Shown here: piece after piece, positions 1 to 64,000 of the stretch
Position numbering within the stretch: the stretch's first letter is position 1
Layout of the letters: every line of letters starts with the position of its first letter
From: Phaeosaccion multiseriatum
Lineage: Eukaryota > Protista > Ochrophyta, other classes
Assembly: GCA_965112735.1 (NCBI GenBank)
Contig: CBCOSG010000001.1
Location: 160,090 to 224,089, forward strand
Length of the DNA: 64,000 nucleotides
Direction of reading: 5' to 3'
Translations under genes and position numbers: made by a program
Notes under the pieces: model-generated
The model's input: the letters and a program-made list of their open reading frames with translations, nothing else
Database searches by the model: none
What the model was told of the DNA's origin: nothing

Positions 1-455
1 GTGCAATGTATGCAACGAGTCATCAAACTTTTTATACCTAGACCTAGAAAAGTCTCTTTGACCGTACGCTTTACTTCAGCGTACCGTGTTTTGTCACTGC
101 CGAAGTGAAAGCTTTGATTTTGGAGATCGCATTCCCCTCCTTGGTCACAAATAGGGCAATCTAGAGGGTGGTTTACTAGATTGAACTCTAAAACTGTTTC
201 TCGGGCTTTTCGTACCAAAGGACTATGAAGAAAAAATCGTCCGCCTCCTAAAATAGGGAAGGCACAACTCATCTGAGGTTTTGGACCTTGGCTAACTTCT
301 ACTAGACAGGAACGACAATTTCCCGCGATATTTAATAAGGGATGATAACAAAATCGAGGAAGTTCTATGCCTAAACTACTACATGCTTGTAATACTGAGG
401 AAAATTCTTCAACAAAAACAAGCTGATGGTTGATAAATATTTTTTTAGTGGTCAT
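1..455 (-). CDS. nad11: NADH dehydrogenase subunit 11, 5' part (truncated by window edge)
   Basis: Reverse complement of 40969-41423. Confidence 0.92.
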   Translation of the reverse strand, partial: MTTKKIFINHQLVFVEEFSSVLQACSSLGIELPRFCYHPLLNIAGNCRSCLVEVSQGPKPQMSCAFPILGGGRFFLHSPLVRKARETVLEFNLVNHPLDCPICDQGGECDLQNQSFHFGSDKTRYAEVKRTVKETFLGLGIKSLMTRCIHC

Positions 456-638
456 AGGAAGTATAAATTTTCTCTATTTTGACTTGGGAGGTATTCTTTC
501 TCTTTTTGCTTACTTTCCCAAGGTTTTTTACCCCTACCTGATTCAGACGAATGGCTTCCATATTAGGTTATAAATACCTATGGTATAATTTCATACAAAT
601 ATCAGTACGATCTTGGTTTCTACTTTTTTACAAGTATT

Positions 639-709
639 AGACCGGAGGGAAAGTCGAATTCCCATAATTGGATTTGCAATCCAAGGCATTGCCCTTATGC
701 TATCCGGTC
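639..709 (-). tRNA. trnC: tRNA-Cys(GCA)
   Basis: Cloverleaf; repeat copy of 40715-40785. Confidence 0.85.
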
Positions 710-808
710 TCCCATCGCATTCACTAAAATTACCAAAATATGTGATGCAAGAGATACCTTGAGGTTTTCTATTAGGCTCCTGAAGTTCGTAGGCAAATAC
801 CTAAGTAT

Positions 809-882
809 TCGGGAAAATGTGATTTGAACACATGACCTTCTGTTCCCAAAACAGATGCGCTACCAAGCTGCGCCATTTCCCG
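809..882 (-). tRNA. trnP: tRNA-Pro(TGG)
   Basis: Cloverleaf; repeat copy of 40542-40615. Confidence 0.92.
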
Positions 883-905
883 ACTGGGCTTCGAACATCA
901 GATAC

Positions 906-1058
906 TTAACGGGGAAGATCCTTAAAAATCTTGCGTAATTTTAAAGAGGCACTAAGACTGGGCAGGTAGTAGAAAACAAAGAAAAAATAAAATCCAAAAA
1001 AACACAAACCCAAATTAAGAATTTGAGTAAAAAAGGTGATTTGATCAAATTGTGGCAT
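906..1058 (-). CDS. atp8: ATP synthase subunit 8 (50 aa)
   Basis: Hand translation begins MPQFDQITFF, followed by one TM helix and LKLRK; below the ORF track cutoff. Confidence 0.9.
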   Translation of the reverse strand: MPQFDQITFFTQILNLGLCFFGFYFFFVFYYLPSLSASLKLRKIFKDLPR

Positions 1059-1494
1059 GGTTCTTCCTAAATATCACGAAGTCCGTATTTGCTCCTCTGA
1101 AACAAATCTAGGTTCTATAAATTACTGTTTGCTTCTTTTTTCCTTATTTTTTCCCTCACAAGAGAAGTGGAGTGGGGTGTAGCTAATTTAATATATATTT
1201 TTTGGTCTTCATCTTAAATCCCAGAAAGTCAGGAAACAGGATATTGCGGGCAAAGGTAGAACTTATACCTACGACTTTTAGATCATGAGCCTAACAAGCT
1301 GGCCAAGTGCTTTAGTCCACCAGTATATGAAAAAACTACGTGAATCTTAGATTTAAAAAACTTCACAAATCAAACTACCTCCACTGCCTAAGCTTCGCGC
1401 AGTAGACTCACTTATAATTCTATAGCTTAATAGCGTAGAACACAAGATAATTTACTTAGGATTATTCTACTTTTCTAGTATTGTAATCTACCCA

Positions 1495-2337
1495 TTAAGG
1501 TTTTTCGATTGTATCCTCTAGTTGGGCTCTATACTCTTCTCCTACATAATCAAGAACGGTATTATAGTCCTGAAGGAACCAATTTACTGCCCCTACATCT
1601 ACTTTCCCGGACGCCGTCTTCAATAGCTCTGAGGGGACTCCTCTTCTCTCGAGGAATCGGAATTTTGTGACACTTTCGTGAGTGTCCGCAGTGAAGTTAG
1701 CAAACGTCGAAGAAAATAAGTTTTGCATCGACGACCTCCCGTCTGGGCCATAAAGGTACTTTCCGATCCCCACGTCGACAAGTAGGCCCCCTATAATGAA
1801 AATTCCGGCCCTCTTTAAGTGTTCCACAGTTAGCTCCCACACTAACCTCTTTTTCGTGAACCCTCTCTCATAGAGTACACGGGGGTCCAAAAAACATTCA
1901 TTAAAAAGCCGCCGCGTTGCCCGCAGATATCCTGGCAAGAAGTAAATGGACATTAATACGAAAATTACACCTACAAAGTAGGCCATATTTGAATACTGCC
2001 GCGGCAGAAGAATCCCCAATACAAAAGACCAATACAGATATGTCTGAAGTTTGCCAAAGATTGGATGGGTAAGACTGTCCGCGTAAAGAGAGACTACATA
2101 AAGGCCCTCTTTAGACCGAGTTTTGGCATTTTCAAATTTTAGTATCATCGACCATTTTTGATATTGAAACACCCAAACCACACAAAGACTCGCTTTAAAA
2201 ATGAACGAGGCCGAATTTGGGTACATATACGGTAGCGGCAGTAAAAGAGTTTGAATTCCTAAAGTCAAAATGAAAGCAGGGCTTAAAATTTTAAACCAAG
2301 ATTTTGCAGGAGAATTGACTAAAAACTGCAAGTACAA
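1495..2337 (-). CDS. Orphan membrane protein ORF280 (repeat copy)
   Basis: Identical to 39087-39929; paralog of 44604-45462. Confidence 0.8.
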   Translation of the reverse strand: MYLQFLVNSPAKSWFKILSPAFILTLGIQTLLLPLPYMYPNSASFIFKASLCVVWVFQYQKWSMILKFENAKTRSKEGLYVVSLYADSLTHPIFGKLQTYLYWSFVLGILLPRQYSNMAYFVGVIFVLMSIYFLPGYLRATRRLFNECFLDPRVLYERGFTKKRLVWELTVEHLKRAGIFIIGGLLVDVGIGKYLYGPDGRSSMQNLFSSTFANFTADTHESVTKFRFLERRGVPSELLKTASGKVDVGAVNWFLQDYNTVLDYVGEEYRAQLEDTIEKP

Positions 2338-2578
2338 GTAGAGAGCTCATTAGTTTAATTTTTTATCAAATTAAAGAAGTTCATTAGTACACAAAACCAA
2401 AAAAAAATAAGCATACTCACCAAGAGCTTCAAAATCTCAGTGATGCTGATGCCTAAAAAATACCAAAACCCTATATTGTGTTTTAAGACTGACATAGGTT
2501 CCAGAAGCTTATGTTTCACCTTTATAAAGAAAACTTTCATTCTTAAATTCTATACCGCCTGAGGTTCAAGACCTTATT

Positions 2579-2747
2579 TCTTTGAATTCAGCCGCAGATT
2601 CCTCTACGACTACCTTGTTACGACTTCATCTCAGTTACCAAGCCTACTTTCAAATCCAAGAGAATAGACAAAGCATTTCATTGACATTCTTCGAGCAAGC
2701 CCGGCTTCCAACATGTGACGGGCGGTTTGTACAGAGCCTAGGTACAG

Positions 2748-2780
<33 letters not shown>

Positions 2781-4089
2781 TGATTCCGCCTTCGTGAAGC
2801 CGAGTTGCAGGCCTCAGTCTGAACCAAAGAAAGTGTTCAAGTTTGGCAAAGACTGATTTTATCTTTCCTACTCATTGTCCTTTCCATTGTAGCACGTGTG
2901 TAGCCCAGTTCATAAGGACCATAAGGACTTGTCTTCATCCTCGCCTTCCTCTTAAACCGTAGTCTAAGCAGTATGTGGAGTATGGACAAAGTTGGACTCA
3001 CCAATTAAAACTTTGGTAAGAGCTTTATCTGCCACAAGAGGGTTGCGTCCGTTATAAGAGTGAACTTAACATCCTAAGACACGGACTGACGACAGCCATG
3101 CAATACCTGTACTTCCTGTCTTTGGTCTTATCTCCGAGGCCGAAAAGGGAAAGAAGTATTCCAGAACTGGTAAGGTTTGGCGCGTAGCATCGCATTAAAC
3201 CACATGCTCCACCACTTGTATAAGCCCCCGCCAATTCCTTTGAATTTCAGATCTGAATGCTGTACTTCTCAGGCGCAGCCTTAGCCTTAGCAGGGAAGAT
3301 GCTTAAACTTCTCAGTCTAAACAGCTAGGCTGATATTTTAGGGTGTGGACTACCAGGGGGTCAAGTCCTGTTTGCTCCCCACACTTTAGTCCCTGAAGGT
3401 CAGTGCGAATCTAGATAACCGCCTTCGCCTCTGGTATTCCCACTTATGTCTACGGATTTTATCCCTAAATAAGTGATTCTGTTATCTTCTCTTCGACTCT
3501 AGCATCCCGGTTTTGTCAAAAGTCATACCCTTGGGGGGTAGAATTTATCTTACGATCTAGGAAAATGCCCTCTACGAACCCTTTATGCCCAATCATTCTG
3601 GATAAGGCTTGCCCCCCTCGTATTACCGCGACTGCTGGCACGAGAATTGGCCGGGACTACCCCTGTGAATGGCGTCTGAATCTTTCCACGGGAGAGGGGT
3701 TTACAACCAGTTTAGCCTTCTTCCCCTTGGAATATTGCTGGATCAAGCTTCCGCTCATTGTCCAAGATTCCTCACTGCTGGCCCCTTACAGGGGCTTGGA
3801 CCTTGTCTCAGTTCCAATGTGGCTGGTCGACCTCACAGACCAACTAAGGATCTTTGAATAGGAAGGCTGTCATCCTTCCTACTTCCTTAATCCTTCGAGG
3901 ATTCTTCCTTTCTTTTTTGTCTAAATTAGGCAAAAGTGGGGAAGACTCCCTACTTACTTTCTTCAGAAAGGGCAGATTTCCAAGTATTACTCACCCGTTC
4001 GCGCTTTCTTCTTCTAAGAGAAGGCAACACTCGCATGTGTTAGGCATACTCCTAGCCTTCATCCTGAGCCAGGATCAAACTCAAGTCTT
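2579..4089 (-). rRNA. rns: Small subunit rRNA (repeat copy; ends approximate)
   Basis: Conserved SSU motifs on the minus strand. Confidence 0.95.
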
Positions 4090-6132
4090 TGATCTTTTTT
4101 ATTTCCAAGAAATAAACAAGGGGGATGTGGTCTATAAAGCTTTATTTTAATTTTATGATTTAGATTCTTGTGGATAAATAAATTTCCCGGTTCCCGGACC
4201 AGCCAGTATGTAGGGCCCATTTGCAAATTACACTCCAGATCCTACAGGGTTGGGGTTTCGTGCTAAAGATGGGACTCGCATTTGGTAGCCCTCTCATATG
4301 AGAAAACACAATCTAATGTAAGGAACAGGTTTTTTCGAGCACTTACAGAGTTTTGGTTCAGTACAAAGGATTGGTTTAATTACGAGAGCAGACTTTTGGC
4401 TTTTTTAAGTGTACCTCTTTTTTTCCTCTTTTTTGTTCGGGTCTGTTCCCTAAAAACTTAATCAAAAAGAAAAGATTGATTAAAGATGTCCATCAATGAG
4501 TTTGTTAACTCATTTCTATTAGACGGAAAGAGCAATTTTTCCTCATATTTAACTAAGAGATCATAACCAAATCAAGGAAATTTTATACTTTAACTAGCGC
4601 ATGATTGGGATGCTGAGTCTAGTTACCAAAGTCTCAGCTGCCTAATAACCAACATTATAGCCTCCATTTGAGATGAAGTAAAGTGCTTTATACTTTTAGA
4701 ACTAATAAACTTTATTTTATGGAACCGATAGAAAAGGTTCTCTTATATCTTTGGTCCAGAGAATAAACCTTCCGTCCACTAAATGTTTCACTGTCAATCT
4801 AACCTTCTCTTCGGTGCCTTTTAAAAAATATTTAGTCTCTAGGCGTAAAATGGGGTTAAGGCTCAATGAAAATCAAACACTGCAAAGGATTTTTTAAACA
4901 ATCGGTTTCTAATTGACGAAAGACATAGTTTTCTTTCTCAATCTTTGGTCTTCCACACTTCTATTTATCTCAATTTCGACCAAGTCTGCTATCTTAAGAG
5001 TCCCCTCTTTCTTAACTAGACTTCACTCCAAGTCTGACTTGATTCTATGGTGTGGTCTAAGTCTTGCAGGCAATCTTATTCTACTAATTTAGGGAAAATT
5101 ATTATTTCTCAAGTATCTTTAGGGGTTAAATTAAGCTAAGCTTCGGCCAGAAGCTGACTAACTAAGAAAAGACTTGAGCTTACAAAAAAAGAACAGACCA
5201 AATAGTTCTAAACTGTGTTGATGAAATACTTTGTTTATTTTCCTGTATTTGATGAAAACTTAAAAGAACTTTAGCTTGTCTATTGGTAAAGCTTTATTTA
5301 TCCGCATTTGAGTGACGGTTTTAAGGGCTGTAAAAAGCTTAAATAAGGGGTCAAAACTTGAGTTAGAGTAGATTAATGCTAAAACTTAATAAGTGAGGCA
5401 TTTTGATCAAATAAGTCCTTCCTATCCTTGCATTAGGCTTCTGGGTGATAATACAATAGGTCAGTAGGAATCAAGAAGTACACCAATATACTTAAACTTT
5501 GGCAAGACTAACAAACATAGTTTTTATTTTTTTTTAGGATCGTGTAGATCAAAAAATTAGGTTTTTTAGTAAAGAATTAAAGTTTTGAAGCTTTTGTACT
5601 TTCGGTGTCTATTTTGCATCGAAGTCGACTTTTGGTTTCTATGGGAACAGTTTGTTGATCAAAAGCTCTCCTGTCTTTTCTCCTTAAATTTAGCCTGTAA
5701 ATCGACGAAACTGACAAAGACATTTTAATTCATCTTTTGATTTTATATAGAAAGCTTAAATAGAATTTTCTTCTTGGCTGTGGACAAGCCTTCTGAAGCC
5801 AAATATCTGCCTTTGTGCTTGTAGTGGGAAGAATCTTTCTAATCGATATGTTTTGTCTTATATTTAAAGCGTTTTAGCCACCCAGACAAGGGAATTCTAG
5901 AATAGATTTTTTTTGTGGTATTCATTTTTTTTATTATCAACGGACAACCAAAACTTTCTTTAATTTTTTAGATCAAAGACTTTTCTCAGAACTTTTGTTT
6001 TAGTTTCCCGCCAAAACTTTTTTTTTCTTTGTTCAAAAGCAAAAACTGGGTTGTCACCAAAGGAAAGACGAGAACTGAAATCCAAAAATACCCATGCAAC
6101 AATGACAAAAAGACAGAAAAAAACCTACACAC

Positions 6133-6214
6133 AGGAGGGGATAGGATTCGAACCTATGAAGGAAGTTCCATCAGATTTACAGTCTGACACCATTAACCAC
6201 TCGGTCACCTCTCC
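6133..6214 (-). tRNA. trnY: tRNA-Tyr(GTA)
   Basis: Cloverleaf with long variable arm. Confidence 0.92.
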
Positions 6215-6222
6215 TTTAAACT

Positions 6223-6296
6223 TAGATTTGGTAAGACTTGAACTTACATCCCTCGGGACCGAAATCCGACACTCTATCCAATTGAGCTACAAATCT
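6223..6296 (-). tRNA. trnR: tRNA-Arg(TCG)
   Basis: Cloverleaf; anticodon loop TTTCGGT. Confidence 0.88.
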
Positions 6297-6298
6297 GG

Positions 6299-6399
6299 GG
6301 GGCCTCTAGGTGGAAATCACAACACAACATAGTGTATTGTAGTTTCCTCCTAAATGCCACGGACTCTTTTCAGGCAGGCATCACCTGTTTTGTGGCCCC
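6299..6399 (-). ncRNA. Candidate permuted 5S rRNA (repeat copy)
   Basis: Same sequence as 35025-35125. Confidence 0.45.
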
Positions 6400-6563
6400 T
6401 ATAAAGGGGCCAATACAGAACAACATGGCTTTTATAAAGTCTTACTTATAATATTTACAATTAGTCATCTACCTATGAAAACTATGAAAATGGCCACATG
6501 AAGAGCCGTAGAACTAAGTTTATCTCTAAAATCAGGACTACCAACTTACTAAGATGTTATGAA

Positions 6564-7001
6564 CTACCAAAAACTACTTTTGAATTGCCACCAGATGTGA
6601 ATTTTAGGTTGGTTATAGACCATGGAATACAATGACGCAAAATTCAAAAGGCTTTTCTCAGAAGGTAGACTTAAACGAGATTCAATTTTAGTTTCCACCT
6701 GAGGAAGAATATCCACCTGCATAAGTACCCAAAATCCGTAGCCCTCCTTTTTGTTAACCCAACCTCCTAAATGACATCTACCTGGATTAACGGATCTAGG
6801 ACCCAAAATCTTCGGCTTAGTTCCATGCACCACATCCATAAATACCAATGAACAAAGGCTAGGCGAGTTTTCTCCGCAAGGGCTCCCTCCTACAAGCCTA
6901 GGTAAAGGAAGGTGAGTGTTTTTCTTATTTACACTAGCTAGGTCAATACTCTGGGTCAATAATTGGCAGTGAACGTCTTTTCTTAAAGAAATCAATTGCA
7001 T
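6564..7001 (-). CDS. rpl5: Divergent ribosomal protein L5
   Basis: Directly downstream of rpl14 with a TAATG overlap; size fits, sequence is divergent. Confidence 0.6.
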   Translation of the reverse strand: MQLISLRKDVHCQLLTQSIDLASVNKKNTHLPLPRLVGGSPCGENSPSLCSLVFMDVVHGTKPKILGPRSVNPGRCHLGGWVNKKEGYGFWVLMQVDILPQVETKIESRLSLPSEKSLLNFASLYSMVYNQPKIHIWWQFKSSFW

Positions 7002-7381
7002 TACACCCATATAGGAGCCATACTGGCCACCTTCATAAATTTACGCTTTCTTAGTTCTATTGGAAGTGGATAAAACACTCTACTACCTAGTACTTTCTGA
7101 TTTTTGGTAAAGCACAGTACCCGATTGTGACCAAAACGCAGGTTCAATCCATTTTTACGTCTTTGAATAGCACGAGTGTGTAAAATAAATCCTCGAAGTT
7201 TATCTCCCTTCCGTAAGCCATAACGCTGAGTAGCCTTTGACTTGAGTCGGCGAATTGACACAAGAAGATCTTGACCGAATTTAGCTTGACCTCCTCGTGG
7301 ATAAGGTTTTATTTTGATACTTCGAAGCCTTTGGACCCCGGAATTATCTCCGAGGCGAAACATGGTTTGGGTTTGAATCAT
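7001..7381 (-). CDS. rpl14: Ribosomal protein L14
   Basis: MIQ..T..R..DNSG and GSRVF motifs. Confidence 0.95.
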   Translation of the reverse strand: MIQTQTMFRLGDNSGVQRLRSIKIKPYPRGGQAKFGQDLLVSIRRLKSKATQRYGLRKGDKLRGFILHTRAIQRRKNGLNLRFGHNRVLCFTKNQKVLGSRVFYPLPIELRKRKFMKVASMAPIWV

Positions 7382-7479
7382 AAGGTTTTTGTTTTATTTA
7401 AGCAGTAGGCAGATTGGGAAACATAAGCTCTTACTAGTCCTTCTTCTTTAGTAAAATTTATAAAAAGTCTACAGGACTC

Positions 7480-8010
7480 TTACTCTTTCCTCTCCCGTGG
7501 AGGGTCAATGTAGAAGCATACAGCCAACAATCCCAAGATACCCAAAGCCCCAAGATAGGGTTCATAGGGGTACATCTCCGAGATTGGTATGAGGTGGTAG
7601 ACATGAGAAAATTGCTTGCATCCATAATAGGCGCAAACCTCTCCAAATAAGTACACTAAAATATAGTGTGTGAACCAAAAGAGGGAAAATGTTACTTTGG
7701 AAAGGGGGCTTAATCCCTGAAACTTTCCAAAGTTTACTGTTACCCCGGAATCTTGTTTGACCCTGTGGTCAAAAAAGAAGAGTCCTATAGCGCAAAGCAC
7801 GATAAGACCGGTAACTCCCCCGATTATCGGCGAGGGAAAACTTTTCTTTCCCTTTAAAAAGTTTAGTAAGGATCCCACTTCAAGAAGGGATGATAATACT
7901 GCCATCGTAAATAGAATACAAGTGAAATAAGCAAAAAGGAATAGGTCCACCTTTTCTAAGAAGCTTCTATTCTTAAAGAAGGGTCTAATAAATTTTTTTT
8001 TAGTGCCCAT
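7480..8010 (-). CDS. Orphan membrane protein ORF176 (repeat copy)
   Basis: About 4 TM segments; paralog of 10550-11122. Confidence 0.8.
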   Translation of the reverse strand: MGTKKKFIRPFFKNRSFLEKVDLFLFAYFTCILFTMAVLSSLLEVGSLLNFLKGKKSFPSPIIGGVTGLIVLCAIGLFFFDHRVKQDSGVTVNFGKFQGLSPLSKVTFSLFWFTHYILVYLFGEVCAYYGCKQFSHVYHLIPISEMYPYEPYLGALGILGLLAVCFYIDPPRERKE

Positions 8011-8145
8011 AGGACGTATAAATTTTCTCTATTTTGACTCGGGAGGTATTCTTTTTCTTTTTGCTTACTTTCCCTATTTACTTTCGTAATTGAATGATTT
8101 GAACAGTACGCTAAATCGCGTAAAGGTTCTCATTATTAATTTAAC

Positions 8146-8241
8146 CTATCTTAGATTTTTATCAAGCAGTTGATTTTGCAAGTAAGAACTTAAACCGAAA
8201 CCTAGCAGAACTACCACAAAGTAAGCAATTAGTAAAAAAGG
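8146..8241 (-). pseudogene. cob: cob 3' fragment captured in the inverted repeat
   Basis: Reverse complement of 33182-33277. Confidence 0.85.
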
Positions 8242-8270
8242 TAACAAAAATGAATAAAACAAAATACTTC

Positions 8271-10004
8271 TTAATAAAAGTGGTGTAGACTGCATTGAAT
8301 GCTAAATTCCATAGGACTAAGAAACCAAGAGGGCTGAACACCCATCATTAGACTACATAGAATAAGACTACACAGTATTACAAAATCCAGAGGACTCAAA
8401 TCATGAAATTCAGTCATATGATGAGTATTCAAATTCCCATAACACATACGATTGGCTAACCAAAGAGCATAGATAGCACTGAACACCATACCACTGCCTC
8501 CTAGTAAACAGCCAAGAGTATTTACGTGAAAAATACCAATTAAGAGAAGGAACTCCCCTACGAAACTACTGGTTCCTGGTAAACCCATGTTTGCCAAGCT
8601 AAAAAAAAGGAAACAGATTACAAAAAGAGGCATCACTTGAACCAAACCTCCATAATAAGGTAGAAGGCGGTTGTGATAACGATCATAAACCACTCCAACA
8701 CAAAGGAATAGGCCTGAAGATACTAAACCATGACTCAAACTTTGTAATAAAGCTCCTTGAATACCGGAGGTTGTAAAACTAAACATTCCTAATACTACCA
8801 AGTTCATATGAGCTACAGAGGTATAAGCAATAATACGCTTTAGATCTACCTGTCGAATGGCTGTAAGAGAAGTATACACAACCCCTACAATTGCTAAACT
8901 GGATAAAAAGGGGCTAAAGTATAAGCTGGCCCATGGGAAAAGACCCAGAGAAAAACGTAAGAACCCGTAAGTTCCCAACTTTAATAAAATTCCTGCCAAA
9001 AGTACTGAAGCCGTAGTAGGGGCTTCTACATGAGCCTCAGGTAGCCAAACGTGGAAAGGTAACATCGGCAATTTGGAAGCAAAAGATAAAAAGAAACCTA
9101 ACCAAAGGTAGTATTCCTCTGTTTTAGTCCAATTCAGATTCATAAGACTGATGTAATCTGTACTTCCGCATTCTACATACATGTAGAAAATGCTTAAAAG
9201 CATTGCCAACGAACCTCCGAGGGTATAAAAAAAGAACAACGTGGACGCGTAAATCCGTCTTTTACTTGATCCCCAGGACCCCATAACAAAGTACATGGGA
9301 ATAAGAATTCCCTCAAAACAGATGTAAAAAACCATTAAATCAAGTGTGCAAAACACAGCTAAAAGAAGAATTTCCATAATTAAGAAACAAATAAGGTATG
9401 ATCTTATATTTCGATTTATACTTCCCCAAGCTGAAAGAGTACATAAAAAGAAAAGAAAAGTGGTTAAAAGAAAAAGGAAAACAGATAAACCATCTACACC
9501 CCAATCTTGAGTTAAACCCAAACTATAGAACCAAGACCATTGATAGCCCCATTGAAAATGTTGAGTAAAAGAAGAGAAGTAAGTCCAAAGGTAAAAAGAA
9601 TACACAAAAGCTCCGCTTGCGATACTTAAGCATATCTGCTTGCATAAAGATTCCTGACAAGAAGGCAAGACACAAAGAAGTGACACACCACCGATCACCC
9701 CTAAGAAAAGGTTTTCTAAGCCGGGAGAAGAACACAAAAGAAGAAAAATAAAACTTATAAGACCGAGCAAGCTGGGTTTAGGAAGATAAAAACTAAGAAG
9801 CGTTCCAAGACTACAAATTCCAAGAAAGTAACCGTATTCTCCTCCATAAAACCAAGTTAGCCCAACAATATGTAAACTACCCAAAAGGACTTGAACATAA
9901 ACTTTTGACTGATTCAAAAAATAAGGCAAAGAAATCTGGAGAAAGACAGGATGCAAAAGAAAAACACTAGCGTAAGATAAAATAAAGCTCATGGCCTTTT
10001 TCAA
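8271..10004 (-). CDS. nad4: NADH dehydrogenase subunit 4 with a ~95-aa hydrophobic N-terminal extension
   Basis: HVWLPEAHVEAPT and DLKRIIAYTSVAHM motifs. Confidence 0.95.
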   Translation of the reverse strand: MKKAMSFILSYASVFLLHPVFLQISLPYFLNQSKVYVQVLLGSLHIVGLTWFYGGEYGYFLGICSLGTLLSFYLPKPSLLGLISFIFLLLCSSPGLENLFLGVIGGVSLLCVLPSCQESLCKQICLSIASGAFVYSFYLWTYFSSFTQHFQWGYQWSWFYSLGLTQDWGVDGLSVFLFLLTTFLFFLCTLSAWGSINRNIRSYLICFLIMEILLLAVFCTLDLMVFYICFEGILIPMYFVMGSWGSSKRRIYASTLFFFYTLGGSLAMLLSIFYMYVECGSTDYISLMNLNWTKTEEYYLWLGFFLSFASKLPMLPFHVWLPEAHVEAPTTASVLLAGILLKLGTYGFLRFSLGLFPWASLYFSPFLSSLAIVGVVYTSLTAIRQVDLKRIIAYTSVAHMNLVVLGMFSFTTSGIQGALLQSLSHGLVSSGLFLCVGVVYDRYHNRLLPYYGGLVQVMPLFVICFLFFSLANMGLPGTSSFVGEFLLLIGIFHVNTLGCLLGGSGMVFSAIYALWLANRMCYGNLNTHHMTEFHDLSPLDFVILCSLILCSLMMGVQPSWFLSPMEFSIQCSLHHFY

Positions 10005-10097
10005 AACTTCGTATGTCCAATTATACTTATTTGTATGATTTTATAAATTCGAATCTTTTCCTTTTTTAAGTCTAGTTTATAAAAATTAATAAAAGCT

Positions 10098-10169
10098 CTC
10101 CCCAAACTGGATTCGAACCAATGACCTAATGGTTAACAGCCATTCGCTCTACCTCTGAGCTACTGAGGA
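10098..10169 (-). tRNA. trnN: tRNA-Asn(GTT)
   Basis: Cloverleaf. Confidence 0.92.
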
Positions 10170-10221
10170 CGAGGACGAAGTCCTTAGTTATAACCTGAAG
10201 GTTTAATCTTGCTATATAAAT

Positions 10222-10506
<285 letters not shown>

Positions 10507-10549
10507 TTATATGAGCCCCTCTTAACAAATGTAAAAGTCCATAGGGGTC

Positions 10550-11122
10550 TTATTCTTTTCTTTTGCGTGGAGGGTCAAGGTATAACCAGAGAATGAACAA
10601 TCCCAATATACCCAAAGACCCAAGATAGGGTTCATATGGGTACGTCTCCGAGATTGGTATGAGGTGGTAGTGCTGACAAGAGTATTTGTACGCATAATAG
10701 GCACAAGTCCCTCCAAATATGCACACTAAAATATAGTGTGCGAACCAAAACAGGGTAAACTTTATCTTGGAAAGGGGGCTTAATCCCTGAAACTTCCCAA
10801 AGTTTTCTGTTACTCCGGGATCTTCTTTGACCTCCCATTCAAGAATATAGAATGCAAAACCGAAAAGTATGAGAATAGCGATAACCCCTGGGGTTATCCC
10901 CGAGGTAAAACGTGTGTCCCCATGTAAAAATAAATCCAACATTAATACCTCAAGAAGGGAGGATAATCCTACCAGCCCAAATAGAACAATGTTGAAAAGT
11001 CTGAAAAAGAACAGGTCGACCTTCTCCAAGAAGGTACGATTTTCATATCGGGGAAAAATGTAAACTGTTTTTTTTTTTATATTTTCAGGACCTCTGATTT
11101 TTTTTCTTAATTTTTGTTCCAT
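10550..11122 (-). CDS. Orphan membrane protein ORF190
   Basis: Aligns along its length with ORF176 (FLEKVDLF, NFGKFQGLSPLSK, YPYEPYLG, DPPR.RKE). Confidence 0.8.
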   Translation of the reverse strand: MEQKLRKKIRGPENIKKKTVYIFPRYENRTFLEKVDLFFFRLFNIVLFGLVGLSSLLEVLMLDLFLHGDTRFTSGITPGVIAILILFGFAFYILEWEVKEDPGVTENFGKFQGLSPLSKIKFTLFWFAHYILVCIFGGTCAYYAYKYSCQHYHLIPISETYPYEPYLGSLGILGLFILWLYLDPPRKRKE

Positions 11123-11132
11123 AGTAGTTCAA

Positions 11133-11417
11133 TTACCATGACGATTTAGTCATACCAAAAAGTAAGCCAGCCTTATAAAACCTCCGAAAACTTAAACGAG
11201 ACAAACGGTGGGAGCGCAGCACACTTCTACTGCGTCCTGTATCCAAACACCGTCGATTTAGACGTACCAAACTGCCAGAAAATTTTTTTTCCTGTAGCCA
11301 CCAAGTCCGGTGACTTTTTAACAAGGTCTTTGTTAACTTAAATTGAACTCTTCGGTTTATTTGACTTTCTGCTTCCTTTCGATGCTTTTGATCTCTGCGT
11401 ACCCAAGCTTTTACCAT
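11133..11417 (-). CDS. rps14: Ribosomal protein S14
   Basis: RCLDTGRSR..LSRLSFR..GMTKSSW; the ATG overlaps the nad3 stop. Confidence 0.95.
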   Translation of the reverse strand: MVKAWVRRDQKHRKEAESQINRRVQFKLTKTLLKSHRTWWLQEKKFSGSLVRLNRRCLDTGRSRSVLRSHRLSRLSFRRFYKAGLLFGMTKSSW

Positions 11418-11773
11418 TCTAAACTTCCGATTTTCCAAGCGTACACAAAACCTAAGCAAAGTTCAAGAATAAAATCAATACCGGCCCAAAATCCTACATA
11501 AGTCATTTGACTTAAACTTACCCCCCAAGGAAATAAAAAGATAGCTTCCACATCAAAAATTAAAAAGAGGATGGCTACCAGATAGAAACGAACATCAAAA
11601 GCGTTACGAGCATCTTCGTAAGGATCAAACCCACACTCGTAAGTGGAAAGTTTTTCAGTATCACCGGCACTGGTGCTTAAAAGGTAAGATAAACCAAAAA
11701 TTAAACTAGACACGCCAAAACTTAACAACAAGAGTATAAGAATACCATAATAATCTTGAAAAAATAAGGACAT
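11411..11773 (-). CDS. nad3: NADH dehydrogenase subunit 3
   Basis: EKLSTYECGFDP and FLIFDVE motifs. Confidence 0.98.
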   Translation of the reverse strand: MSLFFQDYYGILILLLLSFGVSSLIFGLSYLLSTSAGDTEKLSTYECGFDPYEDARNAFDVRFYLVAILFLIFDVEAIFLFPWGVSLSQMTYVGFWAGIDFILELCLGFVYAWKIGSLEW

Positions 11774-12027
11774 CTTTAATTAAATTTTTTAAAAAATACT
11801 TGTTCTACTTTGTATACTAACACAATGTTAAATTTAGAAAGCAAAAGTTTTGATTTTAATTCTCTTTATAAAGTCTGTTAGTCTTATCTTCGTTAGATAG
11901 TGTTTTTGTTGGAGTAATAAAGCTTTGGTCCAATTATTACTAACACAATTTTCAAATTTTAACTTTTTTTAAATGAAACTCAGTCGATTAATAATTTTAA
12001 ATAAGTTCTTGCCTAAATACCTAAGTC

Positions 12028-12100
12028 TGAGTAAATTGGGACTTGAACCCAAAACTCCCGGATTAAAAGTCCGACACTCTACCCATTGAGTTATTTACTC
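12028..12100 (-). tRNA. trnK: tRNA-Lys(TTT)
   Basis: Cloverleaf. Confidence 0.9.
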
Positions 12101-12160
12101 TTTGAATCTTCTTTTAGAGCTTACACGTATAAAATATAGGAAAAGAACGTTTTTTTGATA

Positions 12161-13162
12161 TTAAGCACAAAAAGCCGGAAATCCTTGAAGACCTAAAAGA
12201 ACACCTACTGATAAAATTACCCAAGCTAGAGAGAAGGGGAGAAAAACTTTCCAACCTAAATTCATGAGTTGGTCGTAACGAAAGCGAGGTAGTATTGCTC
12301 GACACAAGATAAACAGGCAGACAAAAAAGCAAATTTTTAAGCCGAACCAGGGAAGTTGACTCCACAAAGGAAGTTTACTTCCTACCATAGGCCACCATCC
12401 GCCAAGAAAGAGAAGGCTGCAAAGAGCACTCATAAAAAGCATGTTCAAATATTCCCCTAAAAAAAACAAAGCAAAACCCATGGCGGAATACTCTACATTG
12501 TATCCCGAAACTAATTCTGCTTCTGCTTCGGACAAGTCAAAAGGATGACGATTGGTTTCAGCGAGAATACAGACAAAAAACATCACACTAAGAGGACCTA
12601 AAGGCAGACAAAACCATACCTCTTCTTGAGCAAAAATCATTTGGTTAAAATTGTAGCTGCCTACGCAGCACAAAAGACTTACCAAAATAAAGCCCATAGA
12701 AACCTCGTAGGATACCATTTGAGCAGCCGATCGCAGTCCACCTAAAAAAGCATATTTTGAATTACTGGCCCAGCCTGCAATAATAATGGCACACACTCCA
12801 AGAGCAGAAATGGCAAAAACGTATAAGAGTCCAAGGTCGATGTCCGCAAGAATTCCTCCTTCTTTTAGAGGCATTACACCCCAGTTTAAAATGCTAAAAG
12901 CAAAACAACATATAGGAGCAAAAGCAAACAACACTGTGTTAGCGTTGCTGGGAGCAATACTTTCTTTAACAAAAAGTTTTAGTCCATCGGCAAGTGGTTG
13001 TAGAATACCCATATACCCGACTACATTTGGTCCTCTACGACGTTGTATAGAACCCATAAGCTTACGTTCTAATAAAGTAAAATAGGCTACACACAAAAGA
13101 GAAGGCACAAGAATAATAAGAATCTTTATTAAGCTCACGAGATTGAGTTGAATTAAGCTCAT
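12161..13162 (-). CDS. nad1: NADH dehydrogenase subunit 1
   Basis: ERK..QRRRGPN and ETNRHPFDL motifs. Confidence 0.98.
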
Positions 13163-13216
13163 GTAAGTTTGATTTTATAAGATAAGTAAATTAAGAAAGT
13201 GTGCTCATTTACAATT

Positions 13217-13299
13217 TACTCGCTACCGGACTTGAACCGATATTTCTTCAAGAAAATAGATTTTAAGTCTACCGTGTCTACCAATTCCACCAAGCGAGC
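13217..13299 (-). tRNA. trnL: tRNA-Leu(TAA)
   Basis: Cloverleaf with long variable arm. Confidence 0.92.
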
Positions 13300-13434
13300 A
13301 TCTTGTCAAGTAAAGGCTTTAATTTGTTTTCTATAACGTCTTATAATTTATAATTGCTTATAATACGGTTCGGTTATTTGGCTGAGTACTTTAAGCTCTG
13401 CAATTTAGAAGTACTTGTCTGAACCTAAACAAAT

Positions 13435-14193
13435 TTAGTTGGACAAAGTATATTCTGCATAATCGGCCAGATCAACAGCTTTGACAACGATAGGCATGAA
13501 ACCGTGGCTTTTACCACAAATTTCACTGCACTGACCGTAAAGTACTCCAGATCGCTTTAGGTAGATGCATACCTGATTTAAACGACCGGGGCAAGCGTCT
13601 ACTTTTACACCCAGTGAAGGTACTGCCCAAGAATGAAGGACATCGGCCGAAGTTACTAATAGACGAATATGAGTGTTGGTGGGTAAAACCAGACGATGAT
13701 CCACCTCCAGTAATCGAAAATCTCCTTTTTGTAAGTCGCTATCTGCTTTCATATACGAATCAAAAGAAAGACTTTCTTGATCTGCTCTCTGATTATAATC
13801 AGAGCATTCGTAACTCCAATACCACTGATGGCCAATAGCTTTTACGCTTAAACTAGGATCTAAGACCTCTTCTAAGGAATACAAAAGAGCAAAAGAAGGC
13901 AATCCGATAAAAATTAGAATTACTGCCGGAAACAAAGTCCAAATAATTTCTAAATTGGTAGAGTGAGACCAAGGCCCATCTTTGCCTATTTCCAATTTAG
14001 TTTTTGAAAAGTCCATTTCAAAACTGCAAGGATAAGAAAAGTTTGTCGCGATAATTTGACCCTGGTAATGATCAAAAGAGCGATATAACATCCACAGAAC
14101 TAAAGTACCCACTAGAATAAGATAAAACATGGTCAGATTGTGAAAATTAATCATTCCTTCCATGATTGGGGTGACCGGGTCTTGAAAAGTCAT
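13435..14193 (-). CDS. cox2: Cytochrome c oxidase subunit 2
   Basis: FQDP, GHQWYW and the CuA motif CSEICG..H.FM. Confidence 0.98.
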
Positions 14194-14265
14194 AGAGCAA
14201 AAAAACTTTAAAACACTTGTACAAAATAAAAATGTGTCGGTCTTAAACTATTTAATACAAAGGAC

Positions 14266-14631
14266 TTATTTAGTACCAGTTTTTAATTTTGTATCTTTGT
14301 TGCAAAGACAGAACTGAAACTTAAATTGTACTTGATCATCAAAAGAAGTTTGTAACCAATTTAGATAACGTAGTATTGGATAAAGCTTCATGTGTGAAAA
14401 ATATAAACAAGCCTTGTAAGTACGGCGTTCGTAAGTATTTCGAGACTTGGAATGCACATGGGAAGAGCGTAGCAAAGTCCAAGTTTTTTTTTGATAAGGG
14501 GTATTTTCTATTCTGTAGGTATGCCGTGCTGGAATTTCTTGTAAAACTAAAGCAAGAAGTCCTTTAGAATAGGTTCTAATGTTTATTTTTACGCTCGCAA
14601 GAGAAGTTGAATGGGGTGTAGCTAATTTCAT
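14266..14631 (-). CDS. rps10: Ribosomal protein S10
   Basis: TLLRSSHVHSKSRNTYE.R motif. Confidence 0.88.
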   Translation of the reverse strand: MKLATPHSTSLASVKINIRTYSKGLLALVLQEIPARHTYRIENTPYQKKTWTLLRSSHVHSKSRNTYERRTYKACLYFSHMKLYPILRYLNWLQTSFDDQVQFKFQFCLCNKDTKLKTGTK

Positions 14632-14687
14632 ATATATATTTTGGTTTTTATACTAAATCCCAGAAAATCAGGAAAGGGGATGTTGTA

Positions 14688-14765
14688 ATCAAAGGTAGAA
14701 TCTAGATTTACGACTTTTGGATCAATGAGCCTAACAAGCTGACCAAGTGTTTTAGTCCACCAGTA
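14688..14765 (-). pseudogene. Degenerate tRNA-Met(CAT)
   Basis: Homologous to 45641-45715, with T-arm and acceptor stem disrupted. Confidence 0.7.
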
Positions 14766-14792
14766 TATGAAAAAACTACGTGAATTTTAGAT

Positions 14793-15164
14793 TTTAAAAC
14801 TTCACAAATCAAAAACTACCTCCACTGCCTAAGCTTCGCGCAGTAGACTACCACTTATAATTCCATAAGGCGTACTTAAGATAACTAAGGAGGTTTGGCT
14901 ACGTCGTGTCCATAACGGTGGCAAGAAGTGGGGCGAGAGGAAAAAAGATAGAGCCGATTACACTTCTGCCTTGTACGTACTTTAGTAAAATTTTGACACT
15001 TCGAGAACAGGTTTCTTGAGTATAACCCCGCAAAAATCCGTAGGTTGCCACAGTACGTCTAGGACTCGAAGACCGGCTTTAGTGGGTACGCAAACAACGC
15101 TAGATTTTTTATTTCGATAAGATTGATCTAAAATCTGTAGCATGGGTTGAATTCCTGCTTTCAT
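14793..15164 (-). CDS. rps8: Ribosomal protein S8, multiply frameshifted as sequenced
   Basis: Pieces in different frames: LDVLW, GFLRGY..ILLKY, ILSTPYGII, ARSLGSGG. Confidence 0.75.
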
Positions 15165-15185
15165 AAGGGTTTAGTAAACAAAATT

Positions 15186-15797
15186 TTAAGACAAAATAGA
15201 ATTCTTAAAACTTCGACTCAGTTGTTCGCACAAAAACTGATTGGCTTGAACATCCTCTTTGGACCGTCCAAGACTTAAAAGAATTGCTCCCATCATACTT
15301 ACAAGTAGCAACATTCCTGTAACTAACAAGTCCTCTATGTGATCCGTATATAAGCTAAGCCCTATATTTTGAGGACTCGTTATAGAATCTCCCTTTAGAT
15401 AAGTGGAAAATATTTGAGTATACCAAACTTCTTCTAAACTCCAAAGAAAATCTCCTACTAAAAGTCCAAGTCCTAGAAGGCCTAAAATTAACAGAGTATT
15501 GGATGGATTGCTTTCATACTTAGACACTTTTAAATCAAGCATCATAACTACAAATAGAAATAAAATAGAGATCGCCCCTACATAGACAATAAGACTAACG
15601 TAGGTAAGAAAGTCTGCATGAAAAAGTAAGCACAAACCTCCTACATTAAGAAACACTCCAATTAACAGCAGTACAGCATATACCGGATTTTTCCCACTTA
15701 CTAGGAAGTACGCCGAATTTAGGGCATTGAAAGAAAAGCCTAGTATCATAAGACTAGACCACATTTGAGTTCCTCCTAATATCCAGGATAATTTCAT
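15186..15797 (-). CDS. nad6: NADH dehydrogenase subunit 6
   Basis: NPVYAVL and VYVGAISILFLFVVMML motifs. Confidence 0.96.
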   Translation of the reverse strand: MKLSWILGGTQMWSSLMILGFSFNALNSAYFLVSGKNPVYAVLLLIGVFLNVGGLCLLFHADFLTYVSLIVYVGAISILFLFVVMMLDLKVSKYESNPSNTLLILGLLGLGLLVGDFLWSLEEVWYTQIFSTYLKGDSITSPQNIGLSLYTDHIEDLLVTGMLLLVSMMGAILLSLGRSKEDVQANQFLCEQLSRSFKNSILS

Positions 15798-15895
15798 TGT
15801 TGGACAAGTACCACTTAATAAGATTTAGTTTAATAAGAAGCTAAGTACAAATTGTGAAACCTGATCTTTGACCTACTTGTCAAAAAGAAAAAACT

Positions 15896-15978
15896 TACCA
15901 AAGAAGGGACTCGAACCCTTATTCTTTAAAAGAACCGGAACCTAAACCCGGCGTGTCTACCAATTTCACCACTTTGGC
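15896..15978 (-). tRNA. trnL: tRNA-Leu(TAG)
   Basis: Cloverleaf with long variable arm. Confidence 0.92.
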
Positions 15979-16745
15979 TTTGCAAGTTTACTTAATGAGG
16001 CTTCATTTAAGACATCTCCTAAATAAATACAAGTTAAGATCGTAAAAACGTAAGTCTGAATCAGACTTACTCCCAATTCTAGTCCCATAAGTGCTACAAG
16101 CACAAATAAAGGAATGAAATGAGCCACAAACAAAGCTTTTCCTTTCCCCAACATAGCCCAAGCAAAACCAGCAATTACCTTTAACAAGGTGTGTCCTGCC
16201 ATCATATTGGCAAATAGCCGTACTCCCAGACTAATAGGCTTAAAAATGTAAGAAACAATTTCTATAGGCACCAAAAGCAAGCTTAAGCCTAAACTGGTTC
16301 CTCCGGGTAAAAATAAAGAAAACATTTCGCTCCCTTTTTTTAAAATCCCAATGATATTGATTCCAATGAATAGAGTTAAGCTTAAATTTAGAGTAACGAT
16401 AAGATGGCTGGTCATGGTAAAGCTATAAGGCACCAAACCAATAAGATTGGTGATTAAGATAAAGCAAAATAAGCTGAAGAGAAGTGGAAAATACACCTGG
16501 CCATTTTTTCCTAGTGTGTCTTGAATTAATTCTCCGATCATGACGTAAAATGTGTCTAACACATTATTCCAGGCAGTAGGAATAAGACTTTGTCTCCCTC
16601 TCAACACACAATTCAACATGAAAAAAAAACTTCCTAAACCAATGCTAAGAATACAAAGCGGTTTAGTAAGGGTTAAAGAAAAGCCTGCAAAGGAAAAACT
16701 AAAACAGGGAAGAATAGCGAACTGCTCTAACGGACTGTATACCAT
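15966..16745 (-). CDS. atp6: ATP synthase subunit 6
   Basis: SPLEQF and RLFANMMAGH motifs. Confidence 0.98.
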   Translation of the reverse strand: MVYSPLEQFAILPCFSFSFAGFSLTLTKPLCILSIGLGSFFFMLNCVLRGRQSLIPTAWNNVLDTFYVMIGELIQDTLGKNGQVYFPLLFSLFCFILITNLIGLVPYSFTMTSHLIVTLNLSLTLFIGINIIGILKKGSEMFSLFLPGGTSLGLSLLLVPIEIVSYIFKPISLGVRLFANMMAGHTLLKVIAGFAWAMLGKGKALFVAHFIPLFVLVALMGLELGVSLIQTYVFTILTCIYLGDVLNEASLSKLAKPKW

Positions 16746-16921
16746 GGGTCATAAAAAATACGCACTTTTATTTAGGCCTATATCTGTGTTGGAAAAATTT
16801 TAGTCTCTGCCTATAGAAAATAGGAGGGAAAAGTTTTCGGCTTCTTTTTAATGGACCAGCCTATTTTGGATACTATCTCTTCTTTTCAGGAGCGCCTTTG
16901 ATGCAAAATAGCATCTAAATT

Positions 16922-16994
16922 AGGGTCTAAGTAGACTTGAACTACTGACCTTACCCTTATCAGGGGTACGCTCTACCACCTGAGCTATAGACCC
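16922..16994 (-). tRNA. trnI: tRNA-Ile(GAT)
   Basis: Cloverleaf. Confidence 0.92.
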
Positions 16995-17076
16995 AGTTCT
17001 TGTGAAAGGCGAGTTTTTTATAGCTTTTCTAATGAAAAAAATAAAGCTTGTAGTTCATAAAGAGCTAAACTTAGGT

Positions 17077-17148
17077 CGAGAAAGAAAGGACTTGAACCTT
17101 TAACCTTTGGCTTTGGAGACCAATACTCTACCATTGAGTTACCCTCTC
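17077..17148 (-). tRNA. trnW: tRNA-Trp(CCA)
   Basis: Cloverleaf with CCA anticodon, consistent with TGA as stop. Confidence 0.9.
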
Positions 17149-17222
17149 AAAGACTTAAATTTATTTATGAAAAGGACCTTCGGGGTTCTAAACTCAGTTC
17201 TTTAAAACCGATAGAACTCCAG

Positions 17223-19157
17223 CTAAGATTCCTTCCCAACCCCACATGGGTAAAAAAATCCCCATACACAACCTCCAAGAATAAGCAAACCTGCATGATA
17301 CACTAAACCTGACTGATTTTGCTGAAGTTCGGTACTTAGGTGCTGGGTAAATTGAGCTATTCCCTTAGGTCCGAGAATTTGAAACAATCCCCGGTCCAAA
17401 GCTTTATAAGTCAACTTATAAGCCCACTCCATTCCGCCTTGGCTCAGACTTTGATTATAAAGCTTGTCAAAGAACCATTTTCGGTTTAGAAAGGTATAGA
17501 CGAAAATGTTTTTCATCTTCTGCTTATAGAGCATTGGACTGCAGTAAGCGTACAAATAAAAAGACAGACCAAAGCCGCTGAGGCTAAGGATTACCGGGAG
17601 AAGTTTGGGAAAAATGGGTAAAAATTCCCCGTCAATAACCGAGTAATTTTGAGGAAGATAAAATAGAGCATTACCAAAGAAGTCACTACCAATTCCAATT
17701 ACACAATCCTTTGCGACAAAGCCTAGGAAAAGACTTGGAATAGCTAAAACTCCTAAAGGAAGGCTCATTTTCCAACCGGGCTCATGAGCTCCCATAAGAA
17801 CTACTTTGGACCCCATAGGCTCTGCAAAAAAATTTAAAAAAAGCAAGCGAATTGATTAAAAAGCCGTACAAAAAGCGGCTCCACAGCCCAGTATGTAAGC
17901 AAAATATCCTTGAGCGTCAAATCTGGCGTAAGCTACTTCTAAGATAACATCTTTAGAATAGAAACCCGTCAGATAAGGAAAACCCATTAGGGACAGTGAC
18001 CCGATCAACATCATGGCGTAAGTGAAAGGCAGAAGGCGCCGAAGACCTCCCATCTTTCGCATATCCTGCTCATTATTAATACCATGAATAACGGAACCAG
18101 CCCCTAAAAAAAGTAAAGCTTTAAAAAAGCCGTGATTAACCAAATGAAAAACGCCTACTCCGTAATTAGAAAGACCGCAAGCAAAAATCATATAGCCTAA
18201 CTGGCTACAGGTGGAGTAAGCAATCACCCTCTTCATGTCATTTTGCACTAGAGCAGTGGTGGCGGCAAAAAAACTGGTGCTCGCTCCTGCAAAACTTATT
18301 AAACTTAAGGCTTGAGGAGCGTACTCTAATAAGCCAGAGCACCTGCTTAAAAGAAAAACTCCCGCCGTTACCATAGTAGCGGCGTGAATTAAGGCGGACA
18401 CCGGAGTAGGTCCCTCCATGGCATCGGGCAACCAGGTATGGAGGCCTAATTGAGCCGATTTTCCCATAGCTCCTATAAAGAGAAGGACACCAATAAGATT
18501 GGTCTTTTGCACAGAAAATCCTAAAAACAAGGCAGTCTCTTCCCATTGGTAAGGTACGCTAGCAAAAAAGCTCGTATACTCCATTGTTTGAAAGTATAAG
18601 AAAGTTGCAAAGATTCCTAATCCTAAACCTAAGTCTCCAATGCGGTTAAGAACCATAGCTTTTATGGCGGCTTTATTAGCCTGAATTCTGGTATACCAGA
18701 AGTTGATTAGAAGATAAGAACAAAGCCCTACCCCCTCCCAACCCACGAACATCTGTAAGAAATTGTCTCCGGTAATTAAGATTACCATAAAAAAGGTAAA
18801 CAGACTAAGATAGGCCATAAAACGAGAGAGATGAGGGTCGTTTTCCATATACTCTGTAGAATACAAATGTACCAAGAAAGATACAAAACTTACCAATACT
18901 ACCATAAGACAACTAAGGCTGTCAAAAGTTACGCACCAGTTGGCATGGAAAAGATCCGTGTGTACCCAAGATGCAACTTGAAGCACCAAAGGACTTCCTC
19001 CCATACCAACTTCATAAAAACATAATAAACTGAGAGCCATACTACCTCCCATGCAGACAGTGGTAATCCAGGAAGCACCTTTACCTCCTATAAAGTTTCC
19101 CAAACTTGAGCTGCTTAAGAAACCGAACCAAGGAAGACCGACTATATTTAGATACAC
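17223..19157 (-). CDS. nad5: NADH dehydrogenase subunit 5 (probable GTG start; in-frame TAA at 17856-17858)
   Basis: [21 protein letters not shown]. The two track ORFs are in the same frame: TAF*SIRL. Confidence 0.95.
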
Positions 19158-19179
19158 GACTAAAGATTTTTCCTTAATT

Positions 19180-19262
19180 AGGATAAGGTGGGATTCGAAC
19201 CCACGGTACCTCGGTACTTCAGCTTTCAAAACTGACATCTTCAACCCCTCGATCACTTATCC
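19180..19262 (-). tRNA. trnS: tRNA-Ser(TGA)
   Basis: Cloverleaf with long variable arm. Confidence 0.9.
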
Positions 19263-19263
19263 A

Positions 19264-19339
19264 GGGCGAAGAACGGGACTTGAACCCGCGACATTCAGAA
19301 CCACAAACTGATACTCTAACCAACTGAGCTATCCTCGCC
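19264..19339 (-). tRNA. trnH: tRNA-His(GTG)
   Basis: Cloverleaf. Confidence 0.92.
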
Positions 19340-19342
19340 TTA

Positions 19343-19414
19343 TGGAGATAGAGGGATTCGAACCCACAGCCTTATGCTTGCAAAGCATACTGTCTACCAT
19401 TGACATATACCCCC
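19343..19414 (-). tRNA. trnA: tRNA-Ala(TGC)
   Basis: Cloverleaf. Confidence 0.9.
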
Positions 19415-19416
19415 TT

Positions 19417-19488
19417 CGAGAAAGACGGGATTTGAACCCGCGACTTTCGGCGTGACAGGCTGACACTCTACCACTGAGTTACTTCCTC
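19417..19488 (-). tRNA. trnD: tRNA-Asp(GTC)
   Basis: Cloverleaf. Confidence 0.92.
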
Positions 19489-19500
19489 GATTTTTGAGCT

Positions 19501-19572
19501 TACCCTCTATGAGAATTGAACTCATATCTTCATCGTGAAAGGATGACGTCCTAACCATTAGACGAAGAGGGC
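19501..19572 (-). tRNA. trnE: tRNA-Glu(TTC)
   Basis: Cloverleaf. Confidence 0.92.
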
Positions 19573-19573
19573 T

Positions 19574-19645
19574 TGTCCAAAGATGGATTTGAACCACCGA
19601 CACAAGGATTTTCAGTCCTATGCTCTACCCCTGAGCTATTTAGAC
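19574..19645 (-). tRNA. trnF: tRNA-Phe(GAA)
   Basis: Cloverleaf. Confidence 0.92.
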
Positions 19646-19646
19646 T

Positions 19647-19719
19647 TAGCGGAGAAGGGATTTGAACCCCTGATCTGTGGATTATGAGTCCAATATTCTC
19701 ACCCCTGAACTACTCCGCT
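19647..19719 (-). tRNA. trnM: tRNA with CAT anticodon (elongator Met or lysidine-Ile)
   Basis: Cloverleaf; loop CTCATAA. Confidence 0.88.
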
Positions 19720-19722
19720 TTA

Positions 19723-19811
19723 TGAAGAGGATGGGATTCGAACCCATGATATAAAAATATCTACATATTGATTTAGCAAACCAACGCTTTCAGCCCCTCA
19801 GCCACCTCTTC
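19723..19811 (-). tRNA. trnS: tRNA-Ser(GCT)
   Basis: Cloverleaf with long variable arm. Confidence 0.9.
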
Positions 19812-19816
19812 TGGAA

Positions 19817-19888
19817 TGAGTAATGACGGATTCGAACCGCCAACCTCTTAGGTGTAAGCTAAGCAGTCTACCATTGACATAATCACTC
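19817..19888 (-). tRNA. trnV: tRNA-Val(TAC)
   Basis: Cloverleaf. Confidence 0.9.
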
Positions 19889-19903
19889 TTGATTTGATAT
19901 ATT

Positions 19904-19975
19904 TAGCGAAAAAGGGATTTGAACCCTTGGCCTTCGGATTATGAGTCCAACATTCTACCCCTGAACTATCTCGCC
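19904..19975 (-). tRNA. trnM: Second tRNA with CAT anticodon (paralog of 19647-19719)
   Basis: Cloverleaf; shares TAGTTCAGGGGT and TTGGACTCATAATCC. Confidence 0.88.
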
Positions 19976-19987
19976 TTCAAAATAGAA

Positions 19988-21442
19988 CTATGCAGAAAAC
20001 CAGTAAGTGGTCAACTTATAGGTAGCTAGCAAGCCTAAATTTGGCCGGAGGAAGAAAAAGACCAAAAGACTAAGACTGAGACTGAACACCCAAGCCTCCG
20101 CCTGATTTACATCTAAACAGCAAGATCGACTCTTTACTGCAAAACGGTTTTGGGTATCCAGAACCAAAAGTTTAATCATTCGTAAGTAGTAAAAGGCACT
20201 GGCAAGAGAAACAAAAACCAAACAAAGTGCGAAAATTACCATTTGTTGGTCGACTACTGCCTTTAGAACTAAAAATTTGGCAAAAAATCCTGCAAAAGGT
20301 GGAATGCCTGCTAAAGAAAACCATACTAGACTCAATCCTAAACCGAACAAGGGTTTTCCGAGACTAAGATCTACCATAGAAGATAGATCAAGTTGACGGT
20401 TTTCTTTTCGACTTCCCCACAGCATAAGACCTCCCCACATTAAAAGACTGCTTAGGATGTAAACTCCTAAATAAAATAGGCAGACGTAAGCGTTCTGTAA
20501 TTCTAAACCTCCAAGAATACCTAAAAAAAGATAACCCCCATGCCCAATGCCACTAAATACTAGCAAGCGTTTTAGGGACTTTTGCTTGTATCCACCAAAA
20601 CCGCCAATGATGACGGACATTAAGGCGACCCAAGTTAAGAGAATGCCCCATTCGAAGCTCATAGAATAAAAACTGGCGTAAAGTAGCTTAATAAGAAAAA
20701 GAAGAACTCCAAATTTTGGGACCGTAACGAAAAAAAGACTTACGCTTGCCGGACTTCCTTCATATACGTCCAAAGCCCACATATGAAAAGGAGCTACTCC
20801 TAATTTGAACAGGAGACCAAACAATACAAAATATAACCCCATTTGGCTAAAATTGGAAGCCCCAGCACTCAGACTCTGACCCAAATCTGCAAAGCACAAA
20901 CTGCCAGCGGATCCATATAAGATACAGATTCCTAGAGCCAATAATCCAGAAGCAATTCCTCCCAAGATAAAATATTTTAAACCCGCTTCTGTGGAAAACA
21001 CAGATTTTCGTCGAAAGCTTGCTAAAGCGTATAAACTCAAGCTCTGTAACTCAATTCCCAAGTAGAAGCTCAGGAAGTTTTCGGAAACAAGGATTAGGCA
21101 CAGACCTAAGCAAGCAAGCAAACACAATAAATTGTATTCAAAAGCATGTATTTGACGTGCGTGTAGGTAAGTAGGAGCTAAAATGAAACATAGTGCACAG
21201 CAAAGAATTAAACCCATTTTAAGTAGGGATAAAGACTCTAAATCTACACTCGGACATAAGCTGTCTCCATGATTAAAACTAAGTTTTGCAGCCCAAGCCA
21301 AAACCAGTATACTTAAGTGTCGAAATTCCCACACCAGAGTATGAGAGGAACAAAGACCACCACTAATTAATTGGTGACACCCGTAAATACTTAGGTACAG
21401 GACACAATTAGCCAAATAAATCTCAGTTATCCAAAAATGCAT
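19988..21442 (-). CDS. nad2: NADH dehydrogenase subunit 2
   Basis: STEAGLKYFILG, FKLGVAPFHMW..DVYEG and SLAGIPP motifs. Confidence 0.97.
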   Translation of the reverse strand: MHFWITEIYLANCVLYLSIYGCHQLISGGLCSSHTLVWEFRHLSILVLAWAAKLSFNHGDSLCPSVDLESLSLLKMGLILCCALCFILAPTYLHARQIHAFEYNLLCLLACLGLCLILVSENFLSFYLGIELQSLSLYALASFRRKSVFSTEAGLKYFILGGIASGLLALGICILYGSAGSLCFADLGQSLSAGASNFSQMGLYFVLFGLLFKLGVAPFHMWALDVYEGSPASVSLFFVTVPKFGVLLFLIKLLYASFYSMSFEWGILLTWVALMSVIIGGFGGYKQKSLKRLLVFSGIGHGGYLFLGILGGLELQNAYVCLFYLGVYILSSLLMWGGLMLWGSRKENRQLDLSSMVDLSLGKPLFGLGLSLVWFSLAGIPPFAGFFAKFLVLKAVVDQQMVIFALCLVFVSLASAFYYLRMIKLLVLDTQNRFAVKSRSCCLDVNQAEAWVFSLSLSLLVFFFLRPNLGLLATYKLTTYWFSA

Positions 21443-21483
21443 AGAGTTTTTCTACCTGTTTTATCTACTGAAGAACTTCTTAA

Positions 21484-23022
<1,539 letters not shown>

Positions 23023-23074
23023 ATTTTTGGTCTAGGTCGTGCTAATAAAAAATGAATTTTTTAATATCCGGGAC

Positions 23075-23869
23075 TCAGGAACCCCACCAGTATACACAGA
23101 CAAATAGAAATAACCACACTACATCTACAAAATGCCAATACCAACTGGCAGCTTCAAAACCTAAGTGATGCTGGCGGCTAAAATGCCCCATGGCAAAGCG
23201 GAACAGGCAGATTGTAAGAAAAATACTCCCTATAATAACATGGAATCCATGGAAGCCTGTGCTTAAATAAAATACAGATCCAAAAATTCCATCGGACATA
23301 GCAAAGCCTAAATTCATATACTCAAAGGCTTGCAAGGCCGTAAAGATTACAGCCAATCCGATACATGTACTTAATCCCCATAAGGCTGATCTTTGGCCTC
23401 CAAGAAGAAGACTATGGTGAGACCAAGTTAAAAAAAAACCAGAGGTTAAAAGAATAGCTGTGTTTAGCAAGGGTACCCCCCAAGGATTTATAACTTCTAC
23501 ACCTACAGGAGGCCAAACCCCGCCGATCTCCACTACTGGAGATAAACTCGAATGAAAGAAAGCCCAAAAAAAGGCTACGAAAAACATAAGCTCAGAAACA
23601 ATAAAGAGTACAACACCCATTCGCAGATTTGCTTGAACTGCGGTGGTATGTCGGCCTTCTAAGCTTCCTTCCCGAACTACGTCTCCCCACCAAGCAAACA
23701 CACAAAGAAGAAGGCTAAGAACTCCCACTTCAATTAAAAACCATCCACTTTCATACTGGTGCATGTACATTACCAGCCCAAAAGTCAAATTTAGGCTTCC
23801 AAAGGCTGTGGTTAGCGGCCAGGGACTCGGGTCAACTAAATGGAAAGGATGTCGATGATTTTGTATCAT
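23075..23869 (-). CDS. cox3: Cytochrome c oxidase subunit 3
   Basis: HPFHLVDPSPWP and WYWHFVDVVW motifs; ends in TGA. Confidence 0.99.
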   Translation of the reverse strand: MIQNHRHPFHLVDPSPWPLTTAFGSLNLTFGLVMYMHQYESGWFLIEVGVLSLLLCVFAWWGDVVREGSLEGRHTTAVQANLRMGVVLFIVSELMFFVAFFWAFFHSSLSPVVEIGGVWPPVGVEVINPWGVPLLNTAILLTSGFFLTWSHHSLLLGGQRSALWGLSTCIGLAVIFTALQAFEYMNLGFAMSDGIFGSVFYLSTGFHGFHVIIGSIFLTICLFRFAMGHFSRQHHLGFEAASWYWHFVDVVWLFLFVCVYWWGS

Positions 23870-23994
23870 AGATTAAAAAACAGGTAAAAAAGTTTACATA
23901 GAATAAAATAAGTTTTAAACTTATAAAAAAATTGTATACAATTTTCAATACAAACTTATTAGGTTTTTGGCTATTTTCTTCGAAAGTTTTAGGT

Positions 23995-24402
23995 CTAAAG
24001 ATCACGTCGACGCCTCTTACGGCGAATTTGCTTTTTAGTTCGGCAACCATTATGAGGATAATTAGTTTTTTCCCAGCCCACCTCAAAGGTTTTAGTCTTT
24101 TTTCCTTTTCGCAAAAGTTGTAACACTTTCTTACGACTTTTATTAAAACCCTCTACATGAAGACGTAGTTTACAAACCTTTCTTTGTTGTAAGATTTGTA
24201 AAAAATGTTTGGTATGTATTTCACTGGCATATGAAGTCCTTCGGGTAGCTTTGGTAAAGCCTACACATCCATTGGAGGTGGAACAAACAAGAGATTTTGA
24301 TTTGTTATAAAAGGTGAATAGAGTATTACGACGACCTAAGCTGAGGTGAAGGATACCTGCTTCAGTAAAGATTTTTGTAGGAGTTTGCATCAAAAGGCTC
24401 AA
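23995..24402 (-). CDS. rps11: Ribosomal protein S11
   Basis: RNT..T, S.GCVGF and PHNGCR motifs. Confidence 0.92.
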   Translation of the reverse strand: MSLLMQTPTKIFTEAGILHLSLGRRNTLFTFYNKSKSLVCSTSNGCVGFTKATRRTSYASEIHTKHFLQILQQRKVCKLRLHVEGFNKSRKKVLQLLRKGKKTKTFEVGWEKTNYPHNGCRTKKQIRRKRRRRDL

Positions 24403-24755
24403 GTCTTCGATTTATGACTTTTTGCTGTTCTAGCGTTGGCGTGAGTTCTTTGACCTCGTGTTGGCAGAGACTGCCCGTGACGTATTCCTCTATAGCAACG
24501 AATTTCTTTTAAACTTGTAAGTTTCTCAAATCTTTGCTGACGTAAAAAACTATTAGTTTTCCAAAATACAATCTTCATCATATGTTGAAGTTTGGTTTGA
24601 TGTAGCGGACTAAGAAAAGTGCAAAAGGTAGTAGGCTTCATACCTAAATATTTACCTATTAAGTCCGCTCTAAATTTTCCCAAACCGTAAACCTGAGTGA
24701 GAGCCTGGCGAAAATTGAGAGAAGGTTCGGCGTAGATTCCCCATAGGTAAAGCAT
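24399..24755 (-). CDS. rps13: Ribosomal protein S13
   Basis: YRGIRH..LPTRGQRTHANA motif. Confidence 0.95.
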   Translation of the reverse strand: MLYLWGIYAEPSLNFRQALTQVYGLGKFRADLIGKYLGMKPTTFCTFLSPLHQTKLQHMMKIVFWKTNSFLRQQRFEKLTSLKEIRCYRGIRHGQSLPTRGQRTHANARTAKSHKSKT

Positions 24756-24803
24756 AAAGAATTAATTTTTACTATTTTGACTTTGTCTTTGTATAAAAGT
24801 TCT

Positions 24804-25187
24804 ATGTATTCTACCAAATTTCTTAAACCCCACAAGCCTAAACTTCCTTCTCTTTCTATCTTTCGAGGGCAAAAAGGAAGATTTGCACTACAATCTTTAA
24901 GCACGGGAACAATTAGTACCAGACAGATGGAAGCTTGCAGACAAAATATAAATCGGCGCTTGAGACGTAAAGGGCAAATTGTGATTCATGGTTTCGCCGA
25001 TCGTGGGCGAAGCCAAAAACCTTGTGAAGTTCGTATGGGTAAGGGTAAAGGAAAAATAGATCATTATGAAATGATGGTGTCTCCCGGAAAACTTATCCTT
25101 GAAATTGTGGGAATTTCTGAAAATTTAAGCCGGTATGCTCTTCAAGGAGGAGCTACTAAGCTTGGGGTTGCCACCAAAATTGTTTAA
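24804..25187 (+). CDS. rpl16: Ribosomal protein L16
   Basis: KPCEVRMGKGKG motif; ATG at 24804, upstream TTG at 24777. Confidence 0.95.
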   Translation: MYSTKFLKPHKPKLPSLSIFRGQKGRFALQSLSTGTISTRQMEACRQNINRRLRRKGQIVIHGFADRGRSQKPCEVRMGKGKGKIDHYEMMVSPGKLILEIVGISENLSRYALQGGATKLGVATKIV

Positions 25188-25190
25188 TCC

Positions 25191-25800
25191 ATGAAAAAAC
25201 ATTCTACCTATTTTGATTTCTCTCAGATGAAAGAAAACCATCAGTGCGGCCAATCTTTGATTTTTTATCCTCTTCCTAGTAAAAATTTGGATCTTGGATG
25301 GGTAAACAAAGTTTTGTTCGGTGCGAAATTCTTAGGACGTGGAAAATTTTGGGTGTACACTTTTCTTTCTAATCCATTATTTTATTTTGGACATACTTCT
25401 TGTGTCAGTCTATCTGAAATTTGTAAGGATAGCCGCCAAAATACAAATTTTTTTGGGTATAGATCAAAAGTAAAAAGTGAAAAAGATTTCTCTTGGGACT
25501 ATTATATTTACCAAGGACGACTTCTTTATTTTTGTACTATGAAAAAAAAGAAAAAATATTATTTTCAGCCTGATTTAGAAGTGAGATTATGCTCCTCTAT
25601 TTTTCGAAAAGAAAAACTTTGGAGGTATGGAGCCATCAATACAAATTTACATGTTTTAGGTGTAAAAAAGGAAGTCTAAGACCAAGCTTAGTATGTTTAC
25701 CAAAGTCAAAGTTCGGGGAATTCACAACAATTATCGATTTTTGCCTGGTAATTCGAGGTTCAAAGTTGTATTGGGTTTAAAACAATTTTCGAAGCTATAA
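25191..25800 (+). CDS. Hypothetical protein, candidate divergent rps1 (likely 1-nt frameshift near 25670)
   Basis: S1-like LFYFG..CVSLSEI in the 162-aa ORF; the shifted frame continues KVRG...FLPGNS. Confidence 0.4.
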
Positions 25801-25918
25801 ATAGTACTAAAACTTAAATAGGGTTAGTACGGAAGAAACTTAGGTCTTTTTAACTTTATATGCAGTAACGAAAGTCGACTTTTCAAAGTTTTTTATTGAT
25901 ATAGTTTACTATTTTAAT

Positions 25919-26395
25919 ATGAAAAAAGAATCGATGGAATTAGTTCTTCGTATCCACAAAATATTGCAACAACAAAATTCCTTCGCTTTTTATCAACCTT
26001 GGGTAGGGGTACAAAGACATTGTTTAGTCGAACTAAAAAATCGGGGCTTAGAGTATTATCGCACTAAGGACGAGTTAGATCTGAAAATTCCTGGACTGAA
26101 TCTAGTTATCTATGGAAAAAAGGAGCAAAGTTTCGAAGTGTTTTTAACCAAACTTCAAAGCCTTTCAACTGCGAAGGGCTTTGTCCTTCTCGGAATTCAC
26201 CAAAAAGGAAATATTTACTCCCCTCATATACTGAAATACCTTCCGGTAGAAAAGAGGATTTTTTTCAAAGACTTACAAAAGCTTAATTTAATAATAGGAC
26301 GAAATTTTCGGCTTTTTGAAGTGAAACCTTTTTTTTATTTTTCTCATTCGTGGAGATCTTCAATCAATCTTTTTTTATTGAGTAAAGCTTGTTAG
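25919..26395 (+). CDS. Candidate divergent ribosomal protein L10
   Basis: 158 aa with FAFYQ..LK.RGL..GLNLVIY..LLG pattern resembling L10. Confidence 0.5.
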   Translation: MKKESMELVLRIHKILQQQNSFAFYQPWVGVQRHCLVELKNRGLEYYRTKDELDLKIPGLNLVIYGKKEQSFEVFLTKLQSLSTAKGFVLLGIHQKGNIYSPHILKYLPVEKRIFFKDLQKLNLIIGRNFRLFEVKPFFYFSHSWRSSINLFLLSKAC

Positions 26396-26463
26396 GCTCA
26401 CGACTCGATCAAATAAGCTTTTGCGCCTGAAATTAAAACTTTAACAAATTTTAGCTGTTCAAA

Positions 26464-26766
26464 CTAACCCCGTAGAAGATAAGCTTTTCGAATGCTAATG
26501 TGGCCCCGAACACGGTAATAGGCCACGAGAATTCCTAGACCAAGGGCTGATTCCCCTGTGGAAACCGCAATGATAAAAAGAGAGAAAACTTGACCTAGGC
26601 TATCATCAAGACTGGCGGAGAATAAAATAAAATTAAGATTTACACAAAGTAAAATCATCTCAATACACATAAGAAGAATAAGAATGTTAGTGCGATTCAC
26701 TAAAATTCCCAAAAGACCCAAACTAAAGAGTAAAGTACTTAAAACAAATACGGGGGAAATCCACAC
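26464..26766 (-). CDS. nad4L: NADH dehydrogenase subunit 4L (GTG start)
   Basis: [12 protein letters not shown] and ESALGL motifs. Confidence 0.96.
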
Positions 26767-26818
26767 GTTAACTAATAAAATACAAAAGTCTTATAAAAAA
26801 CTCGATTTCCAAAAAAGT

Positions 26819-28014
26819 ATGAATTTAAAAAAAAGTGAGCTAGGACGTAAAGTAATGAACTTTAGCATTAATTTTGGGCCCCAGCACCCGGCTGCCCACG
26901 GAGTACTTCGTTTAGTTTTAGAGCTGAAAGGAGAAAGCCTTCAGCACGCTGATCCTCATATTGGGCTCCTTCACCGAGGCACAGAAAAGCTTATTGAGTA
27001 TAAAACTTATCTGCAAGCTTTGCCTTATTTGGATCGTCTGGATTATGTTTCGATGATGTGCCAAGAGCATACCTATTCTTTAGCCGTAGAAAACTTATTT
27101 CATACGCAGGTTCCTTCTAGGGCTCAGTATATCCGAGTTCTATTTGGAGAAATTACCCGTATTCTTAATCATCTTTTGGCCGTAGGCTGTCACGCAATGG
27201 ATGTAGGGGCAATGACCCCTTTTCTTTGGGGATTCGAAGAACGAGAAAAACTTATGGAATTTTATGATCGGGTTTGCGGAGCCCGTATGCATGCAGCTTA
27301 CGTTCGGCCCGGAGGCGTAAGCCAAGACCTACCTCAAGGACTTTTAGATGACATCTATGTTTTTGCTCAGCAGTTCAGTCTTCGTATCGATGAGATGGAG
27401 GAAATGTTGACCACGAACCGGATTTGGAAACAACGTTTAGTGAACGTAGGACGAATCTCCGCTCAAGAAGCGGAAACTTGGGGATACTCGGGAGTTATGC
27501 TTCGAGGATGTGGGGTCGATTGGGATTTACGTAAGACTCAACCTTATGAGGTTTACAATGACTTAAGTTTTGAAGTTCCGCTAGGAAAAACGGTGACTGT
27601 TATGACCGGTACCTTTTACGTATGGAAGAAATGCGTCAGAGCTTAAGTCTTATTTATCAGTGCTTAAATAGATTGCCTGCTGGACCGGTAAAGACCCAAG
27701 ATGGAAAAATGAATCTTCCTAGCCGTGCTGATTTAAAGCATTCTATGGAGGCGGTTATTCACCATTTTAAACTATGTACAGAGGGTTTTGAAGTGCCTTT
27801 AGGTCAAACTTATACGGCTACTGAAGCCCCTAAAGGCGAATTTGGTGTCTATTTGATTTCAGATGGAAGTAGTAAGCCTTACCGCTGCAAAATCAAGGCA
27901 CCAGGGTTTGCTCATCTGCAAAGTTTGGATTTTATGTGCAAAAATCATATGATTGCAGACGTGGTTACAGTAATCGGTACTCAGGATATTGTATTTGGTG
28001 AGATTGATCGATAA
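26819..28014 (+). CDS. nad7: NADH dehydrogenase subunit 7 (1-nt deletion in an A-run near 27590)
   Basis: [15 protein letters not shown] through DIVFGEIDR; adding one A restores [10 protein letters not shown]. Confidence 0.96.
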
Positions 28015-28029
28015 AAAACTAGAATTCCT

Positions 28030-28875
28030 ATGATAAAATCGAAGTGGAACACATCTGGTGGAAGACAATGGCGACCTGCGCATGTCCTTCCCTTGTCAAA
28101 ACAAAAAAGTATTAAAGGCTTGTCTAAAGGTGTTCACGCTTCAACAGGACGAAATCATCAAGGAAGAGTCTGTAATTGGCACCGAGGAGGAGGACATAAA
28201 AGGAAGCTCCGATCTTTAAGTTTCATAAGTCGAGGTATAGGCTTATGTTTGGATCGGGAGCATCTACCGAGACATTCTTCTTTTGGGCATCGGGTTTTTA
28301 TACCGGACTTGAATGAAGGCCACACCAAGATAAGTAAAGGGTGCTCTCATACCTATATCCTCGGAGTAGAAGGTCTATCTCAGGGACACTCTATCTATGG
28401 GCCAAATTTAGGAGAAACTCAAATGGGGAATCATTTTCCCCTTTATCAAATTCCTCAGGGATTTAGTATACACAATTTGTGTGTCCGTACTGGTAAACCA
28501 AGTCAATATCTTAAGGCAGCTGGAGCTTACGGACTGTTGATACAGAAAAACGCAAAACAAACCCTAGTGAAACTCAAATCTGGAAAATATGAAGTATTTT
28601 CTTCGGTTAAAGCTTCTGCCTCCTTAGGAAAAGTAGGAAATCAGACCTGGTTTTTGAGAGTGTTAGGGAAAGCAGGACGAAACCGGTATGTAGGCATACG
28701 TCCTACGGTGCGGGGTGTAGCTATGAATCCTGTAGATCATCCCCATGGGGGTGGAGAAGGAAAGACTTCAGGAGGGCGACCCTCTGTAACTCCTTGGGGG
28801 AAACCTACCAAAGGTCAGCCTACCCTAAGCCGACAAAAAAAGCGTAATAGGAAGTTACATATTTACAATGAGTAA
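28030..28875 (+). CDS. rpl2: Ribosomal protein L2
   Basis: VRGVAMNPVDHPHGGGEG motif. Confidence 0.97.
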   Translation: MIKSKWNTSGGRQWRPAHVLPLSKQKSIKGLSKGVHASTGRNHQGRVCNWHRGGGHKRKLRSLSFISRGIGLCLDREHLPRHSSFGHRVFIPDLNEGHTKISKGCSHTYILGVEGLSQGHSIYGPNLGETQMGNHFPLYQIPQGFSIHNLCVRTGKPSQYLKAAGAYGLLIQKNAKQTLVKLKSGKYEVFSSVKASASLGKVGNQTWFLRVLGKAGRNRYVGIRPTVRGVAMNPVDHPHGGGEGKTSGGRPSVTPWGKPTKGQPTLSRQKKRNRKLHIYNE

Positions 28876-29140
28876 GAGATCAAAATGGAAATTACCTTAC
28901 GTAGACTTTAATATTTTGCGGCGTTTACCCTTATATAAAACCCAAGAAAAAATTTCTACTACTTCACGCTCATCCACAGTTCTTCCTAATTTCGTACATA
29001 AAATGTTTCTTATATATAACGGGAAAAAGTTTCAACGTCTTAAGATCGAGGCAAAAATGATTGGCCATAAGCTAGGGGAATTTTCGGTAACTCGGGCAAA
29101 GTATGAGTTTAAAAAAAAAAGAAAGAAGTCTAAAAAGTAA
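28868..29140 (+). CDS. rps19: Ribosomal protein S19
   Basis: RSKWK.P and MIGHKLGEF motifs. Confidence 0.97.
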   Translation: MSKRSKWKLPYVDFNILRRLPLYKTQEKISTTSRSSTVLPNFVHKMFLIYNGKKFQRLKIEAKMIGHKLGEFSVTRAKYEFKKKRKKSKK

Positions 29141-29195
29141 AAAAAACTGTCTGTGCATGTTTAAAAACCCATATCTGTAAAAAATCAAGTTTTTT

Positions 29196-30317
29196 ATGTT
29201 ATCTACGATGTCATCTTCGCGGCCTCCCTGTACCTGGAGTTCAGCCTCCTCATCTTTAGCTTACGAAGATACTCAAATTCAAACTGCACTTCAGGCTCTG
29301 ATAGCGGACCGGCATTTTTGTCTTCAAACTTCAGATCTTCGTCGACAGGGAAATCAACTTTATTGGAAAGCCCACGTTATCATATGGTTTACTAGAGCAA
29401 ATTGGCAAAAAAAACGAGTGAAGACTTGGGTCTTCAATTCCGGTCGAAGACGAGTCCTGAAGGATACTTTTTCTGACAACAAATATTTTCGATTCCCGCC
29501 AATGGCTGGACTTAGTAAAATTGATTACACTCAGTGGGTCAGCCCTCAGTGCAAATCTATTACCCAGTATTGGCGTTTAATTCGTCGACGGGCGATGTAT
29601 ACCTCATCTTATGTGTATAGACGAACGGTCAATGTTCAGCAGGGGATTCTTCCTGCTTTCGGTGCTAATCTTTTGCCTCTTTTAGCAGAGTATGCTAAAA
29701 CAAAATACGTAACTTTACGTCTTTCTTATTCCTGTTTGCCTCTCCGAAGGGGTGGTCAAGGGGGGCGGAAACGCTTTCCCTACTACAAACGTGCCTCTTT
29801 TTTTCGATCCAGTATTCAAGTTTTTTCTTTTTTGTTTCGTGCGCCGGGGAAGCCTTCGCTTCTTTCTCATTTTATTAAGCATCAAGTTCAGACGAACTAT
29901 CGAGACCGCAGAAAAATGAAATGGTTTCTAAATTTCCTTACAGAAATTCTAAATTTTTATTGGGAAAAGTCTTCTCGATTGGTAGCGGGTTTATGTATAC
30001 AGATCAACGGACGTTTAAATCGACGTGATCGTAAGTTTAACTTAAAAAGGGTTTATTCAGTGGGCAAGTTGGGACTTACAAGTACTCGAGCTAATATACT
30101 TTATGACAATAGTATAGCCTTTACCAAAAATGGTCAAGTAGAAGTGAGAGTATGGATTAACTACGTCTCTCGGACAACGCCGCGTTTTTCTTTCTCAGGT
30201 TTTGAAAAATCAGTTTGGAAACCTAAGAAGGATACTACTCGTATGCATAAGTATTCCCAGTGGAGAGAAAAAATGCCAAAGTCGAGAAGTCAAAATAGGT
30301 GGGTATCCCGAAAATAG
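29196..30317 (+). CDS. rps3: Ribosomal protein S3
   Basis: C-terminal GLCIQINGRLN..TKNG...VRVWI; follows rps19. Confidence 0.88.
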   Translation: MLSTMSSSRPPCTWSSASSSLAYEDTQIQTALQALIADRHFCLQTSDLRRQGNQLYWKAHVIIWFTRANWQKKRVKTWVFNSGRRRVLKDTFSDNKYFRFPPMAGLSKIDYTQWVSPQCKSITQYWRLIRRRAMYTSSYVYRRTVNVQQGILPAFGANLLPLLAEYAKTKYVTLRLSYSCLPLRRGGQGGRKRFPYYKRASFFRSSIQVFSFLFRAPGKPSLLSHFIKHQVQTNYRDRRKMKWFLNFLTEILNFYWEKSSRLVAGLCIQINGRLNRRDRKFNLKRVYSVGKLGLTSTRANILYDNSIAFTKNGQVEVRVWINYVSRTTPRFSFSGFEKSVWKPKKDTTRMHKYSQWREKMPKSRSQNRWVSRK

Positions 30318-30335
30318 AGAAAATCTTTTACTTTG

Positions 30336-31070
30336 ATGCGACTAGCAGACACCTCGGTAAAAAATATGGAAGTATGTAGAGCTTTCCTTCATTGGAAAAT
30401 GTATCTTAGTTTTTATGCGTCCAAAGGAAATTGGGCAAAAACCTTCTTATACGGTCGTCGAAATGCTTTATGGGTGCTAAATTTAAAACATAGTTTAGAT
30501 CGACTCTCTCATCATTTTAGCTTCATAGACCATATTCTTCGAGCAAGAGGCCGCATCCTTTTTGTAGAATGCCCTTCAGGCTTTGAAAATTATTGGGAAC
30601 GTTTAGTATCCTTATACGGCCACGACTACGTAGACAAAGATACTTGGTTACATGGAAGCATTAATGCTCATTTTTCGGCCCGTTCCCATACTTATTCTTT
30701 AGTAGTTCTGCATGACGCCGACCCGGATTTAGGCATTCTTCAAGAATGTTTGAAAGCAGATATCCCTTTACTCCAATTTATGGATATTCGACAGGAAAGT
30801 TTAGGTGTTGATTATTCAATCCCTTATACTTTTAGCACAGGTCCTCAAGTTTGCTGGTACATTGAAGCTTGGCGGTCTTTACTTATACGAAAGAAAAGAG
30901 AAAAAAATTGGCGAAGATCTGCCATTTATTCTTTCTTTCAGTGGAAAACAAATACCCCCCAAAGAAGAGGGGCCCGAAAACTTCTTTCCCCAAGAGCTTA
31001 TCCTTCTTTATCTAGTGCTAAAATAAAACTAGTAAAAATACTAATCAGGAGAGAAAAAAAAAATAAGTGA
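30336..31070 (+). CDS. rps2: Ribosomal protein S2
   Basis: FLYGRRN..VLNL, ILFV, W..G and EC...IP..DY.IP motifs. Confidence 0.85.
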   Translation: MRLADTSVKNMEVCRAFLHWKMYLSFYASKGNWAKTFLYGRRNALWVLNLKHSLDRLSHHFSFIDHILRARGRILFVECPSGFENYWERLVSLYGHDYVDKDTWLHGSINAHFSARSHTYSLVVLHDADPDLGILQECLKADIPLLQFMDIRQESLGVDYSIPYTFSTGPQVCWYIEAWRSLLIRKKREKNWRRSAIYSFFQWKTNTPQRRGARKLLSPRAYPSLSSAKIKLVKILIRREKKNK

Positions 31071-31218
31071 AGATAAAACAAAAATTGATGAAGACTCCGA
31101 AAAAGGGACTGAAGACCAAAAACTTTTCCTGCCTTTGGCTTAAACTAAATACCTTCACAATTTTTCTTCCTATTCCTACTATTAATCTTTTGAATTCGCA
31201 AAACTTTTTTTAACCTTT

Positions 31219-31953
31219 ATGAAATACCAATCTCGACCTTTATACAAGCAAATGTTACGCTTACGTACTCTTTTTGGTTCAGATACCAAAATTCTACAAA
31301 AAAAAACTTGGAGAGATTGGCGCCAACCCTGGAAACCCCGAAAACCAAGACATCGATTTTTTCAGTGTGCCTCTTTAAAATTGTCTTTCTCTGCCTACAA
31401 ATTTAAAAAGGCACAGTATCGAGAAAGATTACATCTCAAACAAAATTTAGGTTTTTTTTATGGAGGTCTGTCTCATGCTTGGATGAAAAAAGCCATGAGT
31501 TCCTTGAAAATTTATGGTTTAGAAAATGCCACTCAAGCTTGTTTGTACCGTTGGGGTTTAGGCCGCCAATGCCGGAGCATTCAAGGATGGATTCGTCACA
31601 AGAAAGTGACCAATCTGGGATTTGACTTTCCTGTCTATTATGCTCGGAAGGCAACTCATAAAACTTCTACAGCATTAGGGCAGGTCATACAAATTGAGGG
31701 AAGAGCTTATCAAGTCTACTTGTGTACCTCTAAAGAAGCAAAGCACATAGAAATTTTAACCTGGTTGATGCCGTCAAAAACTTATCCTTTGGCTTATCGA
31801 TTGGGGAATAGTAAACAAAATGAAGAAATTACCAAACCTCAGTTTTCTCTCTATTACCGACATCTCCATTTGTGTGATGATCGTCTTCATGTAGTCTATC
31901 CCTTTCCTGTAGATTTTCACAAGTTAAAGAAATTCTATCGACACTTACACTAG
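31219..31953 (+). CDS. rps4: Ribosomal protein S4
   Basis: RPLYK, Y..RL..KQ.L..FYG and I.HKKV motifs. Confidence 0.8.
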   Translation: MKYQSRPLYKQMLRLRTLFGSDTKILQKKTWRDWRQPWKPRKPRHRFFQCASLKLSFSAYKFKKAQYRERLHLKQNLGFFYGGLSHAWMKKAMSSLKIYGLENATQACLYRWGLGRQCRSIQGWIRHKKVTNLGFDFPVYYARKATHKTSTALGQVIQIEGRAYQVYLCTSKEAKHIEILTWLMPSKTYPLAYRLGNSKQNEEITKPQFSLYYRHLHLCDDRLHVVYPFPVDFHKLKKFYRHLH

Positions 31954-31986
31954 ATAAAATTTATAATAGAATTTGCCTGCCACTAA

Positions 31987-32057
31987 GCGGCTATAGATTA
32001 ATGGTAAATCCTCTGCCTTCCAAGCAGGAGCTAGGAGTTCAAATCTCCTTGGCCGCA
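31987..32057 (+). tRNA. trnG: tRNA-Gly(TCC)
   Basis: Cloverleaf. Confidence 0.9.
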
Positions 32058-32104
32058 ATGAAAATAAGCTAGTCTTGGTGTTAAAAACTATAAAAAATTA
32101 AAAC

Positions 32105-33277
32105 GTGAATCTAATTAGACAATGGAGTGTTGCCTGGAGACGGCAAAATATAGTACAAATAATAAATTCTCATATCGTGGATTATCCTACTCCGGTTAAT
32201 CTAACCTATGCCTGGAGTTTTGGTGTAAGTGCAGGAATTTGCCTTGGAATTCAAATGATTACAGGTATTTTTCTGGCCATGCATTATACTCCTAATGTAG
32301 ATTTGGCCTTTTCTAGCATTGAATTCTTCATGAGAAGTATCTCCAATGGGTGGTTGGTGCGTTATATGCACGCTAATGGCGCATCTTTTTTCTTTATTGT
32401 AGTATACCTCCACATTTTTCGAGGTCTATATTATACTTCATATACTCGACCTCGAAAAGCCTTATGGTTTTCAGGTTTGGCCATCTTTATTTTAATGATG
32501 GCCACTGCATTCATGGGTTATGTATTACCTTGGGGTCAGATGAGCTTTTGGGGAGTAACTGTGATTACAAGTATGTTTTCCGCCGTACCTTTTTTTGGAA
32601 AGACTATTGTAAAGTGGCTGTGGGGAGGCTACTCTATTGGTAATGCCACCCTTGTGCGTTTTTTTAGTCTGCACTTTGTGCTGCCTTTTTTAATTGCCGC
32701 AGCAGTATTCGTACATTTAAGCTTTCTACATCAAAATGGGTCAAATAATCCTTTGGGAGTATCTAGTAAGGTAGACGGTATCCGTTTTTATCCTTACTTT
32801 TACACCAAAGATCTATTCAGTATTTCTGTGTTTTTGTTTGTTTTTGCCCTTTTCGTGTTTTTTTTTCCCAATCTTCTAGGCCATCCTGATAATTATATTA
32901 TGGCGGATTCTATCAAAACTCCTCTCCATCTTGTACCGGAATGGTACTTTTTGCCCTTTTATGCAGTTCTTCGCTCTATTCCTCATAAAGTAGGTGGAAT
33001 TTTAGCAATGGGTGCAAGTATTGGTGTTTTGTTTCTTCTTCCTTCTTTTCACCAGGGACGAATTCGAAGTGGGAGTTTTCAGCCCCTGCATCAACTTGTA
33101 TTCTTCTGGACGGTAATTCTTTTTCTTCTTTTAGGTTGGGAAGGACAGGAAACCTTAGACGATATTTCTAAATACGTAGGTCCTTTTTTACTAATTGCTT
33201 ACTTTGTGGTAGTTCTGCTAGGTTTCGGTTTAAGTTCTTACTTGCAAAATCAACTGCTTGATAAAAATCTAAGATAG
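32105..33277 (+). CDS. cob: Apocytochrome b (GTG start)
   Basis: HANGAS, PWGQMSFWG and PEWY motifs. Confidence 0.99.
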   Translation: MNLIRQWSVAWRRQNIVQIINSHIVDYPTPVNLTYAWSFGVSAGICLGIQMITGIFLAMHYTPNVDLAFSSIEFFMRSISNGWLVRYMHANGASFFFIVVYLHIFRGLYYTSYTRPRKALWFSGLAIFILMMATAFMGYVLPWGQMSFWGVTVITSMFSAVPFFGKTIVKWLWGGYSIGNATLVRFFSLHFVLPFLIAAAVFVHLSFLHQNGSNNPLGVSSKVDGIRFYPYFYTKDLFSISVFLFVFALFVFFFPNLLGHPDNYIMADSIKTPLHLVPEWYFLPFYAVLRSIPHKVGGILAMGASIGVLFLLPSFHQGRIRSGSFQPLHQLVFFWTVILFLLLGWEGQETLDDISKYVGPFLLIAYFVVVLLGFGLSSYLQNQLLDKNLR

Positions 33278-33348
33278 GTTAAATTAATAATGAGAACCTT
33301 TACGCGATTTAGCGTACTGTTCAAATCATTCAATTACGAAAGTAAATA

Positions 33349-33436
33349 GGGAAAGTAAGCAAAAAGAAAAGAGAATACCTCCCGAGTCAAAATAGAGAAA
33401 ATTTATACGTCCTATGGGCACTAAAAAAAAATTTAT
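33349..33436 (+). repeat. Leader plus first codons shared between ORF176 and nad11 (40905-40992)
   Basis: GGGAAAGTAAGCAAAAAG..GAATACCTCCC.AGTCAAAATAGAGAAAATTTATAC.TCCTATG..CACTAAAAAAA occurs at both loci. Confidence 0.9.
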
Positions 33437-33944
33437 TAGACCCTTCTTTAAGAATAGAAGCTTCTTAGAAAAGGTGGACCTATTCCTTTTTGCTTATTTC
33501 ACTTGTATTCTATTTACGATGGCAGTATTATCATCCCTTCTTGAAGTGGGATCCTTACTAAACTTTTTAAAGGGAAAGAAAAGTTTTCCCTCGCCGATAA
33601 TCGGGGGAGTTACCGGTCTTATCGTGCTTTGCGCTATAGGACTCTTCTTTTTTGACCACAGGGTCAAACAAGATTCCGGGGTAACAGTAAACTTTGGAAA
33701 GTTTCAGGGATTAAGCCCCCTTTCCAAAGTAACATTTTCCCTCTTTTGGTTCACACACTATATTTTAGTGTACTTATTTGGAGAGGTTTGCGCCTATTAT
33801 GGATGCAAGCAATTTTCTCATGTCTACCACCTCATACCAATCTCGGAGATGTACCCCTATGAACCCTATCTTGGGGCTTTGGGTATCTTGGGATTGTTGG
33901 CTGTATGCTTCTACATTGACCCTCCACGGGAGAGGAAAGAGTAA
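33414..33944 (+). CDS. Orphan membrane protein ORF176
   Basis: Intact ATG ORF with a conserved paralog, ORF190. Confidence 0.8.
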   Translation: MGTKKKFIRPFFKNRSFLEKVDLFLFAYFTCILFTMAVLSSLLEVGSLLNFLKGKKSFPSPIIGGVTGLIVLCAIGLFFFDHRVKQDSGVTVNFGKFQGLSPLSKVTFSLFWFTHYILVYLFGEVCAYYGCKQFSHVYHLIPISEMYPYEPYLGALGILGLLAVCFYIDPPRERKE

Positions 33945-34042
33945 GAGTCCTGTAGACTTTTTATAAATTTTACTAAAGAAGAAGGACTAGTAAGAGCTTA
34001 TGTTTCCCAATCTGCCTACTGCTTAAATAAAACAAAAACCTT

Positions 34043-34423
34043 ATGATTCAAACCCAAACCATGTTTCGCCTCGGAGATAATTCCGGGGTCCAAAGGCTTC
34101 GAAGTATCAAAATAAAACCTTATCCACGAGGAGGTCAAGCTAAATTCGGTCAAGATCTTCTTGTGTCAATTCGCCGACTCAAGTCAAAGGCTACTCAGCG
34201 TTATGGCTTACGGAAGGGAGATAAACTTCGAGGATTTATTTTACACACTCGTGCTATTCAAAGACGTAAAAATGGATTGAACCTGCGTTTTGGTCACAAT
34301 CGGGTACTGTGCTTTACCAAAAATCAGAAAGTACTAGGTAGTAGAGTGTTTTATCCACTTCCAATAGAACTAAGAAAGCGTAAATTTATGAAGGTGGCCA
34401 GTATGGCTCCTATATGGGTGTAA
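34043..34423 (+). CDS. rpl14: Ribosomal protein L14
   Basis: MIQ..DNSG motif. Confidence 0.95.
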   Translation: MIQTQTMFRLGDNSGVQRLRSIKIKPYPRGGQAKFGQDLLVSIRRLKSKATQRYGLRKGDKLRGFILHTRAIQRRKNGLNLRFGHNRVLCFTKNQKVLGSRVFYPLPIELRKRKFMKVASMAPIWV

Positions 34424-34860
34424 TGCAATTGATTTCTTTAAGAAAAGACGTTCACTGCCAATTATTGACCCAGAGTATTGACCTAGCTAGTGTAAATAAG
34501 AAAAACACTCACCTTCCTTTACCTAGGCTTGTAGGAGGGAGCCCTTGCGGAGAAAACTCGCCTAGCCTTTGTTCATTGGTATTTATGGATGTGGTGCATG
34601 GAACTAAGCCGAAGATTTTGGGTCCTAGATCCGTTAATCCAGGTAGATGTCATTTAGGAGGTTGGGTTAACAAAAAGGAGGGCTACGGATTTTGGGTACT
34701 TATGCAGGTGGATATTCTTCCTCAGGTGGAAACTAAAATTGAATCTCGTTTAAGTCTACCTTCTGAGAAAAGCCTTTTGAATTTTGCGTCATTGTATTCC
34801 ATGGTCTATAACCAACCTAAAATTCACATCTGGTGGCAATTCAAAAGTAGTTTTTGGTAG
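34423..34860 (+). CDS. rpl5: Divergent ribosomal protein L5
   Basis: Synteny with rpl14, TAATG coupling, G.KP motif. Confidence 0.6.
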   Translation: MQLISLRKDVHCQLLTQSIDLASVNKKNTHLPLPRLVGGSPCGENSPSLCSLVFMDVVHGTKPKILGPRSVNPGRCHLGGWVNKKEGYGFWVLMQVDILPQVETKIESRLSLPSEKSLLNFASLYSMVYNQPKIHIWWQFKSSFW

Positions 34861-35024
34861 TTCATAACATCTTAGTAAGTTGGTAGTCCTGATTTTAGAG
34901 ATAAACTTAGTTCTACGGCTCTTCATGTGGCCATTTTCATAGTTTTCATAGGTAGATGACTAATTGTAAATATTATAAGTAAGACTTTATAAAAGCCATG
35001 TTGTTCTGTATTGGCCCCTTTATA

Positions 35025-35125
35025 GGGGCCACAAAACAGGTGATGCCTGCCTGAAAAGAGTCCGTGGCATTTAGGAGGAAACTACAATACACTATGTTGT
35101 GTTGTGATTTCCACCTAGAGGCCCC
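35025..35125 (+). ncRNA. Structured RNA, candidate permuted 5S rRNA
   Basis: Three-way junction: GGGGCC/GGCCCC with AGGT/ACCT; GATGCC/GGCATT; GGAAA/TTTCC with TACAATACA/TGTGTTGTG. Confidence 0.45.
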
Positions 35126-35127
35126 CC

Positions 35128-35201
35128 AGATTTGTAGCTCAATTGGATAGAGTGTCGGATTTCGGTCCCGAGGGATGTAAGTTCAAGTCTTACCAAATCT
35201 A
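35128..35201 (+). tRNA. trnR: tRNA-Arg(TCG)
   Basis: Cloverleaf. Confidence 0.88.
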
Positions 35202-35209
35202 AGTTTAAA

Positions 35210-35291
35210 GGAGAGGTGACCGAGTGGTTAATGGTGTCAGACTGTAAATCTGATGGAACTTCCTTCATAGGTTCGAATCCTATCCCCTCCT
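35210..35291 (+). tRNA. trnY: tRNA-Tyr(GTA)
   Basis: Cloverleaf. Confidence 0.92.
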
Positions 35292-37334
35292 GTGTGTAGG
35301 TTTTTTTCTGTCTTTTTGTCATTGTTGCATGGGTATTTTTGGATTTCAGTTCTCGTCTTTCCTTTGGTGACAACCCAGTTTTTGCTTTTGAACAAAGAAA
35401 AAAAAGTTTTGGCGGGAAACTAAAACAAAAGTTCTGAGAAAAGTCTTTGATCTAAAAAATTAAAGAAAGTTTTGGTTGTCCGTTGATAATAAAAAAAATG
35501 AATACCACAAAAAAAATCTATTCTAGAATTCCCTTGTCTGGGTGGCTAAAACGCTTTAAATATAAGACAAAACATATCGATTAGAAAGATTCTTCCCACT
35601 ACAAGCACAAAGGCAGATATTTGGCTTCAGAAGGCTTGTCCACAGCCAAGAAGAAAATTCTATTTAAGCTTTCTATATAAAATCAAAAGATGAATTAAAA
35701 TGTCTTTGTCAGTTTCGTCGATTTACAGGCTAAATTTAAGGAGAAAAGACAGGAGAGCTTTTGATCAACAAACTGTTCCCATAGAAACCAAAAGTCGACT
35801 TCGATGCAAAATAGACACCGAAAGTACAAAAGCTTCAAAACTTTAATTCTTTACTAAAAAACCTAATTTTTTGATCTACACGATCCTAAAAAAAAATAAA
35901 AACTATGTTTGTTAGTCTTGCCAAAGTTTAAGTATATTGGTGTACTTCTTGATTCCTACTGACCTATTGTATTATCACCCAGAAGCCTAATGCAAGGATA
36001 GGAAGGACTTATTTGATCAAAATGCCTCACTTATTAAGTTTTAGCATTAATCTACTCTAACTCAAGTTTTGACCCCTTATTTAAGCTTTTTACAGCCCTT
36101 AAAACCGTCACTCAAATGCGGATAAATAAAGCTTTACCAATAGACAAGCTAAAGTTCTTTTAAGTTTTCATCAAATACAGGAAAATAAACAAAGTATTTC
36201 ATCAACACAGTTTAGAACTATTTGGTCTGTTCTTTTTTTGTAAGCTCAAGTCTTTTCTTAGTTAGTCAGCTTCTGGCCGAAGCTTAGCTTAATTTAACCC
36301 CTAAAGATACTTGAGAAATAATAATTTTCCCTAAATTAGTAGAATAAGATTGCCTGCAAGACTTAGACCACACCATAGAATCAAGTCAGACTTGGAGTGA
36401 AGTCTAGTTAAGAAAGAGGGGACTCTTAAGATAGCAGACTTGGTCGAAATTGAGATAAATAGAAGTGTGGAAGACCAAAGATTGAGAAAGAAAACTATGT
36501 CTTTCGTCAATTAGAAACCGATTGTTTAAAAAATCCTTTGCAGTGTTTGATTTTCATTGAGCCTTAACCCCATTTTACGCCTAGAGACTAAATATTTTTT
36601 AAAAGGCACCGAAGAGAAGGTTAGATTGACAGTGAAACATTTAGTGGACGGAAGGTTTATTCTCTGGACCAAAGATATAAGAGAACCTTTTCTATCGGTT
36701 CCATAAAATAAAGTTTATTAGTTCTAAAAGTATAAAGCACTTTACTTCATCTCAAATGGAGGCTATAATGTTGGTTATTAGGCAGCTGAGACTTTGGTAA
36801 CTAGACTCAGCATCCCAATCATGCGCTAGTTAAAGTATAAAATTTCCTTGATTTGGTTATGATCTCTTAGTTAAATATGAGGAAAAATTGCTCTTTCCGT
36901 CTAATAGAAATGAGTTAACAAACTCATTGATGGACATCTTTAATCAATCTTTTCTTTTTGATTAAGTTTTTAGGGAACAGACCCGAACAAAAAAGAGGAA
37001 AAAAAGAGGTACACTTAAAAAAGCCAAAAGTCTGCTCTCGTAATTAAACCAATCCTTTGTACTGAACCAAAACTCTGTAAGTGCTCGAAAAAACCTGTTC
37101 CTTACATTAGATTGTGTTTTCTCATATGAGAGGGCTACCAAATGCGAGTCCCATCTTTAGCACGAAACCCCAACCCTGTAGGATCTGGAGTGTAATTTGC
37201 AAATGGGCCCTACATACTGGCTGGTCCGGGAACCGGGGAAATTTATTTATCCACAAGAATCTAAATCATAAAATTAAAATAAAGCTTTATAGACCACATC
37301 CCCCTTGTTTATTTCTTGGAAATAAAAAAGATCA

Positions 37335-38643
37335 AAGACTTGAGTTTGATCCTGGCTCAGGATGAAGGCTAGGAGTATGCCTAACACATGCGAGTGTTGC
37401 CTTCTCTTAGAAGAAGAAAGCGCGAACGGGTGAGTAATACTTGGAAATCTGCCCTTTCTGAAGAAAGTAAGTAGGGAGTCTTCCCCACTTTTGCCTAATT
37501 TAGACAAAAAAGAAAGGAAGAATCCTCGAAGGATTAAGGAAGTAGGAAGGATGACAGCCTTCCTATTCAAAGATCCTTAGTTGGTCTGTGAGGTCGACCA
37601 GCCACATTGGAACTGAGACAAGGTCCAAGCCCCTGTAAGGGGCCAGCAGTGAGGAATCTTGGACAATGAGCGGAAGCTTGATCCAGCAATATTCCAAGGG
37701 GGAAGAAGGCTAAACTGGTTGTAAACCCCTCTCCCGTGGAAAGATTCAGACGCCATTCACAGGGGTAGTCCCGGCCAATTCTCGTGCCAGCAGTCGCGGT
37801 AATACGAGGGGGCAAGCCTTATCCAGAATGATTGGGCATAAAGGGTTCGTAGAGGGCATTTTCCTAGATCGTAAGATAAATTCTACCCCCCAAGGGTATG
37901 ACTTTTGACAAAACCGGGATGCTAGAGTCGAAGAGAAGATAACAGAATCACTTATTTAGGGATAAAATCCGTAGACATAAGTGGGAATACCAGAGGCGAA
38001 GGCGGTTATCTAGATTCGCACTGACCTTCAGGGACTAAAGTGTGGGGAGCAAACAGGACTTGACCCCCTGGTAGTCCACACCCTAAAATATCAGCCTAGC
38101 TGTTTAGACTGAGAAGTTTAAGCATCTTCCCTGCTAAGGCTAAGGCTGCGCCTGAGAAGTACAGCATTCAGATCTGAAATTCAAAGGAATTGGCGGGGGC
38201 TTATACAAGTGGTGGAGCATGTGGTTTAATGCGATGCTACGCGCCAAACCTTACCAGTTCTGGAATACTTCTTTCCCTTTTCGGCCTCGGAGATAAGACC
38301 AAAGACAGGAAGTACAGGTATTGCATGGCTGTCGTCAGTCCGTGTCTTAGGATGTTAAGTTCACTCTTATAACGGACGCAACCCTCTTGTGGCAGATAAA
38401 GCTCTTACCAAAGTTTTAATTGGTGAGTCCAACTTTGTCCATACTCCACATACTGCTTAGACTACGGTTTAAGAGGAAGGCGAGGATGAAGACAAGTCCT
38501 TATGGTCCTTATGAACTGGGCTACACACGTGCTACAATGGAAAGGACAATGAGTAGGAAAGATAAAATCAGTCTTTGCCAAACTTGAACACTTTCTTTGG
38601 TTCAGACTGAGGCCTGCAACTCGGCTTCACGAAGGCGGAATCA

Positions 38644-38676
<33 letters not shown>

Positions 38677-38845
38677 CTGTACCTAGGCTCTGTACAAACC
38701 GCCCGTCACATGTTGGAAGCCGGGCTTGCTCGAAGAATGTCAATGAAATGCTTTGTCTATTCTCTTGGATTTGAAAGTAGGCTTGGTAACTGAGATGAAG
38801 TCGTAACAAGGTAGTCGTAGAGGAATCTGCGGCTGAATTCAAAGA
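37335..38845 (+). rRNA. rns: Small subunit rRNA (ends approximate)
   Basis: GAGTTTGATCCTGGCTCAG, GTGCCAGCAGTCGCGGTAA and AAGTCGTAACAAGGT motifs. Confidence 0.96.
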
Positions 38846-39086
38846 AATAAGGTCTTGAACCTCAGGCGGTATAGAATTTAAGAATGAAAGTTTTCTTTAT
38901 AAAGGTGAAACATAAGCTTCTGGAACCTATGTCAGTCTTAAAACACAATATAGGGTTTTGGTATTTTTTAGGCATCAGCATCACTGAGATTTTGAAGCTC
39001 TTGGTGAGTATGCTTATTTTTTTTTGGTTTTGTGTACTAATGAACTTCTTTAATTTGATAAAAAATTAAACTAATGAGCTCTCTAC

Positions 39087-39929
39087 TTGTACTTGCAGTT
39101 TTTAGTCAATTCTCCTGCAAAATCTTGGTTTAAAATTTTAAGCCCTGCTTTCATTTTGACTTTAGGAATTCAAACTCTTTTACTGCCGCTACCGTATATG
39201 TACCCAAATTCGGCCTCGTTCATTTTTAAAGCGAGTCTTTGTGTGGTTTGGGTGTTTCAATATCAAAAATGGTCGATGATACTAAAATTTGAAAATGCCA
39301 AAACTCGGTCTAAAGAGGGCCTTTATGTAGTCTCTCTTTACGCGGACAGTCTTACCCATCCAATCTTTGGCAAACTTCAGACATATCTGTATTGGTCTTT
39401 TGTATTGGGGATTCTTCTGCCGCGGCAGTATTCAAATATGGCCTACTTTGTAGGTGTAATTTTCGTATTAATGTCCATTTACTTCTTGCCAGGATATCTG
39501 CGGGCAACGCGGCGGCTTTTTAATGAATGTTTTTTGGACCCCCGTGTACTCTATGAGAGAGGGTTCACGAAAAAGAGGTTAGTGTGGGAGCTAACTGTGG
39601 AACACTTAAAGAGGGCCGGAATTTTCATTATAGGGGGCCTACTTGTCGACGTGGGGATCGGAAAGTACCTTTATGGCCCAGACGGGAGGTCGTCGATGCA
39701 AAACTTATTTTCTTCGACGTTTGCTAACTTCACTGCGGACACTCACGAAAGTGTCACAAAATTCCGATTCCTCGAGAGAAGAGGAGTCCCCTCAGAGCTA
39801 TTGAAGACGGCGTCCGGGAAAGTAGATGTAGGGGCAGTAAATTGGTTCCTTCAGGACTATAATACCGTTCTTGATTATGTAGGAGAAGAGTATAGAGCCC
39901 AACTAGAGGATACAATCGAAAAACCTTAA
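39087..39929 (+). CDS. Orphan membrane protein ORF280 (TTG start uncertain)
   Basis: Long ORF with a strongly conserved paralog at 44604-45462. Confidence 0.8.
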   Translation: MYLQFLVNSPAKSWFKILSPAFILTLGIQTLLLPLPYMYPNSASFIFKASLCVVWVFQYQKWSMILKFENAKTRSKEGLYVVSLYADSLTHPIFGKLQTYLYWSFVLGILLPRQYSNMAYFVGVIFVLMSIYFLPGYLRATRRLFNECFLDPRVLYERGFTKKRLVWELTVEHLKRAGIFIIGGLLVDVGIGKYLYGPDGRSSMQNLFSSTFANFTADTHESVTKFRFLERRGVPSELLKTASGKVDVGAVNWFLQDYNTVLDYVGEEYRAQLEDTIEKP

Positions 39930-40002
39930 TGGGTAGATTACAATACTAGAAAAGTAGAATAATCCTAAGTAAATTATCTTGTGTTCTACGCTATTAAGCT
40001 AT

Positions 40003-40280
40003 AGAATTATAAGTGAGTCTACTGCGCGAAGCTTAGGCAGTGGAGGTAGTTTGATTTGTGAAGTTTTTTAAATCTAAGATTCACGTAGTTTTTTCATATA
40101 CTGGTGGACTAAAGCACTTGGCCAGCTTGTTAGGCTCATGATCTAAAAGTCGTAGGTATAAGTTCTACCTTTGCCCGCAATATCCTGTTTCCTGACTTTC
40201 TGGGATTTAAGATGAAGACCAAAAAATATATATTAAATTAGCTACACCCCACTCCACTTCTCTTGTGAGGGAAAAAATAA
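40003..40280 (+). pseudogene. Degenerate rps8 3' end, trnM and rps10 5' end
   Basis: Aligns with the reverse complement of about 14585-14868 and with 45540-45715. Confidence 0.85.
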
Positions 40281-40365
40281 GGAAAAAAGAAGCAAACAGT
40301 AATTTATAGAACCTAGATTTGTTTCAGAGGAGCAAATACGGACTTCGTGATATTTAGGAAGAACC

Positions 40366-40518
40366 ATGCCACAATTTGATCAAATCACCTTTTTTACTCA
40401 AATTCTTAATTTGGGTTTGTGTTTTTTTGGATTTTATTTTTTCTTTGTTTTCTACTACCTGCCCAGTCTTAGTGCCTCTTTAAAATTACGCAAGATTTTT
40501 AAGGATCTTCCCCGTTAA
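40366..40518 (+). CDS. atp8: ATP synthase subunit 8
   Basis: MPQFDQITFFTQILNLGLCFFGFYFFFVFYYLPSLSASLKLRKIFKDLPR*. Confidence 0.9.
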   Translation: MPQFDQITFFTQILNLGLCFFGFYFFFVFYYLPSLSASLKLRKIFKDLPR

Positions 40519-40541
40519 GTATCTGATGTTCGAAGCCCAGT

Positions 40542-40615
40542 CGGGAAATGGCGCAGCTTGGTAGCGCATCTGTTTTGGGAACAGAAGGTCATGTGTTCAA
40601 ATCACATTTTCCCGA
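40542..40615 (+). tRNA. trnP: tRNA-Pro(TGG)
   Basis: Cloverleaf. Confidence 0.92.
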
Positions 40616-40714
40616 ATACTTAGGTATTTGCCTACGAACTTCAGGAGCCTAATAGAAAACCTCAAGGTATCTCTTGCATCACATATTTTGGTAATTTTAG
40701 TGAATGCGATGGGA

Positions 40715-40785
40715 GACCGGATAGCATAAGGGCAATGCCTTGGATTGCAAATCCAATTATGGGAATTCGACTTTCCCTCCGGTCT
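40715..40785 (+). tRNA. trnC: tRNA-Cys(GCA)
   Basis: Cloverleaf. Confidence 0.85.
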
Positions 40786-40807
40786 AATACTTGTAAAAAA
40801 GTAGAAA

Positions 40808-40902
40808 CCAAGATCGTACTGATATTTGTATGAAATTATACCATAGGTATTTATAACCTAATATGGAAGCCATTCGTCTGAATCAGGTAGGGGTAAAAAA
40901 CC
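40808..40902 (+). pseudogene. Degenerate copy of the nad9 5' end
   Basis: Matches 46950-47044; CAA changed to TAA stop. Confidence 0.85.
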
Positions 40903-40968
40903 TTGGGAAAGTAAGCAAAAAGAGAAAGAATACCTCCCAAGTCAAAATAGAGAAAATTTATACTTCCT

Positions 40969-41865
40969 ATGACCACTAAAAAAATATTTATCAACCATCA
41001 GCTTGTTTTTGTTGAAGAATTTTCCTCAGTATTACAAGCATGTAGTAGTTTAGGCATAGAACTTCCTCGATTTTGTTATCATCCCTTATTAAATATCGCG
41101 GGAAATTGTCGTTCCTGTCTAGTAGAAGTTAGCCAAGGTCCAAAACCTCAGATGAGTTGTGCCTTCCCTATTTTAGGAGGCGGACGATTTTTTCTTCATA
41201 GTCCTTTGGTACGAAAAGCCCGAGAAACAGTTTTAGAGTTCAATCTAGTAAACCACCCTCTAGATTGCCCTATTTGTGACCAAGGAGGGGAATGCGATCT
41301 CCAAAATCAAAGCTTTCACTTCGGCAGTGACAAAACACGGTACGCTGAAGTAAAGCGTACGGTCAAAGAGACTTTTCTAGGTCTAGGTATAAAAAGTTTG
41401 ATGACTCGTTGCATACATTGCACTCGCTGTGTGCGGTATTCTAAGGAATGGTTGGGAGACAGTAATTTGACTGCCAATGGCAGAGGCTCTCACATGATAG
41501 TCGAAGCTTACTCCTCAACTCCCTTAACCACTTTAGCCTCAGGCAACGTAATAGATCTATGCCCCGTAGGGGCAGGTCTAAAAAAGGTGGTTAAAATTCT
41601 TGGGGAGAGTTGGGATTTTGTCGTCCGCTTGTGGCGAGACCTTCCTTTGGTATTGGCTTATCTTTCACTTATAATCTTATACACCTGCATTGGACTCCTC
41701 GGAGTCCGCCATATGTATGTGTATCTTGGCTGGGTCTATGCTACTTTTTTAGTAGTGTGGGGACTGTCACTTTACAAACTATGGCGGTGGGAGCCGTATA
41801 AAATAATAGGACCATATTTGGTCCTTGTTTTGTACGTCACTTTTAAGATTTGGGTTTCCTCTTAG
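40969..41865 (+). CDS. nad11: Nad11 N-terminal Fe-S domain fused to a ~96-aa hydrophobic tail
   Basis: PRFCYH, GNCR.CLVE, HPLDCPICDQGGECDLQ, RCIHCTRCVR and DLCPVGA motifs. Confidence 0.93.
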   Translation: MTTKKIFINHQLVFVEEFSSVLQACSSLGIELPRFCYHPLLNIAGNCRSCLVEVSQGPKPQMSCAFPILGGGRFFLHSPLVRKARETVLEFNLVNHPLDCPICDQGGECDLQNQSFHFGSDKTRYAEVKRTVKETFLGLGIKSLMTRCIHCTRCVRYSKEWLGDSNLTANGRGSHMIVEAYSSTPLTTLASGNVIDLCPVGAGLKKVVKILGESWDFVVRLWRDLPLVLAYLSLIILYTCIGLLGVRHMYVYLGWVYATFLVVWGLSLYKLWRWEPYKIIGPYLVLVLYVTFKIWVSS

Positions 41866-41924
41866 GAGCTGACAAGATTTTTCTTCCATTTGTGAAGTTT
41901 GTGACAAGCTTCAAGCAAAATAAA

Positions 41925-43595
41925 GAAAATCTTCACAAAGGGCATGGAGGGAATGCCTAGGGGCCCAGCCTCTGTAGACGTAGACAACAACGAAAGCTCG
42001 GAGGAAGGTCTTCGACCTGTGCACTTCGACCTTCTACCTTGGAAAACCATTCCGTTTGAGGAAAAACAGGCCAGTAAAGCCTGCAAAGAAGAGGGCAGAC
42101 AAACTGAAACATCTAAGTAATCTGCTTAAGAGAAATCAACCGAGATACCGTAAGTAGCGGTGAGCGAAAACGGTGTAGGCTCTCTCCTAGACGACCTTGA
42201 AAGATCCAAATTAAAAAACGACTCCAGCTCAATAAAACATTGGATGGAGAAGAAAACCATAGAAGGTACAAGTCCCGTAGGGGAAGAAAAGGAGAGGATT
42301 CAAGTACTTTTCTGGCGATAGACAAGGAATATTGGGGAGCCATCCTCAAAGCCTAAATAGACTGGGCCACCCATAGTGAACAAGTATCGTGAGAGAAAGG
42401 TGAAACAGAGATTTCTGCTGTGAAATGTCCTGAAACTCCCTGCCTTTTAGGTGTTGAAGCTTTGTGGAAGTGACAGCCTACCTTTTGTATAATGGGTCAG
42501 TGAGTAAAAGATTAGGGGCAAGCTTAAGTTTAGGAAGGCAAAGGTCAATCGAGGAGTAAAACTTCGTGGAGTCCCAATTTTTTTACCCGAAACCGACTGA
42601 GCTAAGATTGAACAGGTTGAAAAAGACAAGGCAACTTTCTTTGGAGGACCGAACCCGTGTATGTGGCAAAATACTGGGATGATTTGATCTTAGGGGTGAA
42701 AGGCCAATCAAAGTCGGAGATAGCTGGTTTTCTGCGAAATCTATTGAAGTAGAGCGTCTTAATGGGAAATCCGGGGTAGAGCACTGTCGTAGGAAAGGGG
42801 AGGCAAAATCTTACTGACTTATGGCAAACTGCGAATACAGGATACGTCTTCAATCAAGGCAGACAGACCATGGGTGCGAAGGTCCTTGGTCAAAAGGGAA
42901 ACAGCCCAGATTGATGGTTAAGGTCCCCAAAGGAAAGGAAGTGAAGAAGGAGGTGACGAGCTAAAGACAGCCAGGAGGTAGGCTTGGTAGCAGTCATCCT
43001 TTAAAGAATGCGTAACAGCTCACTGGTCGAAGTTTTTGCGCCCACAATGTTTGGGACTAATCTTTCCTACCGAAGCCTCAAACCCTACAGGGTGGTAGCA
43101 GAACCTTCCGTAGGTCGAGGAAGATGAGGGGCAACCTTCATTGGAGATATCGGAATCGAGAATACTGACATGAGTAGCAACAAACCAGGAGGATCCTGGT
43201 GGCCTTAAATTCAAGGGTTTCCACGACAGATTTCTTCTTCGTGGGGGCTTGAGCTAATCTCAAGCCATAAAGACGGTCCCTAAGACTGCTGACGAAAGCC
43301 AGGGTTGATGGGAGATCTTAGACAGGACGAAGCTGGCAGAGGAAGTAGAGGAGTATAGCTGGTCTCCTCTGCTTTAGCTCAGCTTCCAGGAAATACTTCT
43401 AGGAGCGGCACCGTATCGTAAACCGACACAGGTGAATGGGTGGAGTACACTCAGGCCTTTTGAGAGAACCGTGTTGAAGGAACTCGGCAAAATGACTCCG
43501 TGGCTTCGGTAGAAGGAGGAAGCCTTTGTAGGCTTGGCACTAAAGTGGGAGCGGCGACTGTTTAGTAAAAACACAGGACTCTGCGAAGTTGTAAA

Positions 43596-43633
<38 letters not shown>

Positions 43634-43719
43634 CGGAAGACCCGAAAGTGGAAGCTTTTAGGGAGAATGCCCAGTAAACGGCGGCTGTAACTCTGACGGT
43701 CCTAAGGTAGCAAAACTGA

Positions 43720-43750
<31 letters not shown>

Positions 43751-43826
43751 TGTAACGACTGCTCCGCTGTCTCCAACACGGACTCAGTGAAATTCCCATG
43801 GTCGTGAAGAGGCGACCTCGCTGCAG

Positions 43827-43860
<34 letters not shown>

Positions 43861-44165
43861 TTTGAGCTGGGAAGCATGACATAGGTTGCGTAGTAGTAGG
43901 TGGGAGGTTATGCCGCAGATGAAAGACCACCCTCCTTCAGTCTAGCTTTCTTCACCTGACTTGGGACAGGCTCAGACGGGTAGTTTGGCTGGGACGGCAG
44001 CCTCCTAAAGAGTAACGGGGGTACGCAAAGGTACACCCTTCCATGAAGGAAGAAAAGGCGGAATGGCTTGATGTGTGCCTGACTGTAAGACTCACAAGTC
44101 GAACAGAGACGAAAGTCGGCCATACAGATCCGGTGGATGTGCATATGGGCACTTCACCGCTCATA

Positions 44166-44201
<36 letters not shown>

Positions 44202-44600
44202 TCTCGAGAGCTCCTATCGACGGAAGGGTTTGGCACCTCGATGTCGACTCATCACATCCTGGAGGAGAAAAAGCTTCCAAGGGTTGGGCTGTTCGCCCAT
44301 GAAAGTGGTACGTGAGTTGGGTTTAGAACGTCGTGAGACAGTTTGGTCCCTATCTACTGTGGACAACAATCTAAGGGAAGAAATTCTAGTACGAGAGGAC
44401 CGAATTTCGGGGATCCATGGTGTACCGGTTGTGTGAGCACATGCAGTGTCGGGTAGCTACATCTCTAGAAGAGAATGGCTGAAAGCATCTAAGCCAGAAA
44501 CTTGTCCTCAAGCATTGTCTAGGCCTCGTTTTAGACGAAAACGTGAATAGGAGGGTAGTGAAAGTCGTGTAAGCGGTGTAGCTGATCCTTACTAATTAGG
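41925..44600 (+). rRNA. rnl: Large subunit rRNA (ends approximate)
   Basis: GAAACATCTAAGTA, GGTCCTAAGGTAGC and peptidyl-transferase GGCACCTCGATGTCG / AGAACGTCGTGAGACAG; no intron seen. Confidence 0.96.
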
Positions 44601-44603
44601 CTT

Positions 44604-45462
44604 ATGATGTTTAAATACATGCTGCGTCGTATGTGGAAACGAATAACAGATTTGGATACAGAGGTTTGGTTTGTAATACTGTTTGTAGCCTACTTTTTAA
44701 CCTTTGTCATTTCCTCCCTTGGACTGTTTGAGGGTAGGTTTGATATCGTGTGTTCACTAGTGCAATTCAGCGTCCATCTGGGGTGGATTTTTTACTACCA
44801 TAAAGAGGTAATTTTACCCAAGTTTAGAAAGGATAAAACCCGGTGTAGAGAGGGCAGTTATGTCGCATCTCTTTACCAGGATAGTCTGGGACACGAAGGT
44901 TTGGCAAAAGTACAAACTCTCTTGTATTCGTCATTTATCCTCGGAATCGGTCTACCACCAAAATACTCTATTTTGTTTTATCTCATAGGTTTACTCTCCT
45001 TATTGGCCTGTCTCTATTTACTGCCGGCGTATGTGCGATCAACCACACGACTGTTTCAGGAGTGTTTTTTGAATCCTGGAGTACTCCACGCTAAAGGGTT
45101 TACAAAAAAAAGAATAGTGTGGGAAGTGGCTGTAGAACACGGCAAAAGAATTCAAATAATTGTAGCGGGGGGCTAGTGGCAGATGTGTGGGTCGGAAAGT
45201 TCTTTTACGGTCTAGATGGAAGGTCGTCGCTGCAAAATTTCTATTCTTCGACGTTCGATAACTTCACTGCGGACACTCAAGAGAGTGTCACGAAATTCGG
45301 GCCCTCGAAAGCAGGAGAGTCCCCTCAGACCTGATGAAGACGGCGTCGGGGAAACTGGATATAGGAGCAATAGATTGGCTTCTTCAAGAGTATAACGCGG
45401 CTCTTGATCATTACGGAGAACTATATAAGGCTCAACTTGAAGATCGAGTCGAAAAACCTTAA
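44604..45462 (+). CDS. Orphan membrane protein ORF286 (two 1-nt frameshifts, probably errors)
   Basis: Paralog of ORF280 through to the C-terminal QLED..EKP*; the mirror arm repairs the second shift (TTCCGGGCC). Confidence 0.8.
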
Positions 45463-45539
45463 TAGTGTAGAGATAGGTAAGTTGCTAAAGGGGTATAATA
45501 CCCCTAAGTAAATTATTTTGTCTTCTATGCTATTAAGCT

Positions 45540-45610
45540 ATGGAATTATAAGTGAGTCTACTGCGCGAAGCTTAGGCAGTGGAGGTAGTTTGATTGGTAA
45601 AGTTTTTTAG
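45540..45610 (+). pseudogene. rps8 3' fragment
   Basis: Translates to YGIISESTARSLGSGGSLIGKVF*. Confidence 0.75.
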
Positions 45611-45640
45611 ACCTAGGACTCACATAGTCTTTTCATACCA

Positions 45641-45715
45641 TGGTGGAGTAGAGCAGTTGGCCAGCTTGTTAGGCTCATGATCTAAAAGTCGTAGGTTCGA
45701 ATCCTACCTCCGCCC
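45641..45715 (+). tRNA. trnM: tRNA-Met(CAT), initiator-like
   Basis: GGAGTAGAGCAG..GGCTCAT..GTAGGTTCGAATCCTAC. Confidence 0.88.
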
Positions 45716-46043
45716 GTATGCATGAACGAATAAATCCCCAGTCTAACGAGGAAATCCTCGGTTTAAAGTCTTACATCTGCTACATTAGTCCCAGGTCCGG
45801 ATCTGGGCCATCTACCTATATTCCCATTATAGCCAATATTGGCCATATAGGCCGATACTAGCTAAAATAAAGAGGATAGATAAATGGGTTTCTCTTGCAA
45901 GCTTCCGCCGAAGATACCTCTTTCGAGGAAGGGGTTAGAAGGCGGAAAAGGGTGATGCCAACCCCCAAGGAAGCCGTGGCATTCAGTAAGCAACCTTGGC
46001 ATTTAAGCATCAGTCTGATCCATTGGTGCTTAGAAAGGTTCCT

Positions 46044-46110
46044 GGATTTGTATGGATAGGCCGTCAGATTTCTGTCCCGGCGGTGGTAAGTTCAAATCTT
46101 ACCAAATCCA
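46044..46110 (+). pseudogene. D-arm-deleted tRNA-Arg-like sequence (TCT)
   Basis: Paralog of trnR(TCG) 35128-35201 lacking GCTCAAT; acceptor and T stems intact. Confidence 0.7.
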
Positions 46111-46111
46111 A

Positions 46112-46479
46112 ATTTGCGGCTTACATCAGCTTGTTCGTTATCCCCGTATACCTCAGTCCTCTCGTAGCAAATCTCCCGCTTTAAAGTCTTGCCCTCAAAA
46201 AAAGGGCCTTTGTTTAAAAATTTACTTACGAAAACCCAAAAGCCTAACTCTGCCCTACGAAAGTTATGCCGAGTACGCCTAAGTACAGGCCGTCGAATCA
46301 GCGCCTACATTCCTGGCGAGGGCCACAACCTTCAGGAATTTAATTCTGTTTTGATTCGAGGAGGTCGAGCTAAAGATCTTCCTGGTGTCCGTTACCACGT
46401 CATTCGGGGCAAGTATGACTGTTTGGGTTTAATAAAGCGTACCACTTCTCGGTCCAAATATGGGGCCAGAAAACCATAA
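46112..46479 (+). CDS. rps12: Ribosomal protein S12 (start uncertain; 1-nt deletion near 46240)
   Basis: LHQLVR..SPAL..CPQKKG, PNSALRK and PGEGHNLQE; the mirror arm has an intact PKKPNS. Confidence 0.95.
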
Positions 46480-46482
46480 AAA

Positions 46483-46919
46483 ATGAGATTGAGCCAAAGT
46501 TCTGAAGGAAGTATTTTTTGTAAGCATCTCATTCGCCGCGGGGGTCGACTTCGAGAGCTCACAGCCTCGTAGGTAGCAGTCTGCGCTACCTCTACGAGCA
46601 TCAACCGAAAAAGGCGGCTTATGTGTTTTTTCATGCTCTTCAACAGACTGAACCTATGGCTCAGGGAAAAACTTTTCCTGGCCGAAGAAAAAAGCAAGCC
46701 AAAGTACGATGGATTTCTTTCCCTCTCTGGAAAAAACGTCGTCAATACCTTAGTCTCCACTGGATTCTTCGTACGACTCCGAAGGGTCCACTATCTAAAA
46801 ATCTAGGTTCTTCCTTGTGTAAAGCCAGTCAGTCGACTGGCGAAGCCACTTTTCTAAAGCAGGCTTATCATCAACAAAGTTTAGAAGGTCGGCCTTATGC
46901 CAACTATCGCTGGCACTAA
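46483..46919 (+). CDS. rps7: Ribosomal protein S7 (2-nt insertion near 46552)
   Basis: Follows rps12; ends H.....RPYANYRW; the mirror arm lacks the extra GA. Confidence 0.85.
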
Positions 46920-46971
46920 AAACTGAATCGGCTTTTGTGTATTAGAGGGCCAAGATCGTACTGATATTTGT

Positions 46972-47499
46972 ATGAAATTGTACCATAGGTATTTACAACC
47001 TAATATGGAAATTATTCCTCTGAGCCAGGTGCGGGTAAAAAACCAGGAGGTGTGCGCTTATCTGCCTTTTCCTCCTCAGTGTTTTTCAACTTTGGTTTAT
47101 CTAAAGTATCATACAAACACTGGGTATAAAATTTTATCTTGTATCTCCGGAGTGGATTACCCTTGCCGACAAAGTCGGTTGGAAGTGGTCTACGAAGTAT
47201 TAAGTATCAAGTATAACCAACGCCTCCGTTTGCGAACTCTGTTTCAACCTAAAACCTTTAGATTTTTAGGTCTAGATTCAGTAACTAATATTTATATGGG
47301 CGCCAATTGGTGGGAAAGAGAAGTTTGGGATATGTTTGGTATCCTTTTTGAAAATCACCCCAGTTTACGGCGAATCTTAACGGATTACGGCTTTCAAGGC
47401 CATCCTTTACGAAAAGATTTCCCATTGACAGGCTACGAAGAACTTAGGTACGACGATAGTGTGAAGAGAGTGGTAGGTAATCTTATCCAAAATTTATAG
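46972..47499 (+). CDS. nad9: NADH dehydrogenase subunit 9
   Basis: WWEREVWDMFG and RRILTDYGF.GHPLRKDFPL motifs. Confidence 0.97.
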   Translation: MKLYHRYLQPNMEIIPLSQVRVKNQEVCAYLPFPPQCFSTLVYLKYHTNTGYKILSCISGVDYPCRQSRLEVVYEVLSIKYNQRLRLRTLFQPKTFRFLGLDSVTNIYMGANWWEREVWDMFGILFENHPSLRRILTDYGFQGHPLRKDFPLTGYEELRYDDSVKRVVGNLIQNL

Positions 47500-47566
47500 A
47501 GGGAAAATATATTGGTTGTTGTGGACATTAGTGGGCCTGTATCATAAAGTTAAGCCAAACTTTGGT

Positions 47567-47637
47567 TGGAGTATAGCCAAGTGGAAAGGCAGCCGTTTTT
47601 GGCGCGGCCATCCAAGGTTCAAATCCTTGTACTCCAT
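47567..47637 (+). tRNA. trnQ: tRNA-Gln(TTG)
   Basis: Cloverleaf. Confidence 0.9.
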
Positions 47638-47651
47638 AAAAGAATGCACAA

Positions 47652-47720
47652 TTGAATACTATAGAGTCAATGCCTTGGATTGCAAATTCTATCAGGAGGA
47701 TTTTATTTGGTTTCCAGCCT
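47652..47720 (+). pseudogene. Degenerate tRNA-Cys
   Basis: CAATGCCTTGGATTGCAAAT is identical to trnC; the other arms are broken. Confidence 0.6.
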
Positions 47721-47735
47721 AGTTAGTAGATAAAT

Positions 47736-47807
47736 GCAGAAGTAACTCAAAGGTAGAGTGCAAGCTTGCCAAGTTTGAAGCTGAGGGTTCAAATCCCTTC
47801 TTTTGCT
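47736..47807 (+). tRNA. trnG: tRNA-Gly(GCC)
   Basis: Cloverleaf. Confidence 0.9.
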
Positions 47808-47880
47808 GGGTCCATAGCTCAGTTGGAAGAGCATTGGCCTTCTAAGCCAAACGTCATAGGTTCGAGTCCTATTGGACCCT
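47808..47880 (+). tRNA. trnR: tRNA-Arg(TCT)
   Basis: Cloverleaf. Confidence 0.92.
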
Positions 47881-48109
47881 GATCAGCCACTCCCGGAGGT
47901 TTGTCTTCATCATAGGCTGACAAGCCTTTTCTAAATAGGGAAAACTAACTCCAATAAAATTAGTTGGATTATTTTCCTCCTTGATCTCAGTATTTCTAAT
48001 TATCATTCTACTTATGTGTACAGGGGCTCAAATTTATATTCTTCTTATAGAGTTGAAGATTGAAGAGATATTTTAGAAAGACCCAGCTGAATGTATTGTA
48101 TCAAATCTT

Positions 48110-48625
48110 ATGCGCAAAAGACGACTTTATATATCCGACAAAGTTTGTTGTGTTATTGAAAACCAAATTTTACGAATCGAAGGACCTTTGGGGGAAAAAT
48201 CCTTAGTTCTTCCTCGTGGTTTAGGCCTCCGTTGGAGTCAAGGCCGTTTAGATTATCTACCAAATTGGCGACTGCGAAAACTAGAAGCTAGTTTCTACGA
48301 CGTTTTAAAAAAAACCATCCAAGGAGTGCATCAAGGTTTTGTCTTACATTTAGATATTTTAGGTGTGGGATATAAAGCGGAGGTCCAAGATAAGGATTTA
48401 CGCCTAAAATTGGGCAAAAGCAAAATAGATGTCATGGATTTAGGCTATGGTATTGATGTTAAATGCCTAAAACCTCGACATATGTTTTTGCAAGCCGCAG
48501 AAGGAAATTTTCTCCGTCAAACTGCTGCTAATATCCGTAGTCTTCACCCTCCGGAAGTTTATAAGCAAAAGGGCATTTTTTATCGAGGAGAAAAATCTGT
48601 GACCAAACAAGGGAAAGTAAATTAA
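48110..48625 (+). CDS. rpl6: Ribosomal protein L6
   Basis: IEGPLG, GVGYKA, L.LG and PPEVYK.KGI motifs. Confidence 0.95.
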   Translation: MRKRRLYISDKVCCVIENQILRIEGPLGEKSLVLPRGLGLRWSQGRLDYLPNWRLRKLEASFYDVLKKTIQGVHQGFVLHLDILGVGYKAEVQDKDLRLKLGKSKIDVMDLGYGIDVKCLKPRHMFLQAAEGNFLRQTAANIRSLHPPEVYKQKGIFYRGEKSVTKQGKVN

Positions 48626-48660
48626 AGAATTACGCCTCTACATATGCTAAAGAAAAAAGA

Positions 48661-48716
48661 TAGGGGGTCAAGATTTAGTAAAGTACGGTACTACTACTAA
48701 AAGCCTAGACCCCCTA
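48661..48716. other. Imperfect fold-back apex; putative hairpin telomere
   Basis: TAGGGGGTC-aaga-TTTAGTA-a-AGTAC-g-GTACT-ac-TACTAAA-agccta-GACCCCCTA, at the centre of a palindrome of about 30 kb. Confidence 0.75.
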
Positions 48717-48751
48717 TCTTTTTTCTTTAGCATATGTAGAGGCGTAATTCT

Positions 48752-49286
48752 TTAATTTACTTTTCCTTTGTTTGGTCACACAGATTTTTCCCCTCGATAA
48801 AAAATGCCCTTTTGCTTATAAACTTCCGGAGGGTGAAGACTACGGATATTAGCAGCAGTTTGACGGAGAGAAAATTTCCTTCTGCGGCTTGCAAAACATA
48901 TGTCGAGGTTTTAGGCATTTAACATCAATACCATAGCCCTAAATCCATGACATCTATTTTTGCTTTTGCCCAATTTTAGGCGTAAATCCTTATCTTGGAC
49001 CTCCGCTTTATATCCCACCACACCTAAAATATCTAAATGTAAGACAAAACCCTTGATGCACTCCTTGGATGGTTTTTTTAAAACGTCGTAGAAACTAGCT
49101 TCTAGTTTTCGCAGTCGCCAATTTGGTAGATAATCTAAACGGCCGGCCTTGACTCCAACGGAGGCCTAAACCACGAGGAGGAAGAACTAAGGATTTTTCC
49201 CCCAAAGGTCCTTCGATTCGTAAAATTTGGGTTTTCAATAACACAACAAACTTTGTCGGATATATAAAGTCGTCTTTTGCGCGCAT
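48752..49286 (-). CDS. rpl6: rpl6, mirror copy (frameshifted by indels)
   Basis: Reverse complement of 48110-48625. Confidence 0.8.
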
Positions 49287-49518
49287 AAGATTTGATACAA
49301 TACATTCAGCTGGGTCTTTCTAAAAATATCTCTTCAATCTTCAACTCTATAAGAAGAATATAAATTTGAGCCCCTGTACACATAAGTAGAATGATAATTA
49401 GAAATACTGAGATCAAGGAGGAAAATAATCCCAACTAATTTTATTGGAGTTAGTTTTCCCTATTTAGAAAAGGCTTGTCAGCCTATGATGAAGACAAACC
49501 TCCGGGAGTGGCTGATCA

Positions 49519-49853
49519 GGGTCCAATAGGACTCGAACCTATGACGTTTGGCTTAGAAGGCCCAATGCTCTTCCAACTGAGCTATGGACCCACCCAGCAA
49601 AAGAAAAGAAGGGATTTGAACCCTCAGCTTCAAACTTGGCAAGCTTGCACTCTACCTCTACCTTTGAGTTACTTCTGCATTTATCTACTAACTAGGCTGG
49701 AAACCCAAATAAAATCCTCCTGATAGAATTTGCAATCCAAGGCATTGACTCTATAGTATTCAATTGTGCATTCTTCTTTTATGGAGTACAAAGGATTTGA
49801 ACCTTGGATGGCCGCGCCAAAAACGGCTGCCTTTCCACTTGGCTATACTCCAA
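49519..49853 (-). tRNA. Mirror copies of trnR(TCT), trnG(GCC) and trnQ(TTG), with indels
   Basis: Reverse complement of 47567-47880. Confidence 0.8.
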
Positions 49854-49926
49854 CCAAAGTTTGGCTTAACTTAACTTTATGATACAGGCCCCCACTAATG
49901 TCCACAACAACCAATATATTTTCCCT

Positions 49927-50465
49927 CTATAAATTTTGGATAAGATTACCTACCACTCTCTTCACACTATCGTCGTACCTAAGTTCTTCGTAGCCTGTCA
50001 ATGGGGAAATCTTTTCGTAAAAGGATGGCCTTGAAAGCCGTAAATCCGTTTAGAGATTCGCCGTAAACTGGGGTGATTTTCAAAAAGGATACCAAACATA
50101 TCCCAAACTTCTCTTTCCCACCAATTGGCGCCCATATAAATATTAGTTACTGAATCTAGACCTAAAAATCTAAAGGTTTTAGGTTGAAACAGAGTTCGCA
50201 AACGGAGGCGTTGGTTATACTTGATACTTAATACTTCGTAGACCACTTCCAACCGACTTTGTCGGCAAGGGTAATCCACTCCGGAGATACAAGATAAAAT
50301 TTTATACCCAGTGTTTGTATGATACTTTAGATAAACCAAAGTTGAAAAAACACTGAGGAGGAAAAGGCAGATAAGCGCACACCTCCTGGTTTTTTACCCG
50401 CCCGCACCTGGCTCAGAGGAATAATTTCCATATTTAGGTTGTAAATACCTATGGTACAATTTCAT
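49927..50465 (-). CDS. nad9: nad9, mirror copy (frameshifted)
   Basis: Reverse complement of 46972-47499. Confidence 0.85.
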
Positions 50466-50517
50466 ACAAATATCAGTACGATCTTGGCCCTCTAATACAC
50501 AAAAGCCGATTCAGTTT

Positions 50518-50986
50518 TTAGTGCCAGCGATAGTTTGGCATAAGGCCGACCTTCTAAAACTTTGTTGATGATAAGCCTGCTTTTAGAAAAGTGGCTTCGC
50601 CAGTCGACTGACTGGCTTTACACAAGGAAGAACCTAGATTTTTAGATAGTGGACCCTTCGGAGTCGTACGAAGAATCCAGTGGAGACTAAGGTACGTTTT
50701 TTCCAGAGAGGGAAAGAAACGACGTTTTTGGCTCCAGAGAGGGAAAGAAATCCATCGTACTTTGGCTTGCTTTTTTCTTCGGCCAGGAAAAGTTTTCCCT
50801 GAGCCATAGGTTCAGTCTGTTGAAGAGCATGAAAAAACACATAAGCCGCGCCTTTTTCGGTTGATGCTCGTAGAGGTAGCGCAGACTGCTACCTACGAGG
50901 CTGTGAGCTCGAAGTCGACCCCCGCCCCCGCGGCGAATGAGATGCTTACAAAAAATACTTCCTTCAGAACTTTGGCTCAATCTCAT
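50518..50986 (-). CDS. rps7: rps7, mirror copy (frameshifted)
   Basis: Reverse complement of 46483-46919. Confidence 0.75.
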
Positions 50987-50989
50987 TTT

Positions 50990-51393
50990 TTATGGTTTTC
51001 TGGCCCCCCATATTTGGACCGAGAAGTGGTACGCTTTATTAAACCCCCAAACAGTCATACTTGCCCCGAATGACGTGGTAACGGACACCAGGAGGAAGAT
51101 CTTTAGCTCGACCTCCTCGAATCAAAACAGAATTAAATTCCTGAAGGTTGTCCTGAAGGTTGTGGCCCTCGCCAGGAATGTAGGCGCTGATCGACGGCGA
51201 CGGCCTGTACTTAGGCGTACTACTCGGCATAACTTTTTCGTAGGTAGGGCAGAGAGTTAGGCTTTTTGGGTTTTCGTAAGTAAATTTTTAAACAAAGGCC
51301 CTTTTTTTGAGGGCAAGACTTTAAAGCGGGAGATTTGCTACGAGAGGACTGAGGTATACGGGGATAACGAACAAGCTGATGTAAGCCCGCAAA
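50990..51393 (-). CDS. rps12: rps12, mirror copy (frameshifted)
   Basis: Reverse complement of 46112-46479. Confidence 0.85.
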
Positions 51394-51800
51394 TTTGGAT
51401 TTGGTAAGATTTGAACTTACCACCGCCGGGACAGAAATCTGACGGCCTATCCATACAAATCCAGGAACCTTTCTAAGCACCAATGGATCAGACTGATGCT
51501 TAAATGCCAAGGTTGCTTACTGAATGCCACGGCTTCCTTGGGGGTTGGCATCACCCTTTTCCGCCTTCTAACCCCTTCCTCGAAAGAGGTATCTTCGGCG
51601 GAAGCTTGCAAGAGAAACCCATTTATCTATCCTCTTTATTTTAGCTAGTATCGGCCTATATGGCCAATATTGGCTATATAATGGGAATATAGGTAGATGG
51701 CCCCAGATCCGGACCGGACCTGGGACTAATGTAGCAGATGTAAGACTTTAAACCGAGGATTTCCTCGTTAGACTGGGGATTTATTCGTTCATGCATATAC

Positions 51801-51875
51801 GGGCGGAGGTAGGATTCGAACCTACGACTTTTAGATCATGAGCCTAACAAGCTGGCCAACTGCTCTACTCCACCA
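51801..51875 (-). tRNA. trnM: tRNA-Met(CAT), mirror copy
   Basis: Reverse complement of 45641-45715. Confidence 0.85.
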
Positions 51876-52055
51876 TGGTATGAAAAGACTATGTGAGTCC
51901 CTAGGTCTAAAAACTTTACCAATCAAACTACCTCCACTGCCCTAAGCTTCGCGCAGTAGACTCACTTATAATTCCATAGCTTAATAGCATAGAAGACAAA
52001 ATAATTTACTTAGGGGTATTATACCCCTTTAGCAACTTTACCTATCTCTACACTA

Positions 52056-52962
52056 TTAAGGTTTTTCGACTCGATCTTCAAGTTGAGCCTTATTATATAG
52101 TTCTCCGTAATGATCAAGAGCCGCGCGTTATACTCTTGAAGAAGCCAATCTATATTGCTCCTATATCCAGTTTCCCCCCGACGCCGTCTTCATCAGGTCT
52201 GAGGGGGGGACTCTCCTGCTTTCGAGGGCCCGGAATTTCGTGACACTCTCTTGAGTGTCCGCAGTGAAGTTATCGAACGTCGAAGAATAGAAAATTTTGC
52301 AGCGACGACCTTCCATCTAGACCGTAAAAGAACTTTCCGACCCACACATCTGCCACTAGCCCCCCGCTACAATTATTTGAATTCTTTTGCCGTGTTCTAC
52401 AGCCACTTCCCACACTATTCTTTTTTTGTAAACCCTTTAGCGTGGAGTACTCCAGGATTCAAAAAACACTCCTGAAACAGTCGTGTGGTTGATCGCACAT
52501 ATACGGCCGGCAGTAAATAGAATAGAGACAGGGCCAATAAGGAGAGTAAAACCTATGAGATAAAACAAAATAGAGTATTTTGGTGGTAGACCGATTCCGA
52601 GGATAAATGACGAATAATACAAGAGAGTTTGTACTTTTGCCAAACCTTCGTGTCCCAGACTATCCTGGTAAGAGAGATGCGACATAACTGCCCTCTCTAC
52701 ACCGGGTTTTTATCCTTTCTAAACTTGGGTAAAATTACCCTCTTTATGGTAGTAAAAAATCCACCCCAGATGGACGCTGAATTGCACTAGTGAACACACG
52801 ATATCAAACCTACCCTCAAACAGTCCAAGGGAGGAAATGACAAAGGTTAAAAAGTAGGCTACAAACAGTATTACAAACCAAACCTCTGTATCCAAATCTG
52901 TTATTCGTTCCACATACGACGCAGCATGTATTTAAACGACGCAGCATGTATTTAAACATCAT
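52056..52962 (-). CDS. ORF286, mirror copy (frameshifted)
   Basis: Reverse complement of 44604-45462. Confidence 0.7.
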
Positions 52963-52964
52963 AA

Positions 52965-53370
52965 GCCTAATTAGTAAGGATCAGCTACACCGCGCTTACA
53001 CGACTTTCACTACCCTCCTATTCACGTTTTCGTCTAAAACGAAACGAGGCCTAGACAATGCTTGAGGACAAGTTTCTGGCTTAGATGCTTTCAGCCATTC
53101 TCTTCTAGAGATGTAGCTACCCGACACTGCATGTGCTCACACAACCGGTACACCATGGATCCCCGAAATTCGGTCCTCTCGTACTAGAATTTCTTCCCTT
53201 AGATTGTTGTCCACAGTAGATAGGGACCAAACTGTCTCACGACGTTCTAAACCCAACTCACGTACCACTTTCATGGGCGAACAGCCCAACCCTTGGAAGC
53301 TTTTCTCCTCCAGGATGTGATGAGTCGACATCGAGGTGCCAAACCCTTCCGTCGATAGGAGCTCTCGAGA

Positions 53371-53401
<31 letters not shown>

Positions 53402-53715
53402 ATCCTATGAGCGGGTGAAGTGCCCATATGCACATCCACCGGATCTGTATGGCCGACTTTCGTCTCTGTTCGACTTGTGAGTCTTACAGTCAGGCACACA
53501 TCAAGCCATTCCGCCTTTTCTTTCTTCCTTCATGGAAGGGTGTACCTTTGCGTACCCCCGTTACTCTTTAGGAGGCTGCCGTCCCAGCCAAACTACCCGT
53601 CTGAGCCTGTCCCAAGTCAGGTGAAGAAAGCTAGACTGAAGGAGGGTGGTCTTTCATCTGCGGCATAACCTCCCACCTACTACTACGCAACCTATGTCAT
53701 GCTTCCCAGCTCAAA

Positions 53716-53749
<34 letters not shown>

Positions 53750-53832
53750 CTGCAGCAGCGAGGTCGGTCGCCTCTTCACGACCATGGGAATTTCACTGAG
53801 TCCGTGTTGGAGACAGCGGAGCAGTCGTTACA

Positions 53833-53863
<31 letters not shown>

Positions 53864-53952
53864 TCAGTTTTGCTACCTTAGGACCGTCAGAGTTACAGCC
53901 GCCGCCGTTTACTGGGCATTCTCCCTAAAAGCTTCCACTTTCGGGTCTTCCG

Positions 53953-53990
<38 letters not shown>

Positions 53991-55685
53991 TTTACAACTT
54001 CGCAGAGTCCTGTGTTTTTACTAAACAGTCGCCGCTCCCACTTTAGTGCCAAGCCTACAAAGGCTTCCTCCTTCTACCGAAGCCACGGAGTCATTTTGCC
54101 GAGTTCCTTCAACGAGTTCCTTCAACACGGTTCTCTCAAAAGGCCTGAGTGTACTCCACCCATTCACCTGTGTCGGTTTACGATACGGTGCCGCTCCTAG
54201 AGAAGTATTTCCTGGAAGCTGAGCTAAAGCAGAGGAGACCAGCTATACTCCTCTACTTCCTCTGCCAGCTTCGTCCTGTCTAAGATCTCCCATCAACCCT
54301 GGCTTTCGTCAGCAGTCTTAGGGACCGTCTTTATGGCTTGAGATTAGCTCAAGCCCCCACGAAGAAGAAATCTGTCGTGGAAACCCTTGAATTTAAGGCC
54401 ACCAGGATCCTCCTGGTTTGTTGCTACTCATGTCAGTATTCTCGATTCCGATATCTCCAATGAAGGTTGCCCCTCATCTTCCTCGACCTACGGAAGGTTC
54501 TGCTACCACCCTGTAGGGTTTGAGGCTTCGGTAGGAAAGATTAGTCCCAAACATTGTGGGCGCAAAAAACTTCGACCAGTGAGCTGTTACGCATTCTTTA
54601 AAGGATGACTGCTACCAAGCCTACCTCCTGGCTGTCTTTAGCTCGTCACCTCCTTCTTCACTTCCTTTCCTTTGGGGACCTTAACCATCAATCTGGGCTG
54701 TTTCCCTTTTGACCAAGGACCTTCGCACCCATGGTCTGTCTGCCTTGATTGAAGACGTATCCTGTATTCGCAGTTTGCCATAAGTCAGTAAGATTTTGCC
54801 TCCCCTTTCCTACGACAGTGCTCTACCCCGGATTTCCCATTAAGACGCTCTACTTCAATAGATTTCGCAGAAAACCAGCTATCTCCGACTTTGATTGGCC
54901 TTTCACCCCTAAGATCAAATCATCCCAGTATTTTGCCACATACACGGGTTCGGTCCTCCAAAGAAAGTTGCCTTGTCTTTTTCAACCTGTTCAATCTTAG
55001 CTCAGTCGGTTTCGGGTAAAAAAATTGGGACTCCACGAAGTTTTACTCCTCGATTGACCTTTGCCTTCCTAAACTTAAGCTTGCCCCTAATCTTTTACTC
55101 ACTGACCCATTATACAAAAGGTAGGCTGTCACTTCCACAAAGCTTCAACACCTAAAAGGCAGGGAGTTTCAGGACATTTCACAGCAGAAATCTCTGTTTC
55201 ACCTTTCTCTCACGATACTTGTTCACTATGGGTCTATTTGGCCCAGTCTATTTAGGCTTTGAGGATGGCTCCCCAATATTCCTTGTCTATCGCCAGAAAA
55301 GTACTTGAATCCTCTCCTTTTCTTCCTACGGGACTTGTACCTTCTATGGTTTTCTTCTCCATCCAATGTTTTATTGAGCTGGAGTCGTTTTTTAATTTGG
55401 ATCTTTCAAGGTCGTCTAGGAGAGAGCCTACACCGTTTTCGCTCACCGCTACTTACGGTATCTCGGTTGATTTCTCTTAAGCAGATTACTTAGATGTTTC
55501 AGTTTGTCTGCCCTCTTCTTTGCAGGCTTTACTGGCCTGTTTTTCCTCAAACGGAATGGTTTTCCAAGGTAGAAGGTCGAAGTGCACAGGTCGAAGACCT
55601 TCCTCCGAGCTTTCGTTGTTGTCTACGTCTACAGAGGCTGGGCCCCTAGGCATTCCCTCCATGCCCTTTGTGAAGATTTTCTTTA
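52965..55685 (-). rRNA. rnl: Large subunit rRNA, mirror copy
   Basis: Reverse complement of 41925-44600. Confidence 0.93.
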
Positions 55686-55740
55686 TTTTGCTTGAAGCTT
55701 GTCACAAACTTCACAAATGGAAGAAAAATCTTGTCAGCTC

Positions 55741-56649
55741 CTAAGAGGAAACCCAAATCTTAAAAGTGACGTACAAAACAAGGACCAAATATGGTCCTAT
55801 TATTTTATACGGCTCCCGGCTCCCACCGCCATAGTTTGTAAAGTGACAGTCCCCACACTACTAAAAAAGTAGCATAGACCCAGCCAAGATACACATACAT
55901 ATGGCGGACTCCGAGGAGTCCAATGCAGGTGTATAAGATTATAAGTGAAAGATAAGCCAATACCAAAGGAAGGTCTCGCCACAAGCGGACGACAAAATCC
56001 CAACTCTCCCCAAGAATTTTAACCACCTTTTTTAGACCTACGGGGCCCCTACGGGGCATAGATCTATTACGTTGCCTGAGGCTAAAGTGGTTAAGGGAGT
56101 TGAGGAGTAAGCTTCGACTATCATGTGAGAGCCTCTGCCATTGGCAGTCAAATTACTGTCTCCCAACCATTCCTTAGAATACCGCACACAGCGAGTGCAA
56201 TGTATGCAACGAGTCATCAAACTTTTTATACCTAGACCTAGAAAAGTCTCTTTGACCGTACGCTTTACTTCAGCGTACCGTGTTTTGTCACTGCCGAAGT
56301 GAAAGCTTTGATTTTGGAGATCGCATTCCCCTCCTTGGTCACAAATAGGGCAATCTAGAGGGTGGTTTACTAGATTGAACTCTAAAACTGTTTCTCGGGC
56401 TTTTCGTACCAAAGGACTATGAAGAAAAAATCGTCCGCCTCCTAAAATAGGGAAGGCACAACTCATCTGAGGTTTTGGACCTTGGCTAACTTCTACTAGA
56501 CAGGAACGACAATTTCCCGCGATATTTAATAAGGGATGATAACAAAATCGAGGAAGTTCTATGCCTAAACTACTACATGCTTGTAATACTGAGGAAAATT
56601 CTTCAACAAAAACAAGCTGATGGTTGATAAATATTTTTTTAGTGGTCAT
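55741..56649 (-). CDS. nad11: nad11 with tail, mirror copy (frameshifted by short duplications)
   Basis: Reverse complement of 40969-41865. Confidence 0.88.
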
Positions 56650-56832
56650 AGGAAGTATAAATTTTCTCTATTTTGACTTGGGAGGTATTCTTTCTCTTTT
56701 TGCTTACTTTCCCAAGGTTTTTTACCCCTACCTGATTCAGACGAATGGCTTCCATATTAGGTTATAAATACCTATGGTATAATTTCATACAAATATCAGT
56801 ACGATCTTGGTTTCTACTTTTTTACAAGTATT

Positions 56833-56903
56833 AGACCGGAGGGAAAGTCGAATTCCCATAATTGGATTTGCAATCCAAGGCATTGCCCTTATGCTATCCG
56901 GTC
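56833..56903 (-). tRNA. trnC: tRNA-Cys(GCA)
   Basis: Repeat copy. Confidence 0.85.
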
Positions 56904-57002
56904 TCCCATCGCATTCACTAAAATTACCAAAATATGTGATGCAAGAGATACCTTGAGGTTTTCTATTAGGCTCCTGAAGTTCGTAGGCAAATACCTAAGT
57001 AT

Positions 57003-57076
57003 TCGGGAAAATGTGATTTGAACACATGACCTTCTGTTCCCAAAACAGATGCGCTACCAAGCTGCGCCATTTCCCG
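57003..57076 (-). tRNA. trnP: tRNA-Pro(TGG)
   Basis: Repeat copy. Confidence 0.9.
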
Positions 57077-57099
57077 ACTGGGCTTCGAACATCAGATAC

Positions 57100-57252
57100 T
57101 TAACGGGGAAGATCCTTAAAAATCTTGCGTAATTTTAAAGAGGCACTAAGACTGGGCAGGTAGTAGAAAACAAAGAAAAAATAAAATCCAAAAAAACACA
57201 AACCCAAATTAAGAATTTGAGTAAAAAAGGTGATTTGATCAAATTGTGGCAT
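57100..57252 (-). CDS. atp8: ATP synthase subunit 8
   Basis: Repeat copy. Confidence 0.88.
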   Translation of the reverse strand: MPQFDQITFFTQILNLGLCFFGFYFFFVFYYLPSLSASLKLRKIFKDLPR

Positions 57253-57688
57253 GGTTCTTCCTAAATATCACGAAGTCCGTATTTGCTCCTCTGAAACAAA
57301 TCTAGGTTCTATAAATTACTGTTTGCTTCTTTTTTCCTTATTTTTTCCCTCACAAGAGAAGTGGAGTGGGGTGTAGCTAATTTAATATATATTTTTTGGT
57401 CTTCATCTTAAATCCCAGAAAGTCAGGAAACAGGATATTGCGGGCAAAGGTAGAACTTATACCTACGACTTTTAGATCATGAGCCTAACAAGCTGGCCAA
57501 GTGCTTTAGTCCACCAGTATATGAAAAAACTACGTGAATCTTAGATTTAAAAAACTTCACAAATCAAACTACCTCCACTGCCTAAGCTTCGCGCAGTAGA
57601 CTCACTTATAATTCTATAGCTTAATAGCGTAGAACACAAGATAATTTACTTAGGATTATTCTACTTTTCTAGTATTGTAATCTACCCA

Positions 57689-58531
57689 TTAAGGTTTTTC
57701 GATTGTATCCTCTAGTTGGGCTCTATACTCTTCTCCTACATAATCAAGAACGGTATTATAGTCCTGAAGGAACCAATTTACTGCCCCTACATCTACTTTC
57801 CCGGACGCCGTCTTCAATAGCTCTGAGGGGACTCCTCTTCTCTCGAGGAATCGGAATTTTGTGACACTTTCGTGAGTGTCCGCAGTGAAGTTAGCAAACG
57901 TCGAAGAAAATAAGTTTTGCATCGACGACCTCCCGTCTGGGCCATAAAGGTACTTTCCGATCCCCACGTCGACAAGTAGGCCCCCTATAATGAAAATTCC
58001 GGCCCTCTTTAAGTGTTCCACAGTTAGCTCCCACACTAACCTCTTTTTCGTGAACCCTCTCTCATAGAGTACACGGGGGTCCAAAAAACATTCATTAAAA
58101 AGCCGCCGCGTTGCCCGCAGATATCCTGGCAAGAAGTAAATGGACATTAATACGAAAATTACACCTACAAAGTAGGCCATATTTGAATACTGCCGCGGCA
58201 GAAGAATCCCCAATACAAAAGACCAATACAGATATGTCTGAAGTTTGCCAAAGATTGGATGGGTAAGACTGTCCGCGTAAAGAGAGACTACATAAAGGCC
58301 CTCTTTAGACCGAGTTTTGGCATTTTCAAATTTTAGTATCATCGACCATTTTTGATATTGAAACACCCAAACCACACAAAGACTCGCTTTAAAAATGAAC
58401 GAGGCCGAATTTGGGTACATATACGGTAGCGGCAGTAAAAGAGTTTGAATTCCTAAAGTCAAAATGAAAGCAGGGCTTAAAATTTTAAACCAAGATTTTG
58501 CAGGAGAATTGACTAAAAACTGCAAGTACAA
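57689..58531 (-). CDS. ORF280, repeat copy
   Basis: Identical protein. Confidence 0.8.
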   Translation of the reverse strand: MYLQFLVNSPAKSWFKILSPAFILTLGIQTLLLPLPYMYPNSASFIFKASLCVVWVFQYQKWSMILKFENAKTRSKEGLYVVSLYADSLTHPIFGKLQTYLYWSFVLGILLPRQYSNMAYFVGVIFVLMSIYFLPGYLRATRRLFNECFLDPRVLYERGFTKKRLVWELTVEHLKRAGIFIIGGLLVDVGIGKYLYGPDGRSSMQNLFSSTFANFTADTHESVTKFRFLERRGVPSELLKTASGKVDVGAVNWFLQDYNTVLDYVGEEYRAQLEDTIEKP

Positions 58532-58772
58532 GTAGAGAGCTCATTAGTTTAATTTTTTATCAAATTAAAGAAGTTCATTAGTACACAAAACCAAAAAAAA
58601 ATAAGCATACTCACCAAGAGCTTCAAAATCTCAGTGATGCTGATGCCTAAAAAATACCAAAACCCTATATTGTGTTTTAAGACTGACATAGGTTCCAGAA
58701 GCTTATGTTTCACCTTTATAAAGAAAACTTTCATTCTTAAATTCTATACCGCCTGAGGTTCAAGACCTTATT

Positions 58773-58941
58773 TCTTTGAATTCAGCCGCAGATTCCTCTA
58801 CGACTACCTTGTTACGACTTCATCTCAGTTACCAAGCCTACTTTCAAATCCAAGAGAATAGACAAAGCATTTCATTGACATTCTTCGAGCAAGCCCGGCT
58901 TCCAACATGTGACGGGCGGTTTGTACAGAGCCTAGGTACAG

Positions 58942-58974
<33 letters not shown>

Positions 58975-60283
58975 TGATTCCGCCTTCGTGAAGCCGAGTT
59001 GCAGGCCTCAGTCTGAACCAAAGAAAGTGTTCAAGTTTGGCAAAGACTGATTTTATCTTTCCTACTCATTGTCCTTTCCATTGTAGCACGTGTGTAGCCC
59101 AGTTCATAAGGACCATAAGGACTTGTCTTCATCCTCGCCTTCCTCTTAAACCGTAGTCTAAGCAGTATGTGGAGTATGGACAAAGTTGGACTCACCAATT
59201 AAAACTTTGGTAAGAGCTTTATCTGCCACAAGAGGGTTGCGTCCGTTATAAGAGTGAACTTAACATCCTAAGACACGGACTGACGACAGCCATGCAATAC
59301 CTGTACTTCCTGTCTTTGGTCTTATCTCCGAGGCCGAAAAGGGAAAGAAGTATTCCAGAACTGGTAAGGTTTGGCGCGTAGCATCGCATTAAACCACATG
59401 CTCCACCACTTGTATAAGCCCCCGCCAATTCCTTTGAATTTCAGATCTGAATGCTGTACTTCTCAGGCGCAGCCTTAGCCTTAGCAGGGAAGATGCTTAA
59501 ACTTCTCAGTCTAAACAGCTAGGCTGATATTTTAGGGTGTGGACTACCAGGGGGTCAAGTCCTGTTTGCTCCCCACACTTTAGTCCCTGAAGGTCAGTGC
59601 GAATCTAGATAACCGCCTTCGCCTCTGGTATTCCCACTTATGTCTACGGATTTTATCCCTAAATAAGTGATTCTGTTATCTTCTCTTCGACTCTAGCATC
59701 CCGGTTTTGTCAAAAGTCATACCCTTGGGGGTAGAATTTATCTTACGATCTAGGAAAATGCCCTCTACGAACCCTTTATGCCCAATCATTCTGGATAAGG
59801 CTTGCCCCCCTCGTATTACCGCGACTGCTGGCACGAGAATTGGCCGGGACTACCCCTGTGAATGGCGTCTGAATCTTTCCACGGGAGAGGGGTTTACAAC
59901 CAGTTTAGCCTTCTTCCCCCTTGGAATATTGCTGGATCAAGCTTCCGCTCATTGTCCAAGATTCCTCACTGCTGGCCCCTTACAGGGGCTTGGACCTTGT
60001 CTCAGTTCCAATGTGGCTGGTCGACCTCACAGACCAACTAAGGATCTTTGAATAGGAAGGCTGTCATCCTTCCTACTTCCTTAATCCTTCGAGGATTCTT
60101 CCTTTCTTTTTTGTCTAAATTAGGCAAAAGTGGGGAAGACTCCCTACTTACTTTCTTCAGAAAGGGCAGATTTCCAAGTATTACTCACCCGTTCGCGCTT
60201 TCTTCTTCTAAGAGAAGGCAACACTCGCATGTGTTAGGCATACTCCTAGCCTTCATCCTGAGCCAGGATCAAACTCAAGTCTT
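58773..60283 (-). rRNA. rns: Small subunit rRNA, repeat copy
   Basis: Repeat copy. Confidence 0.95.
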
Positions 60284-62327
60284 TGATCTTTTTTATTTCC
60301 AAGAAATAAACAAGGGGGATGTGGTCTATAAAGCTTTATTTTAATTTTATGATTTAGATTCTTGTGGATAAATAAATTTCCCCGGTTCCCGGACCAGCCA
60401 GTATGTAGGGCCCATTTGCAAATTACACTCCAGATCCTACAGGGTTGGGGTTTCGTGCTAAAGATGGGACTCGCATTTGGTAGCCCTCTCATATGAGAAA
60501 ACACAATCTAATGTAAGGAACAGGTTTTTTCGAGCACTTACAGAGTTTTGGTTCAGTACAAAGGATTGGTTTAATTACGAGAGCAGACTTTTGGCTTTTT
60601 TAAGTGTACCTCTTTTTTTCCTCTTTTTTGTTCGGGTCTGTTCCCTAAAAACTTAATCAAAAAGAAAAGATTGATTAAAGATGTCCATCAATGAGTTTGT
60701 TAACTCATTTCTATTAGACGGAAAGAGCAATTTTTCCTCATATTTAACTAAGAGATCATAACCAAATCAAGGAAATTTTATACTTTAACTAGCGCATGAT
60801 TGGGATGCTGAGTCTAGTTACCAAAGTCTCAGCTGCCTAATAACCAACATTATAGCCTCCATTTGAGATGAAGTAAAGTGCTTTATACTTTTAGAACTAA
60901 TAAACTTTATTTTATGGAACCGATAGAAAAGGTTCTCTTATATCTTTGGTCCAGAGAATAAACCTTCCGTCCACTAAATGTTTCACTGTCAATCTAACCT
61001 TCTCTTCGGTGCCTTTTAAAAAATATTTAGTCTCTAGGCGTAAAATGGGGTTAAGGCTCAATGAAAATCAAACACTGCAAAGGATTTTTTAAACAATCGG
61101 TTTCTAATTGACGAAAGACATAGTTTTCTTTCTCAATCTTTGGTCTTCCACACTTCTATTTATCTCAATTTCGACCAAGTCTGCTATCTTAAGAGTCCCC
61201 TCTTTCTTAACTAGACTTCACTCCAAGTCTGACTTGATTCTATGGTGTGGTCTAAGTCTTGCAGGCAATCTTATTCTACTAATTTAGGGAAAATTATTAT
61301 TTCTCAAGTATCTTTAGGGGTTAAATTAAGCTAAGCTTCGGCCAGAAGCTGACTAACTAAGAAAAGACTTGAGCTTACAAAAAAAGAACAGACCAAATAG
61401 TTCTAAACTGTGTTGATGAAATACTTTGTTTATTTTCCTGTATTTGATGAAAACTTAAAAGAACTTTAGCTTGTCTATTGGTAAAGCTTTATTTATCCGC
61501 ATTTGAGTGACGGTTTTAAGGGCTGTAAAAAGCTTAAATAAGGGGTCAAAACTTGAGTTAGAGTAGATTAATGCTAAAACTTAATAAGTGAGGCATTTTG
61601 ATCAAATAAGTCCTTCCTATCCTTGCATTAGGCTTCTGGGTGATAATACAATAGGTCAGTAGGAATCAAGAAGTACACCAATATACTTAAACTTTGGCAA
61701 GACTAACAAACATAGTTTTTATTTTTTTTTAGGATCGTGTAGATCAAAAAATTAGGTTTTTTAGTAAAGAATTAAAGTTTTGAAGCTTTTGTACTTTCGG
61801 TGTCTATTTTGCATCGAAGTCGACTTTTGGTTTCTATGGGAACAGTTTGTTGATCAAAAGCTCTCCTGTCTTTTCTCCTTAAATTTAGCCTGTAAATCGA
61901 CGAAACTGACAAAGACATTTTAATTCATCTTTTGATTTTATATAGAAAGCTTAAATAGAATTTTCTTCTTGGCTGTGGACAAGCCTTCTGAAGCCAAATA
62001 TCTGCCTTTGTGCTTGTAGTGGGAAGAATCTTTCTAATCGATATGTTTTGTCTTATATTTAAAGCGTTTTAGCCACCCAGACAAGGGAATTCTAGAATAG
62101 ATTTTTTTTGTGGTATTCATTTTTTTTATTATCAACGGACAACCAAAACTTTCTTTAATTTTTTAGATCAAAGACTTTTCTCAGAACTTTTGTTTTAGTT
62201 TCCCGCCAAAACTTTTTTTTTCTTTGTTCAAAAGCAAAAACTGGGTTGTCACCAAAGGAAAGACGAGAACTGAAATCCAAAAATACCCATGCAACAATGA
62301 CAAAAAGACAGAAAAAAACCTACACAC

Positions 62328-62409
62328 AGGAGGGGATAGGATTCGAACCTATGAAGGAAGTTCCATCAGATTTACAGTCTGACACCATTAACCACTCGGT
62401 CACCTCTCC
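62328..62409 (-). tRNA. trnY: tRNA-Tyr(GTA)
   Basis: Repeat copy. Confidence 0.9.
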
Positions 62410-62417
62410 TTTAAACT

Positions 62418-62491
62418 TAGATTTGGTAAGACTTGAACTTACATCCCTCGGGACCGAAATCCGACACTCTATCCAATTGAGCTACAAATCT
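62418..62491 (-). tRNA. trnR: tRNA-Arg(TCG)
   Basis: Repeat copy. Confidence 0.88.
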
Positions 62492-62758
62492 GGGGGGCCT
62501 CTAGGTGGAAATCACAACACAACATAGTGTATTGTAGTTTCCTCCTAAATGCCACGGACTCTTTTCAGGCAGGCATCACCTGTTTTGTGGCCCCTATAAA
62601 GGGGCCAATACAGAACAACATGGCTTTTATAAAGTCTTACTTATAATATTTACAATTAGTCATCTACCTATGAAAACTATGAAAATGGCCACATGAAGAG
62701 CCGTAGAACTAAGTTTATCTCTAAAATCAGGACTACCAACTTACTAAGATGTTATGAA

Positions 62759-63196
62759 CTACCAAAAACTACTTTTGAATTGCCACCAGATGTGAATTTT
62801 AGGTTGGTTATAGACCATGGAATACAATGACGCAAAATTCAAAAGGCTTTTCTCAGAAGGTAGACTTAAACGAGATTCAATTTTAGTTTCCACCTGAGGA
62901 AGAATATCCACCTGCATAAGTACCCAAAATCCGTAGCCCTCCTTTTTGTTAACCCAACCTCCTAAATGACATCTACCTGGATTAACGGATCTAGGACCCA
63001 AAATCTTCGGCTTAGTTCCATGCACCACATCCATAAATACCAATGAACAAAGGCTAGGCGAGTTTTCTCCGCAAGGGCTCCCTCCTACAAGCCTAGGTAA
63101 AGGAAGGTGAGTGTTTTTCTTATTTACACTAGCTAGGTCAATACTCTGGGTCAATAATTGGCAGTGAACGTCTTTTCTTAAAGAAATCAATTGCAT
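62759..63196 (-). CDS. rpl5: Divergent ribosomal protein L5, repeat copy
   Basis: Repeat copy. Confidence 0.6.
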   Translation of the reverse strand: MQLISLRKDVHCQLLTQSIDLASVNKKNTHLPLPRLVGGSPCGENSPSLCSLVFMDVVHGTKPKILGPRSVNPGRCHLGGWVNKKEGYGFWVLMQVDILPQVETKIESRLSLPSEKSLLNFASLYSMVYNQPKIHIWWQFKSSFW

Positions 63197-63576
63197 TACA
63201 CCCATATAGGAGCCATACTGGCCACCTTCATAAATTTACGCTTTCTTAGTTCTATTGGAAGTGGATAAAACACTCTACTACCTAGTACTTTCTGATTTTT
63301 GGTAAAGCACAGTACCCGATTGTGACCAAAACGCAGGTTCAATCCATTTTTACGTCTTTGAATAGCACGAGTGTGTAAAATAAATCCTCGAAGTTTATCT
63401 CCCTTCCGTAAGCCATAACGCTGAGTAGCCTTTGACTTGAGTCGGCGAATTGACACAAGAAGATCTTGACCGAATTTAGCTTGACCTCCTCGTGGATAAG
63501 GTTTTATTTTGATACTTCGAAGCCTTTGGACCCCGGAATTATCTCCGAGGCGAAACATGGTTTGGGTTTGAATCAT
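63196..63576 (-). CDS. rpl14: Ribosomal protein L14, repeat copy
   Basis: Repeat copy. Confidence 0.95.
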   Translation of the reverse strand: MIQTQTMFRLGDNSGVQRLRSIKIKPYPRGGQAKFGQDLLVSIRRLKSKATQRYGLRKGDKLRGFILHTRAIQRRKNGLNLRFGHNRVLCFTKNQKVLGSRVFYPLPIELRKRKFMKVASMAPIWV

Positions 63577-63674
63577 AAGGTTTTTGTTTTATTTAAGCAG
63601 TAGGCAGATTGGGAAACATAAGCTCTTACTAGTCCTTCTTCTTTAGTAAAATTTATAAAAAGTCTACAGGACTC

Positions 63675-64000
63675 TTACTCTTTCCTCTCCCGTGGAGGGT
63701 CAATGTAGAAGCATACAGCCAACAATCCCAAGATACCCAAAGCCCCAAGATAGGGTTCATAGGGGTACATCTCCGAGATTGGTATGAGGTGGTAGACATG
63801 AGAAAATTGCTTGCATCCATAATAGGCGCAAACCTCTCCAAATAAGTACACTAAAATATAGTGTGTGAACCAAAAGAGGGAAAATGTTACTTTGGAAAGG
63901 GGGCTTAATCCCTGAAACTTTCCAAAGTTTACTGTTACCCCGGAATCTTGTTTGACCCTGTGGTCAAAAAAGAAGAGTCCTATAGCGCAAAGCACGATAA
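63675..64000 (-). CDS. ORF176, 3' part (truncated by window end)
   Basis: Repeat copy. Confidence 0.75.
   Translation of the reverse strand, partial: IVLCAIGLFFFDHRVKQDSGVTVNFGKFQGLSPLSKVTFSLFWFTHYILVYLFGEVCAYYGCKQFSHVYHLIPISEMYPYEPYLGALGILGLLAVCFYIDPPRERKE

Follow-up and report, generated by a model that had tools for sequence, protein, structure and literature searches.

The window examined here (the whole stretch of DNA that was analysed, the final 64 kb of a 224-kb contig) belongs to a concatemer of the approximately 56.2-kb mitochondrial genome of a plastid-bearing stramenopile alga. One genome unit measures 56,194 nt, and because the window wraps round the unit some sequence appears in it twice. 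The unit carries two 15.5-kb inverted-repeat arms that lie head to head with their junction at about 48690, and both arms carry the pair of open reading frames ORF280 and ORF286, with rRNA genes, tRNAs, atp8 and rps12 as their neighbours (Table 1). Frameshifts seen in nad5, nad7 and rps12 in the window disappeared in the majority consensus, unlike one of those in ORF286. A sequence-only reading of this DNA had taken the position of the two frames behind the rRNA genes as a sign of high expression. That argument lost its force, since every mapped gene between 33.4 and 48.6 kb lies on the plus strand, so that co-transcription would not be special to ORF280 and ORF286.

Table 1. Features at and around the ORF280 and ORF286 loci, in window positions.
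Feature	Position	Strand	Remarks
ORF280, second appearance	1495-2337	-	Same sequence as 57689-58531; window wraps round the 56,194-nt unit
rps10 (ORF121)	14266-14631	-	
Third copy of the spacer and tRNA-like repeat	14583-14867	-	No ORF280-like gene upstream; runs into the rps10 start
5S match of permuted type, just 5' of rns	37131-37242		Rfam RF02547, 40.4 bits
rns (small-subunit rRNA)	37334-38848	+	Rfam RF00177, 961.6 bits
ORF280	39087-39929	+	Intact; 280 codons; start codon TTG or another non-ATG
Spacer block 3' of ORF280	39954-40102	+	88% identical to its ORF286-locus counterpart over 224 nt that take in the tRNA-like part; core at about 40007-40056 identical
Degenerate trnM(cat) 3' of ORF280	40103-40176	+	Rfam tRNA, 28.0 bits (gathering score 29); no ARAGORN call
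Stretch matching the region just upstream of rps10 and the first rps10 codons	40178-40280	+	blastn of 40000-40280 against 14867-14583, 87%
rnl (large-subunit rRNA)	41926-44613	+	Rfam RF02541, 1771.8 bits
ORF286, frame 1	44604-45176	+	190 codons, ATG-ATG to a TAG made by the frame break; aligns to ORF280 residues 6-184, 46% identity
G6 run, frame-break site of ORF286	45167-45172	+	Break in every assembled copy
ORF286, frame 2	about 45167-45298	+	Aligns to ORF280 residues 183-226, 73% identity
ORF286, frame 3 (this copy only), through the stop	about 45292-45462	+	Aligns to ORF280 residues 225-280, 63% identity
Spacer block 3' of ORF286	45493-45641	+	Counterpart of 39954-40102
trnM(cat) 3' of ORF286, functional-looking	45642-45715	+	ARAGORN; Rfam, 59.6 bits
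ORF286, other arm	about 52056-52962	-	Broken by many small insertions; noisy contig end
ORF280, other arm	57689-58531	-	

ORF280 begins 238 nt 3' of rns, as the earlier reading had placed it, and was open and 100% identical in seven of the eight contig copies. Its first ATG does not occur before residue 38, and its frame has stayed open over 280 codons through the divergence from ORF286. A search of the whole assembly recovered no copy of either frame outside the mitochondrial contig. ORF280 is a real gene and probably the working copy of the pair.

The coding region of ORF286 extends from an ATG at 44604 to a stop at 45460-45462 and overlaps the 3' end of the Rfam match to rnl by 10 nt. The homologous region thus abuts rnl as had been reported; an intact frame was not found there, the region being spread over three frames in arm A, which needs two frame corrections, and needing many in arm B. 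Among the eight contig copies compared, only the arm-A copy in the window has the 1-nt gap near 45295 (locus L011 has a 7-nt indel at the same spot). The G run at the break site consists of six bases in six copies and five in the other two, with the frame restored in none. One extra base at 45167-45172 would give a continuous ORF286 frame of 286 codons, and the 98 codons 3' of the break are open in the majority sequence and conserved. Since the break is present in all eight copies and the runs within standard genes (27 A/T runs of at least 7 nt and all G6/C6 runs) are in frame, a simple homopolymer miscall is not clearly the answer. No nuclear copy (NUMT) that could arbitrate the frameshift was found in the assembly. 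An alternative genetic code reading through the TAG was also rejected, as the onward frame is unrelated sequence with more stops.

Expression of ORF286 despite the break would be conceivable through ribosomal -1 slippage on G GGG GGC before the TAG, polymerase slippage or heteroplasmy in the length of the G run, any of which would yield full-length protein from some messages. Such a mechanism would fit the constancy of the break, its place at an X XXY YYZ heptamer that a stop immediately follows, the variation of the run between five and six bases and the open, conserved codons downstream. We nevertheless regard it as very improbable, because the same data are explained more simply by one base that was missed or by the recent deletion of one. 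Heptamers made of G alone slip poorly, and algal mitochondria are not known to use programmed -1 frameshifting of this type. ORF286 carries either a miscalled base, and is intact in the cell, or a very recent loss of frame, and may really be broken.

ORF280 and ORF286 matched each other in tblastn with an E of 7e-71 and share 53% amino-acid identity across 278 aligned codons, and all of the shared blocks that the sequence-only reading had listed were present in the alignment. The joined 286-codon reading of ORF286 was used for the alignment and for dN/dS, and its pieces were used separately in database searches. Identity by codon position was 66/76/49%, with position 2 the most conserved and position 3 the least, and pN and pS were 0.28 and 0.65. 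The NG86 method gave dN 0.35, dS 1.48 and an omega of approximately 0.24 (Fisher P = 4e-19), a value resting on two sequences without an outgroup, so that selection is not assignable to individual branches. Omega for the C-terminal third alone was approximately 0.28 (P = 7e-6). The codon-position pattern and the low dN/dS point to purifying selection on the pair, bearing out the earlier suggestion that protein-level conservation implies selection. Judged by these sequence comparisons, ORF280 and ORF286 are true paralogues and ORF286 has probably been under selection for most of its history.

Synonymous divergence steps at about codon 183, being saturated over codons 1-182 and much lower over codons 183-280, and replacement sites are unsaturated in the first two thirds. 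This pattern bears on the possibility that neither frame is functional and that both are duplicates in decay, alike solely through recent copying, a view in keeping with the broken frame of ORF286, the lack of an ATG start in ORF280, the atypical codon usage and the absence of homologues among the searches. It is strongly disfavoured and barely credible given saturated synonymous sites alongside unsaturated replacement sites, codon-position identities that are those of translated sequence and a 280-codon frame kept open through that divergence. Scored against the codon usage of this genome, the annotated frame was the best of three for both ORFs. GC3 was 0.44-0.45 for the pair compared to 0.28-0.41 for the standard genes and the codon-usage score lay below that of the standard genes, a combination that would fit weak expression or a foreign origin as well.

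The duplicated unit comprises the ORF, a spacer and trnM(cat), and at the ORF280 locus homology extends from about 39120 to 40177. The degenerate trnM(cat) behind ORF280 has mostly retained its cloverleaf, with a mismatched acceptor stem and damage to the acceptor and T arms. The spacer-tRNA repeat occurs at three loci per genome unit, and the flank beyond the tRNA in the third copy is common only to the ORF280 locus. This third copy, together with the rps10-flank stretch behind the degenerate tRNA, identifies the ORF280 locus as a recombination mosaic. The RNA of the conserved spacer showed no unusual folding stability (39930-40180, z of -0.38 relative to shuffles). The arrangement, a conserved spacer and then a tRNA or degenerate tRNA (the 28-bit cloverleaf) behind each ORF, resembles tRNA punctuation and the t-elements of plant mitochondria, tRNA-like structures that serve as signals for RNA processing. 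The spacer and tRNA-like unit also precedes rps10, its role here as a processing signal is putative, and the conservation of spacer and tRNA may equally be due to recent gene conversion between repeats.

A Kyte-Doolittle scan of ORF280 returned three strong hydrophobic segments and a further two weaker ones were read by eye, so the four to five transmembrane segments proposed earlier are plausible, not firm. The loop at residues 138-176 contains 10 K/R compared to 5 D/E, and the C-terminal tail of approximately 85 residues is hydrophilic and acidic (9 K/R compared to 13 D/E). AlphaFold2 run on a three-row alignment gave a mean pLDDT of 49.8 and a pTM of 0.34, and the fold was unusable. Hydropathy and charge suggest a protein whose N-terminus lies in the matrix and which crosses the membrane with five helices, in which the conserved lysine/arginine-rich loops 61-96 and 138-176 would face the matrix and the acidic, helical tail would be exported to the intermembrane space like that of Cox2.

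A protein of this kind could be a highly diverged product of a standard mitochondrial gene, with tatC as the obvious candidate and atp4 or an sdh/ccm membrane subunit as others. The length, approximately 280 residues, would be suitable, the searches detected no mitochondrial tatC, and elsewhere in the unit there is no unassigned ORF with six transmembrane segments. A six-frame search of the assembly with the TatC family (PF00902) matched only contigs C18 and C19, which we take to be plastid contigs, and was blank on the mitochondrial contig C17 at E ≤ 1. TatC has six transmembrane segments and is without a long soluble tail, and the three to five hydrophobic segments and 85-residue acidic tail of ORF280 do not fit that architecture. 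Candidates such as atp4/ymf39 (ATP synthase subunit b) and other standard membrane subunits were rejected in the absence of a Pfam, NCBIfam or PDB match. A normally single-copy gene present as two copies with 53% identity would also be odd, and we consider descent from a standard gene improbable. The earlier statement that the pair resembles no standard gene accordingly stands as far as Pfam, NCBIfam, PHROGs and PDB reach.

Searches with the pair returned no named family. Pfam (ORF280 and the N-terminal part of ORF286, E ≤ 1) gave chance-level rows only (TGT_C1, 0.072; DUF3611, 0.56) and no polymerase or toxin domain, NCBIfam gave no match even at E ≤ 1, PHROGs gave rows only at E 0.09-0.2 and a profile search of PDB sequences gave no match at E ≤ 10. 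No relatives of ORF280 were recovered by a word-index protein search, and a HMMER profile built from ORF280 and the two ORF286 pieces had 0 matches at E ≤ 0.001 among 1.84 billion cluster representatives. Metagenome contigs searched with back-translated ORF peptides yielded no relatives. The ESM Atlas returned nothing usable for ORF280 and, for the C-terminal piece, only clusters labelled 'hypothetical' and bearing no name, at a recognition level too low to be reliable. The search of related mitogenomes that had been proposed was carried out with hmmsearch on two partial ones (L034 and L035), and the family was recovered from neither. When the family profile was run against a six-frame translation of the whole unit (hmmsearch --max), only the family itself was recovered, with the next match at E 0.45. 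A literature search on orf280, orf286 or the source mitogenome found nothing relevant. Since the closest cox3 found was only 69% identical, placing the nearest sequenced mitochondrial relative at a distance, orphan status is weak evidence of novelty. A link to the second orphan pair of the genome, ORF176 and ORF190, was rejected (hhalign probability 0.2%, E 0.27), the alignment of the two families consisting of an 18-column match around a D-S...G-K-x-Q motif.

The two orphan pairs could also be remnants of an integrated mitochondrial plasmid or of other horizontally acquired DNA, persisting and duplicating by recombination and functioning for the benefit of the element, not of the cell. A GC3 of 0.42-0.455 in the four orphan ORFs, higher than in every standard gene (0.28-0.41), is consistent with such an origin, as are the failure of protein searches to find relatives of ORF280 and ORF286 and the recombination-mosaic structure of the loci beside a dispersed repeat. 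It is, however, unlikely: no plasmid hallmark (e.g., a DNA or RNA polymerase) was found and there is no PHROGs or Pfam match, an omega of approximately 0.24 over long divergence indicates that a protein-level function was kept, and neither a toxin-antitoxin-like partner nor mobile-element ends were seen around ORF280 and ORF286.

The chimeric ORFs of plant cytoplasmic male sterility (CMS) offer an analogy, as they too are membrane proteins at mosaic loci beside repeats and, as is probable here, are co-transcribed with essential genes. CMS ORFs, however, have arisen recently, frequently incorporate segments of standard genes and lack constraint over the long term, whereas ORF280 and ORF286 contain no detectable segment of another mitochondrial gene and combine the low omega with synonymous saturation; the host is moreover a unicellular alga, in which male sterility is meaningless. 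The CMS or toxin interpretation put forward earlier has no support, the pair being old and constrained, with no partner gene or mobile-element hallmark found.

Brown algae, diatoms and oomycetes have conserved 'orf' and 'ymf' genes that exemplify lineage-specific mitochondrial ORFs. Like the unidentified ORFs of protist and algal mitochondria, ORF280 and ORF286 are mitochondrion-encoded, hydrophobic, without detectable homologues beyond a narrow lineage and located on the same strand among standard genes. They differ in being present as two copies at 53% identity, in the purifying-selection signature on the pair and in having no orthologue in other sequenced organisms in protein searches. Large rRNA-bearing inverted repeats occur in the mitochondria of oomycetes and some yeasts. 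Such repeats are also documented in Proteromonas lacertae (PMC2997541) and Palpitomonas bilix (PMC5174734). As in those genomes, rns, rnl and their neighbours are duplicated here in long inverted arms and identical by copy correction, whereas the duplication that produced ORF280 and ORF286 lies within each of the head-to-head arms and is far older than the arm-to-arm identity.

On balance ORF280 and ORF286 are probably two diverged copies of one genuine mitochondrial gene, restricted to this lineage, whose product spans the inner membrane several times. The non-ATG start of ORF280, the atypical GC3 and codon usage and the ORF286 break in eight of eight copies count against this reading. The gene would have been duplicated as a cassette of ORF, spacer and trnM(cat), and recombination or gene conversion at the dispersed spacer-tRNA repeat would have made the copies and partly re-homogenised them. 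Re-homogenising recombination is indicated by synonymous divergence that is saturated over codons 1-182 and far lower over codons 183-280 and by the identical spacer core. Lying within a long same-strand gene cluster, both ORFs are probably transcribed with their neighbours, and their transcripts are probably released by cleavage at the tRNA or tRNA-like structure that follows each ORF. Our best guess for the role of the protein is that it serves an inner-membrane complex, as an accessory subunit or assembly factor specific to this lineage. A bolder and rather doubtful candidate reading is a previously unseen family of mitochondrion-encoded inner-membrane proteins (e.g., a lineage-specific component or assembly factor of a respiratory complex, the ATP synthase or a membrane-bound mitoribosome) in two functionally diverged copies, the second possibly read through the G-run break.

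ORF280 and ORF286 are a real lineage-specific mitochondrial gene pair. The present evidence describes one more mitochondrial ORF family without relatives and not a new mechanism. The dispersed tRNA-containing repeat shuffles and re-homogenises genes within the mitogenome. The protein set encoded by mitochondrial genomes is small and almost invariant, so any additional gene maintained by selection is a hint of a lineage-specific component in the machinery of respiration or translation. ORF280 and ORF286 are sensible candidates for mitochondrial proteomics, provided that the alga is in culture.

The window forms the final 64 kb of the mitochondrial contig C17 (224,089 nt) in a eukaryotic assembly of 67 Mb and 22 contigs, and it carries 36 tRNA genes besides rns, rnl and a permuted-type 5S (Rfam, ARAGORN), along with the respiratory and ribosomal protein genes typical of mitochondria (Pfam). 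C17 amounts to about four copies of a ~56.2-kb mitochondrial unit, each with single-copy sequence of ~25 kb plus two ~15.5-kb inverted-repeat arms (A and B) joined head to head near 48690. The nearest cox3 matches were stramenopiles, including brown algae and Schizocladia, with a top identity of only 69%, and therefore the libraries searched hold no close relative's mitogenome.

Features of the mitochondrial unit discussed here, in window positions
Feature	Position (strand)	Remarks
ORF280	39087-39929(+)	TTG at first position; follows rns
ORF286	44604-45462(+)	begins ATG-ATG; follows rnl
G run in ORF286	45167-45172	G6, then TAG immediately
DNA homology, rns side	~39120-40177	
DNA homology, rnl side	~44650-45716	
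Dispersed repeat, ORF280 locus	39954-40280(+)	conserved spacer block + degenerate trnM(cat) copy
Dispersed repeat, ORF286 locus	45493-45716(+)	conserved spacer block + trnM(cat)
Dispersed repeat, third copy	14583-14867(-)	conserved spacer block + tRNA-like unit; directly upstream of rps10
61-codon ORF	38884-39069(+)	ATG start; between rns and ORF280
ORF176	33414-33944(+), 7480-8010(-)	in inverted repeat
ORF190	10550-11122(-)	single-copy
Inner ~7 kb of each arm	41574-56039	small indels between arms only
nad11, arm A	40969-41865(+)	N-terminal Fe-S part only
nad11, arm B	56038-56649(-)	N-terminal Fe-S part only
G/C runs in rns	3533-3538, 3612-3617, 37886-37891	5-6 nt among eight copies

The joined alignment of ORF280 and its paralogue ORF286 had 53% identical residues, with identities of 66, 76 and 49% at codon positions 1, 2 and 3, respectively. 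Nei-Gojobori analysis gave pN 0.28 and pS 0.65 (dN 0.35, dS 1.48; Fisher P = 4e-19), and the C-terminal third alone gave dN 0.17 and dS 0.63 (P = 7e-6). The sequence-only reading had proposed that the pair is under selection, and the pairwise omega of ~0.25 supported this. The substitution pattern indicates a real gene, and as an omega near 0.25 would be hard to reach with one copy long drifting freely, we infer that both copies were constrained for most of their history. The annotated frame ranked top of the three by the genome's codon usage, with a score below that of every standard gene and GC3 above (0.44-0.45 vs 0.28-0.41). The same lower score and raised GC3 (0.42-0.455) were found in a second pair of orphan membrane-protein genes, ORF176 and ORF190, which share 57% protein identity and 83% DNA identity over the first 300 nt. 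This pair had no Pfam match and no detectable relationship to ORF280/ORF286; at an hhalign probability of 0.2%, a motif proposed to connect the four orphan ORFs does not indicate homology.

ORF280 is open, with the same sequence in seven of its eight copies on C17. Its frame opens just three codons 5' of the TTG and holds no ATG until residue 38, while the alignment with ORF286 is conserved from residue 14 onward, making a non-ATG start likely. The 61-codon ORF ahead of it (GC 0.30) encodes two hydrophobic segments and has no counterpart ahead of ORF286.

ORF286 overlaps the final 10 nt of the Rfam rnl match and is homologous to ORF280 over its entire length, divided into three frames in arm A and many fragments in arm B. 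Its majority sequence, matched exactly by three of the eight copies, retains a single frame break, at the G run, which is G6 in six copies and G5 in two, the frame being restored in none. One additional base there yields the continuous 286-codon frame of the sequence-only reading. The gene pair and its paralogy are real, but ORF286 is not intact as written. The 98 codons 3' of the break remain open and conserved. At the equivalent site ORF280 has G5 followed by CC, so the base lost could be G or C.

Arms A and B are identical over ~33.4-41.6 kb, an outer 8 kb, and further in differ by small insertions and deletions only, which sit mostly in arm B, the contig end; among them are 19-20 nt duplicated in tandem at 52.9 kb. 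Most of the frame breaks are noise specific to a copy, given that nad5, nad7 and rps12, frame-broken in the window copy, are intact in a consensus taken by majority over the 4 or 8 C17 copies. Miscalls are not a general feature of long homopolymers in C17: 27 A/T runs of 7-10 nt are in frame within standard genes, and the G6/C6 runs within standard protein genes are a constant 6 nt across all copies. G/C runs inside rns vary in length among copies like the ORF286 run, and runs of more than 6 nt are almost absent from the contig, where the noisy arm has a single G7. For the ORF286 break, we hold a consistent miscall and a real, very recent one-base deletion to be about equally probable. The nad11 readings of the two arms part exactly where perfect identity stops (41573), with a hydrophobic tail of ~95 residues past about residue 203 in arm A and the eight-copy consensus, and an end at 203 residues in arm B.

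No family or solved chain matched either ORF in Pfam, NCBIfam, PDB sequences or PHROGs, and no relative was found by profile among 1.84 billion cluster representatives, by word search or in metagenome contigs. There was no nuclear copy and no resemblance to any other region of the mitogenome. TatC, the sole standard gene not found on C17, was rejected as an identity since both ORFs fail its profile and architecture, and within the family searches above, the earlier view that they resemble no standard mitochondrial gene was borne out. TatC profile matches were confined to contigs C18 and C19, which we take to be plastid, and the host is accordingly taken as a plastid-bearing alga; mitochondrial tatC, common in stramenopiles, seems absent from C17 or unrecognisable. 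With the nearest cox3 at 69% identity and the paralogues at 53%, orthologues in the nearest sequenced relatives are probably undetectable, and the lack of relatives is only weak evidence for novelty of the gene.

The duplicated stretch extends from the ORF through a spacer to a tRNA, which is a good trnM(cat) 3' of ORF286 and a degenerate copy 3' of ORF280 (28.0 bits vs a threshold of 29), with acceptor and T arm damaged. Divergence between the loci declines 5' to 3': pS is saturated over codons 1-182 (0.63-0.87) and falls to 0.29-0.41 over codons 183-280, a step that coincides with the G run, and a spacer core of ~50 nt is identical. Synonymous divergence is expected to be independent of protein constraint, and the pattern therefore suggests later gene conversion that spread upstream from the spacer-tRNA repeat. 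This repeat (~220-285 nt) is dispersed over three loci per unit; the third copy, matched with one mismatch by a 32-nt core probe from the ORF-linked spacers, is not preceded by any ORF280-like gene and shares ~100 nt past the tRNA, including the first rps10 codons, with the ORF280 locus and not with the ORF286 locus, so the ORF280 locus is a mosaic, its left like the ORF286 locus and its right like the rps10 locus. The repeat possibly acts as a hotspot of recombination or as a signal for RNA processing.

The predicted protein has three strong hydrophobic segments (15-33, 118-136 and 177-195; Kyte-Doolittle) and two weaker ones read by eye (~43-60 and ~97-113). The most conserved blocks are two basic loops, 61-96 and 138-176 (the latter with 10 K/R vs 5 D/E), and a predicted helical tail, 196-280 (9 K/R vs 13 D/E). 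Five helices and the positive-inside rule would place both basic loops toward the matrix and the acidic tail in the intermembrane space.

Behind rns and rnl, at repeat-bounded loci, there is thus a constrained, duplicated, mitochondrion-specific coding sequence. It would be transcribed together with the same-strand cluster (33.4-48.6 kb), its mRNA cut out at the tRNA or tRNA-like element that follows and translated into an inner-membrane protein, with ORF280 as the putative working copy. High expression had been proposed from the position behind the rRNA genes, a weak argument because all cluster genes share the same transcript direction, and nothing supported the suggested CMS-like or toxin role. 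The duplication history of ORF280/ORF286 is well resolved, and the pair adds to the known lineage-specific ORFs of mitochondria.
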